Sequence record: NC_031245.1
Length of the DNA stretch: 64,000 bases
Direction: 5' to 3' (one strand)
The notes under the pieces were generated by a model, which did no database searches, was not told where the DNA came from, and saw only the letters and a list, made by a program, of their open reading frames with translations. Below are positions 1 to 64,000 of this stretch, in pieces. The translations under genes were made by a program, and so were the position numbers. Within the stretch, counting starts at the first letter, position 1. The number at the start of each line of letters is the position of its first letter.

Positions 1-116
1 TAATCATAACACATAGCGAAAACTTGTCCATGCCGTATGATTCTCAAATTCTAGTTGAGAAAACTCACGAAGGATTCAGTCGGGTAGTTGAGAGCTACTA
101 AGGAGGAAGAAGTTAA

Positions 117-365
117 ATGGATTACTTCGAGTTAAATTTTAATGATTTTGATACAAATCGACTCGAGAGATTAATCAATCTTTATCTTAGAGAGAACTTT
201 AATTATCTAGAAGGAATCACAATTGATGAGAATGTAGGGGAAGATCATCAATTTGGAGTACATTTAGTAAGACCTATCGAAGTAGCATCTCGTTACATAT
301 TCGAGGAAAGACTTCAGGATTACTTACTAGAGTCCATTAGAAATCAGGGTACTGGGCTACTCTAA
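117..365 (+). CDS. hypothetical protein
   Basis: ORF track; AAGGAGG RBS upstream. Confidence 0.8.
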   Translation: MDYFELNFNDFDTNRLERLINLYLRENFNYLEGITIDENVGEDHQFGVHLVRPIEVASRYIFEERLQDYLLESIRNQGTGLL

Positions 366-380
366 GGGGGTAGGAAGTAC

Positions 381-1058
381 ATGGCTGGAGTTTACGAATT
401 GGAAGCTAAGGTAAAAGCAATATACAATAAGGATCCTGACAATCCAGATCCTGATTTGTACTTAGCTATCCGAAATCTAGCTGAGAAGATTCTGGTAGTG
501 AAACACATTGCTGGAAATCGTGAAGAAGTAGAGTCCATATCGCATAACCTAGCTGCTGATCTTTATATGAGCATAGCCTCAGGAAAGCTCAGGGTTAGTA
601 GTTGGACTAAATACGTGTGGTTACGACTCTACAAATATAGAGAATTATATCTGAAGGAAAAGGGTAAACAGTTCTTCAAGGCTAAGGACTGGGCTCAGGT
701 CGATACATTGAAGAACTTGCATAGCGGTTCTAAGCATTACTTCAATAGTATGGCAGATATTGAGTATGAGGATCTTATCGATAGGATACCTCAAGTGTTC
801 AAAGAGAAATATGAGGAATTTAGTAGATATACTCCACAGCATTGTGACTATGAAAATATCTTACTTTCAGTTGTACTAACTATTGTCAGAGGGGATTTGA
901 CTTTGTACAACGTTCCATCACATAGCTCAGGTTACGTGAGAATGATGAGTAGAGTTATTATTCAAGAATGCTATAAGTATATCAAAAAGTACTCAGGTGG
1001 CGATAACACCAAGGTTCATGAATTTACTAGTTACTTCGAGGTGGTATATAATGACTAA
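381..1058 (+). CDS. hypothetical protein, possibly divergent sigma-like transcription factor
   Basis: ORF with RBS; HNLAADLYMSI..SSWTKYVWLRLYKY loosely resembles sigma region 2; function weakly supported. Confidence 0.5.
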   Translation: MAGVYELEAKVKAIYNKDPDNPDPDLYLAIRNLAEKILVVKHIAGNREEVESISHNLAADLYMSIASGKLRVSSWTKYVWLRLYKYRELYLKEKGKQFFKAKDWAQVDTLKNLHSGSKHYFNSMADIEYEDLIDRIPQVFKEKYEEFSRYTPQHCDYENILLSVVLTIVRGDLTLYNVPSHSSGYVRMMSRVIIQECYKYIKKYSGGDNTKVHEFTSYFEVVYND

Positions 1059-1470
1059 TCAATCCGCTGTAACACCTGATGACTTGCTGAATCAAATGTC
1101 AGAAACTAATGACTTGTATTTCGTATCGATGATGCTATTATATCTTCAAAAGGAAGATAGTCGCTACAGTACATTGTCAGAGTTGTCTTTCATACTTGAT
1201 CAGTCAAGTTTCTTGAACCTGATTTGGTTCTATGAAGGTCAGACGATTAAGATTCCTACTAAGAAAGAGTTGAGTGAGTCACTTCGTCTAATTCTATGTT
1301 ACTATTATTATGATGTTCAGAAGTTGCCATGGGAGGAAGTATTCCATAAGATCGGACTGGAGTATGATGTTAAGACTTCTAGGCACCTGAAAGCTAAGAT
1401 GTCATGGTTCAGAAAAAATCTCAAAAACATTAAACTACCTAAAAGCTTGAAGCCTGAGACTGAACAGTAA
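1051..1470 (+). CDS. putative Mor-like transcription regulator
   Basis: ATG 1051 after GAGGTGG; FLNLIWFYEGQTIKIP resembles the Mor-family L..FGG..IYIP motif. Confidence 0.45.
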   Translation: MTNQSAVTPDDLLNQMSETNDLYFVSMMLLYLQKEDSRYSTLSELSFILDQSSFLNLIWFYEGQTIKIPTKKELSESLRLILCYYYYDVQKLPWEEVFHKIGLEYDVKTSRHLKAKMSWFRKNLKNIKLPKSLKPETEQ

Positions 1471-1586
1471 TTGATAATACAAAAAGAGGGCAAAATTAAA
1501 TCTAAAATACATCAAGGGTACGCATCTGAGTAGATAAATATAACAAGCTAAGACGTACATCTAGAGAAACTAATGGGGGAATTTAA

Positions 1587-2159
1587 ATGATCATCAAAGT
1601 ATTCGGAATTGGAAATCATTCTACAGGATTTGACTCTAAGCAACCACCTATGATGGGGATCATAAATCGTGCTTATTGTTCTAGCGGAACTAGTAAAAAG
1701 TCTAAGTCATGGGGTAATGGGTTCATCTCATTCTCACCTGGTATCAAGTTATATTCAGCACCTGAGTCTGGAGAAACAATTAAAGCTTCTAAGCTAACTA
1801 AGACAATCTCTCCTCTAGTTAAAGGACTAGAGTTCGAAGGAGAATTCAGAACTACTGAAAGTCAGCAAGAGTTCTTAGCTATCTTCCGTCGCTCTATCGA
1901 AGAGCCAACTCATTACTTGATTACAGTGAAATCTAAAATCCGTGAAGGTGACGGTCAAACAGAAATAGAAAGACTGTTACCAGATAGTCAAGGTAAGATA
2001 GTCTCTAAAGCAGAAAGTATTAGCAAATCTGGATCTACTCATTCTTATGAAGCAGTGGTACTTTTTGAGAAAGGTCAGATCGTGCGTACTAACAAAGCTA
2101 CTTATCAAGTAGTTGATCAAAAGTTAGTCCGTACAGGAGTTGCTAAGTCGAATGAGTAA
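1587..2159 (+). CDS. hypothetical protein
   Basis: ORF track; GGGGGA RBS. Confidence 0.8.
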   Translation: MIIKVFGIGNHSTGFDSKQPPMMGIINRAYCSSGTSKKSKSWGNGFISFSPGIKLYSAPESGETIKASKLTKTISPLVKGLEFEGEFRTTESQQEFLAIFRRSIEEPTHYLITVKSKIREGDGQTEIERLLPDSQGKIVSKAESISKSGSTHSYEAVVLFEKGQIVRTNKATYQVVDQKLVRTGVAKSNE

Positions 2160-2466
2160 TATCGAAAGCTTAGCGATCGATCTACTGAAGCAGCTTGACT
2201 GTCCCTACGACACTGATGGGACTTTAAAAACTAGGAAAGCTAACATGCTTAGAGTACAAGCGTGTATGAGAGTCAGCCATGGCATCGAGTCGAGCAATAG
2301 CGAACTTGAAGGGGTAATCAATCAACTCGAATCCGATTCAGTCGATATGGGAGTTAAAGGACTACGACAGTATGTAAAGACAATGCATAGCTCAGTAGTT
2401 GCTAATATGAACCTCCATAGTAAATTGATTTACAAGATGGTCATGGAAGACAATAAAAGGAGATAG
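2152..2466 (+). CDS. hypothetical protein
   Basis: ORF track; ATG 2152 overlaps upstream stop. Confidence 0.75.
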   Translation: MSNIESLAIDLLKQLDCPYDTDGTLKTRKANMLRVQACMRVSHGIESSNSELEGVINQLESDSVDMGVKGLRQYVKTMHSSVVANMNLHSKLIYKMVMEDNKRR

Positions 2467-2482
2467 GTCAAATAAGGGAGTC

Positions 2483-2520
2483 AAGGGGAGTCAATTAAAT
2501 TGACTTCCTTATTTTAATTT
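2483..2520 (+). terminator. intrinsic terminator
   Basis: GGGAGTCAAT/ATTGACTTCC stem followed by TTATTTT. Confidence 0.7.
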
Positions 2521-2525
2521 AATCC

Positions 2526-2554
2526 GCTTGATTAGGTTTCCCTAGACGTCTATA
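2526..2554 (+). promoter_or_regulatory. phage-specific bipartite promoter motif
   Basis: GCTTGATT-N10-AGACGTCTATA upstream of ligase. Confidence 0.8.
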
Positions 2555-2588
2555 TCTTTGAAGGAAGTTGAAACTAGGGGGTATTAAT

Positions 2589-4448
2589 TTGAGTAACACT
2601 CAAGTATTAGAGTCCAAAATCAAAGAATTGTCTCAAGCCTATTACGGAGGTCAGTCAGTAGTTACCGATGAAACTTTCGATGCATTAGTTGATGAATTGC
2701 GTAAAATTGATCCAGGTAATCCTGTACTTACACAAGTAGGTTGGGGATTTGATGTATCCAAGTCCAACCTAACTAAAGTCACTCATACATACGGTAAGGT
2801 AGGGTCACTCGATAAAGTCAAATCTGTTAGAGGTGTAGTCAAGAATCTTGGTGAAAAGAACTTGATCGGTACTCCTAAGCTAGATGGCTTAACTGTAGTG
2901 GCTTATTATACCAATGGGATTTTTACTCGAGGAGTTACTCGTGGTGACGGAACGACTGGTCAAGACGTTACATACAAAATTAAGGATAAAGTTCCAGCAG
3001 TCATAGGAGAGTTTACTGGAGCGATACGTGGCGAGTTCATCTTACCTCTAACTAATTGGAAGAAGTTCTATCCAGATGCTCCAAGTCCACGTAATACAGC
3101 TTCAGGAGTTATCAATCGTAAGTCGGTTAGTGACGAGGAACTTAGCAGATTCGAATACATCGTCTATCAAGTAGTCGGAGGTAATATAGCATTCGACGAG
3201 AAAGATGATATGTTGTTCTGGTTGAAGGATGCTGGATTCAAAGTAGTCCCATTTGGAGTTTATCCTTCATTGAAATGTGAACCTGAATACATGAAATCAG
3301 AGATCGATAGAATGTCTAAAGAGCTTGACTTACCTCTTGATGGTATGGTGTTGGAGGACAATCTGCTAGTAACTGAAAATGGTAATGGTCGAGTAATTGC
3401 TGACCAAGTAGCTTATAAAGTTCAAAACGATACAGCAGTCGCTAGGATCAAGTCCATTAAGTGGTCACTAACTCGTACAGGAAAGTATACTCCAGTAGCA
3501 ATTCTTGAACCGACCGAGTTATCTGGAGCAACAATTCGTCGAGCTTCTGTGTACAATGCTGAATACGTTGAGAAACATAAACTCGGAGCAGGTGCTCTAG
3601 TAACCATAGTTCGTTCAGGAGAAATTATCCCAGTTGTTTTAGATGTAATCGAACCTAGTGATGAAGCACTTCCTACCCACACGGAGGATGGTGAACCATT
3701 GGTACGTGAAGGTACGGATTTGAAGCTTGCATCCGAATCCAGTAACCACTTGACTCGAGCTCGTCTGATACATTGGATTGAACGTATAGGAGCTACAGAT
3801 GGTATCGGAGGTAAGGTATTAGATAAGGTTCTCGAAGAATTAGGTATCGATAAAATCCAAGATATCTACACTAAAGATTACGACGTAAATTCTCTGCACG
3901 GACTTAATGGTTTCGGTGAATCAACAACTGGTAAGGTTCATGAAATGTTTAGTAAGTTGAAATCCCCAATAACTCCTAAGAGATTCCTAATTGCCTTAGG
4001 ACTTCCTTCACTAGCTGGTAGTTCGGCAGAGAAGTTGATAGCTTCCGTAGGTCTTGATGGAATACTCGAAGGTAAGGTTACTTCTTCCACAAAGATCAAG
4101 GGAGTTAACAAGAATGCAATAGGTGGTATCGTTAGTAACATTGACCTAATCAAAGAAATTGCTAGTCTGGTCAAGTTCAAAGAAGTTGATCCAGCACCTA
4201 CGACTTCTCAGGAAGTTCGATTCAAGGTAGCATTAACTGGTAAGTTGAACAATGGTCGCAAACGATCTGAACTCGAGAAATTACTTAAAGAGAACGGAAT
4301 AGGAACTGGTGATGTTAAATCAGGTACTAAGTATCTGATAACCAACAATCCTGATCCAACTTCGAGTAAGGGTAAGAAAGCTAAGAAGGAAGGCATCGAA
4401 ATTATTACGGAGGATGCATTCCTAGCGAAGTATAACTTGAGCTACTAA
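2589..4448 (+). CDS. ligA: NAD-dependent DNA ligase
   Basis: KLDG adenylation motif, TRGDGTTGQDVT, OB-fold TRTGKYTP..LSGATIRRAS, HhH repeats, C-terminal BRCT; TTG 2589 after GGGGG RBS (track start 2568). Confidence 0.95.
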   Translation: MSNTQVLESKIKELSQAYYGGQSVVTDETFDALVDELRKIDPGNPVLTQVGWGFDVSKSNLTKVTHTYGKVGSLDKVKSVRGVVKNLGEKNLIGTPKLDGLTVVAYYTNGIFTRGVTRGDGTTGQDVTYKIKDKVPAVIGEFTGAIRGEFILPLTNWKKFYPDAPSPRNTASGVINRKSVSDEELSRFEYIVYQVVGGNIAFDEKDDMLFWLKDAGFKVVPFGVYPSLKCEPEYMKSEIDRMSKELDLPLDGMVLEDNLLVTENGNGRVIADQVAYKVQNDTAVARIKSIKWSLTRTGKYTPVAILEPTELSGATIRRASVYNAEYVEKHKLGAGALVTIVRSGEIIPVVLDVIEPSDEALPTHTEDGEPLVREGTDLKLASESSNHLTRARLIHWIERIGATDGIGGKVLDKVLEELGIDKIQDIYTKDYDVNSLHGLNGFGESTTGKVHEMFSKLKSPITPKRFLIALGLPSLAGSSAEKLIASVGLDGILEGKVTSSTKIKGVNKNAIGGIVSNIDLIKEIASLVKFKEVDPAPTTSQEVRFKVALTGKLNNGRKRSELEKLLKENGIGTGDVKSGTKYLITNNPDPTSSKGKKAKKEGIEIITEDAFLAKYNLSY

Positions 4449-4456
4449 GGTAATGC

Positions 4457-4485
4457 GGCATCTACATTAGTAGATGCCTTTATTT
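4457..4485 (+). terminator. intrinsic terminator
   Basis: GGCATCTAC-ATTA-GTAGATGCC then TTTATTT. Confidence 0.75.
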
Positions 4486-4506
4486 GTATTTACAGGAGGA
4501 GACATC

Positions 4507-4863
4507 ATGAAGGGAACTATCAATTTCAGTCATACTGTAGATAGAAAGTCAGAGTGTCAACCAATTCTAGAATTCTCAGGTAAGTCCTCGGTGATAGAAA
4601 TCGATCCGACAGTTAAATCCAGGATCAAGTTTTATAATTCTATCAATGCCTATGATAAGCTATTTGATGTCTTGAGACAAGCATTCGAAAGTACTGTAGT
4701 TGAGAATGAATTGGACAAACTACTGGATGGTTATGACGCATATCGTAAAGGAGGAGAACTTATAGTCAAGTGTACATGTAAGCATCCTACTACTTGCCTA
4801 GGTCGAGTTCTTCATGATATGCTAATTAAACACGAAATAATTAATCTTCAGTGGTATAAGTGA
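4507..4863 (+). CDS. hypothetical protein (C-terminal CxC..C motif, DUF4326-like?)
   Basis: ATG 4507 after AGGAGGAG; LIVKCTCKHPTTCLGRVL. Confidence 0.6.
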   Translation: MKGTINFSHTVDRKSECQPILEFSGKSSVIEIDPTVKSRIKFYNSINAYDKLFDVLRQAFESTVVENELDKLLDGYDAYRKGGELIVKCTCKHPTTCLGRVLHDMLIKHEIINLQWYK

Positions 4864-4892
4864 GCTCTATTCAGGTAACCTAAACGTCTATA
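4864..4892 (+). promoter_or_regulatory. phage-specific bipartite promoter motif
   Basis: GCTCTATT-N10-AAACGTCTATA upstream of ssb-ugd-galU-GT-DGC operon. Confidence 0.8.
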
Positions 4893-4941
4893 TCTGTGGA
4901 GAACTGTTTAACCTTGATAATACTAAGAGGAGGGACTACCT

Positions 4942-5355
4942 ATGTTTAATGTAACAATTATTATAGGTCGGTTGACTAAGAATCCAAGTTATAAGTACTT
5001 TGAGAAAAGTAAAAGTCATCGTTGTACTTTCAAGGTAGCTGTACCTAAAGGATGGTTTAGTTCTGAAGCTGACTTTATTCCTATAGTTGTATGGGGTAAA
5101 GATGCTGTCAAGTGTAGAGACAACTTATCGAAAGGTAATTGGATAGCTCTACAAGGTAAGTTGAGTAGTCGGAATTATAAGAATGCTCAAAATATGACAG
5201 TCTATGTAGTCGAAGTCGAAGCTAAAGAAGTATTCTTTATTGATCGTGGCAAGTCCAAGGATGATAAAGGTCCAGACTTAAGTCAGCTACCATTTGCTAA
5301 CTTAGATACTAGTCAATTCAAGTTCGCTCTTGAAGAATCCTCAGACACCGAGTAA
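4942..5355 (+). CDS. ssb: single-stranded DNA-binding protein
   Basis: NVTIIIGRLTKNP, ADFIPIVVWG, LQGKLSSRNY, acidic tail. Confidence 0.92.
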   Translation: MFNVTIIIGRLTKNPSYKYFEKSKSHRCTFKVAVPKGWFSSEADFIPIVVWGKDAVKCRDNLSKGNWIALQGKLSSRNYKNAQNMTVYVVEVEAKEVFFIDRGKSKDDKGPDLSQLPFANLDTSQFKFALEESSDTE

Positions 5356-5378
5356 TTACATCATGAGGAGTGGAACTT

Positions 5379-6689
5379 ATGGATTTAGCTATAATCGGAA
5401 CAGGATTTGTTGGATTGACCTCAGCAGTAGTGTATGCTAGTAAAGGTCATAATGTTATAGGAGTAGATGTAGATCGATTTAAGGTCGACAACCTTAATCA
5501 AGGGATCTGCCTTATTCATGAGGATCAAGTTGGAACATTATTGTATGACGGACTGGAAAAAGGTAATTTAAGTTTTACTACAGACTTAGGAAAAGCTATC
5601 AATAGTTCAGATATCGTAATTATTACAGTAGGTACTCCACCTAGAAAGAACGGTAGTTCTGACCTATCATACTTATTCAAAGCTGTAGACGACGTAGCCA
5701 GTCTAGCTAAGAAGGACTTGATCCTCGTGATTAAGAGTACAGTACCAGTAGGTACTTGTAGAGAAGTAATGTCAATCGTCAAGAAGAGTCCACATAACAT
5801 CGAAGTGGTATCTAATCCAGAATTCTTGGCTGAAGGTACTGCTGTCGCAGATACCTTATCAATGAGTCGACTAGTCGTGGGGTCAGATAGTGAACGAGCA
5901 ATACAAGTTATTCTCGATCTTCATAAAGGTATGACGGATAATTACGTAGTAACTGACCTCGAATCTGCTGAGTTAATCAAGCATGCATCTAATGCATTCC
6001 TAGCTACTAAAATATCATTTATGAATGGTATTGCTAAGCTATGTGAATTCTACGGAGGTAATGTTGACGAGGTAGCTCGTGGGATGGGAATGGATAGTCG
6101 AATCGGTAATCAATTCTTAAAAGCTGGATTAGGATTCGGAGGTTCATGTTTCCCTAAGGATGTATTATCTTTACGTAATATGTCAGATGGGGTTAGCAAT
6201 AACCTGTATACATTGCTATCAGGAGTACTCTCTATCAATAACGAAAACAAGTATGATATAGCATTTAAGCTCGAAGAACTAATGAATAGTCAAGTAGCTG
6301 GACGTAAGGTAGCAGTCCTAGGCTTGTCATTCAAACCGAATACCAATGATATTCGAGAAGCTCCATCCTTAATTATTATAAACAGTCTTTTGGCATTAGG
6401 TGCCGATGTCCATGTCTATGATCCAGCAGTAACTGAAACTGAAATTCGTGATGGCTTAATGGCTAGTGGATACAGAGATCACATTAAATATAGATCTTCG
6501 ATCACTGATGTCCTAGCTGGAGCTGAAGGTGCAGTAATAGTAACAGAGTGGGATCAAATTAAGGAATTAGGAGCTAAAGCTTTTGTCAAGTTGATGAAAA
6601 CTCCTAACGTAGCTGATGGTCGTGGGGTACTCGATCCTAAAGAAGCTAGAGAACAAGGGATCAATCTTTACTCTATAGGTAGAAATTAA
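5379..6689 (+). CDS. ugd: UDP-glucose 6-dehydrogenase
   Basis: GTGFVG Rossmann motif, SNPEFLAEG, IKHASNAFLATKISF, catalytic GFGGSCFPKD, LGLSFKPNTNDIREAP; ATG 5379 fits GAGGAG RBS. Confidence 0.96.
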   Translation: MDLAIIGTGFVGLTSAVVYASKGHNVIGVDVDRFKVDNLNQGICLIHEDQVGTLLYDGLEKGNLSFTTDLGKAINSSDIVIITVGTPPRKNGSSDLSYLFKAVDDVASLAKKDLILVIKSTVPVGTCREVMSIVKKSPHNIEVVSNPEFLAEGTAVADTLSMSRLVVGSDSERAIQVILDLHKGMTDNYVVTDLESAELIKHASNAFLATKISFMNGIAKLCEFYGGNVDEVARGMGMDSRIGNQFLKAGLGFGGSCFPKDVLSLRNMSDGVSNNLYTLLSGVLSINNENKYDIAFKLEELMNSQVAGRKVAVLGLSFKPNTNDIREAPSLIIINSLLALGADVHVYDPAVTETEIRDGLMASGYRDHIKYRSSITDVLAGAEGAVIVTEWDQIKELGAKAFVKLMKTPNVADGRGVLDPKEAREQGINLYSIGRN

Positions 6690-6810
6690 TTAACTAATAC
6701 CAACTTTATAGGGTAATTCATGAGTACTGAACTATCACTTCAGGCTTTATAATTACCAGAAATTACAAGAACTGGTCAACATAAACATTAGGGGGATACA
6801 TCATAAGACA

Positions 6811-7503
6811 ATGGCAACTAGATACTGTAAAAGATGCAACAAAGAGTTAAAACCTACCCAAAAGAAGTACTGCAGTAACTCGTGCAGTGCTAAGGATCGA
6901 GTTATAAGTAAAGAAACTCGTGAGAAAATGAATCAATCAAAAAGAGGTAAGAAGGCTAGTGCTGAAACTCGTGCCAAAATGAGTAGATCTAGAAAAGGTA
7001 AGCCTAAGAGTGATAAACATAAAGCTAGTATAGCTGAAGCTCTTAAAGGTAATACTAACGGTACTGGCAAGAAGGGTATCAAGTTAAGTAAAGAGTCCAG
7101 GTTGCGGATTAGTAAAGCTATCAGCGGAGAAAATCATCCTATGTATGGTAAGTCTCTTAAAGAATCTACCAAGAAGAAATTGAGTGAGGCTAATAGAAGA
7201 AGAGAGAATGATATTGACTTCTACTTCAAGACACTGTTTACAAGTCCATATACTCCTCAGTATCGAATTGATGCACTTAAACACTATGGTCATGTATGTG
7301 AGAATTGCGGAGTGACAGACGTTATCCTAGAGGTTCATCATTTGGATCATGATAGAAGTAATAACGATATCAGTAATCTCTGCGTATTGTGCAGGATATG
7401 TCATCATAAAATTGCACATAAATACGGTAAAATCAAGATTAACACTCAATTTATCAGTCGCATAATTAATAAAAGGGGAGAGATAAACCATGCAAGTACG
7501 TAA
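6811..7503 (+). CDS. free-standing HNH homing endonuclease with NUMOD3-type repeats
   Basis: N-terminal CxxC..YCSxxC, basic repeats (SAETRAKMS, ENHPMYGKS), HNH core CENC..EVHHLDHDRSNNDISNLCVLCRICH. Confidence 0.9.
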   Translation: MATRYCKRCNKELKPTQKKYCSNSCSAKDRVISKETREKMNQSKRGKKASAETRAKMSRSRKGKPKSDKHKASIAEALKGNTNGTGKKGIKLSKESRLRISKAISGENHPMYGKSLKESTKKKLSEANRRRENDIDFYFKTLFTSPYTPQYRIDALKHYGHVCENCGVTDVILEVHHLDHDRSNNDISNLCVLCRICHHKIAHKYGKIKINTQFISRIINKRGEINHAST

Positions 7504-8374
7504 AGCTATTATTCCAGCAGCTGGATTAGGTACTAGATTCCTTCCAGCTACAAAAGCTCAGCCTAAAGAAATGTTATCCTTGATCGATCGACCTGTTATT
7601 GAATATATAGTTAGGGAAATTGTTGAGTCTGGTATCACTGAAATCCTGATAATCACTGGACGTGACAAACGTTCCATTGAGAATCACTTCGACTCTAGTC
7701 CTGAATTAGAGCGTACATTAGAAGAACGAGGTAAACTGGAATTAGTCGAGGAGTTGCGTAAGATTTCAAGTATGGCTAAAATCTATTATACTCGTCAGAA
7801 AGAAGCTCTAGGATTAGGTCATGCAGTCCTTCAAGCTAAAGAGTTTGTCGGTAACGAACCATTTGCAGTATTACTCGGTGATGATATTATGCATTGTAAT
7901 GGTACTCCTTGTTTGAAGCAAATGCTGGATAGATTCGAATTGTTCGAGAATCCAATAATCGCTGCAGAAGAAGTGCCTGATCATATGGTATCTAGCTATG
8001 GTATATTTGCAACTGATGGTGATCCATTGCACGGAGCTCATCAAGTAGTCGATATGGTGGAAAAACCTTCACTGGAGGAAGCTCCATCCAATCTAGCAGT
8101 AATGGGTAGATACATTTTGACTCCAGATATCTTTCCTATATTGGAAACTATCCCTACTGGAGCAGGTGGAGAAATTCAACTAACTGATGCTATTAAAGAG
8201 TTGATACATTTCCGAGAAGTCTATGCTTACAAGTTTGAAGGTAAAAGATACGATGCTGGTAACAAAGTTGAATTTATCAAAGCTAGTATTGAACTAGGGC
8301 TAGAACGGAATGATATTGCTCCACTCCTAAAAGAGTATATCATTGAGTTAGGACTTAAATTATCTAAGGAGTGA
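7490..8374 (+). CDS. galU: UTP--glucose-1-phosphate uridylyltransferase
   Basis: KAIIPAAGLGTRFLPATKAQPKEML, EALGLGHAV, VEKP, GEIQLTDA. Confidence 0.97.
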   Translation: MQVRKAIIPAAGLGTRFLPATKAQPKEMLSLIDRPVIEYIVREIVESGITEILIITGRDKRSIENHFDSSPELERTLEERGKLELVEELRKISSMAKIYYTRQKEALGLGHAVLQAKEFVGNEPFAVLLGDDIMHCNGTPCLKQMLDRFELFENPIIAAEEVPDHMVSSYGIFATDGDPLHGAHQVVDMVEKPSLEEAPSNLAVMGRYILTPDIFPILETIPTGAGGEIQLTDAIKELIHFREVYAYKFEGKRYDAGNKVEFIKASIELGLERNDIAPLLKEYIIELGLKLSKE

Positions 8375-8378
8375 ATTT

Positions 8379-9563
8379 ATGAGGATATTGGTCACTATGC
8401 CAACCACTCATCATATGATTCCTACGCATCCTAGAGGTGGATTTGAAATTTCAGTAGCTCAAAGTGCTATTGCATTAAAAGAACTTGGACATGAAGTGAC
8501 GATTCTAGTTAACAAAGAAGGGTCGTTCACTCCTCCAGGGATAAAGCATTTGCAGTTCGGGAGGTCAATTAGAATACCTCCTAAGATATTCAAAGAGAAA
8601 TTCCTGGAGGACTACGATGTCATAGTTCATCATGCAGGAGTTCCTACGTACGAGAAAGACTCGTACCTCAAGTGGATCAATGACAAGAATCACCGACCTA
8701 AGAAACCATTCATCATAGTCTTTCATGATCCTCATATGTTAAGAGGGGATTCAAGTAAACCAAATAGTATGGAGAACTTTGACTCACCTCTTAATGAATT
8801 CAGACATATGGCTAACAGAGGATTAATAGTTGGAGGAGTAAGTAAGTCGCATACACAATGGATGGCTCAGTCCAAAGAATTAGGTTCAAATATGATGTAC
8901 CTCTATAATCCTACACTGGATTATGGATGGTCGGATCGAATAGTGACTAAACCTCGTCGTCTCATCATCGTTAGTCGGTATGCTACGTACAAGAACCTTA
9001 AAGTTTCAGTTAAAGCTGCAGGTGAGAGTGGTATACCAACTGACGTAATTATTAGTGGTATCTACGAGTCAGATAACGAATACCGTAATACTCCAGATAG
9101 AGAAGAGTCAACTAAGTCCTTCGAACTAAAGGTATTACCGTTATTTCGTAAGTATCCTAACTTGACATTGTATACTAATAAAACTAATCAATTTGTAATC
9201 GATAAGATGAAACATGCTGATTTGATGATATCTGCAAGTACAGGCGAATCCTTCGGTAGAATTTATGCCGAATCACTGTCAGTAGGTACTCCTCTACTAG
9301 TACCTGATTTCGAGATTAGTCGGGAGATCATCCGAGATTGTGGTGAATACTTTACATTCAGTGGTTCACGCAAATCAATGGTGAAAGAAATCCTGACCAA
9401 AATTGAATCAGCTTCATCTATCCCTAGAGACCGATGTCGTGAGTTATGGCACAACAATTATTCTCCAGTAAAAGTCGGACTAGCCTATGAAGAAGTAATA
9501 AATGCTTCAATCAATAATTGGGATAAAGGAGGAGTACTCCATGACATTTATAGTAACGTTTAG
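8379..9563 (+). CDS. GT4-like glycosyltransferase (GT-B fold)
   Basis: GGFE..LKELGHEVTIL N-terminus; ESFGRIYAESLSVGTP (EX7E motif). Confidence 0.88.
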   Translation: MRILVTMPTTHHMIPTHPRGGFEISVAQSAIALKELGHEVTILVNKEGSFTPPGIKHLQFGRSIRIPPKIFKEKFLEDYDVIVHHAGVPTYEKDSYLKWINDKNHRPKKPFIIVFHDPHMLRGDSSKPNSMENFDSPLNEFRHMANRGLIVGGVSKSHTQWMAQSKELGSNMMYLYNPTLDYGWSDRIVTKPRRLIIVSRYATYKNLKVSVKAAGESGIPTDVIISGIYESDNEYRNTPDREESTKSFELKVLPLFRKYPNLTLYTNKTNQFVIDKMKHADLMISASTGESFGRIYAESLSVGTPLLVPDFEISREIIRDCGEYFTFSGSRKSMVKEILTKIESASSIPRDRCRELWHNNYSPVKVGLAYEEVINASINNWDKGGVLHDIYSNV

Positions 9564-10092
9564 TTTGCTCATTCTTATCGTAGTTACACTTTATCTTCTA
9601 AGCAAGAATCGTAAATTGAATCAAATGGTATCACTGGATCATTTGACTAACACCTATAACAGACGATACCTCAATAAGTATAGAAAATATAAGGATCAAC
9701 TTCTCAGCGTACTCGTAATCGATATAGATCATTTCAAGTCGGTCAATGATACCTATGGTCATCCTGCTGGAGATCAGATACTATCTGAACTGGCTGGATT
9801 GTTGAAGAGAATAGTGAGAGAAGAGGACTCAGTAGTTCGAATAGGTGGCGAAGAATTCTTGGTGATTCTTAAGAATACCCCTATCGACATTGCTGAGTCC
9901 CTTGCCGTCCAAATTCTACACGCTATCGGTAACCATAGATTCACTTATAACGACAAAGAGATTAGGATTACTGTTAGTATAGGTGTATCAGAGTCCTACA
10001 CTGATATCGATAGAGCAATCAGTGAAGCAGACCTCAATCTGTACCACGCTAAAGAGTCTGGTAGAAATCAAATCAGAGTACACTGTAATTGA
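9541..10092 (+). CDS. membrane-anchored diguanylate cyclase (GGDEF domain)
   Basis: N-terminal TM helix; DHLTNTYNRR, DIDHFKSVNDTYGHPAGD, RxxD I-site (REED), GGEEF, LYHAKESGRN; ATG 9541 after AAGGAGGAG. Confidence 0.95.
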   Translation: MTFIVTFSLLILIVVTLYLLSKNRKLNQMVSLDHLTNTYNRRYLNKYRKYKDQLLSVLVIDIDHFKSVNDTYGHPAGDQILSELAGLLKRIVREEDSVVRIGGEEFLVILKNTPIDIAESLAVQILHAIGNHRFTYNDKEIRITVSIGVSESYTDIDRAISEADLNLYHAKESGRNQIRVHCN

Positions 10093-10110
10093 AGTTCTCA
10101 AACGTCTATA
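10082..10110 (+). promoter_or_regulatory. phage-specific bipartite promoter motif
   Basis: ACTGTAAT-N10-AAACGTCTATA-CTTG-TGAAG. Confidence 0.75.
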
Positions 10111-10141
10111 CTTGTGAAGACATCGAAGGAGGATTACTAAT

Positions 10142-11209
10142 ATGGGAATTTATTACGTAGCTCGACATAAGTACCATGTGGATGCGATGTATCCTATTTG
10201 GGAAGGTACTGGTGGAGAGTGGATATTTGTACATCGAGAAGTTCACGGTTATAAAGGACTGGAACATTCTAAGAAGAAGTTCTCCGATCTTACTGAAAAG
10301 GATCTGGTAATAGCTAACTGTCCACTGCCTGAAGCATCCTCAGCTAAGTACAAGTTTGTCAGATTAGAGCTAATGCAACATAGTCCAGGTCAACGTACTA
10401 ATATGCGTGAACGTAAATGCGGTATGATTGATTACGGAATTGTGACAACTGACTCTAACTGGGACTTGGACTACGATCTATCACCTACGTACAAGCGTAT
10501 GCGTGATGAAGGTCGTATCTTCCAAGCAGGTGCGTGGTTCAAGAAGTACTACCTTGATAGAATGGAATCCAAGTCTGATGGCAATACAATTCTCCTAGCT
10601 CCAGCTTCATCAAATACTGCAGGAGGATTCTTGAATGTAGTTGGTGAACAAATTATTGAGAAGTTGTTATCTGAAGGGTACAAAGTCATCCTGATGCCTC
10701 ATGAACTTGACGTCTATAACTTACCTGGACGTGGAGTAATCGAGAGACTACGAGAAAGAATGGCTAATGGTGAACTCGAAGGACTAGAGCTACTAGACAG
10801 CAAGAATACTGGTATCGATAAGATCGAATATGCATTCACTAAATCCGATATATGTATCTCGGACTTCTCAGGTACGTCTTATGAGTTTGCGTATCTAAAT
10901 AAACCAGTTATCCATTTAAAGAATACATCAAAAGATAGGTGGAATCCTAAGTATAAACATGGTAACTACCACCATACAGTAGGTCCACTTGTGGATTTCG
11001 AGAAATGTAACTTCCTACCTACAGTTCAGTTTGCTATGACTGCTCCTGAAGAATTTATCCAAGTATCTAATGAAGAGTGGGATAGATTAGAAGCACTTCA
11101 CGATACAGTAGGATTAAGGGAAGTGGATCCGATCACACCTTCAATCAAGATTATCTTAGACTGCTATGACAGATTGCAACAAGGTAATCTACCTAAGAAG
11201 GATTATTAA
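10142..11209 (+). CDS. TagF-like (CDP-glycerol glycerophosphotransferase family) phosphotransferase
   Basis: TILLAPAS, VILMPHE, SDICISDFSGTSYEFAYLNKPVI match family motifs ILYAPTWR / LHP / DILITDYSS..FD..LxKP. Confidence 0.75.
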   Translation: MGIYYVARHKYHVDAMYPIWEGTGGEWIFVHREVHGYKGLEHSKKKFSDLTEKDLVIANCPLPEASSAKYKFVRLELMQHSPGQRTNMRERKCGMIDYGIVTTDSNWDLDYDLSPTYKRMRDEGRIFQAGAWFKKYYLDRMESKSDGNTILLAPASSNTAGGFLNVVGEQIIEKLLSEGYKVILMPHELDVYNLPGRGVIERLRERMANGELEGLELLDSKNTGIDKIEYAFTKSDICISDFSGTSYEFAYLNKPVIHLKNTSKDRWNPKYKHGNYHHTVGPLVDFEKCNFLPTVQFAMTAPEEFIQVSNEEWDRLEALHDTVGLREVDPITPSIKIILDCYDRLQQGNLPKKDY

Positions 11210-11215
11210 TTAGAA

Positions 11216-11244
11216 GCTGTATTAAGGTGTCATAGACGTTTATA
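11216..11244 (+). promoter_or_regulatory. phage-specific bipartite promoter motif
   Basis: GCTGTATT-N10-AGACGTTTATA. Confidence 0.8.
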
Positions 11245-11276
11245 GTCTTGAGGTTGTTAAACGAAGGAGGATACTT

Positions 11277-12428
11277 ATGAAAGTCGGAATTATCAACAAT
11301 ATGAATGTTCCAAAAGGTGGAACAGCTACTTATTTCAGAAACTATTTAATCCCATTGCTACTACATGCTGGAGCAGAGGTGACTTTCATTTCTTACAAGG
11401 GACTAGGGGATTACTGGAACGATAAACTTCCAGAAGACGTCAAAGTCCTGAACGTTAGTCATGAAAACTTTGATGAGCACATCGCTGAATTAAATGGATT
11501 AGACGTTATCCACACTGTAATCTTCCATTCTTATGTTGGTAAGAAAGGTGAACATATTGAACTATGGGACGATTTAACTAAGTTAAATGTACCTTTAGTA
11601 ACAACTGTCCATGCAGTTACACAATTAATGAGATGGTCTCATGACCCATCGGTACTAAACACTAAATCATTCTTAGCTCACCCTAACTTAGCTAAAGTTA
11701 TTCAGTTCCGTTATGGATATTACGACTTGCTGATGGGTAAATTTGCTAAGAAATATAAACCTGAATTCAAGTTACCTAACCGTGAGGATTACATAGTACA
11801 TCATCCATACGTAGGGTACGTGGATCGTAGTAACTTAATCCCTTGGGAAGAACGTCCAAATAACATTAGTTATGCAGGTAGATTCTCTGGAGCTAAACGA
11901 GGATACGTACTAATGGATTCATACGAATACATTAAGTCATTCGACAAAATGGTAGTTGCTACAAACTACGACGACTGTTCGCACTGGGATCGTATGAAAC
12001 TCAATACACTTATTGAGCAAGTAGGTGACAAGCTTGACTTGATCAAGGAGTTCGAACCTACTGATGTTCCTAAAATTGCTAATAAGGCTAAGTTCGTAGC
12101 ATTCCCAGTAGCTTGGGAAGATATTGAATTCCCTAACGAATGGATGTACCAAGAAATGGTATCATGCGGAGTGATTCCTATCACTACGGATAAGATGATC
12201 AAGCGTGTACCTGATGAGCTTAAGGACGTACTCGTATTAACTCACGCTCCTACAACTAAGCCAGTTGACTATGACGCTATCGTAGGTCAGTATTCTCAAG
12301 AGCAATTAAAAGAGATGTCTGATAAATTAGTGGACTATGCTAATCGCAACTGGCATGATATCGACTTAGCTTCTAAGCACCTAGTTGGTGTTTACGAACA
12401 AGCTATTGATAAAGGAGTGACCAAATAA
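11277..12428 (+). CDS. GT-B glycosyltransferase, phage DNA alpha-glucosyltransferase-like
   Basis: MKVGII..GGTATY, SYAGRFSGAKRG, EWMYQEMVSCGVIPI. Confidence 0.65.
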   Translation: MKVGIINNMNVPKGGTATYFRNYLIPLLLHAGAEVTFISYKGLGDYWNDKLPEDVKVLNVSHENFDEHIAELNGLDVIHTVIFHSYVGKKGEHIELWDDLTKLNVPLVTTVHAVTQLMRWSHDPSVLNTKSFLAHPNLAKVIQFRYGYYDLLMGKFAKKYKPEFKLPNREDYIVHHPYVGYVDRSNLIPWEERPNNISYAGRFSGAKRGYVLMDSYEYIKSFDKMVVATNYDDCSHWDRMKLNTLIEQVGDKLDLIKEFEPTDVPKIANKAKFVAFPVAWEDIEFPNEWMYQEMVSCGVIPITTDKMIKRVPDELKDVLVLTHAPTTKPVDYDAIVGQYSQEQLKEMSDKLVDYANRNWHDIDLASKHLVGVYEQAIDKGVTK

Positions 12429-13570
12429 TGAGAATCGGATTCTTAACTTTCCATAATGATTACTCTTCCAACAAAGTTGGAGGAGTAGTTTCTGGACCAC
12501 TTTACATGGTACAGAACTTACGTCAAGTAATTGGTGCTGAAGTAGACTTCTTAGTAGTTGCAGATTCTACTAAGAGAGGGAAAATAAGAAATAAAGCATA
12601 TGAGGAAGATGTTAGTTCATTCCTCGGATTCTTTGAAGGTACTAAGGATCACGAATCTGACGTAGAGCTACTCAATTCTTACGACCTACTCATGTTCATG
12701 ACTCCAGGTAAAACGTATGAGAAGTTCAAAGAAGAGAAAGTAGGTCAGTATAAGAAGGTTCTTGATAAGCTAACAGTTCCATTTGGATTCATAGTTAATG
12801 AAGAACGTGACCGTGATATGTATCTGTATTATACAGAGTTCACGGATCATCCTGGATGCAAGTACATTCTTTACAATTCTGAAGATATGGCTAAGGATTT
12901 CGAGGACTTCAATCAAGGTGGTAAGGTGGTAGCTGAGTTCCAGTTTATGACTCCACTCGAACCTCTAAATAAGATTCTTGAGAAAGCTAGCAATAAAACT
13001 TCCTCAGTAATCAATACAGGTCGTTGGGTTAATCGTAAGCGTATCGTGGAGTACGTAGAGCTTGCTCCTAAGTTCGCTGAAGTAGGAATTCAACCTTACT
13101 TAGCAGGAGCTAAACAGAATCCATTCTACTCTAAACAAGTAGACGAGATGCTAGAAACTCAGTACTTCCAAGATAAAACTTACCAAGATTACTTAACTTA
13201 TGTAGGAGCCTACAAACCTACTAAAGAAGAATTGGATGGACTGCTTGATGATAAGATGTTCCATTACAATTTCGTATTCCTACGTACTAAACGCAAGATG
13301 TATAATCGACTTGAGATAGCTACGATGGAAGCATTCAATAGAGGATGTCTACCAATCGTATGTTCAGAGACTTCACCTGACTGGGTTGAAGGAGCATTGA
13401 GCTTAAGTCGGGATCAACTCGAAGAGATTCCTTCTATAGTAGCAGGTATCTCCGATGCAGAAAGAATTGATAGACTTACTATATTCTACAAGTCTATTCG
13501 AGATAACGTCGAAGCTAAGTATAAAGATATCTTTAATAACTTGTTCGAGAGCTTAGGTATTAATAAATAA
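12428..13570 (+). CDS. GT-B glycosyltransferase, T4 AGT-like
   Basis: LLNSYDLLMF, YKKVLDKL, TGRWVNRK, RLEIATMEAFNRGCLPIV parallel T4 AGT motifs as recalled. Confidence 0.65.
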   Translation: MRIGFLTFHNDYSSNKVGGVVSGPLYMVQNLRQVIGAEVDFLVVADSTKRGKIRNKAYEEDVSSFLGFFEGTKDHESDVELLNSYDLLMFMTPGKTYEKFKEEKVGQYKKVLDKLTVPFGFIVNEERDRDMYLYYTEFTDHPGCKYILYNSEDMAKDFEDFNQGGKVVAEFQFMTPLEPLNKILEKASNKTSSVINTGRWVNRKRIVEYVELAPKFAEVGIQPYLAGAKQNPFYSKQVDEMLETQYFQDKTYQDYLTYVGAYKPTKEELDGLLDDKMFHYNFVFLRTKRKMYNRLEIATMEAFNRGCLPIVCSETSPDWVEGALSLSRDQLEEIPSIVAGISDAERIDRLTIFYKSIRDNVEAKYKDIFNNLFESLGINK

Positions 13571-13574
13571 GGGT

Positions 13575-13976
13575 GTGACTCAATTGACCAGACTATCAAG
13601 AAATAACAGCGAGACACGAGAAATGATCAAGTCCTTGTCAACATTGACAGGACTTGACCCTAAGGCTATTGAAACTGTATTAGTTGCACAAGAATTATAC
13701 ATTCAGCATCAGGTGTATTTGAAATACAAAGCTAATCCTGAAGAACCACCTGAGATTGAATTGCCTTACTTGGGGTCACTCAAGATGTTCCCAATCAATT
13801 ATAAGAACCGTAGTGATGTAACAGACAATGCTGCTGCAAGAGTAAAGTTCTACCCTGAGAATCAATTTAAGCGTAGGTTACGTAAATCGATGTATCAGGA
13901 GAAGAACTTCTTGATAGAGCATTCACTCGAATCCTTCAAGGATCATTTTGTCCAGAAATTCAAATCACTCATTTAA
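13575..13976 (+). CDS. HU/IHF-like DNA-binding protein
   Basis: MIKSLSTLTGLDPKAIETVL..EIELPYLGSLK pattern. Confidence 0.55.
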   Translation: MTQLTRLSRNNSETREMIKSLSTLTGLDPKAIETVLVAQELYIQHQVYLKYKANPEEPPEIELPYLGSLKMFPINYKNRSDVTDNAAARVKFYPENQFKRRLRKSMYQEKNFLIEHSLESFKDHFVQKFKSLI

Positions 13977-13989
13977 GGAGCTATCGTTT

Positions 13990-15420
13990 ATGTCTATAGT
14001 TAGAATGTATGATATACGAGGTATTTATGGTAAGGAGTTAACTGATGACTACGCCTATAACTTAGGTATTCGCCTAGTTAACTACCTTAATTCTGTATCA
14101 CAAAGTCCGACACTAGAAGTATTAGTTGGGTACGATGCACGTCGCAGTAGTCCAGCTCTGCATGATAAATTGGTAGAAGCTATTAGTAAGGCAGGAGCTA
14201 ACGTAGTCTCTGTAGGTATGACTACATCAGGAGTTATCTCTACTCTTGATAAAATGGAGAAACCTGACGCTTCGGTTATGATTACTGCTAGCCATAATCC
14301 TCCTGAATATAATGGATTTAAGATAATTGTTAATGGTCAAGCTCTCTATGGAGACCTATTAGCAGAAGTTGCTAATTACTCAGATATAGTTTTCTCAGGA
14401 GTAGATAGAGGATCAATCGGTAGCTACCCTGAGCTCATCAATAACTTGTACGTACCTGCTATCGTACGTGAATTCAAAAATAGACAGTCTGAAATCGATA
14501 TAATCAATACTTTGGAGTTAGCTATTGACTGTGCTAACGGCTCTGCAGGACCAGTACTTCAAGATGTACTCGACCGACTGGGTCTCAATATAGAGCTTAC
14601 CCTTAAGGAACCTGACGGGTCATTTCCAGTTCATCCACCAGATCCTAGTAAAGAGGATAACTGGGTTCATATTAAATCCCATTACCTAGATACTAAAATG
14701 CTGTTCATGATTGATGGTGATGGTGATCGTGTAGGTGTCATGACTAATGAAGGGACTTTGCTAAAAGGAGATAAAGTACTTTCTATCATAGCTGAGGCAA
14801 GCTCCTCACGTGCAATGGACAATACGATTCTCCTTGATGTTAAGTCCTCCGAGCTAGTTCGTGAGCATATTAAGTCATTAGGCTATCGTGTTAGGTACCA
14901 TCAAACAGGTCATTCCTTGATCAAGAAGTCAATGAATGGTGACAAATTGATAGCAATGGCTGGAGAAGAGTCAGGTCATCTCTATATTAGAGATGAGTTC
15001 TTTGGAGTGGATGATGCAGTCTATAACCTCCTAAGATTCCTATTTGATTCAGTTAAGTTAGGTGCTCATGCTAATCTGGAGTCCTACCTAAACTCAAGGA
15101 TGCCACGAACTTATACTCTTAGTCTTAAGTTTAATGTTTCAGATAACTTAAAGCCTAAGGTAATGGAGAGAGTTGCTCAAAAGGTAGTAGACTACGCTGA
15201 AAGTCTAGCAGGTGAAGTTATAACGATTGATGGAGTTAGAGCTAACTTCCATGAAGGGTGGTTCATCTTACGTCAATCAAATACCGAACCTTATATTGGA
15301 GCTAACATTGAGACTTATGAAGAGGATAAACTAGGTGATATCCGAAAGGTTCTATCAGATCTAGTAACTGAAGCTATTGCCAAGGAGGAAGAATTAAGTG
15401 GTCCAGTTAAATCCAAGTAA
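13990..15420 (+). CDS. phosphoglucomutase/phosphomannomutase
   Basis: YDIRG, ITASHNPPEYNGFK phosphoserine loop, DGDGDR metal loop, GEESGH, FILRQSNTEP; ATG 13990. Confidence 0.95.
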   Translation: MSIVRMYDIRGIYGKELTDDYAYNLGIRLVNYLNSVSQSPTLEVLVGYDARRSSPALHDKLVEAISKAGANVVSVGMTTSGVISTLDKMEKPDASVMITASHNPPEYNGFKIIVNGQALYGDLLAEVANYSDIVFSGVDRGSIGSYPELINNLYVPAIVREFKNRQSEIDIINTLELAIDCANGSAGPVLQDVLDRLGLNIELTLKEPDGSFPVHPPDPSKEDNWVHIKSHYLDTKMLFMIDGDGDRVGVMTNEGTLLKGDKVLSIIAEASSSRAMDNTILLDVKSSELVREHIKSLGYRVRYHQTGHSLIKKSMNGDKLIAMAGEESGHLYIRDEFFGVDDAVYNLLRFLFDSVKLGAHANLESYLNSRMPRTYTLSLKFNVSDNLKPKVMERVAQKVVDYAESLAGEVITIDGVRANFHEGWFILRQSNTEPYIGANIETYEEDKLGDIRKVLSDLVTEAIAKEEELSGPVKSK

Positions 15421-15712
15421 TTTTAATGAAGTTGTTGAGTCAGGGAAAGTCCTAGCAGTAAAATTCGGAGCACCATGGTGCGGTACTTGTAAGTCACTTG
15501 AAGCTCAATTAGATCAAATCATCGAGTCTGATAAGTACCAAGTTGCTGAAGTAAATGTAGAAGAGTCTGCAGATATTGCTGCTCAATACGGAATTATGAG
15601 TATTCCAGCATTACTATTTTTCAAGGATGGTCAGAAAGTGGATGAAGCATCCTTCGTAGGATTTCGTCCAGCTGAGTACATTCAGGAGACTCTTGACTCT
15701 CTATCCAAGTAA
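15398..15712 (+). CDS. trxA: thioredoxin
   Basis: FGAPWCGTCK, YGIMSIPALLFFKDG. Confidence 0.92.
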   Translation: MVQLNPSNFNEVVESGKVLAVKFGAPWCGTCKSLEAQLDQIIESDKYQVAEVNVEESADIAAQYGIMSIPALLFFKDGQKVDEASFVGFRPAEYIQETLDSLSK

Positions 15713-15717
15713 GCCAG

Positions 15718-15754
15718 ATGACCTAGGTAATTATACCTAGGTCATTTTTATTTT
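15718..15754 (+). terminator. intrinsic terminator
   Basis: 12-bp stem ATGACCTAGGTA/TACCTAGGTCAT then TTTTATTTT. Confidence 0.85.
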
Positions 15755-15756
15755 AA

Positions 15757-15785
15757 GCTCGAATCAACCTCCTCGAACGTTTATA
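15757..15785 (+). promoter_or_regulatory. phage-specific bipartite promoter motif
   Basis: GCTCGAAT-N10-GAACGTTTATA. Confidence 0.8.
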
Positions 15786-15844
15786 TTGTTGAGGTGGTGA
15801 TCGAGTTGATCTACATTGAGAAACGTTAAATATGTTGGAGGTAG

Positions 15845-15873
15845 GCTCTAATTAACGAGTTGAAACGTTTATA
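15845..15873 (+). promoter_or_regulatory. phage-specific bipartite promoter motif
   Basis: GCTCTAAT-N10-AAACGTTTATA. Confidence 0.8.
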
Positions 15874-15927
15874 CTGGTGAATGGTGTTGAAGCGTATGAC
15901 ACGTTCGATCAGAACGGAGGGATTGTG

Positions 15928-16635
15928 TTGAGTCGAGTTGGGTACATCTATAAAATAAGCAACAGTGTAGACTCAATGGTGTATATTGGAAGTACAGTGA
16001 AAGATGTAGAGACAAGAATGTACAAAGGAGCTTATTGCCATGCGGGATTAGCTCGTAGAGGTGATAAAAGACCTCTCTATATAGCTATGAGAAATTTAGG
16101 TATTGACAATTTCAAAATCGAGGTATTAGAGGAATTTGAATATGAAGATCCTAAAGAACTTAGAGCTAGAGAGCGAGACATCATTCAGGAGTATGTGGAT
16201 AAATTAGGAGCAGGTAAACTGTATAACATTTACAAAGAGGGATTTACTCTAGGATTCCATACAGAAGAATCACGTAGGAAGTGCAAGGAAGCCATTAATA
16301 CTCCTGAAGTTTTAGATAAGATCAAGAATACACAGTATAGGAGGTACGGATCTTACGGATTTCATACAGCTAAGTCAATTAAAAAGATGAGGATGTCCAA
16401 ATCTTGGTTTGTAGAATATGAAGGTCAAATCTTCATAGGACTTAGACCTCTAGAGTCGTACCTAAAAGATCAAGGGTACGTATGTTCTCGTAAGACCCTT
16501 ACCAATATAATTAATAATAGAGTGGATAAGCTGACTCCTCGACATCGAGGCATGATCGGTAAAGTTCGAATACTTACTGAGCAGGAGAAACTCGACTATA
16601 TTGAGAAGTTAGAGAAGGAGAGTGGTAATGCATGA
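15928..16635 (+). CDS. free-standing GIY-YIG homing endonuclease
   Basis: GYIYKI..VYIGST, GIDNFKIEVLE, catalytic-type R and E; TTG 15928 after GGAGG. Confidence 0.88.
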   Translation: MSRVGYIYKISNSVDSMVYIGSTVKDVETRMYKGAYCHAGLARRGDKRPLYIAMRNLGIDNFKIEVLEEFEYEDPKELRARERDIIQEYVDKLGAGKLYNIYKEGFTLGFHTEESRRKCKEAINTPEVLDKIKNTQYRRYGSYGFHTAKSIKKMRMSKSWFVEYEGQIFIGLRPLESYLKDQGYVCSRKTLTNIINNRVDKLTPRHRGMIGKVRILTEQEKLDYIEKLEKESGNA

Positions 16636-18668
16636 CTACAGTGATTGATATACTAGCAAATGGAGGACTAATGTCTAAGTTCTTCGACAATTATGAACAA
16701 CGTCCTCAACAGATTCAGATGGCTAAATATGTAGATAAAGCTATCGAGGATGGAGAAACTCTTTTAGTACAAGCTGCAACAGGTACTGGTAAAAGTTTAG
16801 CGTATCTCATTCCAGCAATTCTAAGTGGTAAGAAATTCGTAGTATCCACAGCTACGAAAGCACTACAGCATCAATTGCTAGATAAGGATATTCCATTACT
16901 AGAAGAAGTGTTTAGAGGTTTAGGTAAGCCATTCAAAGCTAGACTATTTAAAGGTCGGAGTAACTACATATCCAGACGTAGATTCAAGGAGTACCTCAGT
17001 GAAACTAATAAGCCTGGAGAATTGAGAAGTTTCGACTCGACTATGGCTCAATGGGAAGGTACAACATTCGATGGTGATTTTGAAGAACTAAAATTCAAAC
17101 TACCTCACGACTACAAGAAAGAAGTCAGATCAGATACTGACGATTGTCAAGGTAGAGGTTGTCCTCTATATAGTAGTTGTTTTTATTATAAAGCTAAAGG
17201 TAAGATACAAGAAGCTGATATCATCATAGTTAACCACGACTTATTAGCAGTCGATATAGTTATGAAGAATAATGGAGCTCCAGGTATTCTACCTTCTTAC
17301 GACGGAATCATATTGGACGAGGCTCATCGCTTTGAGGATACCGTAGGTAAATACCTTGGATTCAAGATAAATAAGTTTTCTTTTTCTAATTTAACTGCTA
17401 TGGTTACTCGAGTCATCAAAGAAGAAAAGAGTTATTTCACAGAAAATGCTGACGACAAGGAATACTTAAAACAAGTAACGAGTCAAATATTCCAGTCAGC
17501 TTCAGAGTTCTTCGGAGGATTCGTACCTGCAGATAATAAAAATAGTCGACTTAGACTTAAACCTAAATCTATTACCGAATATATCAAGACTAAGTACTCA
17601 GGATTGTTATCGCAACTAGACGTACTTGATTCATTCTTACAGAGACTACCTGGTAGTACTGAGGAAGCAGCTACTGCACTAGACGGTGCAACTCAAAGAA
17701 TAATGCACTTGAAACAAAGACTAGATACAGTTATAAGATTAAGTGAATATTACGATACGTTTGTATTTTGGTTAGAGATTGACAAGAACGTATCAATCCA
17801 TTGTGCTCCTATTGATGTATCACCTTACCTGAAGAAGTGGTTATTCGATAGACCTCCACTAGAAGAAATCCAAGCTATGGAGAAAATGGACAATGAGACA
17901 TACTTGAAAACTGTAATTATGACATCCGCTACGATGGCAACTAATCGATCCTTCTCGTTCATGAAGCAGAGAATGGGAATCGATCACGCACTAGAACTTA
18001 TTTGTTCAGACGTATTTAACTACAAGGAGCAATCTCTGATCTACGTTCCACCTAATGCTGTAGAAGGTACGTCTAAACAATTCTCAGAAGTGATGGCGGG
18101 TAATGTATTACAAGTCCTTCAGGCATCTCAAGGTAGAGCATTTGTCCTGTTCACTTCTTACTATGAACTTAAGAGGGTACTTGAAATGGTGAGAAATTAT
18201 ATTCCATACACAGTACTAGTTCAAGGTGATATGCCTAAGGGTCAATTAGTCGAGAGATTCAGACAAGATAAGCATTCAGTTCTATTCGCAACTTCCTCAT
18301 TCTGGGAAGGTGTAGATATTAGAGGTGAGGAATTGAGTTGTGTAATTATCGACAAGATACCTTTCCCTCAAGTTGGTGATCCAGTTGTAGAGGCTAAAGT
18401 GGATTACTTGAAACGTCAAGGTAAGGACTGGTTCAATGACTTCTACGTTCCTCATGGAATTATATCTCTAGTCCAAGGATTCGGTCGACTGATTAGGTCT
18501 ATGGACGACTCTGGAGTAGTTGCTATAATGGATAATCGATTGATTATCAAGAACTATGGAGCTAAATTCATCAGGAGCTTACCTGAGGTATATCGTACCC
18601 AAGACATCAATATGGTGGCTCAATTCTATGCATACCAAGATGCAAAAAGACAAGGTAGGTTAGGATAA
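16632..18668 (+). CDS. dinG: DinG/YoaA-family ATP-dependent helicase
   Basis: EQRPQQ Q-motif, AATGTGKS, DEAH, TSAT, LVLFTSY-like, SFWEGVD, QGFGRLIR; Cys cluster DCQGRGCPLYSSCFY. Confidence 0.93.
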   Translation: MTTVIDILANGGLMSKFFDNYEQRPQQIQMAKYVDKAIEDGETLLVQAATGTGKSLAYLIPAILSGKKFVVSTATKALQHQLLDKDIPLLEEVFRGLGKPFKARLFKGRSNYISRRRFKEYLSETNKPGELRSFDSTMAQWEGTTFDGDFEELKFKLPHDYKKEVRSDTDDCQGRGCPLYSSCFYYKAKGKIQEADIIIVNHDLLAVDIVMKNNGAPGILPSYDGIILDEAHRFEDTVGKYLGFKINKFSFSNLTAMVTRVIKEEKSYFTENADDKEYLKQVTSQIFQSASEFFGGFVPADNKNSRLRLKPKSITEYIKTKYSGLLSQLDVLDSFLQRLPGSTEEAATALDGATQRIMHLKQRLDTVIRLSEYYDTFVFWLEIDKNVSIHCAPIDVSPYLKKWLFDRPPLEEIQAMEKMDNETYLKTVIMTSATMATNRSFSFMKQRMGIDHALELICSDVFNYKEQSLIYVPPNAVEGTSKQFSEVMAGNVLQVLQASQGRAFVLFTSYYELKRVLEMVRNYIPYTVLVQGDMPKGQLVERFRQDKHSVLFATSSFWEGVDIRGEELSCVIIDKIPFPQVGDPVVEAKVDYLKRQGKDWFNDFYVPHGIISLVQGFGRLIRSMDDSGVVAIMDNRLIIKNYGAKFIRSLPEVYRTQDINMVAQFYAYQDAKRQGRLG

Positions 18669-18685
18669 ATTTACCTCCCTTCTTG

Positions 18686-18714
18686 GCTCGATTCAAGTTC
18701 AAAGAACGTCTATA
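18686..18714 (+). promoter_or_regulatory. phage-specific bipartite promoter motif
   Basis: GCTCGATT-N10-GAACGTCTATA. Confidence 0.8.
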
Positions 18715-18802
18715 TCTTTAAGGAGGTGATATGCCCATAGAATGTTAATGGTGCTTTGTGCACGTAATGATACTCAAGTAGCTCCAAGGGAGGAGACTAA
18801 AG

Positions 18803-19066
18803 ATGTTCAACTGGGATATTACTACAGGCTATGTAATCCTTGGGATCATAGGTGGTGCGGTTATAGTATCTAGTTTCATAGATCGGGTACTTATCCGCAA
18901 TGGACGTGAGGCATATGTGCCAGTAGTTAATCGAATACTCAAATTAGGTGTAATTGGAGTATGTGGTTATGTAGGTCTAAGTTTTCTAAACTTAGTATCT
19001 GATATGACTGGATTGTCTTTACCTTACGTCAAAGAAGTTCTTAGATTCATCCATGGTTTAGTCTAA
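18803..19066 (+). CDS. small two-TM membrane protein
   Basis: two hydrophobic segments; GGGAGGAG RBS. Confidence 0.8.
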   Translation: MFNWDITTGYVILGIIGGAVIVSSFIDRVLIRNGREAYVPVVNRILKLGVIGVCGYVGLSFLNLVSDMTGLSLPYVKEVLRFIHGLV

Positions 19067-19171
19067 AATCATACCAAGGACACTTATACCAGTGATCGCA
19101 ATTTAACTGTACCAGTGTACGACGTACGTCCTTGATCACCTAAGTTCAATCAATCGGGAGGTTAGAGGAGT

Positions 19172-20806
19172 ATGTTACTGGAAGGTGGATTACTAGCTGC
19201 TGGACTTAGTATTTGGGGTCTCTACAAATACGAAACTAATCCGTCCACTCAATTTAAACGTAAGCTCAACGATGCTATGAATCGTGCAGGATTACGATTT
19301 AAATTCAAAAATAAATCTGGTCATGAAGTAATTGAGAGACCAGTGCTACTATCTATAGAGCCGAGTGAATATGGATGGAAAACACAGTTCCGATTACCAG
19401 TAGGGATGGTTCCTGATGATATTGTCGAAGCTAAGGCAGTTCTTGAAGGAGCAATCAACGCAGAGTTGGATCTAGATTATGAAGGACAATTGATCACAAT
19501 TAACTTCTATACTCATCCAATTCCAGAACCTGGTAGTGAGGCAGCTATGTATAGTAAATCGTTAGTAGAGCAAGTCCAGAAATATCCCTTAGGAATACCT
19601 ATAGGTCATAGTAAAGTAGGATTTATCGTTCATGACCTATCTGAAGGCTCTGCACCACATCTATTAGTAGGTGGTCAGACTGGTATGGGTAAAAGTAATA
19701 TTCTGAATTTGATTATTACTACCCTAATCAAAGCCTATTCGAAAGACCATGTTCACATCCACTTGATTGATACTAAGATGGTGGAGTTCTTTAAGTTCAA
19801 GAATTTAGATCATGTACGTTCCTGCTCGATAGACATCAGTGATGGTGTAAAGTCTGTAACTAATATTCAACGTGAATTGAGAGAACGTCAGAAACTCTTA
19901 ATGACATCGGGATATAGTAACATCCTTGATTATAATCGCGATAGCGATGAATCCGAGAAGTTACCTTTCATCGTACTCATTGTTGATGAATTTGGTGATT
20001 TCCAAGGAGTAAGTGACTTTTGGAAACCTGTTGATGAGTTAGGACGTAAAGGAAGAGCGATGGGTATTCATGTCATACTGTCAACTCAAAGACCTGATGC
20101 TCAGACGCTACCTCCTAAAGTCAAAGCTAACTTAGCAGGAGTTGTTTGTCTAAAGACTAAAACTAAATCAAACTCCCAAATCCTACTTGATTCAACTAGG
20201 GCATTTAAGTTACCACTCAAGAAAGGTCGAGCTTTATTTCAGCTCGATGGATTGAGAGAGGTACAAATTCCTTATATTGAGGAAAAGGTATTGGAGGAAC
20301 AACTTGGTATCTTAATCAATAAAAGGTTCAGAAAAAGGAATGGCGAAGTGGTCATCCTTGATCCTAGCGAACGTGACTACGATAGAGATGTCGTAAATGT
20401 CACTCCTAATCCTGAAAGTGATACTGAATACCTTAATAGTGCATCACTCTTGGGTATATCTGGCTCAGCTGAGTCACATCAAGATTTAACAGCTAATAAA
20501 GTTCAGCGAAAATCACTACCTAATCCTGAGTCTTCTAAGTCGGAGCGTAGTAACTACATCGATACCGTTAAGGAAATCGAGAAGTTAGAAGCTCAAGCAT
20601 TCAAATACAATGAAGAGATGAACGATTTAGGTAGAGAATTATACGAGTTACATTCCAAGTATATTAGTGAAACCAATAGTCGGATTAAGTCACAGTTATC
20701 CAAGTCAGGGTTAGAGGTCAAAGAGAAATATGAGAATCTACAGAAACATCGTGATGATCTTCTCTTGAAGTCCACTCAACTCAGAAAGACGTTAGGTAAG
20801 AAATAA
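19172..20806 (+). CDS. FtsK/SpoIIIE-family ATPase
   Basis: N-terminal TM, PHLLVGGQTGMGKS Walker A, LIDTK..EF, LIVDEF Walker B, GRAMGIHVILSTQRP. Confidence 0.93.
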   Translation: MLLEGGLLAAGLSIWGLYKYETNPSTQFKRKLNDAMNRAGLRFKFKNKSGHEVIERPVLLSIEPSEYGWKTQFRLPVGMVPDDIVEAKAVLEGAINAELDLDYEGQLITINFYTHPIPEPGSEAAMYSKSLVEQVQKYPLGIPIGHSKVGFIVHDLSEGSAPHLLVGGQTGMGKSNILNLIITTLIKAYSKDHVHIHLIDTKMVEFFKFKNLDHVRSCSIDISDGVKSVTNIQRELRERQKLLMTSGYSNILDYNRDSDESEKLPFIVLIVDEFGDFQGVSDFWKPVDELGRKGRAMGIHVILSTQRPDAQTLPPKVKANLAGVVCLKTKTKSNSQILLDSTRAFKLPLKKGRALFQLDGLREVQIPYIEEKVLEEQLGILINKRFRKRNGEVVILDPSERDYDRDVVNVTPNPESDTEYLNSASLLGISGSAESHQDLTANKVQRKSLPNPESSKSERSNYIDTVKEIEKLEAQAFKYNEEMNDLGRELYELHSKYISETNSRIKSQLSKSGLEVKEKYENLQKHRDDLLLKSTQLRKTLGKK

Positions 20807-20807
20807 T

Positions 20808-21269
20808 ATGGAAAATCGTAGAAGCTTACCTACTTGCATAGAAATACTTTGGGGAGGAAAATCCACGATCTTGAATCAGAATGATAATTTGAGGAGAGTG
20901 TGGTTATCCATGAAAACAATAGTCCAAACAATTGATAAAGATGCAATCGTAGATAAAATGTTCAATGAGCTAAAGCAGGAATTTGGCAATGAAGGTATCG
21001 GAATCCTATTCCCTAATTTATCTCAGTCTGAACAAGCATCCAGTGCTGTAGAAATCTACGATACAGAAGCTATTGAGTCAGTAGATACTGCTCAAGAAGG
21101 TATGCGACTTCTTCTGAACGAAGGAGAGGTTACTATATCCAATCCTGTAGAGACGGAGAAACTCAGTCGTATACTTCGTACTCTCAATGTTGATCACATC
21201 AAATTAAGTAATTCCGATGAAGATTACGCATTGTTCGTACTTCAAGAGGATGTATCTAAACTAGTGTAA
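20808..21269 (+). CDS. hypothetical protein
   Basis: ORF track; true start may be downstream. Confidence 0.7.
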   Translation: MENRRSLPTCIEILWGGKSTILNQNDNLRRVWLSMKTIVQTIDKDAIVDKMFNELKQEFGNEGIGILFPNLSQSEQASSAVEIYDTEAIESVDTAQEGMRLLLNEGEVTISNPVETEKLSRILRTLNVDHIKLSNSDEDYALFVLQEDVSKLV

Positions 21270-21311
21270 TTTGGAGGTGAGTAGGCTAGAGTTCTGCTCT
21301 AGCCTATTTAT

Positions 21312-21710
21312 ATGATAATTGGTATACATAAGCAACCTAGATTGCCTGAATCCGAAGCAGGTTTTAAGATTGTAGCAGGAGACACCTTAGAAGATGTGTA
21401 TAAGTCCATAATCCAACAACTAAGACTAGAAGATGGTCAAGATGGGGATATGACTACTATCACCTTCTCTAACGGAACTCAAGTAATAGTCCGTAGGGAA
21501 GTATCATGGGATAATCCAGAGGACTTAGAAGATGATGACGCACCTGATGAATTCTCAGAATTTGACGAAGAGCTAGGTAGTGAGCACGACTTCGTTGATG
21601 TATTCGTAGAAACTCCAGAGATCCGATTCAGAGAAATTAGTTCTACTAATTTGTCTGTAGAAGAATTGATCCCTATATTCACTAGAACAATTTACAGATA
21701 TGAGGAGTGA
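21312..21710 (+). CDS. acidic hypothetical protein
   Basis: ORF track. Confidence 0.75.
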   Translation: MIIGIHKQPRLPESEAGFKIVAGDTLEDVYKSIIQQLRLEDGQDGDMTTITFSNGTQVIVRREVSWDNPEDLEDDDAPDEFSEFDEELGSEHDFVDVFVETPEIRFREISSTNLSVEELIPIFTRTIYRYEE

Positions 21711-21716
21711 TTCTCG

Positions 21717-21962
21717 ATGCATTTAACAGAACAAGAAGTGGAAGCAATAGTTAAGTCTACTCCAGGAGTGGATACTGTTCGAATTGAACAGCAACCTTCA
21801 ATCGTCTATATCCATACCAATCTGAAGTGGTGGGCACCTAAACTATTGGATGCTAGAAAGATATTCCTCCATTTGAATTATATTTTGGAGGTACGTAAAG
21901 TTGTTGGAATTCAGGTTGCTATACGTCTATACTCTTGGAGAGGTAAACTTCTTGAAGAGTAG
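21717..21962 (+). CDS. hypothetical protein
   Basis: ORF track; GAGGAG RBS. Confidence 0.75.
   Translation: MHLTEQEVEAIVKSTPGVDTVRIEQQPSIVYIHTNLKWWAPKLLDARKIFLHLNYILEVRKVVGIQVAIRLYSWRGKLLEE
21903..21931 (+). promoter_or_regulatory. phage-specific promoter motif (intragenic)
   Basis: GTTGGAAT-N10-ATACGTCTATA-CTCT-TGGAG, inside 21717..21962. Confidence 0.6.
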
Positions 21963-22014
21963 GAGTTCTCCGCTAATCAGTATATAGAAGATTATAATAG
22001 GTGGAGTTGATCTT

Positions 22015-22548
22015 ATGACACTAGCTAGTGAGCTAAAGGGTTTGGTAAACAAGAAATTATTAGGAGTCGGGAATGATGGGACTATGTACTTTGAAGGAGG
22101 GACTGCAGTAATCCCTCATCAATACGAAACTTATGTTGAAGGTTACAGTCCTAAAGGACTCGACAAAAAGAAGATTAAATTTTACAGTACTAAATTGTTC
22201 GAGGAAGAAGAGATCCGTATTCAAGTATTTCAAACCAGTGAAGGTATCTCAGTCTATACTCATGTAGAAAATTCTCTGGCTCAAATAGATACTACTTGGT
22301 GTTCAGAAGAAGTTTATAGCATTAAGGGATTGTACATCAATCGGATTATAGTTCCTAAGAAGATAGGTAACCGAGGAATAGCGACTAAGCTTATCCAGAA
22401 ATTGATAGAAGTCAGTGAAACTAATTTACTCCTAGAAATCAATGCATACGGAGATGTTAGTGAGAAGAAACTCAGAGAATTCTATCTAAAATTTGGATTC
22501 GAACCTGCTAAAGATCTTCCAGGATTGTACGTAAGATTAGCTAAATAA
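22015..22548 (+). CDS. GNAT-family N-acetyltransferase (C-terminal domain)
   Basis: INRIIVPKKIGNRGIATKLI acetyl-CoA motif A; LREFYLKFGF. Confidence 0.8.
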   Translation: MTLASELKGLVNKKLLGVGNDGTMYFEGGTAVIPHQYETYVEGYSPKGLDKKKIKFYSTKLFEEEEIRIQVFQTSEGISVYTHVENSLAQIDTTWCSEEVYSIKGLYINRIIVPKKIGNRGIATKLIQKLIEVSETNLLLEINAYGDVSEKKLREFYLKFGFEPAKDLPGLYVRLAK

Positions 22549-22570
22549 AGAATATGGGGAGAGGAGTTAG

Positions 22571-22891
22571 ATGAGTAGTCCCGAAGTCCGTAACTTGATA
22601 GTCGGGATCTACGGTAGAATCGCTCACAACTTAGTAATGTACAGGATTACCGATAGACACGATTATCTTAATGAATTTCTATCACATGCTGCTAAGATAT
22701 TGGTTCAGTCCAATTTACCTGATGAAATCATTGGAGAGATAATCAACAAAGCAATGGAACAGTCCGACCTCGAGTACAAAATGTATTTGGAAGGAGTCGC
22801 CATAAGAAGCTTTGGAGGCAGTGAAGTCACTGCTGAATCCTTAATAGGTTTTCATTGTGAGAGACTACTAGAACTTCTAGCTAAAGACTAA
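22571..22891 (+). CDS. hypothetical protein
   Basis: ORF track; GAGGAG RBS. Confidence 0.75.
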   Translation: MSSPEVRNLIVGIYGRIAHNLVMYRITDRHDYLNEFLSHAAKILVQSNLPDEIIGEIINKAMEQSDLEYKMYLEGVAIRSFGGSEVTAESLIGFHCERLLELLAKD

Positions 22892-22898
22892 TTTTATT

Positions 22899-23114
22899 AT
22901 GAAAAACTTGACATCTAAGAAATGCAAATCATGCGATAAGGAATTTCCATTGGAAGTATTCTCCATACGTAAATCAGCACAGGATGGTCGAGGTAATACT
23001 TGCCCATCCTGCAAGGATGAATGGAGAAGTGGACATACTAGGAGGTCATCAAGAAATGCCAGAAATTATCGAAGCTCAAATGTTAGTAGACGGACTACAG
23101 CAAGTAGTCGGTAG
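22899..23114 (+). CDS. small Zn-ribbon protein (HNH N-terminus-like)
   Basis: KKCKSCDKEFPLEVF..QDGRGNTCPSCK. Confidence 0.6.
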   Translation: MKNLTSKKCKSCDKEFPLEVFSIRKSAQDGRGNTCPSCKDEWRSGHTRRSSRNARNYRSSNVSRRTTASSR

Positions 23115-23913
23115 AACTATTACTAAGGTAGAAAAGTTGGATACTAATAACATAATCAATAATGAGGACGAATTCAAAGAATTCGTAGAAGGCAGTACTA
23201 TTACTGTAGTGTTCCGAGTAGGTAAGAGACCTTGTCTTGTATTAAATAAAGGAGGTGAGAATCAAGATAATCCTGATATGTTAGGCGAAAGTCGAGTTGT
23301 AGATATATTCTTATCCATGGCTGGAGCATTAATGATAGATAAAGAACATAAGAACTCCCGAGTTAAGTTTACCCTGGATAACGGTCAAGTAATCTACTAT
23401 GTGGATGGTCGCAAATGGGGTAGGATGACGTTGAGGACATCAGAACAATGGGAGAAGAAATTTAAGACTTCAGCAGTTGATGCTCTTAAAGCTAGCGATG
23501 AAGAACTCGCCAAGCGACTACTTGAAGTCAAGGATAAGGATAGATCAATGAAAGCCATATTAATGGATCAAGGTATTATAATAGGTCTTGGAAATGTGTA
23601 TGCTCAGGAAGCACTGCACGATGCAGGTATTCATCCTCAGAGATTATTAAAAGATGTAAGTCCTACTGAATTAGATAAGTTAGGTACAGAAATTAAAGTA
23701 ATGCTTGAAGAGTCCTACAAACTCGGAGGACTTAGTATGAAAGACTATTTGCACGTTGACGGATCACTAGGTGAAGCGTTCAATATCACTAAAGTCTATC
23801 GTAAGAAGAAGTGTGGAACTTGTGGGGGTCGAGTTGATAAGATACGACAAGGTGGTCGTTCAACTTATTACTGTTCTAAATGTCAACCGATGGAGGTAAT
23901 GACTAATGCCTAG
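23056..23913 (+). CDS. mutM: formamidopyrimidine-DNA glycosylase (Fpg/Nei)
   Basis: N-terminal MPE at 23056 after GGAGG; DGRKWG, H2TH LMDQGIIIGLGNVYAQEAL, Zn finger CGTCGG..RSTYYCSKCQ. Confidence 0.93.
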   Translation: MPEIIEAQMLVDGLQQVVGRTITKVEKLDTNNIINNEDEFKEFVEGSTITVVFRVGKRPCLVLNKGGENQDNPDMLGESRVVDIFLSMAGALMIDKEHKNSRVKFTLDNGQVIYYVDGRKWGRMTLRTSEQWEKKFKTSAVDALKASDEELAKRLLEVKDKDRSMKAILMDQGIIIGLGNVYAQEALHDAGIHPQRLLKDVSPTELDKLGTEIKVMLEESYKLGGLSMKDYLHVDGSLGEAFNITKVYRKKKCGTCGGRVDKIRQGGRSTYYCSKCQPMEVMTNA

Positions 23914-24364
23914 GTATGATTATAAATACGTAGAGGAAGAAATGAAGTACTATGATGGTCCAGTAATCTTGAAGCTAGAAGGATTTAAGTACGAAACTCA
24001 TAGGAGTGAAAGACTACCTGCAGACTTCCTTAATATCTTATGTGATAACGGATGGGAGCTTGTGGACGTACGTTACCGACTATTCAGAAAAGAATTACCT
24101 GAAGCTGAAGAGATATACGACGACGAGTACTCAAAAGAGTCCTACGATATTCGTAGCTACGTCCCTAGTGCAGGATTCCTATTAATGGAACAGTCCTACG
24201 TTGACAAGATAAAGATGTTCAATAGTCAGATCCACGATGTTGAAAAGGATATGGCTAATTCGAGTCGAACGAGCTACCAATTGTTAGAAACTTATCGGAA
24301 TGAGTTAGTTAAACTAAGGGATCAACTCGAGCATAAGCTTGAAACTAGGTACAGAAATAAATAG
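23906..24364 (+). CDS. hypothetical protein
   Basis: ORF track; GGAGG RBS. Confidence 0.75.
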   Translation: MPRYDYKYVEEEMKYYDGPVILKLEGFKYETHRSERLPADFLNILCDNGWELVDVRYRLFRKELPEAEEIYDDEYSKESYDIRSYVPSAGFLLMEQSYVDKIKMFNSQIHDVEKDMANSSRTSYQLLETYRNELVKLRDQLEHKLETRYRNK

Positions 24365-24381
24365 GAGAGGAAGACATCCAG

Positions 24382-24747
24382 ATGCCAGCACCATTAGACA
24401 TCCAATTAGTCAAGTTTATCAAAGCTAACAAAATCCACAAGTACTACCAGCATTATAAAACTAAAGGTTATTACAAAATCAAAAGTCTATCATTTCATAC
24501 TGAGGAAGTAGACTCTCAAGGTCATCCAGCCATTATGGTTAACTATGTTGATCAGTATGGAGTTAGGTGGACTAGACCTTACGATATGTTCTTCTCTACA
24601 GTGGAACATGATCTTAATGAAGCAGTAGCTCAATCTTCAGCTACTGGAGTTTCTCTGAATGATCTGCTTGCAGTGCAAACACCTAGATTCAAAAAGGTAA
24701 GTGCTAAAGAGTACTACCTTTCCAAGCTAAAATCAAAAACTGCTTAA
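24382..24747 (+). CDS. DUF1653-like protein
   Basis: YQHYKTKGYY..HTEE..VNY..WTRPYDMF. Confidence 0.7.
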   Translation: MPAPLDIQLVKFIKANKIHKYYQHYKTKGYYKIKSLSFHTEEVDSQGHPAIMVNYVDQYGVRWTRPYDMFFSTVEHDLNEAVAQSSATGVSLNDLLAVQTPRFKKVSAKEYYLSKLKSKTA

Positions 24748-24760
24748 GGAGGATTCGATT

Positions 24761-25114
24761 ATGGAGAAGAATAGAAGAGATGCATTTAGACTGGAGAACT
24801 TACAGATTTCTTGTAAGTACGGCAACTGTGCTGAAGGAATTACTAACCTAGTAGACATCAGTGCAACTGGTGCTAGACTAGCTGGCAAGATAGGTGATGT
24901 AGGGAGTCCAATAACTATAACTTTCAGAATTATGGATAAAGCATTCATTAGAACTGGAACTATAGTTTGGGTGGATAATCAGTACACTGCAATGAAATTC
25001 TCTAAGACTACTCCTAGAGAAGAATCCGAACTGCTACGTAATATCTTCCAAGAAGATATCAAAAGGAAGTATGAGTCAGAAAATAATCAAGAAAAGTTAG
25101 CTCAAAACGAGTAA
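24761..25114 (+). CDS. stand-alone PilZ-domain c-di-GMP receptor
   Basis: RDAFR (RxxxR) and DISATG (DxSxxG) followed by a beta-barrel pattern (GTIVWV..AMKF). Confidence 0.85.
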   Translation: MEKNRRDAFRLENLQISCKYGNCAEGITNLVDISATGARLAGKIGDVGSPITITFRIMDKAFIRTGTIVWVDNQYTAMKFSKTTPREESELLRNIFQEDIKRKYESENNQEKLAQNE

Positions 25115-25128
25115 GCTAAACGTCTACA
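25100..25128 (+). promoter_or_regulatory. phage-specific promoter motif (variant)
   Basis: GCTCAAAA-N10-AAACGTCTACA. Confidence 0.6.
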
Positions 25129-25175
25129 GTCTTGAGCCAGTTGTTGGCTACAAAACTGTGGAGGTTGATCTCTTT

Positions 25176-25910
25176 ATGACACGAGTAGTTGAAACTTGGG
25201 AAACGAACCTAGGTAAAGTTTTTGAACATCCTACGTTCTATTTCGCATGGGATACTGAAATCCCTGAAACATTTGATTTTCATCATATGAAGCTTTCCTC
25301 GAAACCTAGTCAAGCTCAGTACCGAGGTACTAAAATTCTTAAGATAAGTTCTGAACACTTGGATCCAGATAAAATCCATCCTGTCTCGAGTGATCAGTTA
25401 AGGTGGTTTCTTGGATCTGATATCGAGTATAGTGGGTCGATACCTTCGGAGCTAGTCAGTGAGCACAAAAGGTTGCTAAATGGTCCAGACCTTGTTCTAG
25501 ATCTTAGTAAAGCTTATGTGAAGGTAGATCCTTCGGTAGCTTCAGACTTAAAATGTATAGTTATACCAACAGGTTCACATAAAGATGTAATCATATCATT
25601 CTGGGGAGGTGTAGTCCAATCGCTGAAGGTAGGTGTAGGTCATAGCTACATAGCTTACTCCATCAGTGAGAGGTTACCTGCCATCCATACTCAAGGGTAT
25701 AATGTCCTATGGGATGAAATTACAACTCCTATATTTCTTAGTTGGTTGTTACCGACTTTCGAGTCGAAGGTTCATACAGAGCAATTTCAAAAGATACTGG
25801 CTTATGCTTTCTTGGAGAATGATATAAAGTTCGAGCCTAAAATAAAGAATAAGATACCTTATGCCTTATTCGAAGAAGTCATAGATAGGTATCTCAAAGC
25901 TAGAATCTAA
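25176..25910 (+). CDS. hypothetical protein
   Basis: ORF track; ATG 25176 after GGAGG. Confidence 0.8.
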   Translation: MTRVVETWETNLGKVFEHPTFYFAWDTEIPETFDFHHMKLSSKPSQAQYRGTKILKISSEHLDPDKIHPVSSDQLRWFLGSDIEYSGSIPSELVSEHKRLLNGPDLVLDLSKAYVKVDPSVASDLKCIVIPTGSHKDVIISFWGGVVQSLKVGVGHSYIAYSISERLPAIHTQGYNVLWDEITTPIFLSWLLPTFESKVHTEQFQKILAYAFLENDIKFEPKIKNKIPYALFEEVIDRYLKARI

Positions 25911-25917
25911 TTTCAGT

Positions 25918-25941
25918 AGGACTCCTTCGGGAGTCCTTATT
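25918..25941 (+). terminator. terminator-like hairpin with UUCG tetraloop
   Basis: AGGACTCC-TTCG-GGAGTCCT-TATT. Confidence 0.65.
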
Positions 25942-25952
25942 ATAATTTAGGG

Positions 25953-26270
25953 GTGAAAGATATGAGTAGTGCTGTAGAATCAAGATTGCAGAAATTGATG
26001 TATTCAAATGATCCTAATGTTAAAGCTTTAGGAATTGTTGCTGAGGTAATGATAGAGAACAACAAACAAGTAGTTGAAGCTATTAATAACCTAGCTAGTA
26101 ACTCTCCAGTTGAAGAAACTGAAAGTACTATTACTGTTGAAGCTCTGAACACTAGGATTGACCTAGCAGTAGCAGAGTTAGTTAAAGCTTATGCAGTTAA
26201 GAATCCAGATGAAAAGGATCAACGGATCAAGTTAGCTATTGAAACTCTAGGTAGGAGTCTATTAGGTTAG
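25953..26270 (+). CDS. hypothetical protein
   Basis: ORF track. Confidence 0.75.
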   Translation: MKDMSSAVESRLQKLMYSNDPNVKALGIVAEVMIENNKQVVEAINNLASNSPVEETESTITVEALNTRIDLAVAELVKAYAVKNPDEKDQRIKLAIETLGRSLLG

Positions 26271-26298
26271 CTCGATCCGAGCTTCCTAGACGTCTATA
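26270..26298 (+). promoter_or_regulatory. phage-specific bipartite promoter motif
   Basis: GCTCGATC-N10-AGACGTCTATA-GTTG-TGAAG. Confidence 0.8.
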
Positions 26299-26345
26299 GT
26301 TGTGAAGTTGGTTGAAACTTCAAGCTTACATAGGAGGTAGTATTT

Positions 26346-26588
26346 ATGGCGACAGCACTAGTATACAGAAAAGGTCATCGTCAATACAGAACTTTGATGG
26401 ACAAGCCACCTGAGCAATTATTGCAGGAAGGTTACACTCACGTAGTGCAATTCTCGGTCGAGAATCTTGACGTAGCTACCGATAATATTAAATCAGCTAG
26501 AATTATTTCAACACTGTATGATGGGTTAATCGGTATATTTAAATTAAAGCGGGATGGCTCAGAAGTTATCCTAGTTGAAGTAGAGTAA
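26346..26588 (+). CDS. hypothetical protein
   Basis: ORF track; AGGAGG RBS. Confidence 0.8.
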   Translation: MATALVYRKGHRQYRTLMDKPPEQLLQEGYTHVVQFSVENLDVATDNIKSARIISTLYDGLIGIFKLKRDGSEVILVEVE

Positions 26589-26605
26589 TTCTAGGAGGTG
26601 GTAAC

Positions 26606-26653
26606 ATGTTAAGATTGATTGCTGTAGTTCTCACATGCCTAAGCTTGAGATAA
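26606..26653 (+). CDS. 15-aa hydrophobic peptide MLRLIAVVLTCLSLR
   Basis: AGGAGGTGG RBS; below the ORF-track cutoff. Confidence 0.4.
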   Translation: MLRLIAVVLTCLSLR

Positions 26654-26660
26654 ATTTCTA

Positions 26661-26696
26661 CCTTATAAGTACTTAATTAATTAAGTACTTATAAGG
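26661..26696. repeat. perfect 36-bp palindrome
   Basis: CCTTATAAGTACTTAATTAATTAAGTACTTATAAGG equals its own reverse complement. Confidence 0.95.
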
Positions 26697-26858
26697 GCTA
26701 GAAAGCTTCTAGAAGGCTCAAACAATCGGGGCGAACCGCCCTTCGCTGGGACTTGTTAGAGCCTTGTAGAAGCCTTCTACAATTCTAGAAAGCCGTTAAA
26801 GACTCAACTTGCGGTTGCCAAGCGTCGAAGGTTAAGAGATTGTAAGGTAGGTGATTTT

Positions 26859-27074
26859 ATGAAATTAAATGAAGCAGAACCTCGTCGTAAGGTAGTCTAT
26901 ACACCATACATCGGGTGTCCTGATCATTTAAAAGAAGAAGGAGTTATTACTACAGTTGGTACTAGGTATGTTTTTGTGAGATACGGAAACGATATTCACT
27001 CAAAAGCTACTAGTCCAGAAGATCTGGAGTATGCCTTCGATGATAAAACGTCTGGAAAGGTGATGGAGTCGTGA
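26859..27074 (+). CDS. hypothetical protein
   Basis: ORF track; AGGTGA RBS. Confidence 0.8.
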   Translation: MKLNEAEPRRKVVYTPYIGCPDHLKEEGVITTVGTRYVFVRYGNDIHSKATSPEDLEYAFDDKTSGKVMES

Positions 27075-27169
27075 AGTTGTTAGCGTGGTCATCAATTATA
27101 TGTTTAGGGAGTTCTCTTATCTCCTTGATGATTTTCAGTGTATCAACTTTTTACCTGTATGTTTAGGAG

Positions 27170-27394
27170 GTGAGCAGATTGGAGCTTAACTGGTTTCAGA
27201 AGTTGCTAACGAAGTTGGCTAGTCGTATTTTACTAAGGTACAAAACTGTAGAAATTCGACCTAACTCGCTCATCATAGTTAGTGGACACCAGTATATTGT
27301 CAAAAGAACTGAAATATATGCTGGAGGTCAAGTCGAACTTGAAGGGGAAGAAGTTGGACAATACCTAGATTCAGTTAGAATCACACAAAACTAA
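27170..27394 (+). CDS. hypothetical protein
   Basis: ORF track. Confidence 0.7.
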   Translation: MSRLELNWFQKLLTKLASRILLRYKTVEIRPNSLIIVSGHQYIVKRTEIYAGGQVELEGEEVGQYLDSVRITQN

Positions 27395-27426
27395 TAAACT
27401 TACATAATTCTAGGGAGAGTGACATC

Positions 27427-28125
27427 ATGGCAAATCAAACACAAGTCAAACTTAGTATTTATGGAGAAAAGGTACCTACAGTAGATTTCGAAGGTCAAGG
27501 TTTTAATGACAACCATCTCGAACTATTGATCAAAGGTACATTCTCAGCATTAGGGGTACCTGCTGAAGTACTACAATCAACTTCTACTAAAACATCTGTT
27601 GAAGTAGGCAATGATTCTAAAACAGCTAAGCAATTAATTCGTGAACAAGCACCTTTTAATACTGGTAAGGAATACGACGTACCTGTAGATATTCCTGCTG
27701 CACCACCTACAATTAGCGAATCTAAGTCAGTATCTAGACCTAGAACATTACCGCTAATCGGAAATGGAGGTACAATCGGACTTGAAGAGAGATTATCCTC
27801 TGATAAGGTAGAAGCGTTAAAGAAAGTAGCTTTAACTCAAGCTCCAGTTACTTCTGATACGAGTGAAGAGCCTGATTACTACAAAACTGGTATTAAGCAC
27901 AAGGACGACACACCTTTATACAAAATACACTATAAGTGTCCTGAAGGTCACAAAGGACGTTACTATATCCCATTAGGTACTAGTGAAGTTGAGTGCCGTG
28001 AATGTGGAGTGTCCTTAACTGTTGAACCTGCTAATCCTGAGAAGGGATTTGGTACTACAGAAGCTCACCGTGATGATTGGGGTAACTTCTTCGTAGCATA
28101 TACACCTTCAGAAAATCAAGCTTAA
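27427..28125 (+). CDS. hypothetical protein with C-terminal Zn-binding motif
   Basis: YKCPEGH..VECRECG. Confidence 0.75.
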   Translation: MANQTQVKLSIYGEKVPTVDFEGQGFNDNHLELLIKGTFSALGVPAEVLQSTSTKTSVEVGNDSKTAKQLIREQAPFNTGKEYDVPVDIPAAPPTISESKSVSRPRTLPLIGNGGTIGLEERLSSDKVEALKKVALTQAPVTSDTSEEPDYYKTGIKHKDDTPLYKIHYKCPEGHKGRYYIPLGTSEVECRECGVSLTVEPANPEKGFGTTEAHRDDWGNFFVAYTPSENQA

Positions 28126-28136
28126 TAAATAATAGG

Positions 28137-28158
28137 GAGGTGGGCACTAACCCACCTC
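28137..28158 (+). terminator. terminator-like hairpin
   Basis: GAGGTGGG-CACTAA-CCCACCTC; weak U-tract. Confidence 0.5.
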
Positions 28159-28177
28159 TAATTCCAAGGAGGAAATT

Positions 28178-28477
28178 ATGGACTACAGTAAAGCTCTCTT
28201 CGTTATCAGAATTGCTGTAGACTACATAGAATCCGCAACTAGAAAAGGCGACTCGTTCATAGAATCCGTACATAGTGCAATTGAGTTTCTAAAAGAATCT
28301 CCAACGTGCTGGAGTATCATAGAAGAATGCGAATTATCAGAGTATATTCAATCATTAATCATATCTGAAAGTACCTTTCGTCAAGAACAATTACTCATGG
28401 ATGAAATTCTACCTGAGTCAATGAAGACTGAACTAATTGATGGATTGATATCAAACTTATGTGTATCTAAAGTTTGA
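28178..28477 (+). CDS. hypothetical protein
   Basis: ORF track; AAGGAGG RBS. Confidence 0.8.
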   Translation: MDYSKALFVIRIAVDYIESATRKGDSFIESVHSAIEFLKESPTCWSIIEECELSEYIQSLIISESTFRQEQLLMDEILPESMKTELIDGLISNLCVSKV

Positions 28478-28543
28478 TATCGGTACATTAATTAATAATA
28501 ATACTTAATTAATACATATAGATAATTCTGGAGGGTACTTAAA

Positions 28544-28957
28544 ATGTATAACAATATTACAACTACAAGATTGGTTAATCATATAATAGATAGTGTGACA
28601 GAGAATGTTACTGAACTTGAAGGTAAGAAACCTAGTTCTGAAGAGATAGCTGTAGACTTGACTATCAAATTAGCAGTTGAGTCTACCGATAAATTGATAG
28701 AAGATGGAGATATTAAAGTAAATGCTATTGAGGATACAGAAGGTCATTTCAGAGTAGACTTACGTCATACAGATTTTGAGTTAATTAGTATGTTAACTCT
28801 AGGGTTAGCTAAGAAAATACCTGAGGCTAATAGATTTCACTTCTATAACTATCAGGAAATCAAAGTAGTTGAAACTTCATACGACTTAAAGTCAAATCAA
28901 TTCTTGATGTTTCCAGTTAATCCTATAGAATACTTAACTTTAGAATTCATTGTATAG
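28544..28957 (+). CDS. hypothetical protein
   Basis: ORF track; GGAGG RBS. Confidence 0.8.
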   Translation: MYNNITTTRLVNHIIDSVTENVTELEGKKPSSEEIAVDLTIKLAVESTDKLIEDGDIKVNAIEDTEGHFRVDLRHTDFELISMLTLGLAKKIPEANRFHFYNYQEIKVVETSYDLKSNQFLMFPVNPIEYLTLEFIV

Positions 28958-28966
28958 GAGGTAGTA

Positions 28967-29326
28967 ATGATGTCTAGAGAAAAGGATCAAGACATCGCTC
29001 AATATTTATTCGGATGGACTAATTTTTCTACGGTCGATGGAGAGTTATATGGAGTAGAACCAAATGGCAAAGAATCTATCGTACCTCGTTATTCTTCCAA
29101 CATTGTCGATGCAGAAAAGATATTAGAGAAAGTATCAAGGTATCAGATTATTAAGAAAGGTGGAAGACTCACAACAGTAATGTTATGGGTAGGCGGAGGT
29201 ACAGCTTACTCAGGTCGAGGATTCGATATAACTGAAGCTATTACATCTTGCTTAATGATTTGGATTAATAGAAAGATTAAGGACTGCAGGGATGGTTCTT
29301 GTACTAATCCTGAACATAACCACTAA
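28967..29326 (+). CDS. phage ABA-sandwich-domain-like protein
   Basis: IAQYLFGW..PRYSSNIVDAEKILEK. Confidence 0.55.
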   Translation: MMSREKDQDIAQYLFGWTNFSTVDGELYGVEPNGKESIVPRYSSNIVDAEKILEKVSRYQIIKKGGRLTTVMLWVGGGTAYSGRGFDITEAITSCLMIWINRKIKDCRDGSCTNPEHNH

Positions 29327-29349
29327 GAGTCAGTATCACTGGCTCTTTT
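29325..29349 (+). terminator. terminator-like hairpin overlapping next promoter
   Basis: AAGAGTCAG-TATCA-CTGGCTCTT-TT. Confidence 0.55.
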
Positions 29350-29370
29350 GGAGTCCCTGAAACGTTTATA
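29342..29370 (+). promoter_or_regulatory. phage-specific bipartite promoter motif
   Basis: GCTCTTTT-N10-AAACGTTTATA. Confidence 0.75.
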
Positions 29371-29406
29371 TGTTTGGAGAGGTGGATAACCAAAGGAGGA
29401 ATCAGT

Positions 29407-29670
29407 ATGTTAACGACAACAGTGTTTATTGCGTCAGTCAGTATTCCTACAGTTCACTTAATTAGGAAAGAAATAAAGTACCGTAAAAGTCAGAGAAAAT
29501 TGAAAGATTTATCCAGATGTATCGATGAAGCTTATGATCAAGTAGTAAATGGTCAATCTTCTGATATATGGACTGCTCTGAAAGTTGAAATAGATAATAC
29601 GATACTAGACAATCCGAAGTTATATGGAGCTAAATCCGTCGTAACAACTCCTGCAGTTAATATCCGATAA
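29407..29670 (+). CDS. hypothetical protein
   Basis: ATG 29407 after GGAGGA. Confidence 0.75.
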   Translation: MLTTTVFIASVSIPTVHLIRKEIKYRKSQRKLKDLSRCIDEAYDQVVNGQSSDIWTALKVEIDNTILDNPKLYGAKSVVTTPAVNIR

Positions 29671-29680
29671 TAATACGGAG

Positions 29681-30049
29681 GTGTTCCTAATGGGAATGAA
29701 GAAAACCCTGAAACAATTGTCACACGAAATAGTAGACTGCATGGCTGATATAAATGAAAGTTCAGTATCTAATGAGTCTATTGTCACAAGGTTAGGTAAG
29801 ATAAGTTTGAAACTTGATGAACTTGTATCGTCAAATACTCAACAAGTACCTTATATAACTTTGTGGGGAAATAGTCGAGAGATGTCAAATTTATCACGAG
29901 GTGAGTCATCTTACCTTTCAAGTCAACATATTCCAGGACTCAACTTCCAAGTTTCAGTGCCGTTATCGTCGATTAAAATGGCTGATGAACAGTTCGCTAA
30001 TACTTCAGCTACTAGGTACGAAGTTCTTCCTAGGGAAGAGTGGGACTGA
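29681..30049 (+). CDS. hypothetical protein
   Basis: ORF track. Confidence 0.75.
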   Translation: MFLMGMKKTLKQLSHEIVDCMADINESSVSNESIVTRLGKISLKLDELVSSNTQQVPYITLWGNSREMSNLSRGESSYLSSQHIPGLNFQVSVPLSSIKMADEQFANTSATRYEVLPREEWD

Positions 30050-30052
30050 TTT

Positions 30053-30304
30053 ATGAATCTTTATAGAGAGGTTACTTTAGAAGAACTTGATAAAGAATTA
30101 AATGAAGAACTGGAACTTATCGATAATAGGGGACTCGTATTGAAGTCTCTTGAAATGGATAATATGTCTGGATTACGTAAAGCTCTAGTCAGACAGTTTG
30201 GTAGAGGTACTGGTCATAAAGCTAAGAGGCTGAAAGTCCTCTACCAATCCAGATTGGATATCATAAATGGCAAGAAAATATATACGGACTTGTGGAAGGA
30301 GTGA
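30053..30304 (+). CDS. hypothetical protein
   Basis: ORF track. Confidence 0.75.
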   Translation: MNLYREVTLEELDKELNEELELIDNRGLVLKSLEMDNMSGLRKALVRQFGRGTGHKAKRLKVLYQSRLDIINGKKIYTDLWKE

Positions 30305-30321
30305 TTTAAGGAGGTGATATA

Positions 30322-30552
30322 ATGCCTAAGTTCACTAGGATCAATTGTGACACGTGCATTGCTTGTGGTGCATGTGGAATGAGTGCTCCAGATGTATACG
30401 ACTATGACGATGAAGGTTTAGCCTACTCAACCCTTGATGAAAATAAAGGTCAGATACCAGTCCCAGAAGAACTAGTGGACGATGTACTTGACGCATTTGA
30501 AGGATGCCCATCTGGTTCAGTTCGAGTCCAAGATACTCCATTCAACGATTAA
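30322..30552 (+). CDS. fer: 4Fe-4S ferredoxin (Bacillus Fer-like)
   Basis: CIACGAC..APDVYDYDDEG..GCPSGSV. Confidence 0.93.
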   Translation: MPKFTRINCDTCIACGACGMSAPDVYDYDDEGLAYSTLDENKGQIPVPEELVDDVLDAFEGCPSGSVRVQDTPFND

Positions 30553-30566
30553 GGGGATGATAATAC

Positions 30567-30944
30567 ATGCGAAAACACATATTCAGAGCGTATCCTGAAG
30601 ATAGGTATACCAAAATTCCTTATGTAGATATTTGTGAAGGTAGCAATCCTAACAAACCTATATGGTTGATGGCTATTTCATTTCCAACGTCACCTAGACC
30701 TAATAAAATCGTAACAGAGATTATCAGGAAACCTGAGAAGACTTTATTGGGTAGGATTCAATGGAAAAGAATTCCTGAAGATACAAGTATTCCTAAAGCT
30801 CAAGTCGAGAAGTGGGCTAGAGATGCGGTAGATTACATCAATAGACATCTAGATGGGGATTTCCCTTATCCTGCTGAGTACGTTGATGTATTCGTAGGTA
30901 CTCCTAAAGTCAACTTTGGTACTTGTAAAATACCGAAATGGTGA
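30567..30944 (+). CDS. hypothetical protein
   Basis: ORF track. Confidence 0.75.
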   Translation: MRKHIFRAYPEDRYTKIPYVDICEGSNPNKPIWLMAISFPTSPRPNKIVTEIIRKPEKTLLGRIQWKRIPEDTSIPKAQVEKWARDAVDYINRHLDGDFPYPAEYVDVFVGTPKVNFGTCKIPKW

Positions 30945-31076
30945 AACCGCCCGCCACGAGCGAAAACAACGGTTTTAAATGGGGAAGCGATATTTTTGGT
31001 GACCTCGTCACCTTATCCGCTCGAATTCGAGCGTGATCTTTCCCCATTTCTCACATAGTCAAGGAGGTACTCACCT

Positions 31077-31232
31077 ATGCAACGTTGTTCCTATTGTAAT
31101 AAACCCGACCCTACGGTTGATCGTCACCTATTTGATGGTATGTGTTCGAGTTGTACCAATCGAGCACTCGACGACCCATCCGTATCTCGTCAAGCGGAGG
31201 AGAATAACAAGAAGCTCACTACCCAGTACTAG
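31077..31232 (+). CDS. 51-aa CxxC..CxxC protein (missed by ORF track)
   Basis: AAGGAGG RBS; MQRCSYCNKPDPTVDRHLFDGMCSSCTNR.. Confidence 0.7.
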   Translation: MQRCSYCNKPDPTVDRHLFDGMCSSCTNRALDDPSVSRQAEENNKKLTTQY

Positions 31233-31438
31233 TAGTTGATTCGCCCAATCGCCCATCACCTACTTGATCGCTCAATCACCTAGGTCATCGCCCATCAACT
31301 GCCCATCACGTAGTTGACCTGCCCTTGACCTACATTGATTGCCAATACACTAAGTTGATGCCCACCTAGCCCGCACCCCGACTCACTAGCTATGTGGTCA
31401 TCTTAGTAACGCCTACCTATTCGTCGGCTCTATAGGAG

Positions 31439-31669
31439 GTGATCGTCGACATGCAATATTCCATCTACTCCTTGCCTAGCCTTCCTTATTATTGGTTTGC
31501 TATCGCAATGTTATGTATTTGGTGGCTACGCTCGTTCCGTAAGATTAACATCAAGTCGACATCAAAGAAGCATATTCGGTCGTTACTTTGTCAATTAATT
31601 ATAATTTCGGCTATCGCCGTATTCTCGACAATAATGCTCCTAATAACAACGACCGACTATACTAACTAA
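31439..31669 (+). CDS. small membrane protein
   Basis: two hydrophobic segments; AGGAGGTG RBS. Confidence 0.65.
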   Translation: MIVDMQYSIYSLPSLPYYWFAIAMLCIWWLRSFRKINIKSTSKKHIRSLLCQLIIISAIAVFSTIMLLITTTDYTN

Positions 31670-31730
31670 CTGCCGACCTGAAATGGCTAACCGAGCCAAC
31701 TTACTATCATACTAAGGAGGTATTCACTTA

Positions 31731-32021
31731 ATGCCCGAATTACAAATCGCCGAATCCCATGGTCTCCAAGATGTACTTGTATTTCAATTATGCGATTGCG
31801 ACTCCGTCGCTGCATATACTCTCGATGAAGCTATTGATTGGTACAAGAACCTTACTGGTCTCACCGACGATGAGCTCTATCCCTATGATGAGATAGAAAC
31901 TGTCCCATTTGACTATCAAGTCCGTATTAGTGAGAGTGACTCTACTCTTACAACTGTACGTCAAATAGTTGATCAACTTTGGGATGGTACACCATTTATC
32001 GTTACATCAAAGGGAGTGTAA
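31731..32021 (+). CDS. hypothetical protein
   Basis: ORF track; AAGGAGG RBS. Confidence 0.8.
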   Translation: MPELQIAESHGLQDVLVFQLCDCDSVAAYTLDEAIDWYKNLTGLTDDELYPYDEIETVPFDYQVRISESDSTLTTVRQIVDQLWDGTPFIVTSKGV

Positions 32022-32027
32022 TCATTA

Positions 32028-32384
32028 ATGAAGAAACTTACTGTACTAGCACTACTTGCTCTATTCCTTGTAGCATGTAGTGCTTCTGAAATTAGGAGTG
32101 AAGCTGAATCAACTAAGGACTATCGAGTAACTAAATTAGAGAATGTCAACTGGACTACGACATCGGAGTACATAGTTGATGAACGGACAGGTTGTCTATA
32201 CATACATGTTAGATCCAAGGATTCATTCTCTACTCCAGTATATGATAGTCGAGGACAAGTTGTTGGGTGTAAGGATATACCTGATGGTACTCCAGTAGAG
32301 GATTACCTCGATGGGACTTCACCTATAAAGGAACAGAGTACTTCAGAGTCTACTAAGGATAGTTCATTAGATAATTCATTTTAG
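32028..32384 (+). CDS. lipoprotein (DUF6440-like)
   Basis: signal peptide with lipobox LVAC; YIVDERTGCLYI. Confidence 0.75.
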   Translation: MKKLTVLALLALFLVACSASEIRSEAESTKDYRVTKLENVNWTTTSEYIVDERTGCLYIHVRSKDSFSTPVYDSRGQVVGCKDIPDGTPVEDYLDGTSPIKEQSTSESTKDSSLDNSF

Positions 32385-32401
32385 ATTAGGAGGACTAACT
32401 T

Positions 32402-32644
32402 ATGGGCAAGGATCTATATAAAGCATTGATTGATACTATATGGGAGCTCCAAGATGGATTTACTTCTGATGAACTTGAACAGGCACTGGACACTAAAGGT
32501 ATTGAGGTTAAGGATATTAATGGACTACTTGATTTTCTATCAGGTATACTTATCAAGGAGGATGGACGTTACTACGTGAATGTAGTTGATATGTTCTATA
32601 GAGTCTATCCCCAATATAAAAATCGAGGTGATAATAATGATTAA
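32402..32644 (+). CDS. hypothetical protein
   Basis: ORF track; AGGAGG RBS. Confidence 0.8.
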   Translation: MGKDLYKALIDTIWELQDGFTSDELEQALDTKGIEVKDINGLLDFLSGILIKEDGRYYVNVVDMFYRVYPQYKNRGDNND

Positions 32645-32906
32645 ACGTACGTTTACTAACGAGCAGAATGAACTACGTGAATTAATGTACAGATATACTG
32701 ATAGGCAGACTAAGCTGATTAACGAGTATAAGGAAGCTAAGGAGGACAATGATGTTGAGGCTCAAGTTACTAATGAAGTACTGCAACGTCAATGTCGTAT
32801 TATGATAGCTGAATTGTTTACTACAATGAAAGCTGTAGGTGCACTAGACGAGGAAGAACTAGAGTTTGGATCTATTAAATCTAGGGAGGTAGTTAGTAAT
32901 GCGTAA
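32637..32906 (+). CDS. hypothetical coiled-coil protein
   Basis: ATG 32637 after GAGGTG. Confidence 0.75.
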   Translation: MIKRTFTNEQNELRELMYRYTDRQTKLINEYKEAKEDNDVEAQVTNEVLQRQCRIMIAELFTTMKAVGALDEEELEFGSIKSREVVSNA

Positions 32907-33150
32907 GGAATTAACACTAGGGGAATTCATTGAGATGACCAAGGACTTGCCTAGAGGTACTAAAATTGTAGCACCTACAAGTAATACAATGGAAATGGGT
33001 TATAGTCTAGTTGATGCTAACTGCCGATTGGTTAGTATCAAGAAGGAAACTAAGCACTTTAAGGATGCATTTGATCATACTCCTTATTCCGTCGAAGTAT
33101 ATCAACAGGACAAGACTAGTAACGAGCAGGTAATCTTGATTCAAGGATAG
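32899..33150 (+). CDS. hypothetical protein
   Basis: ORF track. Confidence 0.8.
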   Translation: MRKELTLGEFIEMTKDLPRGTKIVAPTSNTMEMGYSLVDANCRLVSIKKETKHFKDAFDHTPYSVEVYQQDKTSNEQVILIQG

Positions 33151-33160
33151 GAGTGATTCG

Positions 33161-33394
33161 ATGCCACGTGTAGGTATGAATGTACAAGAATTCAATGATT
33201 TTATGAAGAAGTGCAAGAAACTAGGACTACTTAAAGTCCGCTATGTGTCTCCAACTATCCACATAGGCTCTAAGCACGTAGTTGCTATGAAGATAGTTAG
33301 TACATATGAGACCAAGGAGTTTACGATAACTAACAATCCAGATGAGGATTTCAATTTGAATAAAGCTGTCAATGAATACGTAGATAGCTTATAG
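33161..33394 (+). CDS. hypothetical protein
   Basis: ORF track. Confidence 0.8.
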   Translation: MPRVGMNVQEFNDFMKKCKKLGLLKVRYVSPTIHIGSKHVVAMKIVSTYETKEFTITNNPDEDFNLNKAVNEYVDSL

Positions 33395-33407
33395 AGGAGA
33401 TTTTACA

Positions 33408-34133
33408 ATGAAATACCTATTTAAAGAACCACTAGTCGAAGGTATAATCAAATCAAGACCTAACCGATTCATAATGGAGGTATTGATCGATGGTGAAGTC
33501 CTTAGGTGCCACTGCCCTTCGACTGGACGTATTGGTAACATTAAATTCGAGGACATACCTTGTCTATTATCTAAAGCAGCTAGTGGACGTAAGACTCCAT
33601 ATACTGTAGAAGCATTTTCTCTTGACCCTATCGATAAAGAAGACAAGTCTTGGATTGGTATCAATCAATCCAAATCCAATCGATATATCAAGCACTTCCT
33701 ATCTAACAATGAACTATCTATGTTCTCCCATGTAGATAAGGTAAAGCCTGAGGTCAAGGTAGGTAAGTCTCGTCTTGATTTCAAAGTTAACGATAAGGAT
33801 TACGTTGAAGTCAAAACTATGCTAGCTATGATTGACTGTAGTGGTCATCCTAAAGCTAAGGGAGGAGTCAAGCATAGCCTTAGTGTGGATCGACTCCTCA
33901 AACATTATGCTCAGCTAGGAGAATTAACAGTTGATGGAAGTCGAGCTATTGTCATTACTTGTTTTACATACGATGCTGACATGTTTCAGCCACCTGAACA
34001 TGACGGAGAGCGTGTAACTGAAATACGAGAACGTATCGAAGATGCTACGAATCACGGAGTGGAACAGTGGCAAGTAAATCTAGGTATCGATAAATATGGA
34101 GTATCACTACTCAAGTGTTTTAAGATAAAATAA
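33408..34133 (+). CDS. sfsA: SfsA-family protein (PD-(D/E)XK nuclease fold)
   Basis: RPNRF, CHCPSTGRI, EVKVGKSRLDF, YVEVK. Confidence 0.88.
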   Translation: MKYLFKEPLVEGIIKSRPNRFIMEVLIDGEVLRCHCPSTGRIGNIKFEDIPCLLSKAASGRKTPYTVEAFSLDPIDKEDKSWIGINQSKSNRYIKHFLSNNELSMFSHVDKVKPEVKVGKSRLDFKVNDKDYVEVKTMLAMIDCSGHPKAKGGVKHSLSVDRLLKHYAQLGELTVDGSRAIVITCFTYDADMFQPPEHDGERVTEIRERIEDATNHGVEQWQVNLGIDKYGVSLLKCFKIK

Positions 34134-34153
34134 AACTTCTAGGAGGAGACATC

Positions 34154-34582
34154 GTGAATTTTAACATTATTCAGGGAGGACTAGGTTCTGGTAAGACTAC
34201 GTTCCTAGTCAATGTTCTTAGTGAAAGGGCAGTAAGTACTTCTAAAATTCTTGTCGTAACTCAATCCAATCTTCATTGTGACATACTAAAGAAGAAGTTG
34301 AAGGATAAGTTCGAAGCTATTCATACTTTAGCAGCTGATAAACCTTGTTCTTTAGTCGAGGAGATTACTATAGTGTCACGTGGTTCTAAGTACGACATAA
34401 TTGTGGTTGATTTACCAAACATTACCGCAATAGACCTAATGGATCTATATTCTTATATAGGAACTAAAGATTTAGATGCATTTGTTACAGATACTGCTGC
34501 TGATCAACCGTTAGTCCTTAAGAACTACAAATCTGGAAGAACTTGGAGGATACCTAAATGCCTAACACCTTCTATTATATGA
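34154..34582 (+). CDS. short P-loop NTPase-like protein
   Basis: GGLGSGKTT Walker A; IIVVD. Confidence 0.6.
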   Translation: MNFNIIQGGLGSGKTTFLVNVLSERAVSTSKILVVTQSNLHCDILKKKLKDKFEAIHTLAADKPCSLVEEITIVSRGSKYDIIVVDLPNITAIDLMDLYSYIGTKDLDAFVTDTAADQPLVLKNYKSGRTWRIPKCLTPSII

Positions 34583-34872
34583 TAAATGAGGGAGAATTTG
34601 AAGACTACGATCAAGTGACTCTAGGTCATGAAAAGGAATTCACTGCTGTAGAGTTTGCCGAGATCTATAATAAAGCTTTAAGTCTGATGAAATCCCGAGA
34701 ACAATTTATAAACATCAATAGTCTAGTGGAGACTTTAGTAGAATCATTTGGATTCCACAGTACTAATCCTGTAGTAAATATATTTACTACGTATAATGGC
34801 AAATATGTGGAAGTAGATACTTCTAAGGTAACAATACCGTCGATTATTGTAGATAATTGCAAGAAGGAGTGA
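34558..34872 (+). CDS. hypothetical protein
   Basis: ORF track. Confidence 0.75.
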   Translation: MPNTFYYMINEGEFEDYDQVTLGHEKEFTAVEFAEIYNKALSLMKSREQFININSLVETLVESFGFHSTNPVVNIFTTYNGKYVEVDTSKVTIPSIIVDNCKKE

Positions 34873-34876
34873 AATT

Positions 34877-35983
34877 ATGATAACTACGATTATATCACCT
34901 AAAGGTACAGTAACATCCCGTGAAGGGTTCACTGCTGAGCAACTATCTCGATATCGCATCTATAATAGTAGGGAATTACGAGTTGAGAAAGCTAGTATGT
35001 CCAGGTCAGATGATAGATTTATTGATAGCTTAGAATTCCTAACTCGAAAAGGGTACATAGTTATTGAGAGATCGGGTGATTCATCTATAGAAATTCATAC
35101 TAATAGTCCTCGAGTTGTAACTCCTGGTCAGTATATCGCTCTTATTCAAGGACTATATACTTGGGATGAATTCATGATTCATTCTCTAGTTACTCATGGC
35201 TTCATTGAAGAGGATGTAACGCAATTGAATATTAGTGTAGCTCTTAAGGCTATTTTCGACAGCACGAATAAGTACTATTATGATAAGTTCAGGTCATTAG
35301 GATGTAATACCCACGACTATAATAGGGATTCATCTCAAATTGAATACCTATTCACACTCCTGGATCGATCCCTAGAGTTAAAGGATGATAAAAGAGCAAA
35401 AGAACTAGTTCAGGCGGTAAGCCTTGCTCTTAGGGGATTCAATGAGTTCTGTGAGGATGAAACTAGTCATGATATGTTAGTCGAGAATTACCTATCTCGT
35501 AAAAGGGACTTAGTCCGAGAAGGTAGCTATATCTCTGACTATGTTGTAAATATCCGTAGGTATGTAGGCATTGATAAATACCTGGATTACGGACTATCAG
35601 GTTACCTAGCTCCAGATGGTCAATTCTATGAATGTCGTCATCAAGAACATGACACTGTAGCTCAGAAACTAGTTGAGAAATATAAACTAGATGTCCGTAA
35701 CATAAACTCAAATCGGTTAGGCGACTTCATTAAATTTGGGATAAGTCCTTGGATTAATAATAAGATAGGTGACCATGGATGCCACGTATTTCTTAACTTG
35801 GACGAGAAGTACAGTCCAACTAAGGAGCAAGTCCAGTGGCTAGAGAACAATTGGCACAGAATGACTGATAAACAAGCAGTTGAGTTACTAAGGAATTTAC
35901 GTCACTTTGGACTCGACACTAAATTCAAAGAAATACAATCAAAATTGATCACGAATAGACAGGAGGATACTACTAATGTTTAA
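34877..35983 (+). CDS. hypothetical protein
   Basis: 368-aa ORF; GYLAPDGQFYEC..EH motif. Confidence 0.8.
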   Translation: MITTIISPKGTVTSREGFTAEQLSRYRIYNSRELRVEKASMSRSDDRFIDSLEFLTRKGYIVIERSGDSSIEIHTNSPRVVTPGQYIALIQGLYTWDEFMIHSLVTHGFIEEDVTQLNISVALKAIFDSTNKYYYDKFRSLGCNTHDYNRDSSQIEYLFTLLDRSLELKDDKRAKELVQAVSLALRGFNEFCEDETSHDMLVENYLSRKRDLVREGSYISDYVVNIRRYVGIDKYLDYGLSGYLAPDGQFYECRHQEHDTVAQKLVEKYKLDVRNINSNRLGDFIKFGISPWINNKIGDHGCHVFLNLDEKYSPTKEQVQWLENNWHRMTDKQAVELLRNLRHFGLDTKFKEIQSKLITNRQEDTTNV

Positions 35984-36656
35984 GGAGAATCAAGGACTAG
36001 ATCCAGAAGAGCTTCTACCATTTTGTACCAGATGTTTTGGAGTAGGTATAAGTTATGGTGAAGACGATAACTCTAATTTCTGTCATATGTGTGGTAGTCA
36101 AAACACATGTGTACCTATGAAGAGGGAAGCAATAGCTTACACTCAATCCAATATCGATAATCTCGTAAAAACTAATAAATCAAGACGTTATACTGAAGAA
36201 GATTGTGTAAGAGATACTCGAGAACATATTCAACATGTTCAGGAGTATATGTCACAAATGGCTAATAAGATTATAATCAGAGGACTTGTTCATGATGCAT
36301 CCAAGCTAGAGTCACCTGAATTGGAGACATTCACTGAATATACTCCTAAATTAGCTAACACGACTTATGGCTCTGAGGAGTACTTTAAGTCCTTAGAAGG
36401 TATGAAAGTCGCATTGAACCACCATTACCAGATGAATTCTCATCATCCTGAACACTACGAGAATGGAATCAACGGTATGGATCTACTCGACCTCGTCGAA
36501 ATGATATGTGACTGGAAAGCTGCAACTCTAAGACATAATGATGGAGACATCAAGAAAAGTCTAGAGACTAATCGTGGTAGATTCAAGATCGATAGTCAAC
36601 TATACGAGATTCTTTCAAATACGATTGATCGTTACTTCAATCAATATTCCAAATAA
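35976..36656 (+). CDS. HD-superfamily protein (DUF5662-like) with N-terminal Zn ribbon
   Basis: CTRC..CHMC; HIQHV, HDASK, HHYQMNSHHPEHY, EMICDW. Confidence 0.75.
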   Translation: MFKENQGLDPEELLPFCTRCFGVGISYGEDDNSNFCHMCGSQNTCVPMKREAIAYTQSNIDNLVKTNKSRRYTEEDCVRDTREHIQHVQEYMSQMANKIIIRGLVHDASKLESPELETFTEYTPKLANTTYGSEEYFKSLEGMKVALNHHYQMNSHHPEHYENGINGMDLLDLVEMICDWKAATLRHNDGDIKKSLETNRGRFKIDSQLYEILSNTIDRYFNQYSK

Positions 36657-36657
36657 G

Positions 36658-36686
36658 GCTGGATTACTCCTCTCTGAACGTTTATA
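36658..36686 (+). promoter_or_regulatory. phage-specific bipartite promoter motif
   Basis: GCTGGATT-N10-GAACGTTTATA. Confidence 0.8.
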
Positions 36687-36719
36687 CTTGTGTAAACTGC
36701 TCGGAGAGGAGGATTTATT

Positions 36720-36926
36720 TTGGACAACAAGAAGGATCAGTGGCTATTAGTTTATATGGATCGACAAGGTGAGAGTAAGTCAGAATGGCTCAATGATAAA
36801 GCTTCAGTTGAGAGTCAAGTCAAATATTTGGTAAAGGAAGGAATTACGAACTCCAGTGTTATCAGGATTTTCCCACCTAATACCAATCTAACATCTACAG
36901 AATTTCTATTATATCAGGAGGGATAA
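36720..36926 (+). CDS. hypothetical protein
   Basis: ORF track; GAGGAGG RBS. Confidence 0.75.
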   Translation: MDNKKDQWLLVYMDRQGESKSEWLNDKASVESQVKYLVKEGITNSSVIRIFPPNTNLTSTEFLLYQEG

Positions 36927-36928
36927 CG

Positions 36929-37333
36929 ATGCCAAGTAATACAACATTGACTGAGGATGAAATAATAGAATTAATCAACTCCATGGAGATTACTGAGAGC
37001 TCTGCATCTGGAGGAGAACTTGAGTACGTTTTAGTCAAAGATACTCCAGAAAATAGGGAGAAATTGGCTAAAATTGTACCTGATTTAGATGAATATATCA
37101 AGAATATTGGTAAGCAAGATCCAGACGATGAAGACATCGAAATAAGCGTAGCTGCATTTATGTATGGACGTGCACACGTCTACTCAAAAGGTAAGTTCAT
37201 AAAGTATACGGAAGATGAAATGATCGAAATTATTGTGAATCAGGAAATGAAACTTAGGAACGTGGTTAGTCGAGTAAAAGATTATACTGATAGAATGCAG
37301 AAAGAGTTCTCGGTCGATAATCTCTTGGCATGA
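36929..37333 (+). CDS. hypothetical protein
   Basis: ORF track. Confidence 0.8.
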   Translation: MPSNTTLTEDEIIELINSMEITESSASGGELEYVLVKDTPENREKLAKIVPDLDEYIKNIGKQDPDDEDIEISVAAFMYGRAHVYSKGKFIKYTEDEMIEIIVNQEMKLRNVVSRVKDYTDRMQKEFSVDNLLA

Positions 37334-37545
37334 AACTGTTCTTTAAAGTAACATTGATAGTGGTACTAGCGTTGATGACTACGTACCCTATCGGTTACAT
37401 AATTGTAAGACTAGATCACTGTAAGGTTCACTGTTTCCAAGAAGGAGATATTCTTCTACTTATCATGACTTCAGCTTTTGGTATTACCAATCTTCTAATG
37501 CTATCGTACGTCTTAATCGAACAAAAACAAAGGAGATCATCATGA
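37330..37545 (+). CDS. small membrane protein
   Basis: two hydrophobic segments. Confidence 0.7.
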   Translation: MKLFFKVTLIVVLALMTTYPIGYIIVRLDHCKVHCFQEGDILLLIMTSAFGITNLLMLSYVLIEQKQRRSS

Positions 37546-37853
37546 AGAAACTTCTAACTAGATTCTATCGTAGTCCATACACTCGGTCATTCGTAAAAAT
37601 GGTAGTGTGTATATTTCTAGCAACACTTATAGTCCAATTTCAATACGTATTTCTAGCTAAACAGCTATTAGACGTGTTAATATGGTCAAACTCTTTAGCT
37701 TTAGCACTTGCATTCTATTATTTTATAACAATTCAGCAAAGACTCAGAAAGACTGAGGAAATCAAGAACTTTTATATCCAAGTAAATCCTGAATCTGGAG
37801 ATAAGATTATCGAAGCTCTAGAGAAAGCATATGGTGAACGTAAGTCGGAGTAG
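37542..37853 (+). CDS. small membrane protein
   Basis: two hydrophobic segments. Confidence 0.7.
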   Translation: MKKLLTRFYRSPYTRSFVKMVVCIFLATLIVQFQYVFLAKQLLDVLIWSNSLALALAFYYFITIQQRLRKTEEIKNFYIQVNPESGDKIIEALEKAYGERKSE

Positions 37854-37867
37854 ATACTCCGACTTTC

Positions 37868-37896
37868 GCTGTTTTAAGGGTTATCAGACGTTTATA
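37868..37896 (+). promoter_or_regulatory. phage-specific bipartite promoter motif
   Basis: GCTGTTTT-N10-AGACGTTTATA. Confidence 0.75.
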
Positions 37897-37935
37897 CTCT
37901 TGAGTAAGTTGTTAACTTCGAGGAGGGAGAACATA

Positions 37936-38319
37936 ATGGCACAAGACGTAGATCCGATCATACAGAAGAAACTTATGAGTACACCTATTCCTGAGTTAGC
38001 TCGTATGATTAATGTTCAGGATGAAGACAAGATAAAGGAATGGTTCAGATCAAATGACATCGATTTAGAGGCTACGATAATGTCAGGTGGTATGAGTAGG
38101 CAGAAAGCTATTTATCTGTACAATCTACATACTTTATTCAAGTTTCTAAATGATAGAACTATGATTCAGATTTTAGTTCATCTAACAGATGCCTTAAGGG
38201 AATGTATCACTGCTAAGAATGGTAACTTCAATAAGCAGGACAAGGTCGCTGATAATCTAGTAAAATGTATGGATGTAATCAACCATCACTTATATGTAGC
38301 AATTAATGTGAGGGACTAG
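37936..38319 (+). CDS. hypothetical protein
   Basis: ATG 37936 after AGGAGGG. Confidence 0.8.
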   Translation: MAQDVDPIIQKKLMSTPIPELARMINVQDEDKIKEWFRSNDIDLEATIMSGGMSRQKAIYLYNLHTLFKFLNDRTMIQILVHLTDALRECITAKNGNFNKQDKVADNLVKCMDVINHHLYVAINVRD

Positions 38320-38321
38320 TC

Positions 38322-38492
38322 GTGGATTTAATTATTCAGACTGAGAATCGTATCAAGAAGTTACGTGAGCAGAAACTAGAATTCAAGCGTCAGCATGGAG
38401 TCTTCTCGAAAGAAATCGAGAAGGAATTGAAATACTTAAGAGCAGTGCATAGATTCATTTTGCATGAGAAAACTAAGTTACCTAATTGGTAG
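38322..38492 (+). CDS. 56-aa hypothetical protein (missed by ORF track)
   Basis: GTG start, MDLIIQTENRIKKLREQ..; fills the gap between neighbours. Confidence 0.6.
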   Translation: MDLIIQTENRIKKLREQKLEFKRQHGVFSKEIEKELKYLRAVHRFILHEKTKLPNW

Positions 38493-38503
38493 GAGGTATA
38501 ATA

Positions 38504-38794
38504 ATGGATTTTGATTTGAGACAAGTTATAACTAAACGTAGACCTAAAACATCTCCAGAACCTGGAGATAAGAGGTTCTCTGTATACATAACTATGGGAG
38601 GACTTATGGAAGATCCAGGATTCCATGACGAATACCACGCTACAATCTATTCTTCAGATAAAGACTCAGCAATTGAGGAATGGTTGAGAATTAATCCTAA
38701 ATTCGACGACCCTCAATACCTAAGAAAAGGTCAAAATGGTGAGGGTTGGAGTTACTGGGGATGGGTAATAAGTTGCCACCAAATATCAAATTAA
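38504..38794 (+). CDS. hypothetical protein
   Basis: ATG 38504 after AGGAGG. Confidence 0.8.
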   Translation: MDFDLRQVITKRRPKTSPEPGDKRFSVYITMGGLMEDPGFHDEYHATIYSSDKDSAIEEWLRINPKFDDPQYLRKGQNGEGWSYWGWVISCHQISN

Positions 38795-38819
38795 TATAAC
38801 TTCAAGGAGGATACATCTT

Positions 38820-39290
38820 ATGAGAGATCAAGATAGAGGATTATATAACAAATATACAGTAATCGATAATTCAAATGGACAAACAGTAGATAGACCAACT
38901 TTTGTATTAAGTCCTGCTCAAGACCCTGCAGCACTTCGTGCACTAAAAACTTATAGGGACTATACTACTAACAAGAAACTCGCTCGTGACATTAGTGAGT
39001 GGATTGACAATATCTCTAAAGACTTTGTCGTTCATAAAATTAAAGTTCAAGGTGACTTAATCGTAGGTCCAGGTCATATTGTACCATTTAGTGTACTACG
39101 TCAACGATGGGTGGATTCGGTAGGCAAGTCCCAATCCGATGGGACAATTGTGACTAAGGTTGAAGACGTTAGTCCTGAAGAGATAGAGGTCATCGTTAAG
39201 ATACCTAGATCCTTATCTTCCAAATTCAATAAGTCTGGGCATACTGTAGGATTCTCTATGAACGGTATTTCGAGGGATAGCTCTCATTAA
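38820..39290 (+). CDS. hypothetical protein
   Basis: ORF track; AAGGAGG RBS. Confidence 0.8.
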   Translation: MRDQDRGLYNKYTVIDNSNGQTVDRPTFVLSPAQDPAALRALKTYRDYTTNKKLARDISEWIDNISKDFVVHKIKVQGDLIVGPGHIVPFSVLRQRWVDSVGKSQSDGTIVTKVEDVSPEEIEVIVKIPRSLSSKFNKSGHTVGFSMNGISRDSSH

Positions 39291-39320
39291 ATATTAGAAA
39301 TGGCTTAGGAGGGGAACATC

Positions 39321-40280
39321 ATGAAAACATTCGACAAAGTCCTATTCTACTGCAAACCTGAACCTAAAGAGAAAGATAACCCTAATGCTTATCACGCATT
39401 CCCGCTCGAAGTAGGAGCTAAATCTGACTATACTGCTCGTATCTGGGCTAGTGACCTCCAAAGAACTGAACCAGTCATCTTCGAGTTCAGTAATGAATTT
39501 GAGGATGTAGTATTAATTGATCTGGACAAACGTGGTCAAGGTGGAAGAGCTTATCAAGTAGTTATCAAAGTAGAAGATAAGTCCTTCAGAGTAGACTTAC
39601 GTGAAGATTCCTTAATGGATATTCTACTTAATTCGAGTATTAATCGTGGTAAGTTGGAAGGGACTTATACTTTTATAAGGAAGTCCTCGCAAGTGCACCT
39701 TATCAGAGTAGGTTCAGAGTATTATATTAAGGCACAAAAAGAGAAACCTAAGCACGAAATGAAACCAATACCTAAGTCCGAACTCAAAATAGGTCACTTA
39801 TATGAGACTAGAGGTGGGAACCAAGAAGTCTATCTAGGTGATATATATAAACATGCAGTTATCGGATTAAAAGGCAATACAGTTAATTCAGTGCCTGAGA
39901 AACGTATGGCATTTTTAAGATGGAACTCTTGGCATAGTGATCAGGTTCAGTCCTTCCTGAGAGGTGGGGCTCATAAGGAAGATATTCCTATGTACGCATT
40001 AGAGGTGAAGAAATCCCACTCGTTCGTCATAGATAAAGGTAAAGTCACTGATTTAGGGAGATTAGATATCCTATCATCCATATTTAGTGCAGTTAGAAAA
40101 GAGTTCGATAATTACTATAATAAATACGAATCATACACCTCCAATAAGGTTCTGGCTAACAGCTATATACCGTATATGTATGAATTTGCAAGAAGGCTGG
40201 CAGTTACTACGGATAAAAATGAGCCACTGGACTACAGAGTCTACCAATACTTGAAAGTAAATCCAGGAGGTAGCTTATGA
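39321..40280 (+). CDS. hypothetical protein
   Basis: 319-aa ORF; AGGAGG RBS. Confidence 0.85.
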   Translation: MKTFDKVLFYCKPEPKEKDNPNAYHAFPLEVGAKSDYTARIWASDLQRTEPVIFEFSNEFEDVVLIDLDKRGQGGRAYQVVIKVEDKSFRVDLREDSLMDILLNSSINRGKLEGTYTFIRKSSQVHLIRVGSEYYIKAQKEKPKHEMKPIPKSELKIGHLYETRGGNQEVYLGDIYKHAVIGLKGNTVNSVPEKRMAFLRWNSWHSDQVQSFLRGGAHKEDIPMYALEVKKSHSFVIDKGKVTDLGRLDILSSIFSAVRKEFDNYYNKYESYTSNKVLANSYIPYMYEFARRLAVTTDKNEPLDYRVYQYLKVNPGGSL

Positions 40281-40591
40281 TAACTCAGTGGGACATAAGT
40301 GGAACTGAACGTAAGATAACTTATAACTCTTTATGCAAAGTAATTGTCATATCTCTAGATAATATATTAGAGAATCATAAGGATGCAGGAATCACGCCTG
40401 ATCGAATCCTTCTGACTCCTAGTAGCTACGCTATGTTGACTGCAGTCCTTAACTATGAGGATCAAAATGAGGAGCTAGTGCTACCTAGGACTTACAAGGA
40501 CATCCCTATTACAGTTACGGATAAATTAAGGGAGGACGTAGCTTTTGAAGTAGTAATACCTCCTGACGAAGAATTTAGGCGTATTTTATAA
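40277..40591 (+). CDS. hypothetical protein
   Basis: ORF track. Confidence 0.8.
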   Translation: MITQWDISGTERKITYNSLCKVIVISLDNILENHKDAGITPDRILLTPSSYAMLTAVLNYEDQNEELVLPRTYKDIPITVTDKLREDVAFEVVIPPDEEFRRIL

Positions 40592-40630
40592 ATTTGATAA
40601 GCATCTTAGAGATACATCAATGTTAATTAA

Positions 40631-40659
40631 GCTTTATTAAGGCTTCTGAAACGTTTATA
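40631..40659 (+). promoter_or_regulatory. phage-specific bipartite promoter motif
   Basis: GCTTTATT-N10-AAACGTTTATA. Confidence 0.8.
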
Positions 40660-40723
40660 CTTGTGAAACGTTGCTCGACTGACTTTCAGTCGAGCTATTT
40701 TAATGTTTAAGGAGGGAATCCTA

Positions 40724-41218
40724 ATGGTGGATTTCAGTAAACTCACTAATAAAGAGAAACCTCACGTTACGATAAATGGTAGGGAAGTTGAAGTGGATTC
40801 GATACCTGACCAGTCGCTATCGCTTGAGGAATATTTGACAGTTAGAGCTAATTCAGCAGGATTTGAGGCTCTGTACCCTAAATTGAGCAATAAAGCACTA
40901 ATCCATGCCTCTCAAAATACTCTCAAGAATTGTAAAATCGAACCGAGCAGTGCTACCTATGATTATACCCTTAAAACTCACATAGTTGACCAACTAATTG
41001 GTAGAATCAATGGTATGCTAGAAGGATTTGAGGAGATAATGGATACCGTAGGTTCATTCTATTCAGAAGGCAGTCCTGAAGCTCCTAGATTAGCTACGGA
41101 TAAGACTTTAGGGGAAGTTACTGGGGAGTTATCAGTTATACAGCAAGTAGCCTTACATCACATTCGAGGTCCAAGGTCAAGGAGGAAATACCTTGAAGGA
41201 GGAGCAACGATTGAGTGA
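40724..41218 (+). CDS. hypothetical protein
   Basis: ATG 40724 after AAGGAGG. Confidence 0.8.
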   Translation: MVDFSKLTNKEKPHVTINGREVEVDSIPDQSLSLEEYLTVRANSAGFEALYPKLSNKALIHASQNTLKNCKIEPSSATYDYTLKTHIVDQLIGRINGMLEGFEEIMDTVGSFYSEGSPEAPRLATDKTLGEVTGELSVIQQVALHHIRGPRSRRKYLEGGATIE

Positions 41219-41441
41219 GATTAGCTACAAATTGAATAGAATGATTGATTCTATGTTTAATTTGCATGGAATCAATCCTACTACTTTAAATAAAGTGGTT
41301 CATTTGGTATCAATAGGATACCTACAGCTTATGCCTAGTAATCTGAAAGATAAATGGATACCTCAAACAGAAGTAAGGGACGATTCGAGGTTAGTGGTAG
41401 TTGGATGGACGAATATTGATGACTTAGATTATCCATTCTAA
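41211..41441 (+). CDS. hypothetical protein
   Basis: TTG 41211 after GGAGGAG. Confidence 0.7.
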   Translation: MSEISYKLNRMIDSMFNLHGINPTTLNKVVHLVSIGYLQLMPSNLKDKWIPQTEVRDDSRLVVVGWTNIDDLDYPF

Positions 41442-41470
41442 GCTTGATACGAGTCCTTCGAACGTCTATA
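41442..41470 (+). promoter_or_regulatory. phage-specific bipartite promoter motif
   Basis: GCTTGATA-N10-GAACGTCTATA. Confidence 0.8.
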
Positions 41471-41517
41471 TTGGTGTAAGTCCTTTTTGGGATAGTAACT
41501 TCAAGGAGTGGAAATAA

Positions 41518-41721
41518 ATGACTTTAATAGAGATGCAAAAGGAATTAATTGATGAAGAATTATCCGAATTAGATATTCAAGAGTCCAACTTGATGATTTA
41601 TATTAATGAATCACCTAAAAGCACTGAGGAGTCTCTGGAAAGAGTACGGAATCGTAGAGAAGTATTATTCCGTCAATTGTCGGAGATCGAGAAAGTTGAG
41701 AATCAAAGACATGGCGTCTAG
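41518..41721 (+). CDS. hypothetical coiled-coil protein
   Basis: ORF track. Confidence 0.75.
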   Translation: MTLIEMQKELIDEELSELDIQESNLMIYINESPKSTEESLERVRNRREVLFRQLSEIEKVENQRHGV

Positions 41722-41947
41722 GGAGTCAATTATTGAGCTACTAAAGTCCGAAATCCTAGATACGCAGTCTCAGTTAGGTAATATTAAATCGAAGAGAAAG
41801 TACATGCTAGGGAATATCTCTATGGATAAGGATTCTCGCCAACGTCGAGACAAAGAATTAAAGAATTTAACTACTATAGAATTACAACTTGAACTCAAAC
41901 TTATGAATTTGGAGTCTGAGCTTGAGAGATTTAATACTATGTATTAG
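41711..41947 (+). CDS. hypothetical coiled-coil protein
   Basis: ATG 41711 overlaps upstream gene end. Confidence 0.65.
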   Translation: MASRESIIELLKSEILDTQSQLGNIKSKRKYMLGNISMDKDSRQRRDKELKNLTTIELQLELKLMNLESELERFNTMY

Positions 41948-41996
41948 TTTTGACTTAATTACACAACAACTTAGAATTACATCAGGAGGTAATTAT

Positions 41997-42296
41997 ATGG
42001 AAATTTACGTTATTTCAGCATGGGAATGCCCTGAATTTGGAGGAGGTGGTTCGTCCGACATAGTTCACGTAGGTACTGACTCTGAATTAGCTAAGAAAGA
42101 GCTAGTTAGAATCAGTAAAAAGTATGAGGGTGACGAAGAAATAGCTGTTTGGTTAGAGGTATGGAGAGATGGTAAACCTGTAAGAAGTATTAATGGATCA
42201 GGTTATAGTTCAGCGGATGAAATCAATTTGGATAACGAGGAAGACGACTGCACTAAATACCATTTGTTCTATCAGTTGCAGGAGGGTAAGTTGTGA
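41997..42296 (+). CDS. hypothetical protein
   Basis: ATG 41997 after AGGAGG. Confidence 0.8.
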   Translation: MEIYVISAWECPEFGGGGSSDIVHVGTDSELAKKELVRISKKYEGDEEIAVWLEVWRDGKPVRSINGSGYSSADEINLDNEEDDCTKYHLFYQLQEGKL

Positions 42297-42658
42297 ATAA
42301 ATTAGCTACTAAGTTGTTCGACATCGTTAACAATGACAGAGAATCGTCACTAATTGTTGAGGAATTCTACCTATATAGTGATGAATGGGAGCCGTACGAC
42401 ATACAAGTTTTCAGGTTAACTGGGACTAATGCTCCAGGTGAGAGGATATTGAAATACAATCCGTATGTTGTAAATGAAGTCAAATGGTGGGGTACAGACG
42501 AGGAACTAGCTAAATTGGTACTTATCGTCGATAAATTTGGGCAAGGTGAGTACACTTATGAGCAATTTAAGAAGTCAACTGCAATGAAGCAAGATCCAGT
42601 CATAGCAGCTCACTCCTGGATTGCTAATGTAAAGTCTAAGTTATCATTAAATAAGTAA
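42293..42658 (+). CDS. hypothetical protein
   Basis: ORF track. Confidence 0.75.
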   Translation: MNKLATKLFDIVNNDRESSLIVEEFYLYSDEWEPYDIQVFRLTGTNAPGERILKYNPYVVNEVKWWGTDEELAKLVLIVDKFGQGEYTYEQFKKSTAMKQDPVIAAHSWIANVKSKLSLNK

Positions 42659-42673
42659 ATGGGGGAGTTTAAA

Positions 42674-43060
42674 ATGAAATCTAGATTTAGAATTACTGAT
42701 ACTATAATGGTGATCGCTGCAATAATTATTTTAGCTATAGTAGGAACTAAATTGGGTGATATCGATAAACATGGAGTCGATAAGATTAACAAAATCTATA
42801 AATCCCAAGATGACTATATTACAGAATCCGCTCCACAAGCTACGCAATTAAATACACAGTTATCAATGGAAATGACTAAGGAAGTCGGTAACGTAGTAGC
42901 AATAATTGGTTCGTCCATCGTTATTCTCTTAGGACTTATAATTTTGATTTTGCTATATGCAGCAATCAAAATACAGGCACCGAATCCTATGAAAGATAAA
43001 CTGGATCGTACCAAAGCTGTAAATGAGGATTCGGATGAATCAAAACCTTTGAACGGATGA
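42674..43060 (+). CDS. membrane protein
   Basis: two TM segments; ATG 42674 after GGGGAG. Confidence 0.75.
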   Translation: MKSRFRITDTIMVIAAIIILAIVGTKLGDIDKHGVDKINKIYKSQDDYITESAPQATQLNTQLSMEMTKEVGNVVAIIGSSIVILLGLIILILLYAAIKIQAPNPMKDKLDRTKAVNEDSDESKPLNG

Positions 43061-43066
43061 TGGGGT

Positions 43067-43091
43067 ACTGACCCATTATTGGGTCAGTTTG
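43067..43091 (+). terminator. terminator-like hairpin
   Basis: ACTGACCCA-TTAT-TGGGTCAGT-TTG. Confidence 0.55.
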
Positions 43092-43109
43092 TTAGATAGG
43101 GGGATACAA

Positions 43110-43469
43110 ATGGGGGATTTAGGTATTTTCAACCAAATAGGTAAAGATGGTCAATTAACTAGGGGAACGGATTACATAGATAATACTCAGGTAGTCTCAA
43201 CTCCTGAGGAACCAAAGTTGTTTACTAACTTTTTAGGATTCAATACTGAAGTATTCAAAGTTGGCAAAGCTGTAGAGATAGTTCACTATCCTAAATATAC
43301 CGAGGATGAGGATGATAATAAAGTAGAGAACGTATCAGGTACGTATCTAATTTATCACATAAATCCTGCAGTAATTACTTTAATAGGCATGGAAGGTCAA
43401 ACTATAAGTATTGAAGCTGAGAGATTCACTCATATTCAGCCAGAAGTGTATATTCGATTACTCAAATAA
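43110..43469 (+). CDS. hypothetical protein
   Basis: ATG 43110 after AGGGGG. Confidence 0.75.
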   Translation: MGDLGIFNQIGKDGQLTRGTDYIDNTQVVSTPEEPKLFTNFLGFNTEVFKVGKAVEIVHYPKYTEDEDDNKVENVSGTYLIYHINPAVITLIGMEGQTISIEAERFTHIQPEVYIRLLK

Positions 43470-43491
43470 AAATACCAAGGAGGATTCTTAT

Positions 43492-43704
43492 ATGAACTGG
43501 TTATACTTGAAAGAAGATCACTACATTAGATTCTTTAGGACTAAATGGAATAGCCCTATCTCATTCAAATGGCTACGAACTAAAAGTTATTGTACACCAC
43601 AATGGACTGTACAGTTCTGGTGTAAATATGTAAATATCTACCTAGGTAGATTCGAAATTAAAATATACAAACCTAAGTGGATGAGGTGTATGCTCCACGA
43701 CTAG
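43492..43704 (+). CDS. hypothetical protein
   Basis: ATG 43492 after AAGGAGG. Confidence 0.75.
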   Translation: MNWLYLKEDHYIRFFRTKWNSPISFKWLRTKSYCTPQWTVQFWCKYVNIYLGRFEIKIYKPKWMRCMLHD

Positions 43705-43724
43705 GAGTACCGAGGACTGGATCC

Positions 43725-43753
43725 GCTGGATTCAGTCCTTTTGAACGTTTATA
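43725..43753 (+). promoter_or_regulatory. phage-specific bipartite promoter motif
   Basis: GCTGGATT-N10-GAACGTTTATA-TTGG-TGAAG. Confidence 0.8.
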
Positions 43754-43810
43754 TTGGTGAAGCAGGTGTATCCTGTAGATAAATAGACATCTAGGAGGAG
43801 AACATACGAT

Positions 43811-44137
43811 ATGGCAATTACAGCTAAGACTCATACAGAAGAATTGGTAGAACATTTGGATGAAATTATTGGGATGCACGAGGACAAAGAATTAGGTAGA
43901 CCTTTATGCTATTCTACATTATTGGACGCACGAGCTACTGCTAATAAAGTATTAATTGAGTATTCAGTCGTTGTAAATAATTCTAGTCTAGTTCTAGATA
44001 CGTTAACTAAACTTGATACTAGATTAGTAGATACTTCAGATTCTCTAGGTAACGATATCAAATTAATGGCAGTCGATGAATCCTATTGCAGACTCCTGAA
44101 AAGTAAAGCTGAAGCATTACTAGCCTTAGTTAAATGA
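43811..44137 (+). CDS. hypothetical protein
   Basis: ORF track; AGGAGGAG RBS. Confidence 0.8.
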   Translation: MAITAKTHTEELVEHLDEIIGMHEDKELGRPLCYSTLLDARATANKVLIEYSVVVNNSSLVLDTLTKLDTRLVDTSDSLGNDIKLMAVDESYCRLLKSKAEALLALVK

Positions 44138-44475
44138 TAGGATTAATGACAGCTATGAGCATTCAGGAAGAAATGGATCATATCGAAAGAATAGGTAGAC
44201 TACATGGCGTAGGACTAACTACTAATTTGAGAGACGATGGGTCAGTAGGAGTCAAGATATTCGCTAGTAAAATATTAGGTCATGATTTGATAAAGCTACT
44301 GGAGAAGGAGTTTGAATTCGTACATATCGAGAGGATTGATTATGAAATAGCTAGCGGATGGTTCAGTCGATTACTATTTAAAGTATTTCAATACGAAATG
44401 AACAAGCTAACTGAAAAGGAGTTAATCAATTCGATGGAGGGTACAATTTATTTCAACAAGGAGAGAGGTGATTAA
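44134..44475 (+). CDS. hypothetical protein
   Basis: ORF track. Confidence 0.75.
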   Translation: MIGLMTAMSIQEEMDHIERIGRLHGVGLTTNLRDDGSVGVKIFASKILGHDLIKLLEKEFEFVHIERIDYEIASGWFSRLLFKVFQYEMNKLTEKELINSMEGTIYFNKERGD

Positions 44476-45375
44476 ATGGGAGAAGTCTATAAGATCACAA
44501 ATCTCGTTAATGGTAAAGTTTATATAGGTAGTTCTACTCAAAGTGGACAAGTTAGAATGGACTACCATATGGCTAAAATAGGGGATGCAGCTGGACCATT
44601 CTACTCTGAGATAGATAAATACGGTAAACGTAACTTCCAACTAAGTATTATCTGTAAGGTGGAGGACGAGAATGACCTACGAGAATTGGAGTACGAGCTT
44701 ATTCGAGAACATATTGAAGTGTTAGGTCGTGATCAAGTTTACAACGTAGCAACTCATGTTGATTACTGGAGAGATAGGTCTCATGATCCGGATGTAGTCG
44801 CAAAACGTATGGAGACTATGAGGAGAAGATATGGAATACTCCCTATAAACGACCCTAAATATAGAGAAAAGGCTATTCAATCCCAAATCGACAAATACGG
44901 TAGCTTAGCTTTCCATACACCTGAAGCTCGAGCTAAATCTAATGAAGCATCCCAAACAGATGAAGCTAAAGCTAAGAGAGTAGCTACTCAAGTAGAACGT
45001 TATGGTTCCTTAGGATTCCATACACCTGAAGCTAGGAAGAAGTCAATCGAAATGGCTAGTAAACCTGAAGTCCAACGTAGACGAGTAGCTACGGATAAAG
45101 CTAGGCATGGTGGGAGATTAGCTGCTCATAGTCCTGAAGCTATTGAAAAGAATAAACGTACTAGATCCAACATTGTTGAATATAAAGGTATCGAGTACGC
45201 AGGACTGGCGGATTTGAGGAAGGCATTACGAGAAGATGGGTACGAAGTTCCTGCAACTACTCTGAATCGAATGGTACAGTATAATCGATTCCCTGAGAAG
45301 TATAAGGAGTTAGAAGGCAAGTTCAAGTTAGTGAGACTGGGAGTAATTACTAAACTAGCTAAGAATAAGAAGTAA
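44476..45375 (+). CDS. free-standing GIY-YIG homing endonuclease with internal repeats
   Basis: VYKITNLVNGKVYIGSS; repeated YGSL(A/G)FHTPEAR. Confidence 0.88.
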   Translation: MGEVYKITNLVNGKVYIGSSTQSGQVRMDYHMAKIGDAAGPFYSEIDKYGKRNFQLSIICKVEDENDLRELEYELIREHIEVLGRDQVYNVATHVDYWRDRSHDPDVVAKRMETMRRRYGILPINDPKYREKAIQSQIDKYGSLAFHTPEARAKSNEASQTDEAKAKRVATQVERYGSLGFHTPEARKKSIEMASKPEVQRRRVATDKARHGGRLAAHSPEAIEKNKRTRSNIVEYKGIEYAGLADLRKALREDGYEVPATTLNRMVQYNRFPEKYKELEGKFKLVRLGVITKLAKNKK

Positions 45376-45402
45376 AAAAGAGGTAGGGTTAATCCCCTAC
45401 CT
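45375..45402 (-). terminator. terminator between convergent genes
   Basis: AGGTAGGG/CCCTACCT stem with A-run on the left, giving a U-tract on the - strand. Confidence 0.7.
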
Positions 45403-46010
45403 TACTCTCCGAAATATGAACGAACAATCTTACGAGCTTTCTTTTTCATAGAACGGTAACTTCCGCTACCAGAACTCGACCATCCGAGCTCTCTCGCCAT
45501 TCTGTGTTCACTGTCTTCCATATGTACCAAACGCTCTGCATCGATTGTTGGCTCAAGTTCAACTGCTTCATTCAATTCAAACACACCTTCGATGTAACCT
45601 TTCATAACAACGAACTTACGTTCCTTAGAACCAATTTCGAATTGTTCAACCATTTCCTTGATTTCGAAGAATTTCTCAGGTTGACGGAAAGGACGTTCAG
45701 CCATCAAAGGATTTCTTGAATTTCCAATTTCTCTTGCCCAAGCAGATACCGTTTCGTCTGAAACCATGTCTGTCTTTGAATCCCAACGACGTCTTTCATA
45801 ACGGTAAACGTCAACCGCTTTATTGTAAGAAGTACGAGCAACAATTTTTTCATTTGGAACTTTCTCGCCATCCGAAATTTCAAGAAGTTTTAACCAAAGT
45901 TCTTGTTCCAAGTCCGAAGTTTCAATTCCAAATTCACGACCGTACTTACGAGAAACACCTTTAACAATTTGAGTAACCTTTTCGCCAAAAACCTCTTTTA
46001 AATTTTCCAT
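45402..46010 (-). CDS. phage RNA polymerase sigma factor (sigma70 family, ECF/group-4-like)
   Basis: region 2-like ETSDLEQELWLKLL..SYNKAVDVYRYERR; region 4-like ERKFVVMKGYIEG..RMARELGW..KKARKIV; ATG 46010 is 9 nt from GGAGG. Confidence 0.75.
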   Translation of the reverse strand: MENLKEVFGEKVTQIVKGVSRKYGREFGIETSDLEQELWLKLLEISDGEKVPNEKIVARTSYNKAVDVYRYERRRWDSKTDMVSDETVSAWAREIGNSRNPLMAERPFRQPEKFFEIKEMVEQFEIGSKERKFVVMKGYIEGVFELNEAVELEPTIDAERLVHMEDSEHRMARELGWSSSGSGSYRSMKKKARKIVRSYFGE

Positions 46011-46288
46011 TATCAAAAACCTCCAAGTTTTAATTTAGCAACCAACCACGGTGCTGTGTTTTTTTTTAGGAGTGGGGGAACCGAATTCGACCCCCACAAG
46101 ACAAGTATGCCCCAAATTCGCTTAAAAAGCACCCCCGATATAACCCCGTATGAGGTGAAATTCCCTGGGTTTCCGCACATTATCGCCCTTAATCACCCCC
46201 AATCGCCCTTTTTCGAATTTGAGGAAAAATTTTCGATAACGAGCTTGAAGCAACTTTCATAGACGTAGGAGCGAATCCCTACCTTATT

Positions 46289-46317
46289 ATAATATACCAC
46301 CTTGCGAACCTTGCCAA
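46289..46317 (-). promoter_or_regulatory. sigmaA-type promoter for the sigma gene
   Basis: TTGGCA-N17-TATTAT on the - strand, overlapping TATAAT. Confidence 0.6.
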
Positions 46318-46421
46318 AGGGTAATTTACCTCGTAATAACGCTCAAAAGCCTTGTAGCCAGTCCCTAAAGGTTTCAGCGAACCGCCTGTCGCTGTCAATT
46401 CTAGAAGCCTTCTACGAGCTT

Positions 46422-46450
46422 GCTCCTATAAGGGTTGCTAAACGTTTATA
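46422..46450 (+). promoter_or_regulatory. phage-specific bipartite promoter motif
   Basis: GCTCCTAT-N10-AAACGTTTATA-GTTG-TGAAG. Confidence 0.75.
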
Positions 46451-46497
46451 GTTGTGAAGGAAGTTTGGTATAGAAATAATGAACAAAGGATGATTTT

Positions 46498-47787
46498 ATG
46501 CTTCATGAACCTCTAGCTAATCGTATCAGACCTACGACTATTGAAGAAGTTATAGGTCAATCGCACCTATTAGGTGAGGACAAACCTCTATACAAAATGA
46601 TCAAGAACAACCAACTATCTTCATTAATACTCCATGGACCTCCAGGAATCGGTAAAACTACTATCGCTAGTGCTATTGCTGGTAGTTGTGGACTTCCGTT
46701 CGAACAACTGAATGCTGTAAGTGCTGGTAAGAAAGATTTGGAGAAAGTAACCAAGGAGTACAAGGAAGAAGATACTTCGGTAGTACTTTATGTGGATGAA
46801 ATCCATAGGTTCACTAAGAACCAAGTTGAATACCTTTTACCGTACGTAGAATCGGGTAAGATTATTCTTGTAGGTTCAACGACTGAATCAGTTTACCACG
46901 CACTTCCTAGTGCAATCTTAAGTCGATGTACGGTATTTGAACTCAAGCCATTAACTTCAGAAGAAATAGTCTTAGGACTTAGTCGAGCTCTGCAGGATAA
47001 AGATGGTTTAGTTGAATATATGATAACTTGGGATGATAGTTTACTAGAACGTATTGCACAACTATCAGGTGGAGATATGAGATCCGCTTTAAATATACTA
47101 GAAGTCCTAGTTGTAACAAATGCGGATACAGAAACTAAGCAGACTGTTAACCTAACACTAGAAATGGTGGATTCAGTTAGCGGTACCAAGAATCTAGGTT
47201 ATAACGGCAAGGATACATTATACGATTTAATGTCAGCATTTCAGAAATCCATTCGAGGTTCCGATGTTAATGCAGCATTATACTACCTAGCATTACTTAT
47301 CGAGAGCGGAGACTTACCTAGTATTTGTAGAAGACTTCTAGTTATAGCGGACGAGGACATAGGTCTAGCTCGACCTGAAGTAGCTACACATGTACTAACA
47401 GCAGTTCAGATAACTGAAAGGATAGGACTACCTGAAGCTAGAATTACTTTATCTAAAGCTGTTATTGAACTATGTCTATCTCCTAAATCAAATACTGCCT
47501 ACCAAGCTATCGATAATGCATTAGCGGATATTAGGAATGGACAAGCTTATTCGCCACCTGACCACTTGAAAGATGCACATTATAAAAGTGCAGCTGATCG
47601 AGGTCACGGAGTAGGGTACTTGTACCCTCACAACTACGAACTACAGGATTATGGCGGATGGTGTAACCAGCAATACCTTCCAGATAAATTAAGAGGTCGA
47701 TTATACTACAGACCCAAGAATAATGGCTATGAAAGAGGTATTTCATCGATATATTGGGGACTGGAACAGTTAAAGTCCAATCAATAA
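46498..47787 (+). CDS. rarA: replication-associated recombination protein A (RarA/MgsA)
   Basis: PLANRIRP, GQSHLLG, GPPGIGKTT, VDEIHRF, GSTTE, SAFQKSIRGSDVNAALYYL, PPDHLKDAHY, YLYPH. Confidence 0.96.
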   Translation: MLHEPLANRIRPTTIEEVIGQSHLLGEDKPLYKMIKNNQLSSLILHGPPGIGKTTIASAIAGSCGLPFEQLNAVSAGKKDLEKVTKEYKEEDTSVVLYVDEIHRFTKNQVEYLLPYVESGKIILVGSTTESVYHALPSAILSRCTVFELKPLTSEEIVLGLSRALQDKDGLVEYMITWDDSLLERIAQLSGGDMRSALNILEVLVVTNADTETKQTVNLTLEMVDSVSGTKNLGYNGKDTLYDLMSAFQKSIRGSDVNAALYYLALLIESGDLPSICRRLLVIADEDIGLARPEVATHVLTAVQITERIGLPEARITLSKAVIELCLSPKSNTAYQAIDNALADIRNGQAYSPPDHLKDAHYKSAADRGHGVGYLYPHNYELQDYGGWCNQQYLPDKLRGRLYYRPKNNGYERGISSIYWGLEQLKSNQ

Positions 47788-47816
47788 ACTGATATAAGCC
47801 TTTGTAAACGTTTATA
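47788..47816 (+). promoter_or_regulatory. phage-specific bipartite promoter motif
   Basis: ACTGATAT-N10-AAACGTTTATA. Confidence 0.7.
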
Positions 47817-47845
47817 CTGTTGAATTCGTAAGGAGAGTGAACATC

Positions 47846-48280
47846 ATGAATAAAAGACCACCTTTTAGTAAAGTATTTATGGATGAAGCGGAGCTATGGT
47901 CAAGTCGTTCGACTTGTACAAGATTATCGGTAGGTGCAGTTATAGTTAGGGACAACCGTACCGTAGCTCAAGGGTACAACGGTAGCATAGCAGGTCATCC
48001 ACATTGCAACGAAGTTGGTGACTTAATGTATGAGAACGGTTGTAAGCGTACGATTCATGCTGAAATGAACGCATTAATGATGTGTGCTAAATATGGAATC
48101 CCAACTGCAGGAACTGTATTATATGTAACACATTATCCTTGTCCAGATTGTATGAAACATATAAATCAAGCAGGTATCAAAGAAGTAGTTTTTAAACATG
48201 ATTATAAGCATCGTTATGAGAATAACTTCCATGAAGGGATTAAATTAACTAAATACACGGAGGAAATTGAGAATGCATAA
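47846..48280 (+). CDS. dCMP deaminase (ComEB-like)
   Basis: RSTCTRLSVGAVIV, GYNG, HAEMNAL, PCPDC. Confidence 0.92.
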   Translation: MNKRPPFSKVFMDEAELWSSRSTCTRLSVGAVIVRDNRTVAQGYNGSIAGHPHCNEVGDLMYENGCKRTIHAEMNALMMCAKYGIPTAGTVLYVTHYPCPDCMKHINQAGIKEVVFKHDYKHRYENNFHEGIKLTKYTEEIENA

Positions 48281-48812
48281 AAATTCGATTAGCTGTTGCA
48301 ACTCTGACTGTCGTAAAGAAATAGCAGTCGGAGATACGTATCTCGGTACGAATTATGGAGACGTATGTAGCTTTGAATGCTATTTATCTATTGCTAAATG
48401 GGTTGTAGGAGATTTCAATGACTGGGAAGTTCACGAAGCTCCACCTGAACCTAAGATAATCCTAATTCCGTTATATTATGTAATGGAGGAGGGATTTAAG
48501 GAGTCAGCTCTTCGAGTAGCTAGACAACATTATCCTGAGATTGAACAAGGAGGTCTTGAATGGGTATGGACAGAAATTGAGACTGAGAATCTGTACGCTA
48601 GGTGGATTCTTACTCCTAATTGGGATCACTTAGACCCTAAATCTGTACTTAAAATGTTGTTAGAGAAGCCTAAGAGTGAATTAATAATGAAGGGACAACC
48701 TATAACTCTTCTGAATGGAGCTAATTTCGTTACCTACGACCATACGGAGTACCGTGACAGTAATTATATCGCTAGCGTAGTACTTACTATTGTTAGGGAT
48801 GAGAAATTATGA
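48273..48812 (+). CDS. hypothetical protein
   Basis: ORF track; N-terminal Cys cluster. Confidence 0.75.
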   Translation: MHKNSISCCNSDCRKEIAVGDTYLGTNYGDVCSFECYLSIAKWVVGDFNDWEVHEAPPEPKIILIPLYYVMEEGFKESALRVARQHYPEIEQGGLEWVWTEIETENLYARWILTPNWDHLDPKSVLKMLLEKPKSELIMKGQPITLLNGANFVTYDHTEYRDSNYIASVVLTIVRDEKL

Positions 48813-49090
48813 GTAAATCAAATATGAAAATAGGAGTCATCGGCACTAGTGGCAATATTGAATTGCTACCTATGCCTGAAAATACTGAATGTTCCTTCAG
48901 AACTTATCATGATAAATTGCATAAGAATAATGATAAGTGCCCATTCTGTGAAGGAAGTATTGAATTCAAGACTGCCTATACTTTAGAAGAAGTTGCTAGG
49001 GAGGTATCTAAATTGAAAACAAGGGAACCTATAGTAATCGATAGTATAGATGCCCTTAGTTATAGTGCACGAGTAAAATTTAATAAATAA
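48809..49090 (+). CDS. hypothetical protein
   Basis: ORF track. Confidence 0.7.
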   Translation: MSKSNMKIGVIGTSGNIELLPMPENTECSFRTYHDKLHKNNDKCPFCEGSIEFKTAYTLEEVAREVSKLKTREPIVIDSIDALSYSARVKFNK

Positions 49091-49093
49091 TCG

Positions 49094-49122
49094 ACTTGAT
49101 TCACGTTCTCCAGACGTTTATA
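49094..49122 (+). promoter_or_regulatory. phage-specific bipartite promoter motif
   Basis: ACTTGATT-N10-AGACGTTTATA-CCTG-TGAAG. Confidence 0.8.
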
Positions 49123-49173
49123 CCTGTGAAGTAAGTGCGACATGGTTCGCTGATAAAACTGGAGGTAATATTT

Positions 49174-49632
49174 ATGAAAATTCGTGAACATTTAATTCAA
49201 ACTATCCGTACAGGACTTAGAAATAGCCGATCCCCATTCTTGGTAGCTAGAAATGTAGCTATTGAAGCTCCTAATGGGGAGTTGGTTGTAATTAAATACA
49301 GAAACAGTCTGGATATTCCTACCGATAAAGGAACCTACGTGGAGCTAGTTCTCCATAAAGATAGCTTTTATGCGTACAACGAATATCGAGGAGTTAATTT
49401 GTTAATAAAACCTGAGCATCTTACTAGTGAGGCATTTAAAGCTTACCAACTTCTCGAAGAGTACGACAAAGAGCCTACTTGTAGTGAATGCGGTAAAACT
49501 CCTAATGAGTTAACTGAATACATAAATGCTGAAGGGTTGGCTCCTACAGATTATATGAAGTCGACTGAAAGATCATATGATGAAAATGAACCTAACAAGT
49601 TCACATGCACTAAATGCTATTTCGGAGAGTGA
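49174..49632 (+). CDS. hypothetical protein with C-terminal CxxC..CxxC
   Basis: ATG 49174 after GGAGG. Confidence 0.8.
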   Translation: MKIREHLIQTIRTGLRNSRSPFLVARNVAIEAPNGELVVIKYRNSLDIPTDKGTYVELVLHKDSFYAYNEYRGVNLLIKPEHLTSEAFKAYQLLEEYDKEPTCSECGKTPNELTEYINAEGLAPTDYMKSTERSYDENEPNKFTCTKCYFGE

Positions 49633-49638
49633 TCGAAA

Positions 49639-50121
49639 TTGAATAAAGCTAGTTTTAAACACAACGGCACTGCTGAGCATCGTGGTGAATTCGTTAGTAA
49701 TTATAAAGCAGGGGACTCTGTGACTATTCTAGAGTTCCTAGGAAATAATCGATGCCGAATAGTTGTGAATGAAGGTGAAACTAAGGGATTTGTCATGAAT
49801 GTTAGTCGTGACGAGCTAGACATACCTACATCAACTATTTCCAGTGTTAAGATAAATTTTGTAACTAATAAAGAAAGACAGGATAGGAATATCCCTCTAT
49901 CCCATTTAGTCGAGGATATAGCTAGGGATGCCTATGGAATCAACATAAATCTACCTATTACTTCAGGAATATCTGAGAGAGTTCTGTATCTTTATGATTT
50001 AGCTAAATCCTCAGGTGAATCCAAAGTATTAGACTTAGATGGTCAATTTATTTGGATAATAACTCCTAATGGGAAAATAATTAAAGCTTTTAAACACATA
50101 GAATATATCATCAACGAATAG
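49639..50121 (+). CDS. hypothetical protein
   Basis: ORF track. Confidence 0.75.
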   Translation: MNKASFKHNGTAEHRGEFVSNYKAGDSVTILEFLGNNRCRIVVNEGETKGFVMNVSRDELDIPTSTISSVKINFVTNKERQDRNIPLSHLVEDIARDAYGININLPITSGISERVLYLYDLAKSSGESKVLDLDGQFIWIITPNGKIIKAFKHIEYIINE

Positions 50122-50133
50122 AGGGGTACTTCA

Positions 50134-50568
50134 ATGAATAATGTAGTGGAGTTCGAAGCTATCAAGAAAAGTAAGGAGAAACAAGATCAGGAGTCATTAG
50201 AATTTTATCGTAGTCAGGTTCTTGATCAATTCTTGAGTGCAATAGGTAAAAGTCAAGAGGAAATAATGACTAAAGAAGAGGTACAGCTCACGATAAAGCA
50301 ATTCATGAGCGAATCCACAGAATTAGTATTCGCAAATGCCTCTGAAGCTATTGCATTTGGAGCAGCAATTCTTGATTTACCTGAATTTGACCGAGTATCA
50401 CACTTTCAGGTCAATTCTAACATATCTAGAAAGTCCGTATTCTATAGTCTAACTCCAGTGTACAAATCGCTAACTAGTTACAAGTTTGCTAGTGATGAAT
50501 TGTTGCAAGGAGTCAGTCTTATGAACATAATGGGCATAAAAAGTTTAGAGGAGGACTCTGATGAATGA
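50134..50568 (+). CDS. hypothetical protein
   Basis: ORF track. Confidence 0.8.
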   Translation: MNNVVEFEAIKKSKEKQDQESLEFYRSQVLDQFLSAIGKSQEEIMTKEEVQLTIKQFMSESTELVFANASEAIAFGAAILDLPEFDRVSHFQVNSNISRKSVFYSLTPVYKSLTSYKFASDELLQGVSLMNIMGIKSLEEDSDE

Positions 50569-51155
50569 TTTAGATGTTCAAGAAGAATTATACATAATAA
50601 AAGATAGTAAAAGTGATAATTATTTCGTGAATCCGTCTTATCAAAGCTGGGACTTTACTAAATTTCAGTATAAAGCTAGATTCGATGGTAGAGACCTTAA
50701 ATCGAGCTATAGGCTCTACTTACTGGGATTATACTGACATACCTCCTGACCCTATAGTCGTACCTCTGGAATTAGAAATTACCAAGGAGATAATAGTTAG
50801 AAGCGATTGGGTAATGAATATCGAGAATAATTATGTTTTTCAAGCAGGACTTGTAACTAATGCTGCTGTATATGATGGAGATATCATGTACTCCATTAAC
50901 AATTGTAGGCTAGCCACTAATGAAGAAATAGAGCAAGCTATGATGGAGGATATAAAGAAGAATACTAAGTTTAGGATATCTAAAGCTGTCCAGTTGTCCC
51001 TTACTAACGATAAATCCAAGGTAAAGGACAAAGATAATCCTAAAGTTCTCACAGTTCTCACGAATGGAAACTATAGTATCGATACTCTGCTCGAAGTTCT
51101 GGATAAAACTGACCTAGAACTCGTAGTAATCCCTAAAGAAGCTACTTCCAAGTGA
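50561..51155 (+). pseudogene. probably frameshifted gene (ORFs 50561..50737 and 50685..51155)
   Basis: first ORF has GAGGAGG RBS; second, in the +1 frame, has no RBS and overlaps it. Confidence 0.45.
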
Positions 51156-51170
51156 AGTAGCTCTTTTTAT
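51140..51170 (+). terminator. intrinsic terminator
   Basis: AGCTACTTC-CAAGT-GAAGTAGCT-CTTTTT. Confidence 0.75.
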
Positions 51171-51182
51171 GGCTAAAATTAA

Positions 51183-51211
51183 GCTTGTAAGGAGTTCGTG
51201 GGACGTTTATA
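51183..51211 (+). promoter_or_regulatory. phage-specific bipartite promoter motif
   Basis: GCTTGTAA-N10-GGACGTTTATA. Confidence 0.7.
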
Positions 51212-51231
51212 GTCGTGGAGGAGGGTTTTGT

Positions 51232-51513
51232 ATGAGTTTTTGGTCAAGATTATTTAAATCTTCAGAGAATAATACAGAATTGACGATAGGTCAACAGTTA
51301 AGAGAGGTATTAATTCGTGAACCTGATTGTGATCACGATTATAAATATGTAAGCTACGGTAATGCAGTTCCAACTAGACTTCTACGTTGTTCTAAGTGCA
51401 AATATGAAGTGAGGAACGAGTCTGCAATAAATGAATTCTTAGCTAATTGTGATCACGAGTGGGTAACTAAAGGAGTCATCAAAACTTGTCAGAAATGTGA
51501 CTATACAACATAG
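51232..51513 (+). CDS. hypothetical protein with two CxH..CxxC repeats
   Basis: CDHDY..RCSKC and CDHEW..TCQKC. Confidence 0.75.
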   Translation: MSFWSRLFKSSENNTELTIGQQLREVLIREPDCDHDYKYVSYGNAVPTRLLRCSKCKYEVRNESAINEFLANCDHEWVTKGVIKTCQKCDYTT

Positions 51514-51603
51514 GACCATGAAGCTAGAGCTAGACGTAATGCTGAAATGTTAGATGCAATCTCCAGTAGGTATAACTCCTCTGTAAAGGTAAAGGAGACT
51601 GAA

Positions 51604-51780
51604 ATGAGTAGGGAGGACTATCTAATTATGCGTAAAAGAGAGGTACTTCGATTGCTAGAAAGAGACTGTGTGAGTCCTACAAGTCGTCAAGTAATTGAGG
51701 ATTATATAAATAAATTACATAACCGTATCAATGAATTAGAATCCAAAAAGAATGGGAGCAATGAAAATGCCAGTTTGTAA
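51604..51780 (+). CDS. hypothetical protein
   Basis: ATG 51604 after AAGGAG (track start 51547). Confidence 0.6.
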   Translation: MSREDYLIMRKREVLRLLERDCVSPTSRQVIEDYINKLHNRINELESKKNGSNENASL

Positions 51781-52069
51781 TGGAGAGTTATGCTCAAGTC
51801 CAGCTGACAGTTACGTAGGTATGTTTTTAGAAGGTGAGGAGTGTCCTGCATGCAAAGTTGAACGTGAAAGGATGGAAGCTGATCCTGATTATCGTCCAGC
51901 AAGTCAGAGAGCTCAGGATTACGACTATGTCTACACAAATTGGTACTGCAAGAGTTGTGAGAGAAGTAACGAGACTCCAGTTCCATTCAGTGTCTACTAC
52001 AGACGTATGCCTTACGACCAAATGATGATGTTGAAACAGTGGCTAGATGAAGGGAGAACTCCTCAATGA
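51761..52069 (+). CDS. hypothetical Cys-rich protein
   Basis: ORF track; CPAC, CKSC. Confidence 0.7.
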   Translation: MKMPVCNGELCSSPADSYVGMFLEGEECPACKVERERMEADPDYRPASQRAQDYDYVYTNWYCKSCERSNETPVPFSVYYRRMPYDQMMMLKQWLDEGRTPQ

Positions 52070-52329
52070 CTAAAGAAGTTATAGAAGTAAAAGCAATGGT
52101 AACGATCAATCCAGATTCTCAAACCTATTACCTTAGAATAGCTGACGAGAAAGGTAGGATAACTAAGAATTCTACAAGACTCCAAGCTAACCAGTTTCTA
52201 CAGGCATTAAATAATGCAATCGATGAATTGAGTCAAGGCGATGAATACTACCCTAGTGCTGACCTAAATGCTGGAGATGTATTTACTCTCAGACTAGAGA
52301 TAGAAAGGAAGGATAAGAATGAGAAATAG
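52066..52329 (+). CDS. hypothetical protein
   Basis: ORF track. Confidence 0.75.
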   Translation: MTKEVIEVKAMVTINPDSQTYYLRIADEKGRITKNSTRLQANQFLQALNNAIDELSQGDEYYPSADLNAGDVFTLRLEIERKDKNEK

Positions 52330-52522
52330 CGATGCGAAATATGCATTCCTTATGACAGTATTTACTGTAGCAAACATAGGTATCTCCTCATCCATTGCAG
52401 GAATGGTAGGTACATTCAACGAGAATGCTATAAAACTAACATTCTTAATATGTATGATAGTAGGATTAATTGCTATCTCAATATTCCACTGGACGTATGG
52501 AAGATACATGAAATTCAAATAG
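52319..52522 (+). CDS. small membrane protein
   Basis: two hydrophobic segments. Confidence 0.7.
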   Translation: MRNSDAKYAFLMTVFTVANIGISSSIAGMVGTFNENAIKLTFLICMIVGLIAISIFHWTYGRYMKFK

Positions 52523-52535
52523 GAGTGATTTATAA

Positions 52536-52742
52536 ATGTTATTCGGATTATTTGAATCTAAGTCAGAGAAGACTGCTCGGTTAGAGAAACATGACTTAGA
52601 ACAAGAATTACGTAGAAGAGAAGCTAAGAAGGATGGACTACCATTCTTCGGTTCAGTTTATGAAGATGATTATAGAACACCTGAGCAGAAAGAAGCTAGT
52701 CGATTATCAATCCGTGAACGTCTGGATGAACTATCTAAATAA
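52536..52742 (+). CDS. hypothetical protein
   Basis: ORF track. Confidence 0.75.
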   Translation: MLFGLFESKSEKTARLEKHDLEQELRRREAKKDGLPFFGSVYEDDYRTPEQKEASRLSIRERLDELSK

Positions 52743-52756
52743 ACTAACCAATCGAT

Positions 52757-52789
52757 GCTACCTACTGAAATATGTAGGTAGCTTATTTT
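52757..52789 (+). terminator. intrinsic terminator
   Basis: GCTACCTAC-N8-GTAGGTAGC-TTATTTT. Confidence 0.75.
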
Positions 52790-53361
52790 AATTTAATCCT
52801 CCCTCCCAACTCTAGAAATAATCCTACCTACTACGATAATAATCAATCAATGCCCACTCTCCCGTTTAGGAATAATCCCACTAACAATCCTAAGTAACCT
52901 AATCCTAATCCACCTAATGCTAATAACTATCCTAATAATGCCTATCTCCCTAATGCCTACTACACTTGTACACTTCAGATCAATCCTGAATAGAGTAAGG
53001 TCTACTACACTAATAATCCTAATAATAATGAGCTAGGAGCCTAATACTAGTCACCTAATCGCTAATATGATGAGATACTAGCGTGGTACTAGTAACCTAA
53101 TTGCTAGTATAATAACGTAGGAGCATAGTGGTAGTGACCTAATTGGGAGTAGAATTAGGGTAATAAGGGATAATTAACCAACTTTTAAAGCTATAACGGT
53201 GCTAATGAACGTGCTATAATCGCTGTAGATAGGTTGCCTAAGGCTTAGACTCCAGCTGGACTCGTGAGGTTCTTCCAATTCGAGGTAATAAGCTATGAAT
53301 TCGAGGATCATCACTGATTCTCACCGTTCATGCCCCATCCATCCTACATTTATCTAATCAC

Positions 53362-53604
53362 CCTTAGGGTGGTACGGCATAAACTACTCATAGCTTAGTC
53401 TACCTTAGGCTGATAGGACATAGACTACCTATCACTCGCATATGACCCATTCTCCGCTCCTAGTTACTTATATGCTTAGTTAGCCTTAGGCTGATAGGGC
53501 ATAAGCTAGGTATTAGGTTAATGGAGGCATTGCACTGAGTGATAGTCTAATTGCCCTTAGGGTGGTAGGGCATAGACTAGTCTATTCTTTAATTAGCCTT
53601 AGGG
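53362..53604 (+). repeat. four ~25-bp imperfect direct repeats plus a partial fifth
   Basis: CCTTAGG(G/C)TG(G/A)TA..CATA..CTA at 53362, 53403, 53484, 53555; CCTTAGGG at 53597. Confidence 0.9.
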
Positions 53605-53651
53605 AGTAACCACATACGTCGAGTACAACTATCCCATGGGAGGTAACATGC

Positions 53652-54074
53652 ATGATTACTTTAGATCAAATTAAGTTAGCAGCAGAAGAAGCATCTGTAG
53701 AAGGTATCACTGTAGCAGCTGAGTTCGTAGCTGACACTGCAGATACTTATGGACCACAACATAATGCACAATTCCGTATCTTCAAGAAAGGTGGATTCTC
53801 ACAAGGGATGACTACCTACGGAATGGGTGGATTTGACGGTATGAAAATCCATGACGCTATGGCACCATTCACTCGTGACGTACGTTATGACTTCACTCAA
53901 TTAGATCCACATATCCGATTCCGTATCGAGCAAGGTACTGTTGAGTTCGATCAGGAATTTGTGACTAAGATCCTTAAGGCTGTAGTACGTAGCTTAGGTG
54001 GAGTCTATCCTGAAGCACCACCAGTAACTCCTCCAAGTAATGGTGGCACTGATGGTGGAACTCAAACTCCGTAA
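53652..54074 (+). CDS. hypothetical protein (possible virion protein)
   Basis: GGGAGG RBS; Pro/Gly-rich tail; lies upstream of tail-like genes. Confidence 0.75.
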   Translation: MITLDQIKLAAEEASVEGITVAAEFVADTADTYGPQHNAQFRIFKKGGFSQGMTTYGMGGFDGMKIHDAMAPFTRDVRYDFTQLDPHIRFRIEQGTVEFDQEFVTKILKAVVRSLGGVYPEAPPVTPPSNGGTDGGTQTP

Positions 54075-54086
54075 TAGGTGACTTAA

Positions 54087-54662
54087 ATGAATATCCGCTA
54101 CTACCGTATGTCAAGCATTAGGGTAGTAGACACTAGGACCATAGCTGGTATAGTTGACTTAGGGTTTCATACAACTCTAAGCACTGTACTGACTATGGTC
54201 AATTCTAGTATACTAGCTACCTTGATGACGACTAACCCAGAAGAAGCTACTGTAGGAGTTATAGGTAATCAAGTAGTAAGTATCGAGGAGTTCGACAAGA
54301 ACGATGATCGACTATGGAGGTACCCTGTGATTGAGGTCACTAAAGTAGTTGACGGAGATACGTTGGATGCTAGTCTCGACATGGGATTCAGCCTAGTGTC
54401 TAAAGAACGATTCCGATTAAATTACATCGACACTTACGAACTACGTGACTCAGACCCTATCAAGAAGGAGCTAGCTTATTCAGCTAAACGGTTCATGGAA
54501 GAAATGATGTTATCTAGCATTAGTCCTGTAATCATTAGGTCTGTAAAGACTGAGAAGTACGGACGATGGCTAGGTGATATCTATCTTAGTGATGGCACCT
54601 ATGTGAATGAGCTACTTGTCGAGAAAGGATTCACTGAGTCCGATAATTTACCTAAGAAATAG
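54087..54662 (+). CDS. thermonuclease (SNase-like)
   Basis: VTKVVDGDTL, FRLNYIDTYE, EKYGRWLGDIY, NELLVEKG. Confidence 0.88.
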   Translation: MNIRYYRMSSIRVVDTRTIAGIVDLGFHTTLSTVLTMVNSSILATLMTTNPEEATVGVIGNQVVSIEEFDKNDDRLWRYPVIEVTKVVDGDTLDASLDMGFSLVSKERFRLNYIDTYELRDSDPIKKELAYSAKRFMEEMMLSSISPVIIRSVKTEKYGRWLGDIYLSDGTYVNELLVEKGFTESDNLPKK

Positions 54663-54676
54663 AATAATTAGGAGGA

Positions 54677-55039
54677 GTGCTCATGTTATCAGTAACACTC
54701 AGAAATGAGTTATTGGATCACGCTCTACAAGGATCAACACTGTACTTGGCATTACTAGTTGATGATGGAGCGGGAGGTAAAGTCGAGCTAGCTACTCCTA
54801 GCTATGCACGTCAAGAAATCACATTTGATGTAGCATCAAATGGTGAAGCTAAACTATCAGCTGATGTCTTATTCCCTCTAGCTACAGAGGACTGGGGTGC
54901 AATCAAATCATTCTATATATTTGATGTACCTACTGGTGGAGACTTCAAAATAGCTGGAGACTTTAGTACTGCTAAAGCTGTAGGTGTAGATGACCAGTTC
55001 AAAGTAGGAGCAGGTAAGCTCGCAATTAAATTACTTTAA
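54677..55039 (+). CDS. phage tail-fibre/minor-tail-like protein
   Basis: LYLAL..ELATPSYARQEITF..FPLATEDWGAI..IFDVPTGG pattern common in tail modules. Confidence 0.65.
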   Translation: MLMLSVTLRNELLDHALQGSTLYLALLVDDGAGGKVELATPSYARQEITFDVASNGEAKLSADVLFPLATEDWGAIKSFYIFDVPTGGDFKIAGDFSTAKAVGVDDQFKVGAGKLAIKLL

Positions 55040-55044
55040 CTCAT

Positions 55045-55077
55045 TAGGGTAGGGACTTATAATCCCTACCCTATTTT
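55045..55077 (+). terminator. intrinsic terminator
   Basis: TAGGGTAGGGA-N7-TCCCTACCCTA-TTTT. Confidence 0.8.
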
Positions 55078-55097
55078 AATTAGGTAGGTGATTAGTA

Positions 55098-56120
55098 TTG
55101 ATAGTTGAAGTAGAAGCAACATTAGAGTCAGGTAGTGAATCCCCCGCTCAAGGTAGTGTATTACTCAACTCAGGTGGTACGATGACAGCTATTTCATTTG
55201 GTAACTCACCAAGTGTACTAGTAAGGAATGGGGATGGAATAGCTGAATCAGGCAGTCAATTAACTAGTGAATCGACTAGTGTAGTTAGGCAGTCAAGTGG
55301 ACTAGTCGAATCCGACAGTGAATCTACTAGTGAAAGTATTGGACTAGTCAAATATGGTAGCGGAGAAGTCGAATCAACTAGTGAATCAACTAGTCAATCA
55401 GCTATCTTATTAGGCTCACGTGCAGAGGCTATTGAATTGACTAGTGTAGTCGAAGCTACTGGTAACGTCGACTCGATGAAGGATAACGTAGTCCTAGTTA
55501 ATAGCTTAGTCGAAGCGTCGGGAATGATTCTCTATTCAGGTGAATCTACTAGTAAATCGACTAGTAAAGTAGGTGTGAGCGGAGGCATTATTATAATGGA
55601 GGAATCCGATATAGAGTCCCGCTCCACTACTGAATCAGCTAGTGCAGTATTAGCTACTGGGGAGTCGACTACTGAATTAGCTATTACGATTGAAGCTGAA
55701 GGTGAACTAGTAGCTGATGTATTACCAGTAGTCTATCTTAAGGGTAAGTTAGATATGAGAACTGACGACCTAATGCTCACTAATCAAAATATGGAAGTAT
55801 TCTCAGGAGACAGTCGACGTGTAGTAGTTACAGTCGAGGATGAACTAGGTAAACCTGCCCATCTCGAGTATGCTACTATAGAGTGGACAATTCGTAGAGC
55901 AGGACGTACTGAGTTTATGCATGCAGTCGATGAATTACTCTATAAATCATCAAGGAGCGGGAGCATTAAGATAGGTACTGAGAGCTATAATCAATTCGAG
56001 TTCAATATCAATTCACGTGAAACTGAATCCCTTACTGGTCAATACTTCCATCGTGCAATACTAACCGACCCTAAGGGTAATCGATCAACTTTATTCTCAG
56101 GTATTCTACAATTCATGTAA
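55098..56120 (+). CDS. Ser/Glu-rich repeat virion protein with C-terminal BppU-like/Ig-like domain
   Basis: repeated ES(T/D/G)SESTS; C-terminal GDSRRVVVTVED..IEWTI..YFHRAILTDPKG. Confidence 0.6.
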   Translation: MIVEVEATLESGSESPAQGSVLLNSGGTMTAISFGNSPSVLVRNGDGIAESGSQLTSESTSVVRQSSGLVESDSESTSESIGLVKYGSGEVESTSESTSQSAILLGSRAEAIELTSVVEATGNVDSMKDNVVLVNSLVEASGMILYSGESTSKSTSKVGVSGGIIIMEESDIESRSTTESASAVLATGESTTELAITIEAEGELVADVLPVVYLKGKLDMRTDDLMLTNQNMEVFSGDSRRVVVTVEDELGKPAHLEYATIEWTIRRAGRTEFMHAVDELLYKSSRSGSIKIGTESYNQFEFNINSRETESLTGQYFHRAILTDPKGNRSTLFSGILQFM

Positions 56121-56122
56121 TA

Positions 56123-56146
56123 GGATGGCTAGTCAGCTAGCCGTCC
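56123..56146 (+). terminator. terminator-like hairpin
   Basis: GGATGGCTAG-TCAG-CTAGCCGTCC. Confidence 0.55.
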
Positions 56147-56207
56147 ATTATTAGTACTATTAGTAATAATAATTATCAATAAGGTAGGAATTAGGGGAGG
56201 AATTTTC

Positions 56208-56417
56208 ATGGCATACTTAGGTACGTATATAGGGGAGCTTAAAGGCATACTAACAGAGAAGGGTAGTATTGCAGGAGTATTCGAGGACTTCAAGAAAGAT
56301 AGAGGATTAGTAGGTAAGGTAGAACTCACTGAAGAAATAAAGAAAGACTTCTCAGAATACTTTGCAGATAAAGTAGCAGAGAGGACTAATGCTAAACTAA
56401 AAGAATCCGCTCATTAA
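56208..56417 (+). CDS. hypothetical protein
   Basis: ORF track; GGGGAGGA RBS. Confidence 0.75.
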   Translation: MAYLGTYIGELKGILTEKGSIAGVFEDFKKDRGLVGKVELTEEIKKDFSEYFADKVAERTNAKLKESAH

Positions 56418-56437
56418 GATAGTCCTAGACGTCTATA
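56409..56437 (+). promoter_or_regulatory. phage-specific bipartite promoter motif
   Basis: GCTCATTA-N10-AGACGTCTATA. Confidence 0.7.
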
Positions 56438-56516
56438 CTTCCGAGTGGGACAATAAGGTCAACACTATCAGTTAAGGATTCAGCTACGCGGATTAAGACG
56501 AATTGAGACGAACTAC

Positions 56517-56545
56517 GCTGGATTCCAATCTGATAAACGTCTATA
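56517..56545 (+). promoter_or_regulatory. phage-specific bipartite promoter motif
   Basis: GCTGGATT-N10-AAACGTCTATA-GTTG-TGAAG. Confidence 0.8.
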
Positions 56546-56665
56546 GTTGTGAAGGTGGCTACGAAGGTCACCTAGTTTTATTTTAAGCATCACGTGAACA
56601 TTGCATCTTAGAATCGGCAGCTAGATAGTTCATCATCGCAAACTACTAGCGGAGGGAAGAAATTT

Positions 56666-57103
56666 ATGTATCGAGACATTCTGTTCCACAATCAGGTAAG
56701 GGAAGGCACCGTCATTGTATTACGAAAGAGTTCGGACTTTGAGGTAGTTACTGGTGACAGTACTCAAGAAGTCACAGCACGACGAGGTACAGTATTTGAT
56801 GTAGCAAAGGTATTCTTCAATTCCTTTAATAAGTTGGTCGTCCTTCTAAAGTCGAGTGACCTCGAAATACAACTACCTATTAATCATGTGGTTGATCTAT
56901 TCGAACGAGTCGTCCCTGAATCTGAATTGATGCACAATCAATGGGCTACTCCTTTCAATGAGGACAAGGACTACACAGGGGAAGTAATTGAAATCTATGA
57001 TGAAGATTTCGATTTCGAAGCACTTGAAGCTCATTGTGAAGAGCAAGCTAGGCAAGAATTTTTGAATGAAACTGTTAATAATAACACCCAGAATAACAAC
57101 TAA
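56666..57103 (+). CDS. hypothetical protein (paralog of 57330..57608)
   Basis: shared L(F/Y)HNQVREG and V.LF.RV. Confidence 0.8.
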   Translation: MYRDILFHNQVREGTVIVLRKSSDFEVVTGDSTQEVTARRGTVFDVAKVFFNSFNKLVVLLKSSDLEIQLPINHVVDLFERVVPESELMHNQWATPFNEDKDYTGEVIEIYDEDFDFEALEAHCEEQARQEFLNETVNNNTQNNN

Positions 57104-57119
57104 GTAAAGTAATAAGTTG

Positions 57120-57148
57120 GCTGTCTCACACTGTCTCAAACGTCTATA
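57120..57148 (+). promoter_or_regulatory. phage-specific bipartite promoter motif
   Basis: GCTGTCTC-N10-AAACGTCTATA-GTGG-TGAAG. Confidence 0.75.
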
Positions 57149-57154
57149 GTGGTG

Positions 57155-57224
57155 AAGGGTGCTCGGCTGCCTCACTTTCAGTCCGACACCTGATTAGGTA
57201 GCTCTTCATTGAGCTACCTTTCTT
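57155..57224 (+). ncRNA. candidate small RNA/leader: hairpin plus terminator hairpin
   Basis: bulged 11-bp stem 57158-57190 and 9-bp stem 57196-57219 + TTCTT directly after the promoter. Confidence 0.45.
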
Positions 57225-57329
57225 ACATAGAACACACATCTGACAATCTAAGCTACATAGAATTACTTCAAGATATGGATTGCTGAATCGACTTCACTCT
57301 GAGATAATCACCGCATAGGAGGAATCGGC

Positions 57330-57608
57330 ATGGCAATGAAAGTTGACACTTTGTACCATAACCAAGTACGTGAGGGATTGAAGCTAGTTGTGAAGGACGA
57401 CTTCACAGTAATGGCTGGAGGTAAGACCTATAACCTTAACAAAGGATGGCGAGTACGTATCACAGACGTGGTAAGTCAAGCTGAACGTACACTAGTCCGA
57501 GTTAAAGGTGACTTCGTAATGGGAACTACAATTGATACAATTGTTCAACTGTTCGATAGAGTTATAGAGGAGTTTCCAATTCACTATAACGATCGACGCA
57601 TACATTGA
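57330..57608 (+). CDS. hypothetical protein (paralog of 56666..57103)
   Basis: AGGAGG RBS; LYHNQVREG. Confidence 0.8.
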   Translation: MAMKVDTLYHNQVREGLKLVVKDDFTVMAGGKTYNLNKGWRVRITDVVSQAERTLVRVKGDFVMGTTIDTIVQLFDRVIEEFPIHYNDRRIH

Positions 57609-57619
57609 TTTGAATTACC

Positions 57620-57689
57620 GAGCAGTCATCTTGCTCAGAACTGATCGACTTTCAACTTGATTCGATCAGCTCTGAGTAAGATGAAGCTC
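57620..57689 (+). other. long intergenic hairpin (23-bp stem)
   Basis: 57626-57648 pairs with 57662-57684 with one mismatch and one G-U. Confidence 0.8.
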
Positions 57690-57711
57690 ACTAAAAGGAG
57701 AGAATTTAATA

Positions 57712-58149
57712 ATGAATCAAGCACTTCTTGTTCAAACTGATACTTTTATTCCTATCACTCAGTTCGCTGAGCCACTTTCTGATAATCCTCGATACATCGT
57801 ACGTCGTGCATTTGAGAAAGCTAAGTCTGAAGCAGGTGATCGTTATAAGGAATGTAAGTCGGTCACACAGCATAGAGATTCAATTTCAGTAACCCTCAAA
57901 GTAGGTAGAACACTTCAAGAATTTAACTACAAAATCAAAGACATCCAAGTACCTCGTCAAGTCGGAGTACGTCGTTCAATTCATGAAATACCAACCCTAC
58001 GTGGTATGGGATTCTTCAGAGAACTAATCGATGCTGCAGAGTTCCAAGCTGATGAAATAGGAGCGTTCGTAGGAGATCACGTTATTGAGTATCCTAACCG
58101 CTATGAAGTAGAACTTACAGATGGATCAACCATCACAGTGATGCTATGA
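57712..58149 (+). CDS. hypothetical protein
   Basis: ORF track; AAGGAG RBS. Confidence 0.8.
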   Translation: MNQALLVQTDTFIPITQFAEPLSDNPRYIVRRAFEKAKSEAGDRYKECKSVTQHRDSISVTLKVGRTLQEFNYKIKDIQVPRQVGVRRSIHEIPTLRGMGFFRELIDAAEFQADEIGAFVGDHVIEYPNRYEVELTDGSTITVML

Positions 58150-58540
58150 CATCAATGATATGGTTCATAGAACATACCCACTGGCTTATATTCTTTCCAG
58201 TGGGAGTGTTCATAGCCTATTGGATATACAAATATATATAGAGAAAAAGATAAGTAAGAAAGGTCGTTAGTAGTATGTGGGTAACAATTTGGGGAGTCAT
58301 CTTTGTATTTATTGTTTTAACAGTGTTAGGTTTATTTATAACTAAAAATATAAAGTATGCTTTAGCTTACGGCATAGTCCTTACACTTGCTGTTGTAGGA
58401 CTAAGCTTACTGGGGAGTTTGTCTGAATGAGACTAATTGGTAAAACTTTATGGTGGATAGGTATGATTATAGGAGGTATAGGACTTGGTATCCTATTCTC
58501 TTACATATCTTTTCTAATGGGATACTAAGGAGGAGTTACA

Positions 58541-58834
58541 GTGGCAACTATTATGATACCTGAAGAACATGAAGAAGTAACTTATAGAGATGTGGAGCGT
58601 GTAGTGAGAGCTATCATGGATGAGGAGAAGAAGTTGAGTTATCAATTTCCAGTTTATGCTTTGACTAACTGGAACTATTTGACTACGAAGTATCCTGAAC
58701 TCTATAGGGTTATAACTCGATTCACCTATCCTAATCCAGAGAACTATAAGAAGTATCTGCAACTAGTATCTTCATGGGTCGATGAACTTCAATGGACATG
58801 GTCAGCGGAGGATAGAAATGGACAGACTAACTAA
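58541..58834 (+). CDS. hypothetical protein
   Basis: ORF track; AAGGAGGAG RBS. Confidence 0.8.
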   Translation: MATIMIPEEHEEVTYRDVERVVRAIMDEEKKLSYQFPVYALTNWNYLTTKYPELYRVITRFTYPNPENYKKYLQLVSSWVDELQWTWSAEDRNGQTN

Positions 58835-58920
58835 AGTTCTATGTGTAGTCGCATTGGTAGTCATAATATTCACACTCGGCTATCTTGTAGGTAAAGGTTA
58901 TTACTAAGGAGGATTTATCC

Positions 58921-59538
58921 ATGAATATACTAAGATACATGCCAATTAAGGCTCAGAGACAGTGGTTAGATATAATTATGCGTATGCAAGGTATGGGTAA
59001 CATTTCAGTTGTATCTAAAGACCGTAGAGACAATCCTGAGTATGGAGATATCTACTTCGAGTTCAAGAAAGGTCGTACAGCAGTTACAGTTATGTTCCAG
59101 TTCGATAAGAATGACAAGCAGATACTGAGGACTGTAGGGTACATCCGTCATGAAGGTAATATTGCAGTTGAACACTTTACTCCAGATGAAAGGTTCGACT
59201 TCAGTAAGCTACGTAGATGGTTGAACTTATATGAGATAAAATCAGTCCCGCTCGATATATATCTTAGTAACGAGAAGTTAATGTCTCATACTCTTATGGA
59301 GGAGCAGATGAATAACTATGGACTGCCACCTGAAGTAGCTCAAGCTATTAGGTACATAGTGGAGCGGGAGAATGAGCCACTCAAAGCTATATTCGATCCC
59401 CACTACAGACTAAAGAACTATCCTGAGCAAAACGATATACTCATGGATTATATTTCAATTGGAGTAGAAATCAGCGTAGCTCGACTGGACAGTGTAATCG
59501 ATTATGCTCGTAGTTTAATTACAAAGGAGGACATCTAA
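58921..59538 (+). CDS. hypothetical protein
   Basis: ORF track; AAGGAGG RBS. Confidence 0.85.
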   Translation: MNILRYMPIKAQRQWLDIIMRMQGMGNISVVSKDRRDNPEYGDIYFEFKKGRTAVTVMFQFDKNDKQILRTVGYIRHEGNIAVEHFTPDERFDFSKLRRWLNLYEIKSVPLDIYLSNEKLMSHTLMEEQMNNYGLPPEVAQAIRYIVERENEPLKAIFDPHYRLKNYPEQNDILMDYISIGVEISVARLDSVIDYARSLITKEDI

Positions 59539-59539
59539 T

Positions 59540-60442
59540 ATGTCACGTGATAATTCAATCGTAATGTCAGATACAGAACTAGCTCGTAGGTTAGCAAAGA
59601 ACGTAGACAATATCACTAAGAAACTTGAGGATAAAGATCTTATGAACTATGTAGACTCTATGCTCACTCTAAATCGAGGATTCACTCTACGTCAGTGGAT
59701 CCGAAAGGTCGATAAATACATCGCTAAGATGATGGGTATACGTCAACAAATAGTTCTAGCTGATGAAATGCCTACTGAAGAACTGGATAAGTTAGTCGAA
59801 GACTACACACTTACTGTTGACAATATTGATATCGTTAAGTACATCATAGCTACTAGGTTTAATCCAGGTGAGCGTGAAGAGGACAATTCATCCGTAGTCC
59901 GAGTTAAACTTGACGATAATGTGGAGCGGATTGACCTACCAACTCACGAAGGTTACGAGTACAAGGGTAAAGTTTACCACGAGTACATGCTAGTTTATGG
60001 TAAAGGAAGACATGGTCGTAGACGTATGATAGTTGACTCAGAGGAAGAAGCTATTCGTAAGTTAGAGTTGTATGCTAAGAAGTACGACTTAGAGCTTACT
60101 GTCTATGCAATCGTCAAGTCTAATATGCCTAAAGGTCTAGCTCCAGCATTGATGAAAGCTGTAGACAATATGGACACTGTAGTTATTGATGAAAGTCGTC
60201 GAGGATGGGTATCTGAGAAGGATACGACTAATGAAGAAGTCAATCACCTAGACGATAAACATACTTCAACTGTCGCTAAGCTATTCAAGGAGAAGTTCCC
60301 TGAAGCTGAGAAAATAGTTGGTATGAGATTGATTGACTATAAAGAAGACACTGATACCTATGTTGTATCTATCTCTAGGACTGACAAGAAGTACGAAATA
60401 CCTTATTCAGAAGTAAAGGATAAGCTCACTCAACTTGGGTGA
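59540..60442 (+). CDS. hypothetical protein
   Basis: 300-aa ORF; AAGGAGG RBS. Confidence 0.85.
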   Translation: MSRDNSIVMSDTELARRLAKNVDNITKKLEDKDLMNYVDSMLTLNRGFTLRQWIRKVDKYIAKMMGIRQQIVLADEMPTEELDKLVEDYTLTVDNIDIVKYIIATRFNPGEREEDNSSVVRVKLDDNVERIDLPTHEGYEYKGKVYHEYMLVYGKGRHGRRRMIVDSEEEAIRKLELYAKKYDLELTVYAIVKSNMPKGLAPALMKAVDNMDTVVIDESRRGWVSEKDTTNEEVNHLDDKHTSTVAKLFKEKFPEAEKIVGMRLIDYKEDTDTYVVSISRTDKKYEIPYSEVKDKLTQLG

Positions 60443-60728
60443 GCTATTTCCCTTTAACTAGCTAGTACGATTCATTCGCCTCAATAACCCGCCTAATTGG
60501 ACTCCTTACTCCATGCGAATAACCTTCTAGATAGAGCCAATTGGCTCTGCTAATCACGATAGTTAAGCTTACGCCCGATTGCCCGTAGGCTTGATAAACC
60601 CTTGTTAAATAGGTTAATAATGACCTAGAAAGAAAGCAGAACTAGTAAGTCTATTTCGTTAGACCTGCTCGCTAGGCTTATCCTTTAGGTACTTGCGTAT
60701 CGATCAAACTTTAGGAGGAATTAATAGC

Positions 60729-60791
60729 ATGTTAGAATTTATCCACGAGTATGCTAGTCAGGCATTTAAACATGACGTGAGTCCATCTTAA
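60729..60791 (+). CDS. 20-aa peptide MLEFIHEYASQAFKHDVSPS
   Basis: AGGAGGA RBS; stop abuts the RBS of the next gene. Confidence 0.35.
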   Translation: MLEFIHEYASQAFKHDVSPS

Positions 60792-60805
60792 GGAGGTAGA
60801 TACCA

Positions 60806-61339
60806 ATGCCGATTCACTTTTTACGAGAATATAAGTCAGCTCCGCTCTACCATGGTACAGATTACCATTCAGCTTACTTGATACTTCAGACTAATATGCT
60901 CAAAGCTAATACATCCAATGAGACTGAGACTCATGGAGTTTCTTTCACTAGGAATAAGAACGAGTGGTACTATAAGTTTGTATTCGTAGTTGATCAAGCT
61001 AAGCTTGCTAACAATCATAAGGTAGCTCCAGTTTATAGGCATGGTATTGCAGGACGTGATCTAGCGGAAGAGCGAGTACCTTATGATATCCGTAACCTGA
61101 ATAAACTATTAATTGAAGTCGACGTCAGAGGAGATACTAACTTGAGGATTATACGGAAGAAGCTTCTGAAGATGACTCCTGAGAACTTAGTTACTTTACC
61201 GTCAAATAGTATACTCCAGAGTTACCACTACCTATACCTAGCTATTAAGCTAGCTATAAAGAATAGGATTAAGTTAGGTAAGAACTTGCTCAAGGTTAAG
61301 GCTATGTACGAAGAGATACTTTCAGCTAAATTTAATTAA
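60806..61339 (+). CDS. ADP-ribosyltransferase-fold-like protein
   Basis: LYHGT, GVSFTR, AEERV motif order. Confidence 0.55.
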   Translation: MPIHFLREYKSAPLYHGTDYHSAYLILQTNMLKANTSNETETHGVSFTRNKNEWYYKFVFVVDQAKLANNHKVAPVYRHGIAGRDLAEERVPYDIRNLNKLLIEVDVRGDTNLRIIRKKLLKMTPENLVTLPSNSILQSYHYLYLAIKLAIKNRIKLGKNLLKVKAMYEEILSAKFN

Positions 61340-61356
61340 AACTACTCGGCTAGTCA

Positions 61357-61385
61357 GCTTGATTCGAGTTGTCCAGACGTTTATA
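61357..61385 (+). promoter_or_regulatory. phage-specific bipartite promoter motif
   Basis: GCTTGATT-N10-AGACGTTTATA. Confidence 0.8.
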
Positions 61386-61472
61386 ATGGTGTAAGCGTTG
61401 TTCAGTTTACGTTAATAACACTAGGGAGCTACTCTCCCGCTTCACTACTAATTTAATAAGAGGGATCTTTTT

Positions 61473-61766
61473 ATGACAAATACTCGTACATCTAGACATC
61501 AACGTAAGGGAATATTCGGTAAGTTATTTTTATTGGCTACTCTCATTGTCATACTATTTTACGGAGTGAACTATGTAGCATTCAGTAAGACTAGTAAGGC
61601 TGATGCTCCAGTAGATTTAGGACGTAAAGTAGAAGTTGTTCTACAGAATGGTAACATAATGACCACTCGTGAAGCTTACATAGTTAAGGAGGATGGTAAA
61701 GTTTACTACAGAAGTAAGACTAACCAGATAGATATTACTGGTTGTGAAATTAAATACTTAGAGTAG
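61473..61766 (+). CDS. membrane-anchored hypothetical protein
   Basis: N-terminal TM segment. Confidence 0.75.
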   Translation: MTNTRTSRHQRKGIFGKLFLLATLIVILFYGVNYVAFSKTSKADAPVDLGRKVEVVLQNGNIMTTREAYIVKEDGKVYYRSKTNQIDITGCEIKYLE

Positions 61767-61774
61767 GTGCTAGT

Positions 61775-61960
61775 GTGATTAAAATCAATCCTATAATTAA
61801 TCCTGACTTGATCTGTAATTCATGCAACAATAGATACGGAGGAGCTTATCGACTTAGTATAGGCTCCGACAATAGTGCCACTAACATTTCACTATGTAAC
61901 AAGTGTCTGCATGAGCTACAGGTACAAGTAGGTAAACTAAATCATAGAGCGGAGGAATAA
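61775..61960 (+). CDS. small CxxC..CxxC protein
   Basis: CNSC..CNKC. Confidence 0.7.
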   Translation: MIKINPIINPDLICNSCNNRYGGAYRLSIGSDNSATNISLCNKCLHELQVQVGKLNHRAEE

Positions 61961-61961
61961 C

Positions 61962-62423
61962 ATGGGAGCTATTAAGCTTGAAGATACTAAGACAGTAAAG
62001 GTAAAAGCTATTGGGGACTTTACTTATTCAATTACAAGTATTGTTAGAGGAGAAGCAGTTATTCAGGACTTCTTAATTACTAAAGGTACGACTGGGACTA
62101 TGACTACAGAACCTACTCGTAAACTAATCACACTGGACTATCCTATTGAGCCGTTGAATAACAAGGAATACAGTACTTCAGAGATGAAATTACGTAGGAT
62201 ATCATGTCACACTCAGCTTGAACTTGATCAATGGACTACTTATACTCCTAAGAAGTACAAGGATAAGGATATCGAGGAACTAATGGAGGAGTTTGAGGAG
62301 AATGGTTCCTGCACTCACATATGTCCAGATTGTGGTGATGAATGTTTACCAGTAGAGATCGATTCGGCGACTGCACATTGTGATAATTGTGGTGAAGCTA
62401 AACAGTTTGAGCCTGTAGTGTGA
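61962..62423 (+). CDS. hypothetical protein with C-terminal Zn ribbon
   Basis: CPDCG..HCDNCG. Confidence 0.75.
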   Translation: MGAIKLEDTKTVKVKAIGDFTYSITSIVRGEAVIQDFLITKGTTGTMTTEPTRKLITLDYPIEPLNNKEYSTSEMKLRRISCHTQLELDQWTTYTPKKYKDKDIEELMEEFEENGSCTHICPDCGDECLPVEIDSATAHCDNCGEAKQFEPVV

Positions 62424-62435
62424 GGAGGTATCAAT

Positions 62436-62702
62436 ATGATACTGAATACTGAAGCTAAAGTAACTTGTCCACATTGTCGTACTACCCAATCAATCGACTT
62501 TAGAGGTACTTCAGGAGGATTCATCATGATGCACTGTCAACAATCAGATTGTGATGAATTCTTTACCGAAGATGATACTAACGTATTGCTCAGTGACGTA
62601 AAATTAGATACGTTAAGTTATCTATGTGGAGCGGGACTAGTCATGTTTGATTCTAATAACGTTATACAAGAGGTACCTGGAGTGAGAAATGAAGATGATT
62701 GA
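62436..62702 (+). CDS. Zn-ribbon protein
   Basis: CPHC..CQQSDC. Confidence 0.75.
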   Translation: MILNTEAKVTCPHCRTTQSIDFRGTSGGFIMMHCQQSDCDEFFTEDDTNVLLSDVKLDTLSYLCGAGLVMFDSNNVIQEVPGVRNEDD

Positions 62703-62843
62703 TCAACTAATAGACTCCTTTACTAGAGCTGGTCTCGGTAGAGGGTCTATTTCCGACTACCTCATAGCGACTATTCCTTTAGCAATTTTGACTGTACTGT
62801 TACTTATAGCATACCTAAAAATAAAGAAATAGAGGTAATACCT

Positions 62844-63128
62844 ATGAATACTTCAGGTTACAAATGGATTGTTATCCATCATCCCACTGAGAAGTTATCT
62901 AAGAAGGATGACAGAGTCCACTACCTCAATAACGATAGGGAGTTAGTAAAGCTTCTAAAGGAAATAGCTAAGGAACATGGAGTTAAGATAGAAAGTTCCG
63001 ACGACGTAATTGAAGATGTGATGGAGGCAGTATCAGTCTTCAGTTACGTAACTATATTTGATGCAAGAGATAAGAGACATACTTTTGGATTCAAACTATT
63101 GGATCACCTATTCGATAGTTCTATTTAA
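62844..63128 (+). CDS. hypothetical protein
   Basis: ORF track. Confidence 0.75.
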   Translation: MNTSGYKWIVIHHPTEKLSKKDDRVHYLNNDRELVKLLKEIAKEHGVKIESSDDVIEDVMEAVSVFSYVTIFDARDKRHTFGFKLLDHLFDSSI

Positions 63129-63149
63129 TACATCAGGGAGGAATACTAG

Positions 63150-63635
63150 ATGAATCAATTTTCAGTAGCTCGTAAAGGTGAAGGTAATGTAGCCTATACA
63201 GTATTTGGGACTAGAAAGTCCAGAGTAGGAGATACTCAACTATTAATTTATGATGGTGAGGAGTGGCTATGGGTATCTGCTAAGGATTATTATCCAGTTT
63301 CTGCAGTCAATACTCAAATGCTCGATCAAGTCCTTAAGTTAGTTGAGGAGTCTGAAGTCTATCAGGATATCGTGAAAAATACGATGCAGACTAGTGATGA
63401 TGAATTCCTTGAGGAGCATAAACATAAAACTAATTTACCACTTAATGGTATCCACCTTCACGGATACGCATTTATGGCTGACGGTAGTGAAATAACTCTA
63501 GAGAAGATGGTAGAGAAATTCAATACCGTAGGAATAGAGATGAATGGTCGACTTGTAGGAATATCTTCTGATGGAGAGGTTGCAGGATCATTTGTTAAAG
63601 GAGGAATTCCTCCTGAGGAATTACCATGGGATTAA
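63150..63635 (+). CDS. hypothetical protein
   Basis: ORF track; GGGAGG RBS. Confidence 0.8.
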   Translation: MNQFSVARKGEGNVAYTVFGTRKSRVGDTQLLIYDGEEWLWVSAKDYYPVSAVNTQMLDQVLKLVEESEVYQDIVKNTMQTSDDEFLEEHKHKTNLPLNGIHLHGYAFMADGSEITLEKMVEKFNTVGIEMNGRLVGISSDGEVAGSFVKGGIPPEELPWD

Positions 63636-63710
63636 GTTGGTCATGGCTACTTACTATCGTAGTAGCCTCATTCTTCTTAGCTTTACTACAACATTTAATG
63701 GAGGATTAAA

Positions 63711-63974
63711 GTGGACATATTCGATATCGTTGCAACAGTTTTGGTAATAGCACTCTTACTTTTCATGTTTGTAGGAGGAATCGTAGTCTGTATCTCTGAA
63801 CACAAAGAGTACAATAAAGGTTACTGCTCATGTGGAGGTCGTTGGAAGTCATTCGATATGGCATCCGACTGTAGTATAGGGTGGAATTGTACAAATTGTG
63901 GTAGGTACATGTGGACATCATATGTTAATCCAAGGAGGTATGAGAATGGAAATTCACAAGTTAGAAATAGGTGA
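63711..63974 (+). CDS. membrane-anchored Cys-rich protein
   Basis: TM helix then CSCGG..CTNCG. Confidence 0.75.
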   Translation: MDIFDIVATVLVIALLLFMFVGGIVVCISEHKEYNKGYCSCGGRWKSFDMASDCSIGWNCTNCGRYMWTSYVNPRRYENGNSQVRNR

Positions 63975-64000
63975 ACCTCTTCAGTTAGAGAGACTAACTG

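Follow-up and report, generated by a model that had tools for sequence, protein, structure and literature searches.

Two overlapping phage SP-15 genes for predicted GT-B glycosyltransferases, one related to T4 alpha-glucosyltransferase, as candidates for sugar attachment to DNA

The DNA of Bacillus phage SP-15, which carries sugar-bearing replacements of thymine, is among the most heavily decorated DNAs known in nature, and 50 years have passed, to our knowledge, without identification of any enzyme that attaches these sugars. Which genes of the phage are responsible? The 5-(4',5'-dihydroxypentyl)uracil (DHPU) in SP-15 DNA carries glucose on one hydroxyl and phosphoglucuronolactone on one (PMC5977210), and genes 146-155 were earlier proposed as the cluster adding these two groups (Kropinski et al. 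2018, PMC5977210). The cluster was attributed, without family assignment, to bacterial wall-polymer genes; gp152 was called a glycosyl transferase, and gp153 is not among the enzymes listed (PMC5977210).

We analyzed a window consisting of a 64,000-nucleotide stretch of NC_031245.1, in which the gp152 and gp153 genes lie together inside this sugar-nucleotide cluster. Relative to the published account, what is new here is that gp152 and gp153 prove, as judged by sequence comparison, to be phage-specific and related to the T4 DNA alpha-glucosyltransferase (AGT), with relatives in other phages predicted to hypermodify thymidine. Because gp153 is related to AGT, the two are the best candidates for the sugar-attaching enzymes of SP-15 DNA.

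The gene pair and its neighbors

The genes and signals in and around the pair are as follows.

5379-6689, + strand: UDP-glucose 6-dehydrogenase (NCBIfam TuaD-like, E 1.8e-129, below the curated cut-off)
6811-7503, + strand: inserted HNH endonuclease (from annotation)
7490-8374, + strand: GalU UTP-glucose-1-phosphate uridylyltransferase (NCBIfam, above cut-off)
8379-9563, + strand: SP15_149 (gp149), canonical GT4 (Pfam Glycos_transf_1, E 4e-10; E-x7-E)
10142-11209, + strand: SP15_151 (gp151), weakly TagF-like, that is, CDP-glycerol glycerophosphotransferase-like (PF04464, E 1e-4, just below cut-off)
11215-11246, + strand: promoter-like element AGCT-N17-ACGTTTATAGT, 30 nt 5' of the gp152 ATG
11264-11270, + strand: Shine-Dalgarno sequence AAGGAGG of gp152 (direct sequence reading)
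11277-12428, + strand: SP15_152 (gp152), 383 aa, GT-B glycosyltransferase from a very small family of phage proteins; GenBank 'glycosyl transferase'
12426-12430, + strand: TAATG stop/start overlap of gp152 and gp153, with one base common to stop and start (translational coupling)
12428-13570, + strand: SP15_153 (gp153), 380 aa, GT-B glycosyltransferase; GenBank 'hypothetical protein'
13575-13976, + strand: SP15_154, small basic protein, pI 9.4 (ORF; no Pfam, PHROG or NCBIfam match)
13990-15420, + strand: SP15_155, phosphogluco/phosphomannomutase, predicted to supply Glc-1-P (all four Pfam PGM_PMM domains; annotation)
15716-15747, + strand: intrinsic terminator after the thioredoxin gene (14-bp stem, then T-run; GenBank terminator)

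The initial annotation of this DNA described two adjacent ORFs of about 380 codons with overlapping stop and start, preceded by their own promoter. The ORFs encode 383 and 380 residues and share a single base within TAATG, and the overlap geometry is identical at the related loci L006/L007. A promoter belonging to the pair is plausible, not proven, because the window has 15 exact copies of ACGTYTAYAST, of which the element before gp152 holds one, at 11236, and because this element is kept in the SP-15 relative L006, although a sigma-70 consensus scan of the 67-nt gap before gp152 found no promoter. All 15 copies are on the + strand and intergenic, none falling within a long ORF, and the majority lie 18-45 nt 5' of an ORF start; SP15_151 has its own copy at 10102. 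With at most one mismatch to the degenerate motif TARACGTYTATAST there are 14 matches, against ~0.5 expected, and none of 100 shuffles gave as many. In phage LIS04 the gap corresponding to the 67 nt of SP-15 is only 12 nt.

The genes for UDP-glucose dehydrogenase and GalU adjoin the pair at L006/L007 and in LIS04 as well. SP15_149 is found in SP-15 and L006 and is absent from LIS04, which also has no phosphomannomutase gene beside the cluster; SP15_151, a candidate phospho-sugar transferase, is seen in Thornevirus loci only; and a homologue of SP15_154 always directly follows that of gp153 in SP-15, L006, and LIS04. The transcription unit is closed by the predicted intrinsic terminator. We also considered whether gp151 might be a further member of the superfamily of the pair and ruled this out, as gp151 gives no hhalign alignment with the gp153-family profile; PF04464, for its part, matches neither gp152 nor gp153.

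Relationship to T4 alpha-glucosyltransferase

The initial annotation likened both proteins to AGT, and for gp153 three comparisons with solved structures, by Foldseek, HMMER, and hhalign, bear this out. The gp153 model (pLDDT 81.8, pTM 0.84) has the GT-B fold that had been proposed, every top match being a GT-B enzyme, and in a Foldseek search of the PDB ranks 1-8 are all AGT (E 5e-12 to 4e-10, TM 0.62-0.69), with the best GT4 enzyme, BshA, at TM 0.54-0.57. When a 100-member gp153-family profile is searched with HMMER against all PDB sequences, AGT takes ranks 1-3 (E 1e-10, nearly full length), GtfA (Gtf1) comes next, and TarM is also matched, the latter two with weaker E-values. By hhalign, the gp153 family aligns with AGT at 96.3% probability over 321 columns spanning both domains, and with the GT4 enzyme gp149 and T4 BGT over the N-domain only. 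Viral DNA alpha-glucosyltransferases are among the top BFVD matches of gp153, which also has a weak match to phrog_2888, alpha-glucosyltransferase. Predicted fold and sequence profile thus support AGT (PF11440; PDB 1XV5, 1Y6F, 1Y8Z, 1YA6), itself a phage-encoded GT-B enzyme in a DNA-modification setting, as the nearest solved structure.

Identity to AGT is low, at 14-16%, and a check against PF11440 fails for both proteins: neither matches even at E ≤ 1, and none of 100 gp153-family members does at E ≤ 0.01, with T4 AGT itself, the positive control, scoring 862 bits. A phmmer search with T4 AGT found no match among 108 gp153-family members, phmmer of gp152 and gp153 against PDB sequences returned nothing relevant, and a narrow, 7-sequence gp153 profile reaches 59% against AGT; these relationships are resolved by the 100-sequence profile only, the narrow profiles being too shallow. 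Neither protein has a usable family in Pfam, PHROGs, or NCBIfam, and neither matches Glycos_transf_1 or Glyco_transf_4 (Pfam); gp152 has no Pfam, PHROG, or NCBIfam match at all. The PHROG alpha-glucosyltransferase family is matched by only two of 100 gp153-family members, and Glycos_transf_1-type models by 7-9 of 100, the most distant members. The gp153-like family is rare and uncurated, with 103 representatives at 50% clustering; gp153, which has homologues at 62-72% identity, is a core member matching the profile over its full length, and G19, D86, E126, R199, K204, G227, R294, and E301 are conserved family-wide.

For gp152 the proposed likeness to AGT is indirect, holding through the gp153 family and common motifs only. 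The model has low confidence (pLDDT 64) and is weaker because the alignment behind it had four sequences. Its top matches are GT-B folds, as expected, but GT4 retaining enzymes acting on small molecules or polysaccharides come first and AGT appears at rank 14, so that a structural comparison of AGT with GT4 enzymes favors AGT for gp153 and GT4 for gp152. By hhalign the gp152 family matches the gp153-family profile at 97.9% probability (E 3e-13), and hmmsearch gives a weak match of gp152 to that profile (E 3e-19, from a local search of small size). We found no direct profile link to AGT (1.6%), the narrow gp152 and gp153 profiles score 0.2% against each other, BLASTP between the two proteins is not significant, and the gp152 profile matches nothing among PDB sequences. 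gp152 has homologues at 59-85% identity, and those known in all comprise three database proteins (encoded by metagenomic contigs and phage LIS04), a pair of proteins of Streptococcus phage GXN1, and a single protein of the metagenomic phage L013; a profile search of a 5.8-billion-protein set returned the same four proteins and no further relatives. We therefore regard gp152 as a separate deep branch, apparently tied to the gp153 family at the profile level only.

The sequence motifs quoted in the initial annotation are all present in gp152 and gp153, and the AGT motifs it quoted are really in T4 AGT; four motifs occur in the same order in AGT and gp153, including GR-x4-K and E-x4-E(x3-5)G-x-(I/L)P. 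The positions in the SP-15 proteins are:

gp152, G201-R202-x4-K207: GR-x4-K, putative nucleotide-sugar motif
gp152, E288-x4-E293: E-x4-E, putative nucleotide-sugar motif
gp153, G198-R199-x4-K204 and E296-x4-E301: GR-x4-K and E-x4-E

The equivalent residues of AGT are R204/K209 and E306/E311, and the two motifs are common to gp152, gp153, and AGT, in the order and spacing of AGT, with E-x4-E followed by G-x-I/L-P in all three. By analogy with GT4-type enzymes, these Arg, Lys, and Glu residues are predicted to bind the UDP-sugar. GT4 enzymes such as BshA, MshA, PimA, and M. hassiacum ManT have the fold and Arg/Lys/Glu apparatus of the pair, and form the second tier of structural matches for gp153; they differ in their canonical E-x7-E, the spacing also seen in gp149 and in a GT4 enzyme at locus L003. 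Across the gp153 family the GR-x4-K and E-x4-E residues are 88-97% conserved.

In a phylogenetic tree, gp152 and gp153 form two deep clades, the gp152 clade having 100% support, and AGT is not resolved as sister of either. The genes are thus a tandem pair in being adjacent and overlapping, but they are not recent duplicates, because the clades are deep and separate, and we rule out a recent tandem duplication. Since both proteins (pI 5.2 and 5.9) and AGT (pI 6.1) are acidic overall, net charge gives no signal of DNA binding. We predict that gp152 and gp153 are anciently diverged, catalytically intact GT-B enzymes, which by homology should be retaining, and we place them in a superfamily restricted to phages, with AGT as its nearest characterized member.

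Relatives and their gene contexts

The gp152/gp153 pair recurs in Thornevirus relatives and, with the gene order reversed, in L013. Both L013 and GXN1 have a UDG-PolA replicase, a P-loop kinase, and an HD 5'-deoxynucleotidase beside family members, and in each both copies keep all motif residues; the GXN1 locus examined carries the gp152 type twice and lacks a gp153 homologue. Members of the gp153 family stand without an adjacent gp152 partner at L003, L011, L014, L016, L018, and L019. The member at L003, for which no cultured relative was found, lies beside a 5-hmdU DNA kinase and thymidylate-synthase-like and TAGT-like genes; PolA is found at L016, a helicase, SbcC, and a ligase at L019, and an HD nucleotidase with sugar-tailoring enzymes next to a topoisomerase at L011 and L014. 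PF18724 ADDT is presumably an amino-acid:DNA transferase family. At L018 it accompanies an amidoligase and a GATase beside the gp153-family member (compare PMC8989533).

Every informative context among the relatives is one of DNA replication or base modification, and there is no cell-wall or polysaccharide operon among the contexts of family members examined, a further difference between the pair and GT4 enzymes. When 185,579 species genomes of bacteria and archaea were scanned by pattern, no close relative turned up; a related-locus search with a narrow alignment added one new viral contig only and nothing from bacterial genomes, and tblastn of other family members found no cultured phage besides SP-15 and LIS04.

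Proposed role and alternatives

We think it probable that the AGT-related pair transfers hexose from UDP-sugars to DHPU in DNA, dividing positions or steps between the two enzymes. DNA glycosylation by the pair fits both the chemistry of SP-15 DNA (PMC5977210) and the contexts of the relatives, and glycosylation of the dihydroxypentyl-uracil side chain is the most likely role that we infer. That side chain, a diol on uracil, would be the acceptor, in place of the 5-hydroxymethylcytosine used by AGT.

The donor, acceptor, timing, and division of labor that we infer are these. gp152 and gp153 would be co-transcribed and translationally coupled in an operon that would also make UDP-glucose and UDP-glucuronate via PGM, GalU, and UDP-Glc dehydrogenase. 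The dihydroxypentyl-dUTP precursor would first be built into DNA and glycosylation would come afterwards, the pair moving hexose from UDP-sugars onto the 5-(4',5'-dihydroxypentyl)uracil side chain with a position or step for each enzyme. gp153, the more AGT-like and more widespread of the two, is the best candidate for an alpha-glucosyltransferase acting directly on a DNA-borne hydroxyl; gp152 may perform a second transfer, either a further glucosylation or a UDP-GlcA-dependent step that, together with the TagF-like gp151, would lead to the phosphoglucuronate arm. The initial annotation suggested sequential or context-specific glycosylation, and of these we consider a split by hydroxyl or by successive step likelier than one by sequence context. 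The T4 and T2/T6 systems offer an analogy for a modified base served jointly by two enzymes (PMC13216743): T4 alpha-GT and beta-GT, like the sequential glucosylation of T2/T6, involve two DNA-directed GT-B enzymes with a common UDP-sugar supply, although the T4 genes are unlinked and of different families, whereas those of SP-15 are adjacent, overlapping, and from related clades. Only two attached sugars have been described on DHPU, and SP-15 has three GT-B enzymes and a TagF-like protein; therefore either at least one assignment is wrong or the chemistry is incomplete.

A bolder extension, which we hold as tentative, is that the pair founds a hitherto unrecognized, phage-only branch of DNA glycosyltransferases for linker-bearing thymidine replacements instead of hydroxymethylcytosine, with gp153-type enzymes adding the first sugar and gp152-type enzymes serving the glucuronate arm. 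The gp153 type would then be the general first-sugar enzyme both of phages whose replicases are SP15-like and of other phages that hypermodify thymidine, and its gp152-type partner may move GlcA onto a phosphorylated hydroxyl, giving a phosphodiester-linked arm.

Whether the pair acts on DNA or earlier is a separate matter, and we consider it unlikely that it glycosylates free dihydroxypentyl-dUMP or -dUTP before polymerization. DHPU is synthesized at the nucleotide level, as the triphosphate (Walker & Mandel 1978, as cited in PMC5977210), it has been called unclear whether the sugars precede or follow incorporation, and the lack of adjacent DHPU in SP-15 DNA has been attributed to replication interference (PMC5977210); the specialized UDG-PolA replicases of this group of phages may moreover have become adapted to bulky or charged T-modifications (PMC12686479). 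The nucleotide 5-(4,5-dihydroxypentyl)-dUTP has also been made synthetically (PMC11550810). However, AGT, the nearest characterized relative, modifies duplex DNA once it has been replicated (PDB complexes with DNA), and the 5-hmdU DNA kinase and PF18724 ADDT beside relatives of the pair are enzymes with demonstrated activity on polymeric DNA.

Division of labor could also take the form of one obligate two-subunit enzyme, in the manner of GtfA-GtfB, making a single transfer with one protein catalyzing and the other binding the acceptor, which we rate as quite improbable. Translational coupling, recurrence of the pair in another lineage, the place of GtfA directly after AGT among PDB profile matches, and the documentation of one glucose per DHPU and no more all agree with such an arrangement. 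The loss of residues typical of GtfA/GtfB is nonetheless absent, with GR-x4-K and E-x4-E complete in both partners and in all family members examined, and the gp153-type members that lack an adjacent gp152 partner, together with the GXN1 locus with its two gp152-type copies, speak for enzymes that work separately.

Slimmer still are the chances that the pair modifies host wall polymers (teichoic acid or teichuronic acid) or a different glycan of the host, for takeover or superinfection exclusion, a reading that builds on the published idea of a cluster borrowed from wall-polymer biosynthesis and its likeness to teichuronic acid gene sets (PMC5977210). The UDP-Glc dehydrogenase is most like TuaD, gp151 resembles TagF, and the gp153-family profile extends to TarM and GtfA; yet AGT ranks above both, the searches made found no bacterial homologues of gp152 or gp153, and wall operons number zero among the informative contexts. 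Glycosylation of phage or host proteins, such as virion proteins, instead of nucleic acid is highly improbable. In its favor, GT-B/GT4-like protein O-glycosyltransferases (GtfA, SdgB) are among the weaker matches; against it, AGT is the top match of gp153, and the genes belong to a module for replication and nucleotide sugars and are not among structural genes.

With transfer of hexose to DHPU in DNA as the favored reading, the candidates for sugar attachment in SP-15 are narrowed to one coupled pair, and because one of them is related to the structurally understood T4 AGT, the pathway becomes open to concrete tests. The gp153 family adjoins UDG-PolA replicases and thymidine-hypermodification genes in uncultured phages and may therefore mark new glycosylated-thymidine DNAs. 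T4 glucosyltransferases are in use for tagging 5hmC, and the gp153 family may likewise yield enzymes that tag non-cytosine bases.

A tandem gene pair in the SP-15 sugar cluster

Positions 132000-140000 of the Bacillus phage SP-15 record, KT624200.1, are 100% identical to window positions 8000-16000, and subtracting 124000 from a record coordinate gives the window coordinate. The initial annotation described two adjacent ~380-aa reading frames with overlapping stop and start, and this holds, with ORFs of 383 and 380 aa meeting at a TAATG junction (an overlap of one base). All of the peptide motifs that it quoted are present in gp152 and gp153, and those it gave for T4 AGT, the DNA alpha-glucosyltransferase, are present in the T4 protein from NC_000866.

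11264-11270, + strand, strong ribosome-binding site of gp152 (AAGGAGG)
11277-12428, + strand, SP15_152, 383 aa, GenBank name 'glycosyl transferase'
12428-13570, + strand, SP15_153, 380 aa, GenBank name 'hypothetical protein'

The only bracketing intrinsic terminators on the gene strand are at 4457 and 15716, and the unit between them codes, in order, for SSB, UDP-glucose dehydrogenase, an HNH endonuclease, GalU, the GT4 gp149, a GGDEF protein, the TagF-like gp151, gp152, gp153, the small basic gp154, phosphoglucomutase, and thioredoxin. SP15_147 (6811-7503), an HNH/NUMOD3 homing endonuclease gene between UDP-glucose dehydrogenase and GalU, overlaps the GalU start and is missing at the equivalent position in the L006/L007 loci of SP-15 relatives and in Listeria phage LIS04. 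SP15_150 (9502-10092), coding for a GGDEF diguanylate cyclase whose N terminus includes a hydrophobic segment, looks like an insertion within the sugar cluster, since it is missing from the equivalent cluster in the same relatives; a PilZ-domain protein gene, SP15_170 (~24762-25115), lies ~15 kb downstream of it. The product of SP15_154 (13575-13976), small and basic (pI 9.4) and matching no family, could serve the pathway as an accessory or DNA-binding factor; genes of this type follow the gp153 homologue in 3/3 Thornevirus loci and do not occur elsewhere.

The pair had also been credited with its own promoter. A sigma-70 consensus scan found none in the 67-nt gap upstream of gp152; the gap does hold AGCT-N17-ACGTTTATAGT, a copy of a recurrent motif. 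The window has 15 copies of its core, ACGTYTAYAST, all of them intergenic and on the + strand, with none inside a long ORF (0/15). Most copies lie 18-45 nt upstream of an ORF start and nearly all have GCT 17 nt upstream, the fuller form being RGCT-N17-ACGTYTAYAST, then YKTGARG.

ACGT starts, copies 1-8, + strand: 10102, 11236, 15865, 21923, 25120, 26290, 36678, 37888
ACGT starts, copies 9-15, + strand: 40651, 46442, 47808, 51203, 56429, 56537, 57140

A degenerate search gave 14 matches where 0.5 are expected, a number reached by 0/100 shuffles. Because the gap motif recurs in the window, is kept in a metagenomic relative of SP-15, and has another copy upstream of gp151, it is a plausible candidate for a promoter of the pair, and the recurrent motif may represent a phage-specific promoter class. 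The corresponding gap in LIS04 measures only 12 nt, against 67 nt in SP-15; promoters are not mentioned in the SP-15 genome paper (PMC5977210).

Relationship of gp153 and gp152 to T4 AGT

gp153 matches neither Pfam nor NCBIfam families, and has a weak match to a PHROG alpha-glucosyltransferase family (E 1e-4). Its family is real but rare, with six relatives found among 5.8 billion proteins by a word-indexed search, and 103 at E <= 1e-3 when 1.84 billion cluster representatives were searched exhaustively with a profile. A confident AlphaFold2 model, with an alignment of close relatives as input, has two Rossmann-like domains (pLDDT 81.8, pTM 0.84); in a Foldseek search of the PDB, places 1-8 are all T4 AGT (E 5e-12 to 4e-10, TM 0.62-0.69), followed by the top GT4 (generic retaining GT-B enzyme), BshA (E 2e-9, TM 0.54-0.57). 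In a viral structure library, the model agrees with the one deposited for this protein (TM 0.92), and the next matches include proteins with the name DNA alpha-GT, one of cyanophage S-TIM5 and one of an uncultured siphovirus. A HMMER search that needs no structural model, run with a profile of 100 family members, ranks three AGT entries first among all PDB sequences (E 1e-10), spanning AGT residues 3-390 of ~400; GtfA (Gtf1) follows with its C-domain only, and then ordinary GT4s. By hhalign, AGT again ranks first, and the TagF-like gp151 gives no alignment.

hhalign comparisons of the gp153-family profile (probability, E-value, aligned columns)
T4 AGT: 96.3%, E 2e-9, 321 columns, both domains
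SP-15 GT4 gp149: 92.5%, E 5e-7, 188 columns, N-domain only
T4 beta-glucosyltransferase: 89.6%, E 2e-6, 193 columns, N-domain only

The proposed likeness to T4 AGT is thus upheld for gp153 by structure, HMMER, and hhalign, and does not extend to membership of Pfam PF11440, which matches neither gp153 nor any of the 100 family members (0/100; the T4 AGT positive control scores 862 bits); pairwise, AGT matches no family member. In short, gp153 is a distant AGT relative from a separate uncurated family, presumably with AGT-like working.

The gp152 family is tiny: SP-15, the metagenomic relative (85% identity), two others including LIS04 (~60%), two tandem copies in Streptococcus phage vB_SagM-GXN1 (29-35%), and one in a further locus, L013. 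gp152 has no detectable pairwise similarity to gp153; a wide gp153-family profile aligns with the gp152 family by hhalign (probability 97.9%, E 3e-13, 320 columns) and recovers gp152 by hmmsearch of a small local database (E 3e-19). Through this link and the AGT motif spacing gp152 is AGT-like indirectly; in a mediocre model (pLDDT 64, built on four sequences without the two GXN1 rows) GT4s outrank AGT: the best matches are the retaining enzymes ManT, MshA, and BshA (best E 4.6e-10), with AGT at rank 14 (E 1.4e-6). A maximum-likelihood tree places the gp152 type (100% SH-aLRT) and the gp153 type (97%) in separate deep clades, with no order given relative to AGT and GT4; recent tandem duplication is therefore ruled out as the origin of the pair.

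Motif residues
T4 AGT: G-R204-x4-K209; E306-x4-E311-…G-x-I-P
gp153: R199 / K204; E296 / E301
gp152: R202 / K207; E288 / E293

The spacing is uniform in all gp152-type and gp153-type proteins examined, and the E-x4-E of gp152, gp153, and AGT differs from the E-x7-E of both canonical GT4s from these loci (SP-15 gp149 and one in a 230-kb ENA contig, L003). Among 100 gp153-family members, conservation is highest at G19 (95%), D86 (94%), E126 (88%), R199 (91%), K204 (97%), G227 (95%), R294 (89%), and E301 (95%); in GT4-type enzymes, the equivalent Arg, Lys, and Glu hold the diphosphate, ribose, and sugar of the donor. With motif residues and spacing kept in both, gp152 and gp153 both look catalytically competent, which counts against their forming a single two-subunit enzyme in the style of GtfA/GtfB, with one dead subunit.

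Genomic contexts of related genes

The metagenomic relative has the SP-15 gene order minus the HNH and GGDEF genes, whereas LIS04 retains the dehydrogenase, GalU, gp151, gp152, gp153, and gp154 without gp149 and the adjacent phosphomannomutase, which suggests that a related DNA modification is made there with fewer enzymes. The LIS04 gp153 homologue (OQ999172.1, 12115-13278) is an intact ORF with 62% identity and no GenBank CDS. gp151 and gp154 are limited to SP-15's genus, Thornevirus.

L013 codes for PolA with an intein, a P-loop kinase, a 195-aa protein, gp153-type and gp152-type glycosyltransferases, an HD 5'-deoxynucleotidase, then SbcCD and ligase. The gene arrangement of GXN1 is the same, its replicase being a UDG-PolA-intein protein of 1871 aa and its gp152-type gene being present in two copies; the intein-bearing replicases lie at 17-5632 (GXN1) and 1-1668 (L013), with the glycosyltransferase pair three or four genes downstream. 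The 'SP15-like' replicases of phages whose thymidine is glycosylated are defined by UDG-fused PolA enzymes of this kind (PMC13697223), and glycosyltransferase genes also adjoin the polymerase in Carin-5 and YerA41 (PMC12686479). This replicase near the pair, in a layout common to L013, suggests that GXN1 is another phage with glycosylated thymidine.

In L003, from an uncultured jumbo phage, a gp153-type gene comes immediately 3' of a TAGT-like protein gene, with genes for a 5-hmdU DNA kinase, a thymidylate-synthase-like protein, and dCMP deaminase shortly upstream; the cluster looks like a multi-sugar thymidine hypermodification pathway, possibly galactofuranose-containing. The order at 5312-13352 is 5-hmdU DNA kinase, thymidylate-synthase-like gene, SpoVG, dCMP deaminase, TAGT-like 470-aa protein, gp153-type glycosyltransferase (its start overlapping the preceding stop), GT4, and UDP-galactopyranose mutase. 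In L018, the family gene occurs with GATase, amidoligase, phosphatase, and PF18724 (ADDT), gene types described for thymidine-hypermodification clusters (PMC8989533). Other contexts include PolA (L016), helicase/SbcC/ligase (L019), and HD nucleotidase with sugar-tailoring enzymes beside topoisomerase (L011, L014). In L016 (7955-11634), the gene for a 634-aa fusion of a gp153-type glycosyltransferase to a 250-aa C-terminal domain without assigned identity overlaps the 5' end of a gene for family-A DNA polymerase; the element also bears integrase and resolvase. No wall or polysaccharide operon appears among the contexts obtained, which argues against modification of the host wall, and a pattern scan of 185,579 species genomes, reaching close relatives only, found no bacterial or archaeal relatives.

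Proposed roles in SP-15 DNA modification

About half of the thymine in SP-15 DNA is replaced by 5-(4',5'-dihydroxypentyl)uracil (DHPU), with glucose on one side-chain hydroxyl and glucuronolactone linked via a phosphodiester to the other (PMC5977210). The genome paper proposed genes 146-155 as makers of these decorations, entered both gp149 and gp152 as plain glycosyl transferases, and did not list gp153; which hydroxyl bears which group, and whether sugars are added before or after polymerisation, were stated to be unknown (PMC5977210). Glycosylation by gp152 and gp153 could accordingly be at the nucleotide level, and glycosylation of proteins is a further rival. The best-supported reading, from which we infer function, is that gp152 and gp153 are both active GT-B enzymes, related to each other, within an AGT-like superfamily specific to phages. 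UDP-glucose and/or UDP-glucuronate from the same operon would be the donors with which gp152 and gp153 decorate the DHPU side chain. gp153 would be expected to put the first sugar onto a DNA-borne hydroxyl, since it is more AGT-like and more widespread than gp152 and turns up repeatedly beside a variety of tailoring enzymes; what gp152 does is less clear.

The known chemistry requires one glucosyl transfer and one phosphoglucuronate attachment (PMC5977210). The attachment could be a one-step GlcA-1-phosphate transfer by gp151, leaving one surplus glycosyltransferase, or two in SP-15; alternatively, phosphorylation could be followed by GlcA transfer by a GT-B enzyme. Transferases in the cluster outnumber the known sugars on DHPU, and it seems more likely that gp152 and gp153 act at different hydroxyls or successive steps than in different sequence contexts, the other option initially raised.

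The cluster-level decoration idea and gp152 as 'a glycosyl transferase' were already published. What is new is that gp153 is a glycosyltransferase with T4 AGT as its closest characterised relative, that gp152 is a remote sister of its family with AGT motif spacing common to both, that the family is confined to phages and lies, in every case with available context, within DNA replication or hypermodification neighbourhoods, that a second lineage has the same pair, and that a promoter-like motif recurs 5' of the pair. We infer that the pair belongs with the phage DNA glycosyltransferases.

Follow-up and report, generated by a model that had tools for sequence, protein, structure and literature searches.

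In the Bacillus subtilis phage SPO1, whose DNA carries a modified thymine, host sigmaA transcribes the gene for the phage sigma factor gp28, which switches on the middle genes before gp33/gp34 come into play. For this, gp28 redirects the host core RNA polymerase to a large class of phage promoters that have a bipartite consensus of their own. Bacterial ECF sigma factors (group 4; SigW, SigM and SigX of B. subtilis, and Mtb SigH) offer a second point of comparison, being proteins of ~200 aa in which a flexible linker connects two helical domains. A third is provided by Bacillus phage vB_BceM-HSE3 and Listeria phage LIS04, each of which encodes two proteins that GenBank already assigns to the sigma-70 family (Gp01 and Gp103 in HSE3, LIS04_17 and LIS04_95 in LIS04); those of HSE3 have been mentioned as phage sigma factors (10.1101/2019.12.11.873521).

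Bacillus phage SP-15 is a 222-kb phage known for heavily hypermodified thymine. The SP-15 genome paper is silent on transcription, and in the papers searched on SP-15 and its relatives the sigma factors and promoters of SP-15 go unmentioned. We analysed a window of 64,000 nucleotides of the SP-15 record NC_031245.1 (record positions 124001-188000); positions below refer to this window unless given as record positions. It contains SP15_217, whose product, gp217, is still annotated as hypothetical, unlike its homologues in HSE3 and LIS04. These two phages share with SP-15 a two-copy arrangement of the gene, a regulon defined by a common promoter motif (the phage motif) and a conserved promoter block that we call Psig; LIS04 differs in having no inverted copy.

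By analogy with SPO1, the circuit proposed here for SP-15 would follow the same logic, leading from host sigmaA to a phage sigma factor and its regulon, with a further sigma factor to follow. The two phages nevertheless differ in their components. No sequence homology between gp28 and gp217 was detectable by tblastn in a phage collection assumed to hold SPO1-like phages, the promoter consensus is a different one, and the candidate sigma factors of SP-15 are close paralogues, one of them in an inverted cassette. The likeness to ECF sigma factors extends to size, domain layout and linker, region-2 signatures, matches to TIGR02937 and a CGT-containing -10 element in the candidate motif, and the paralogue of gp217, gp78, lies behind what is presumably its own promoter. 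Unlike ECF sigma factors, gp217 and its family score below the HMM cut-offs, carry a C-terminal insertion of ~25 residues, have a C-terminal domain in which no domain 4 was recognised, are paired with a candidate -35 element of GCT rather than AAC, and have no identified anti-sigma partner.

Gene SP15_217 and its surroundings

SP15_217 is an intact open reading frame (Table 1). A TTG start would extend it to 45402-46016 on the minus strand; the ATG start (45402-46010) follows the GGAGG site. It had been singled out as the only credible gene on its strand, and among the 69 ORFs of at least 110 aa in the window it is indeed the only one on the minus strand; the minus-strand CDSs annotated in this region of SP-15 are SP15_217 and the doubtful ORF SP15_217A only. 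Its own terminator, likewise predicted, was recovered by a terminator scan as a G+C-rich hairpin and T-run after the stop codon, and an ARNold terminator is given in the record. In the plus-strand reading, no T-run follows the hairpin. The scan found no plus-strand terminator between 45375 and 46264, and none lies between the gp214-216 promoter and the 3' end of SP15_217. On the far side, the promoter of the divergent RarA-like gene has ACGTTTATA at 46442-46450, followed by GTTGTGAAGG. An Rfam scan of 45200-46700 returned two weak matches at chance level only, indicating that no known RNA element lies in this interval.

Table 1. Features of the SP15_217 locus (window positions).
Feature	Position	Strand	Remarks
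Phage-motif promoter of gp214-216	43725..43762	plus	transcripts head towards the 3' end of SP15_217
Intrinsic terminator of SP15_217	45374..45402	minus	8-bp stem AGGTAGGG/CCCTACCT, then CTTTTTT
SP15_217 (gp217) CDS	45402..46010	minus	202 aa from ATG at 46010; stop codon 45402-45404
SP15_217A, annotated ORF (probably not a gene)	46013..46180	minus	55 aa; overlies Psig and the conserved non-coding module
Shine-Dalgarno GGAGG of SP15_217	46020..46024	minus	within conserved ACTTGGAGGT, 9 nt before the ATG
Leader box TGGTTGGTTG	46039..46048	minus	in sigma-gene leaders of SP-15, LIS04 and metagenomic relatives
Predicted 5'-terminal stem-loop GUGGGGG-UCGAAUUCGGUU-CCCCCAC	46072..46097	minus	RNA fold; at the inferred Psig start
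Non-coding module of ~170 nt including Psig	46075..46245	minus	several GAATT(T/C) boxes
Psig GTGCTT-N17-CATACT (putative promoter)	46104..46132	minus	-35 46132-46127, -10 46109-46104; spacer ends GGGG
ACGTCTATG	46258..46266	minus	8/9 copy of the phage-motif -10 half, no GCT at -20
TTGGCA-N17-TATTAT	46289..46317	minus	promoter-like match, outside the repeated module
Divergent canonical phage-motif promoter of RarA-like gene	46422..46459	plus	GCT 46422-46424

Sigma-like features of gp217

Sequence comparison and structure prediction support the view that gp217 is a divergent two-domain sigma-70/ECF-like protein, the M-type (inverted) member of a pair of paralogues. Taken alone, gp217 has no Pfam match at E<=1 and no match among PDB sequences. 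At the family level, 20 of the 55 members match Pfam Sigma70_r2 (best E=1e-5) and 24 of the 55 match TIGR02937 (best E=5e-7), in both cases below the curated cut-offs, and all of the NCBIfam families that are matched (22/22) are sigma-related, every match being sub-threshold. A profile of the 55 homologues gave only a weak match to an ECF sigma factor among PDB sequences (E=0.16); gp217 itself matches PHROG 37530, a sigma family of Thornevirus-group phages, with E=1e-130. Its sequence carries DLxQELW and YNKAVDxYRxxRR, which we take to be signatures typical of sigma regions 2.2 and 2.4.

The AF2 model of gp217 (pLDDT 88) consists of two helical domains connected by a low-confidence linker at residues 98-110, a layout that, at 202 aa, agrees with that of ECF sigma factors (~170-220 aa, without regions 1.1 and 3). 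When this model was searched with Foldseek against PDB and BFVD, the top matches were almost all sigma factors, with a probability of 0.82 for Mtb SigH, the best structural match, and of 0.90-0.94 for phage sigma factors; the E-values for the full-length model were all at least 0.04 except for the self-match. Its N-terminal domain compares with that of SigE at a TM of 0.60-0.63. Family-level HMM matches and the confident AF2 model together support a sigma domain 2 in gp217.

The C-terminal domain contains a basic helix after a short helix, together with the insertion, and was modelled alone with a pLDDT of 90. Compared with the PDB, this model found no sigma domain 4, the best match being DnaA domain IV (TM 0.43, not significant), and a profile search of PDB sequences gave nothing relevant. 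TIGR02937 alignments of two homologues reach profile positions 124 and 144 of 165. This part of gp217 may correspond to sigma domain 4. The original prediction had reported motifs like both region 2 and region 4: the former likeness is supported, by way of the protein family and the predicted fold only, and the latter was not recovered.

Outside the window, gp78 (SP15_078; record 76605-77303) is 70% identical to gp217, already carries a sigma-factor annotation and matches Pfam Sigma70_r2 weakly (E=0.0033). The best explanation is that gp217 and gp78 are two old paralogues of one divergent ECF-like sigma factor. Their dN/dS of 0.09, with dS saturated, indicates that purifying selection acts on each of them. 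They are nearly identical in the region-2-like helices and differ chiefly at two places: the loop that follows KLLE (residues 44-56) and the predicted recognition helix, where inverted copies have S/T and most co-directional copies have K. In ECF sigma factors, this loop sets -10 specificity.

The phage promoter motif

In its full form, the phage motif reads GCT-N17-ACGTYTATA-N-TTGTGAAG and has 59 strand-matched sites in the SP-15 genome. As first proposed, it was a 14-mer in which GCT stood 2 nt upstream of ACGTYTATA. The motif is real. The 14-mer with at most one mismatch has 11 matches against 0.55 expected from shuffles, but the actual distance is 17 nt, with GCT at -20 to -18. All 24 copies of ACGTYTATA in the window lie on the plus strand, and genome-wide the 59 sites follow gene orientation, including four minus-strand sites in the gp71-77 cluster. 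They precede replication, nucleotide-metabolism and many small genes and are absent from the structural module (20-72 kb). A canonical copy stands directly before gp78 (record 76435), and gp217 has none. Upstream of gp217, the full motif is missing, as had been predicted, but the 8/9 copy of its -10 half listed in Table 1, ACGTCTATG, is present; its counterpart in the orthologous locus L010 is ACGTTTAGG, and it may be either a relic or a weak site.

Flanking positions do not differ between ACGTC and ACGTT sites, which argues that the sites form a single class, and no second promoter class with the same -10 and another -35 element was found. Nor did a late promoter class emerge: the intergenic regions of the structural module shared nothing by eye in SP-15 and HSE3, and a strand-biased k-mer search yielded a tandem repeat array only. 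The motif is also present in HSE3 (28 plus-strand sites), LIS04 and Logan contigs, and it occurs together with the gp217 sigma family in every relative found. A literature search found it nowhere described. The -10 part, of the CGTYTA/CGTC type, resembles ECF-type -10 elements, including those of host ECF sigma factors. Bacillus ECF promoters typically have AAC in the -35 element, which is lacking from the GCT of the phage motif; the candidate regulon motif thus agrees with an ECF-type promoter at -10 (CGTYTA) and disagrees with it at -35.

The promoter upstream of gp217

The original prediction assigned gp217 to a host sigmaA promoter, TTGGCA-N17-TATTAT. This match exists, but the 4-kb region holds 10 such matches against 9.2 in shuffles, and the site is not conserved in locus L010. 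Some 180 nt downstream of it lies Psig, which on sequence grounds is the best-supported promoter for gp217 and appears to be a conserved promoter of the sigmaA type. Psig has three copies in SP-15 (record 76503 before gp78, 170132 before gp217 and 201723 before gp272), and the block is also found before sigma genes of HSE3 (two copies), LIS04 and Logan contigs; a Psig regular expression matched only 10 sites in 224 kb. G is present at -14 in 9/10 copies. Of the 6 positions of the -35 hexamer, no more than 2-3 agree with TTGACA, and conservation extends well past the hexamers. A reader other than, or additional to, sigmaA may be involved. Psig and the phage motif share GCT at -35, the 17-nt spacing and a TTGTG start region, and differ only in the -10 block, which is GG(C/G)ATAAT in Psig and ACGTYTATA in the phage motif.

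In SP-15, gp78 thus has Psig as well, in addition to region-2-like helices nearly identical to those of gp217. Its synthesis could accordingly start just as early, and gp78 could be the protein that reads the motif.

The non-coding module around Psig is repeated nearly identically before gp272 (record ~201615-201780) and in more diverged form before gp78. Since SP15_217A overlies Psig and this module, it is unlikely to be a gene; the indels between module copies would shift the reading frame, their lengths not being multiples of three, an ORF is missing at this place before gp78, and SP15_217A has no Pfam match. The predicted stem-loop in the gp217 leader contains the palindrome CGAATTCG (46089-46082), and an equivalent G-rich hairpin or GAATTC box occurs downstream of Psig in other copies. 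The stem-loop might serve as a hairpin at the 5' end of the mRNA, as an operator, or as both. The leader box TGGTTGGTTG is missing from the third Psig copy, before gp272, as is the GGAGG block, which is kept in sigma-gene leaders.

Homologues in other phages

A tblastn search of 50,697 phage records with gp217 found SP-15, LIS04 and HSE3 only, the proteins of LIS04 and HSE3 being full-length homologues with 41-50% identity. An IMG/VR profile scan with the alignment of closer homologues added one further relative only.

The inverted genes (SP-15 gp217, Logan P0007 and HSE3 gp001) are all opposed to their neighbours, and all have Psig and no phage motif. Co-directional, or P-type, sigma genes have the phage motif upstream in 4/4 genomes; in two of these, HSE3 and the Logan phage, such a gene has the motif and no Psig, the Logan upstream sequence amounting to only 181 nt. 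Among the sigma genes of HSE3, and likewise among those of one metagenomic phage, only the inverted one does not lie behind the phage motif. This is as expected of a switch at the top of a cascade, as the original prediction had it, albeit not with the promoter that it named. LIS04 has both of its copies in the orientation of the neighbouring genes, each with the motif upstream. A clean split of the two paralogue types did not result from a tree of close homologues, which failed to separate them, and P0003 combines gp78-like synteny with a sequence closer to gp217. The relatives have additional sigma-like genes, namely HSE3 gp017, HSE3 gp011 and that of the 263-aa Sigma70_r4_2 protein of L010, for which SP-15 has no homologue.

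A distant relative (27% identity) has a single sigma gene, behind TTTACA-N17-TATAAT. It retains CGTTTATA-N-TTGTGTAAG but has TGAGA as its -35 element; the N-terminal domain of the protein is conserved and the C-terminal helix has diverged, which parallels the kept -10 and the changed -35.

Discussion

In our best explanation, to which we give a probability of about one half, gp217 is the starter sigma factor of the phage programme, made from Psig and acting on ~59 motif promoters, with gp78 amplifying the programme or following it. The gene would form a self-contained cassette on the opposite strand, comprising Psig, a leader of ~87 nt that opens with the hairpin, the coding sequence and its own terminator. 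With its host sigmaA-type features, Psig would be read by the host sigmaA holoenzyme, and gp217 would be made early, without any phage factor. Bound to the host core RNA polymerase, and with its C-terminal domain serving as sigma domain 4, gp217 would then direct the enzyme to the motif promoters, being the first of the two paralogues to read them. A phage-motif promoter would in turn drive gp78, which may amplify the same programme or go on to control a later one. Transcripts that start on the plus strand at the motif promoter at 43745 would converge on gp217 and may damp its expression late in infection. The arrangement in SP-15, HSE3 and the metagenomic phage, with Psig only at the inverted copy and the motif before the co-directional one, favours gp217 as the starter. 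The earlier description of gp217 as a master switch thus retains its sigma-like family, the absence of a motif of its own and a host-type promoter, but gp78 is a candidate too.

We consider it unlikely that gp78 is instead the one that reads the motif, activating itself like a classical ECF sigma factor and leaving to gp217 some other specificity, for instance towards the Psig class or towards structural genes expressed late, or only the part of a backup. Its place directly behind a canonical motif is the usual layout of self-activating ECF sigma factors, and its own Psig copy would permit early synthesis in SP-15; yet the gp78-type gene of HSE3 and of the Logan phage has the motif only, with no Psig in the available upstream sequence, and so would not come first unless something else read the motif. 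The divergence between the paralogues in the residue 44-56 loop and the predicted recognition helix would suit two specificities, and the motif-free structural module needs another promoter class; against this, the region-2-like helices of both copies are almost identical, no second class shares the -10 with a different -35, and no late motif was detectable.

Distinctly improbable, in our estimate, is that neither paralogue reads the motif, which would be served by a host alternative sigma factor or by a phage polymerase or activator, with gp217 and gp78 controlling few genes. The gp217/gp78-motif link is drawn by inference and sigma domain 4 was not recovered, SP-15 has many large proteins without known function, and the -10 elements of host ECF sigma factors are similar to the CGTC type. 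However, the GCT -35 is without the AAC typical of Bacillus ECF promoters, and 59 promoters dependent on a stress-induced host sigma factor would make a fragile design. No RNA polymerase-like gene is annotated in SP-15 or detected by Pfam, and ten large hypothetical proteins are without an RNA polymerase domain of that database. Motif and sigma family, moreover, co-occur in all relatives, and the -35 differs where the C-terminal helix differs.

A comparably slim chance attaches to a division of -10 specificity between the paralogues, one reading Psig in a regulatory loop of gp217, gp78 and gp272 and the other the 59-promoter regulon; such a split is conceivable since the two promoter classes differ only at -10 and the paralogues differ most in the -10 loop. 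If true, it would constitute a phage-internal two-sigma relay that needs host sigmaA in the first round only and that might in addition be adapted to hypermodified promoter DNA. Very improbable is a helix-turn-helix repressor or activator with a chance likeness to sigma region 2: gp217 alone has no Pfam match, its Foldseek E-values are at least 0.04 and its C-terminal domain is nearest to DnaA domain IV, an ordinary DNA-binding fold, but the sub-threshold matches are to sigma models only (22/22 NCBIfam families; Sigma70_r2 in 20/55 members), sigma factors dominate the structural matches in two independent libraries, and the protein has the ECF two-domain size and layout with region 2.2 and 2.4 signatures.

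The outcome for SP-15 is a predicted circuit with a sharp, long promoter consensus at 59 sites, a three-member Psig class, two candidate sigma factors, one of which (gp217) is unannotated, and a conserved, inverted and insulated cassette that would serve as the starter. As originally claimed, the predicted sigma-promoter pair is new, though the kind of system and the sigma label of the family were already known. The general picture of phage sigma cascades would stay as it is, with SP-15 as a further case of a strategy known from phages. If confirmed, the circuit would provide an orthogonal ECF-like sigma-promoter pair for Bacillus and a means of studying promoter recognition by RNA polymerase in hypermodified DNA.

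A divergent sigma-like protein encoded on the opposite strand

The window is 100% identical to Bacillus phage SP-15 (KT624200 / NC_031245, 221,908 bp); record coordinates minus 124000 give window coordinates. The target ORF, SP15_217 (gp217), labeled in the record as a hypothetical protein, is intact and would run from 45402 to 46016 if a TTG start were used, although the ATG at 46010, 9 nt past GGAGG, is the more plausible start. As originally predicted, it is the sole minus-strand gene here (68 of the 69 window ORFs of at least 110 aa lie on the plus strand), and elsewhere in the genome minus-strand genes occur only in the gp71-77 cluster. The proposed terminator was likewise confirmed, as a hairpin and T-run past the stop codon were found by scanning and are also annotated in the record.

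When searched alone, gp217 yielded no match in Pfam at E<=1 and none among PDB sequences, and it falls in PHROG 37530, which has no assigned function. It shares 70% identity across its full length with SP15_078 (gp78), a paralogue that the record lists as a sigma factor of the sigma-70 family and that displays a weak Sigma70_r2 match. The family is small, comprising 12 proteins by word-index search and 72 members by exhaustive HMMER search of 1.84 billion representatives. Pfam Sigma70_r2 was matched by 20 of 55 aligned members and TIGR02937 (sigma70-ECF) by 24 of 55, and all 22 NCBIfam families matched are sigma factors or a sigma-factor regulator, with every one of these family scores under the curated cut-offs. 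An AF2 model built from the family alignment (pLDDT 88) consisted of two helical domains with a flexible linker between them. Sigma factors dominated its Foldseek lists, led in the PDB by Mtb SigH (probability 0.82), with the SigE N-terminal domain at TM 0.60-0.63, and including phage sigma factors in BFVD (probability 0.90-0.94), no match being strongly significant.

Motifs resembling both sigma region 2 and region 4 had been predicted. The family HMM matches and the modeled fold support a sigma domain 2, but region 4 was not recovered: the C-terminal domain modeled alone (pLDDT 90) had no sigma domain 4 among its structural matches, the nearest neighbor being DnaA domain IV (TM 0.43). Domain 4 is only inferred, from a layout in which a 4.1-like helix is followed by ~25 inserted residues, then a short helix and finally a long basic one. 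The dN/dS of 0.09 between gp217 and gp78, together with saturated synonymous sites, points to an old duplication with selection on both copies. By sequence and modeled fold, gp217 belongs to the sigma-70 family as a distant, ECF-like member, and the annotation of SP15_217 should be changed to putative sigma factor.

A conserved predicted promoter module precedes the sigma genes

The promoter originally proposed for gp217, TTGGCA-N17-TATTAT, is present at 46317-46289, but such sequences occur at chance frequency (10 sigma-70-like matches in the 4-kb region vs 9.2 in shuffles) and this one is missing from the orthologous metagenomic-phage locus; it is probably not the promoter used. Alignment of the gp217 and gp78 upstream regions instead revealed a conserved non-coding block, termed Psig, with the sequence GTGCTTTTT...CGAATTTGGGG(C/G)ATA(A/C)T.GTCTTGTGGGGG.CGAATTCG, and a pattern search located three copies in SP-15. 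Psig also precedes homologous sigma genes in Bacillus phage vB_BceM-HSE3 (HSE3; two tandem copies), in Listeria phage LIS04 (two copies ahead of LIS04_95 and a degenerate one at LIS04_17) and in two Logan metagenomic contigs. Across 224 kb of fetched sequence the pattern has 10 sites in all, only upstream of sigma genes or gp272.

The -35 hexamer is TTGCTT, GTGCTT, TGGCTT or, in LIS04_17, TTGCCT; a 17-nt spacer follows, with G at -14 in nine of ten copies, and three copies show the complete TG of an extended -10 element; eight copies have (C/G)ATAAT as the -10 hexamer, gp217 has CATACT and LIS04_17 has CACAAT. Such features characterize Gram-positive sigmaA promoters. ECF sigmas lack region 3, and an extended -10 element would be unreadable to them.

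A predicted stem-loop, GUGGGGG...CCCCCAC, begins at the inferred Psig start near window 46097. In the SP-15, LIS04 and Logan sigma leaders, the box TGGTTGGTTG sits 15-25 nt 5' of the ribosome-binding site; HSE3 gp001 has CCAAACCAAACCAAA in its place, and the gp272 leader lacks it. The 55-aa ORF SP15_217A, annotated directly upstream of SP15_217, overlies the Psig module, and because copies of this module are offset by indels whose lengths are not divisible by three, it is probably not a gene. ORF 271A, over the gp272 module, is probably spurious as well. Since a third module precedes gp272, this acidic, helical protein of 99 aa with no Pfam family is likely co-regulated with both sigma genes, and it could be an RNAP-binding cofactor or anti-sigma.

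Features at the sigma loci of SP-15 and relatives (L-numbers are fetched sequence stretches)
Feature	Position	Strand	Remark
gp216, GIY-YIG homing endonuclease gene	window 44476-45375	+	converges on gp217, 27 nt from its stop codon
ORF SP15_217A	window 46013-46180	-	overlies Psig module
Leader box TGGTTGGTTG	window 46039-46048	-	also L003:26571, L007, L009, L010, L012, L013
Psig copy 1	record 76503		ahead of gp78
Psig copy 2	record 170132 = window 46132		ahead of gp217
Psig copy 3	record 201723		ahead of gp272
Third Psig module copy, ~170 nt	L006:1615-1830 (SP-15 record about 201615-201830)		outside window, ahead of gp272
8/9 copy of motif -10 half, ACGTCTATG	window 46266-46258		between TTGGCA-N17-TATTAT match and Psig module
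SP15_078 (gp78)	record 76605-77303		outside window
Cys-rich protein genes	L003:27440-27823 (SP15_079); L011:871-1239; L013:920-1261; L007:4685-5029		downstream of gp78-type sigma gene

A phage promoter class accompanies the sigma family

The promoter motif originally described, GCT..ACGTYTATA, proved genuine: this 14-mer, with one mismatch allowed, had 11 matches vs 0.55 expected, and ACGTYTATA has 24 plus-strand but no minus-strand occurrences in the window. The SP-15 genome has 68 ACGTYTA(T/C)A sites, 59 with GCT exactly at -20 to -18, giving the full consensus T..GCT(c/g).ATT-N-ACGTYTATA.TtGTGaag. Sites are oriented as their genes, the four minus-strand sites all lying within the gp71-77 cluster, and the structural module at 20-72 kb is essentially devoid of them. 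C and T variants of ACGTYTATA do not differ in their flanks and thus form one promoter class. Judging from these sites, the motif would fit no sigmaA promoter in any register, and its -10 part, CGTYTA, resembles ECF-type -10 elements. Two plus-strand pairs stand in tandem, at window 15777 and 15865 (88 nt) and at 56429 and 56537 (108 nt).

Upstream of gp217 the full motif is absent, as predicted, but an 8/9 copy of its -10 half is present, with a counterpart in L010, a Logan contig. A motif promoter at 43745 drives gp214-216 toward the gp217 3' end, and we found no plus-strand terminator separating gp216 from gp217. Because the gp217 hairpin lacks a plus-strand T-run and only one, weak terminator-like site (46265-46282) precedes the RarA promoter, middle transcription may run antisense across gp217.

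The motif regulon was present wherever the sigma family was found. HSE3 has 28 plus-strand sites of the form aGGCTCT-N14-ACGTTTATA, absent from its structural module, and GCT-N17-ACGTTTATA sites are present in LIS04 and Logan contigs. The only more distant member in IMG/VR (27% identity) is a single sigma copy behind TTTACA-N17-TATAAT, with promoter-like sites TGAGA-N17-(A)GCGTTTATA.TTGTGTAAG. There, conservation of the -10 and start regions parallels that of the YNRAVDIYR helix, and the differing -35 element parallels a diverged C-terminal helix; this is one example, and it points in the expected direction.

The SP-15 annotation includes no RNA polymerase gene, and ten large hypothetical proteins showed no RNAP domain in Pfam, a search that could miss very divergent polymerases. 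The Logan contig ERR12380611_696 (L010:7243-8034) carries a gene for an additional protein, 263 aa long and with a Sigma70_r4_2 domain, for which tblastn found no SP-15 homologue. SP15_284 (L006:10109-10393; Pfam SpoIIID, E=4e-11) and HSE3 gp024 are SpoIIID-like DNA-binding proteins and possible additional transcription regulators.

Relation between the two sigma copies

SP-15 gp217, the Logan homologue P0007 and HSE3 gp001, the sole minus-strand gene of its genome, each oppose their neighbors in strand and carry Psig without the phage motif. The copies with gp78-like synteny lie past the lysis genes and ahead of topoisomerase/gyrase genes, with a canonical motif upstream in SP-15, the Logan phage, LIS04 and HSE3; no Psig precedes this copy in HSE3 or within the 181 nt upstream in the Logan phage. 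Provided that the motif is unreadable to the host holoenzyme, the inverted copy has to come first and to switch on the motif class, which supports the originally proposed master switch. The pattern is less clean in SP-15, where gp78 carries both motif and Psig, and LIS04 departs from it, with both copies co-directional and the motif upstream of both. As the candidate for a unique master switch, gp217 has to share the claim with gp78 for now.

The region-2-like helices of the paralogues are almost identical (DLEQELWLK and ARTSYNKAVDVYR.ERRRWDSK). Most of their differences fall in the loop that follows KLLE (residues 44-56, with an indel of 2 residues) and in the predicted recognition helix, where S/T follows SYR in inverted copies and K in most co-directional ones. 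Besides Psig, which shares GCT, spacing and the TTGTG start region with the motif, we found no second promoter class keeping one motif half and changing the other, nor a late-promoter motif in the structural/lysis modules (SP-15 record 20000-72000; HSE3 36-89 kb). On these results, gp78 may be either an amplifier or a later-stage sigma.

A small Cys-rich protein (CxxC, CxC; ~110-127 aa) with no Pfam family is conserved directly downstream of the gp78-type gene in SP-15, Logan contigs and LIS04. In SP-15 a separate motif promoter precedes its gene, and a role as zinc-binding partner or anti-sigma is conceivable. About 15 copies of ATAATAAGTACTT (palindromic core TAAGTACTTA) form a tandem array with 13- or 17-nt periods at record 3770-4000 (L002), which could be an origin or protein-binding array; single or double copies occur at record 76347 and window 26667 and 26683, the gp77/gp78 divergent region contains one copy, and a similar one is present at the L013 end. 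At the HSE3 left end (L014:1-110), the first ~100 nt are an inverted repeat of the sequence that follows, which truncates gp001, whose annotated CDS (62-670) extends into the promoter region; faulty assembly of the genome end is the likely cause.

Discussion

Existing annotations already name HSE3 Gp01 and Gp103, the LIS04 homologues and SP-15 gp78 as sigma factors, and an ECF classification paper mentioned those of HSE3 as divergent sigma factors of phages, missed by standard domain filters (10.1101/2019.12.11.873521). The words promoter, sigma, RNA polymerase and transcription are all absent from the SP-15 genome paper, and our literature search found no description of the phage motif, Psig or the two-copy arrangement.

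Collectively, the original model for gp217 is partly supported. In phage SPO1, host sigmaA makes the phage sigma gp28, which opens the middle class. The gp217 system would work likewise. In sequence, gp217 and gp28 are unrelated. The predicted regulon of gp217 is well defined and readily testable.
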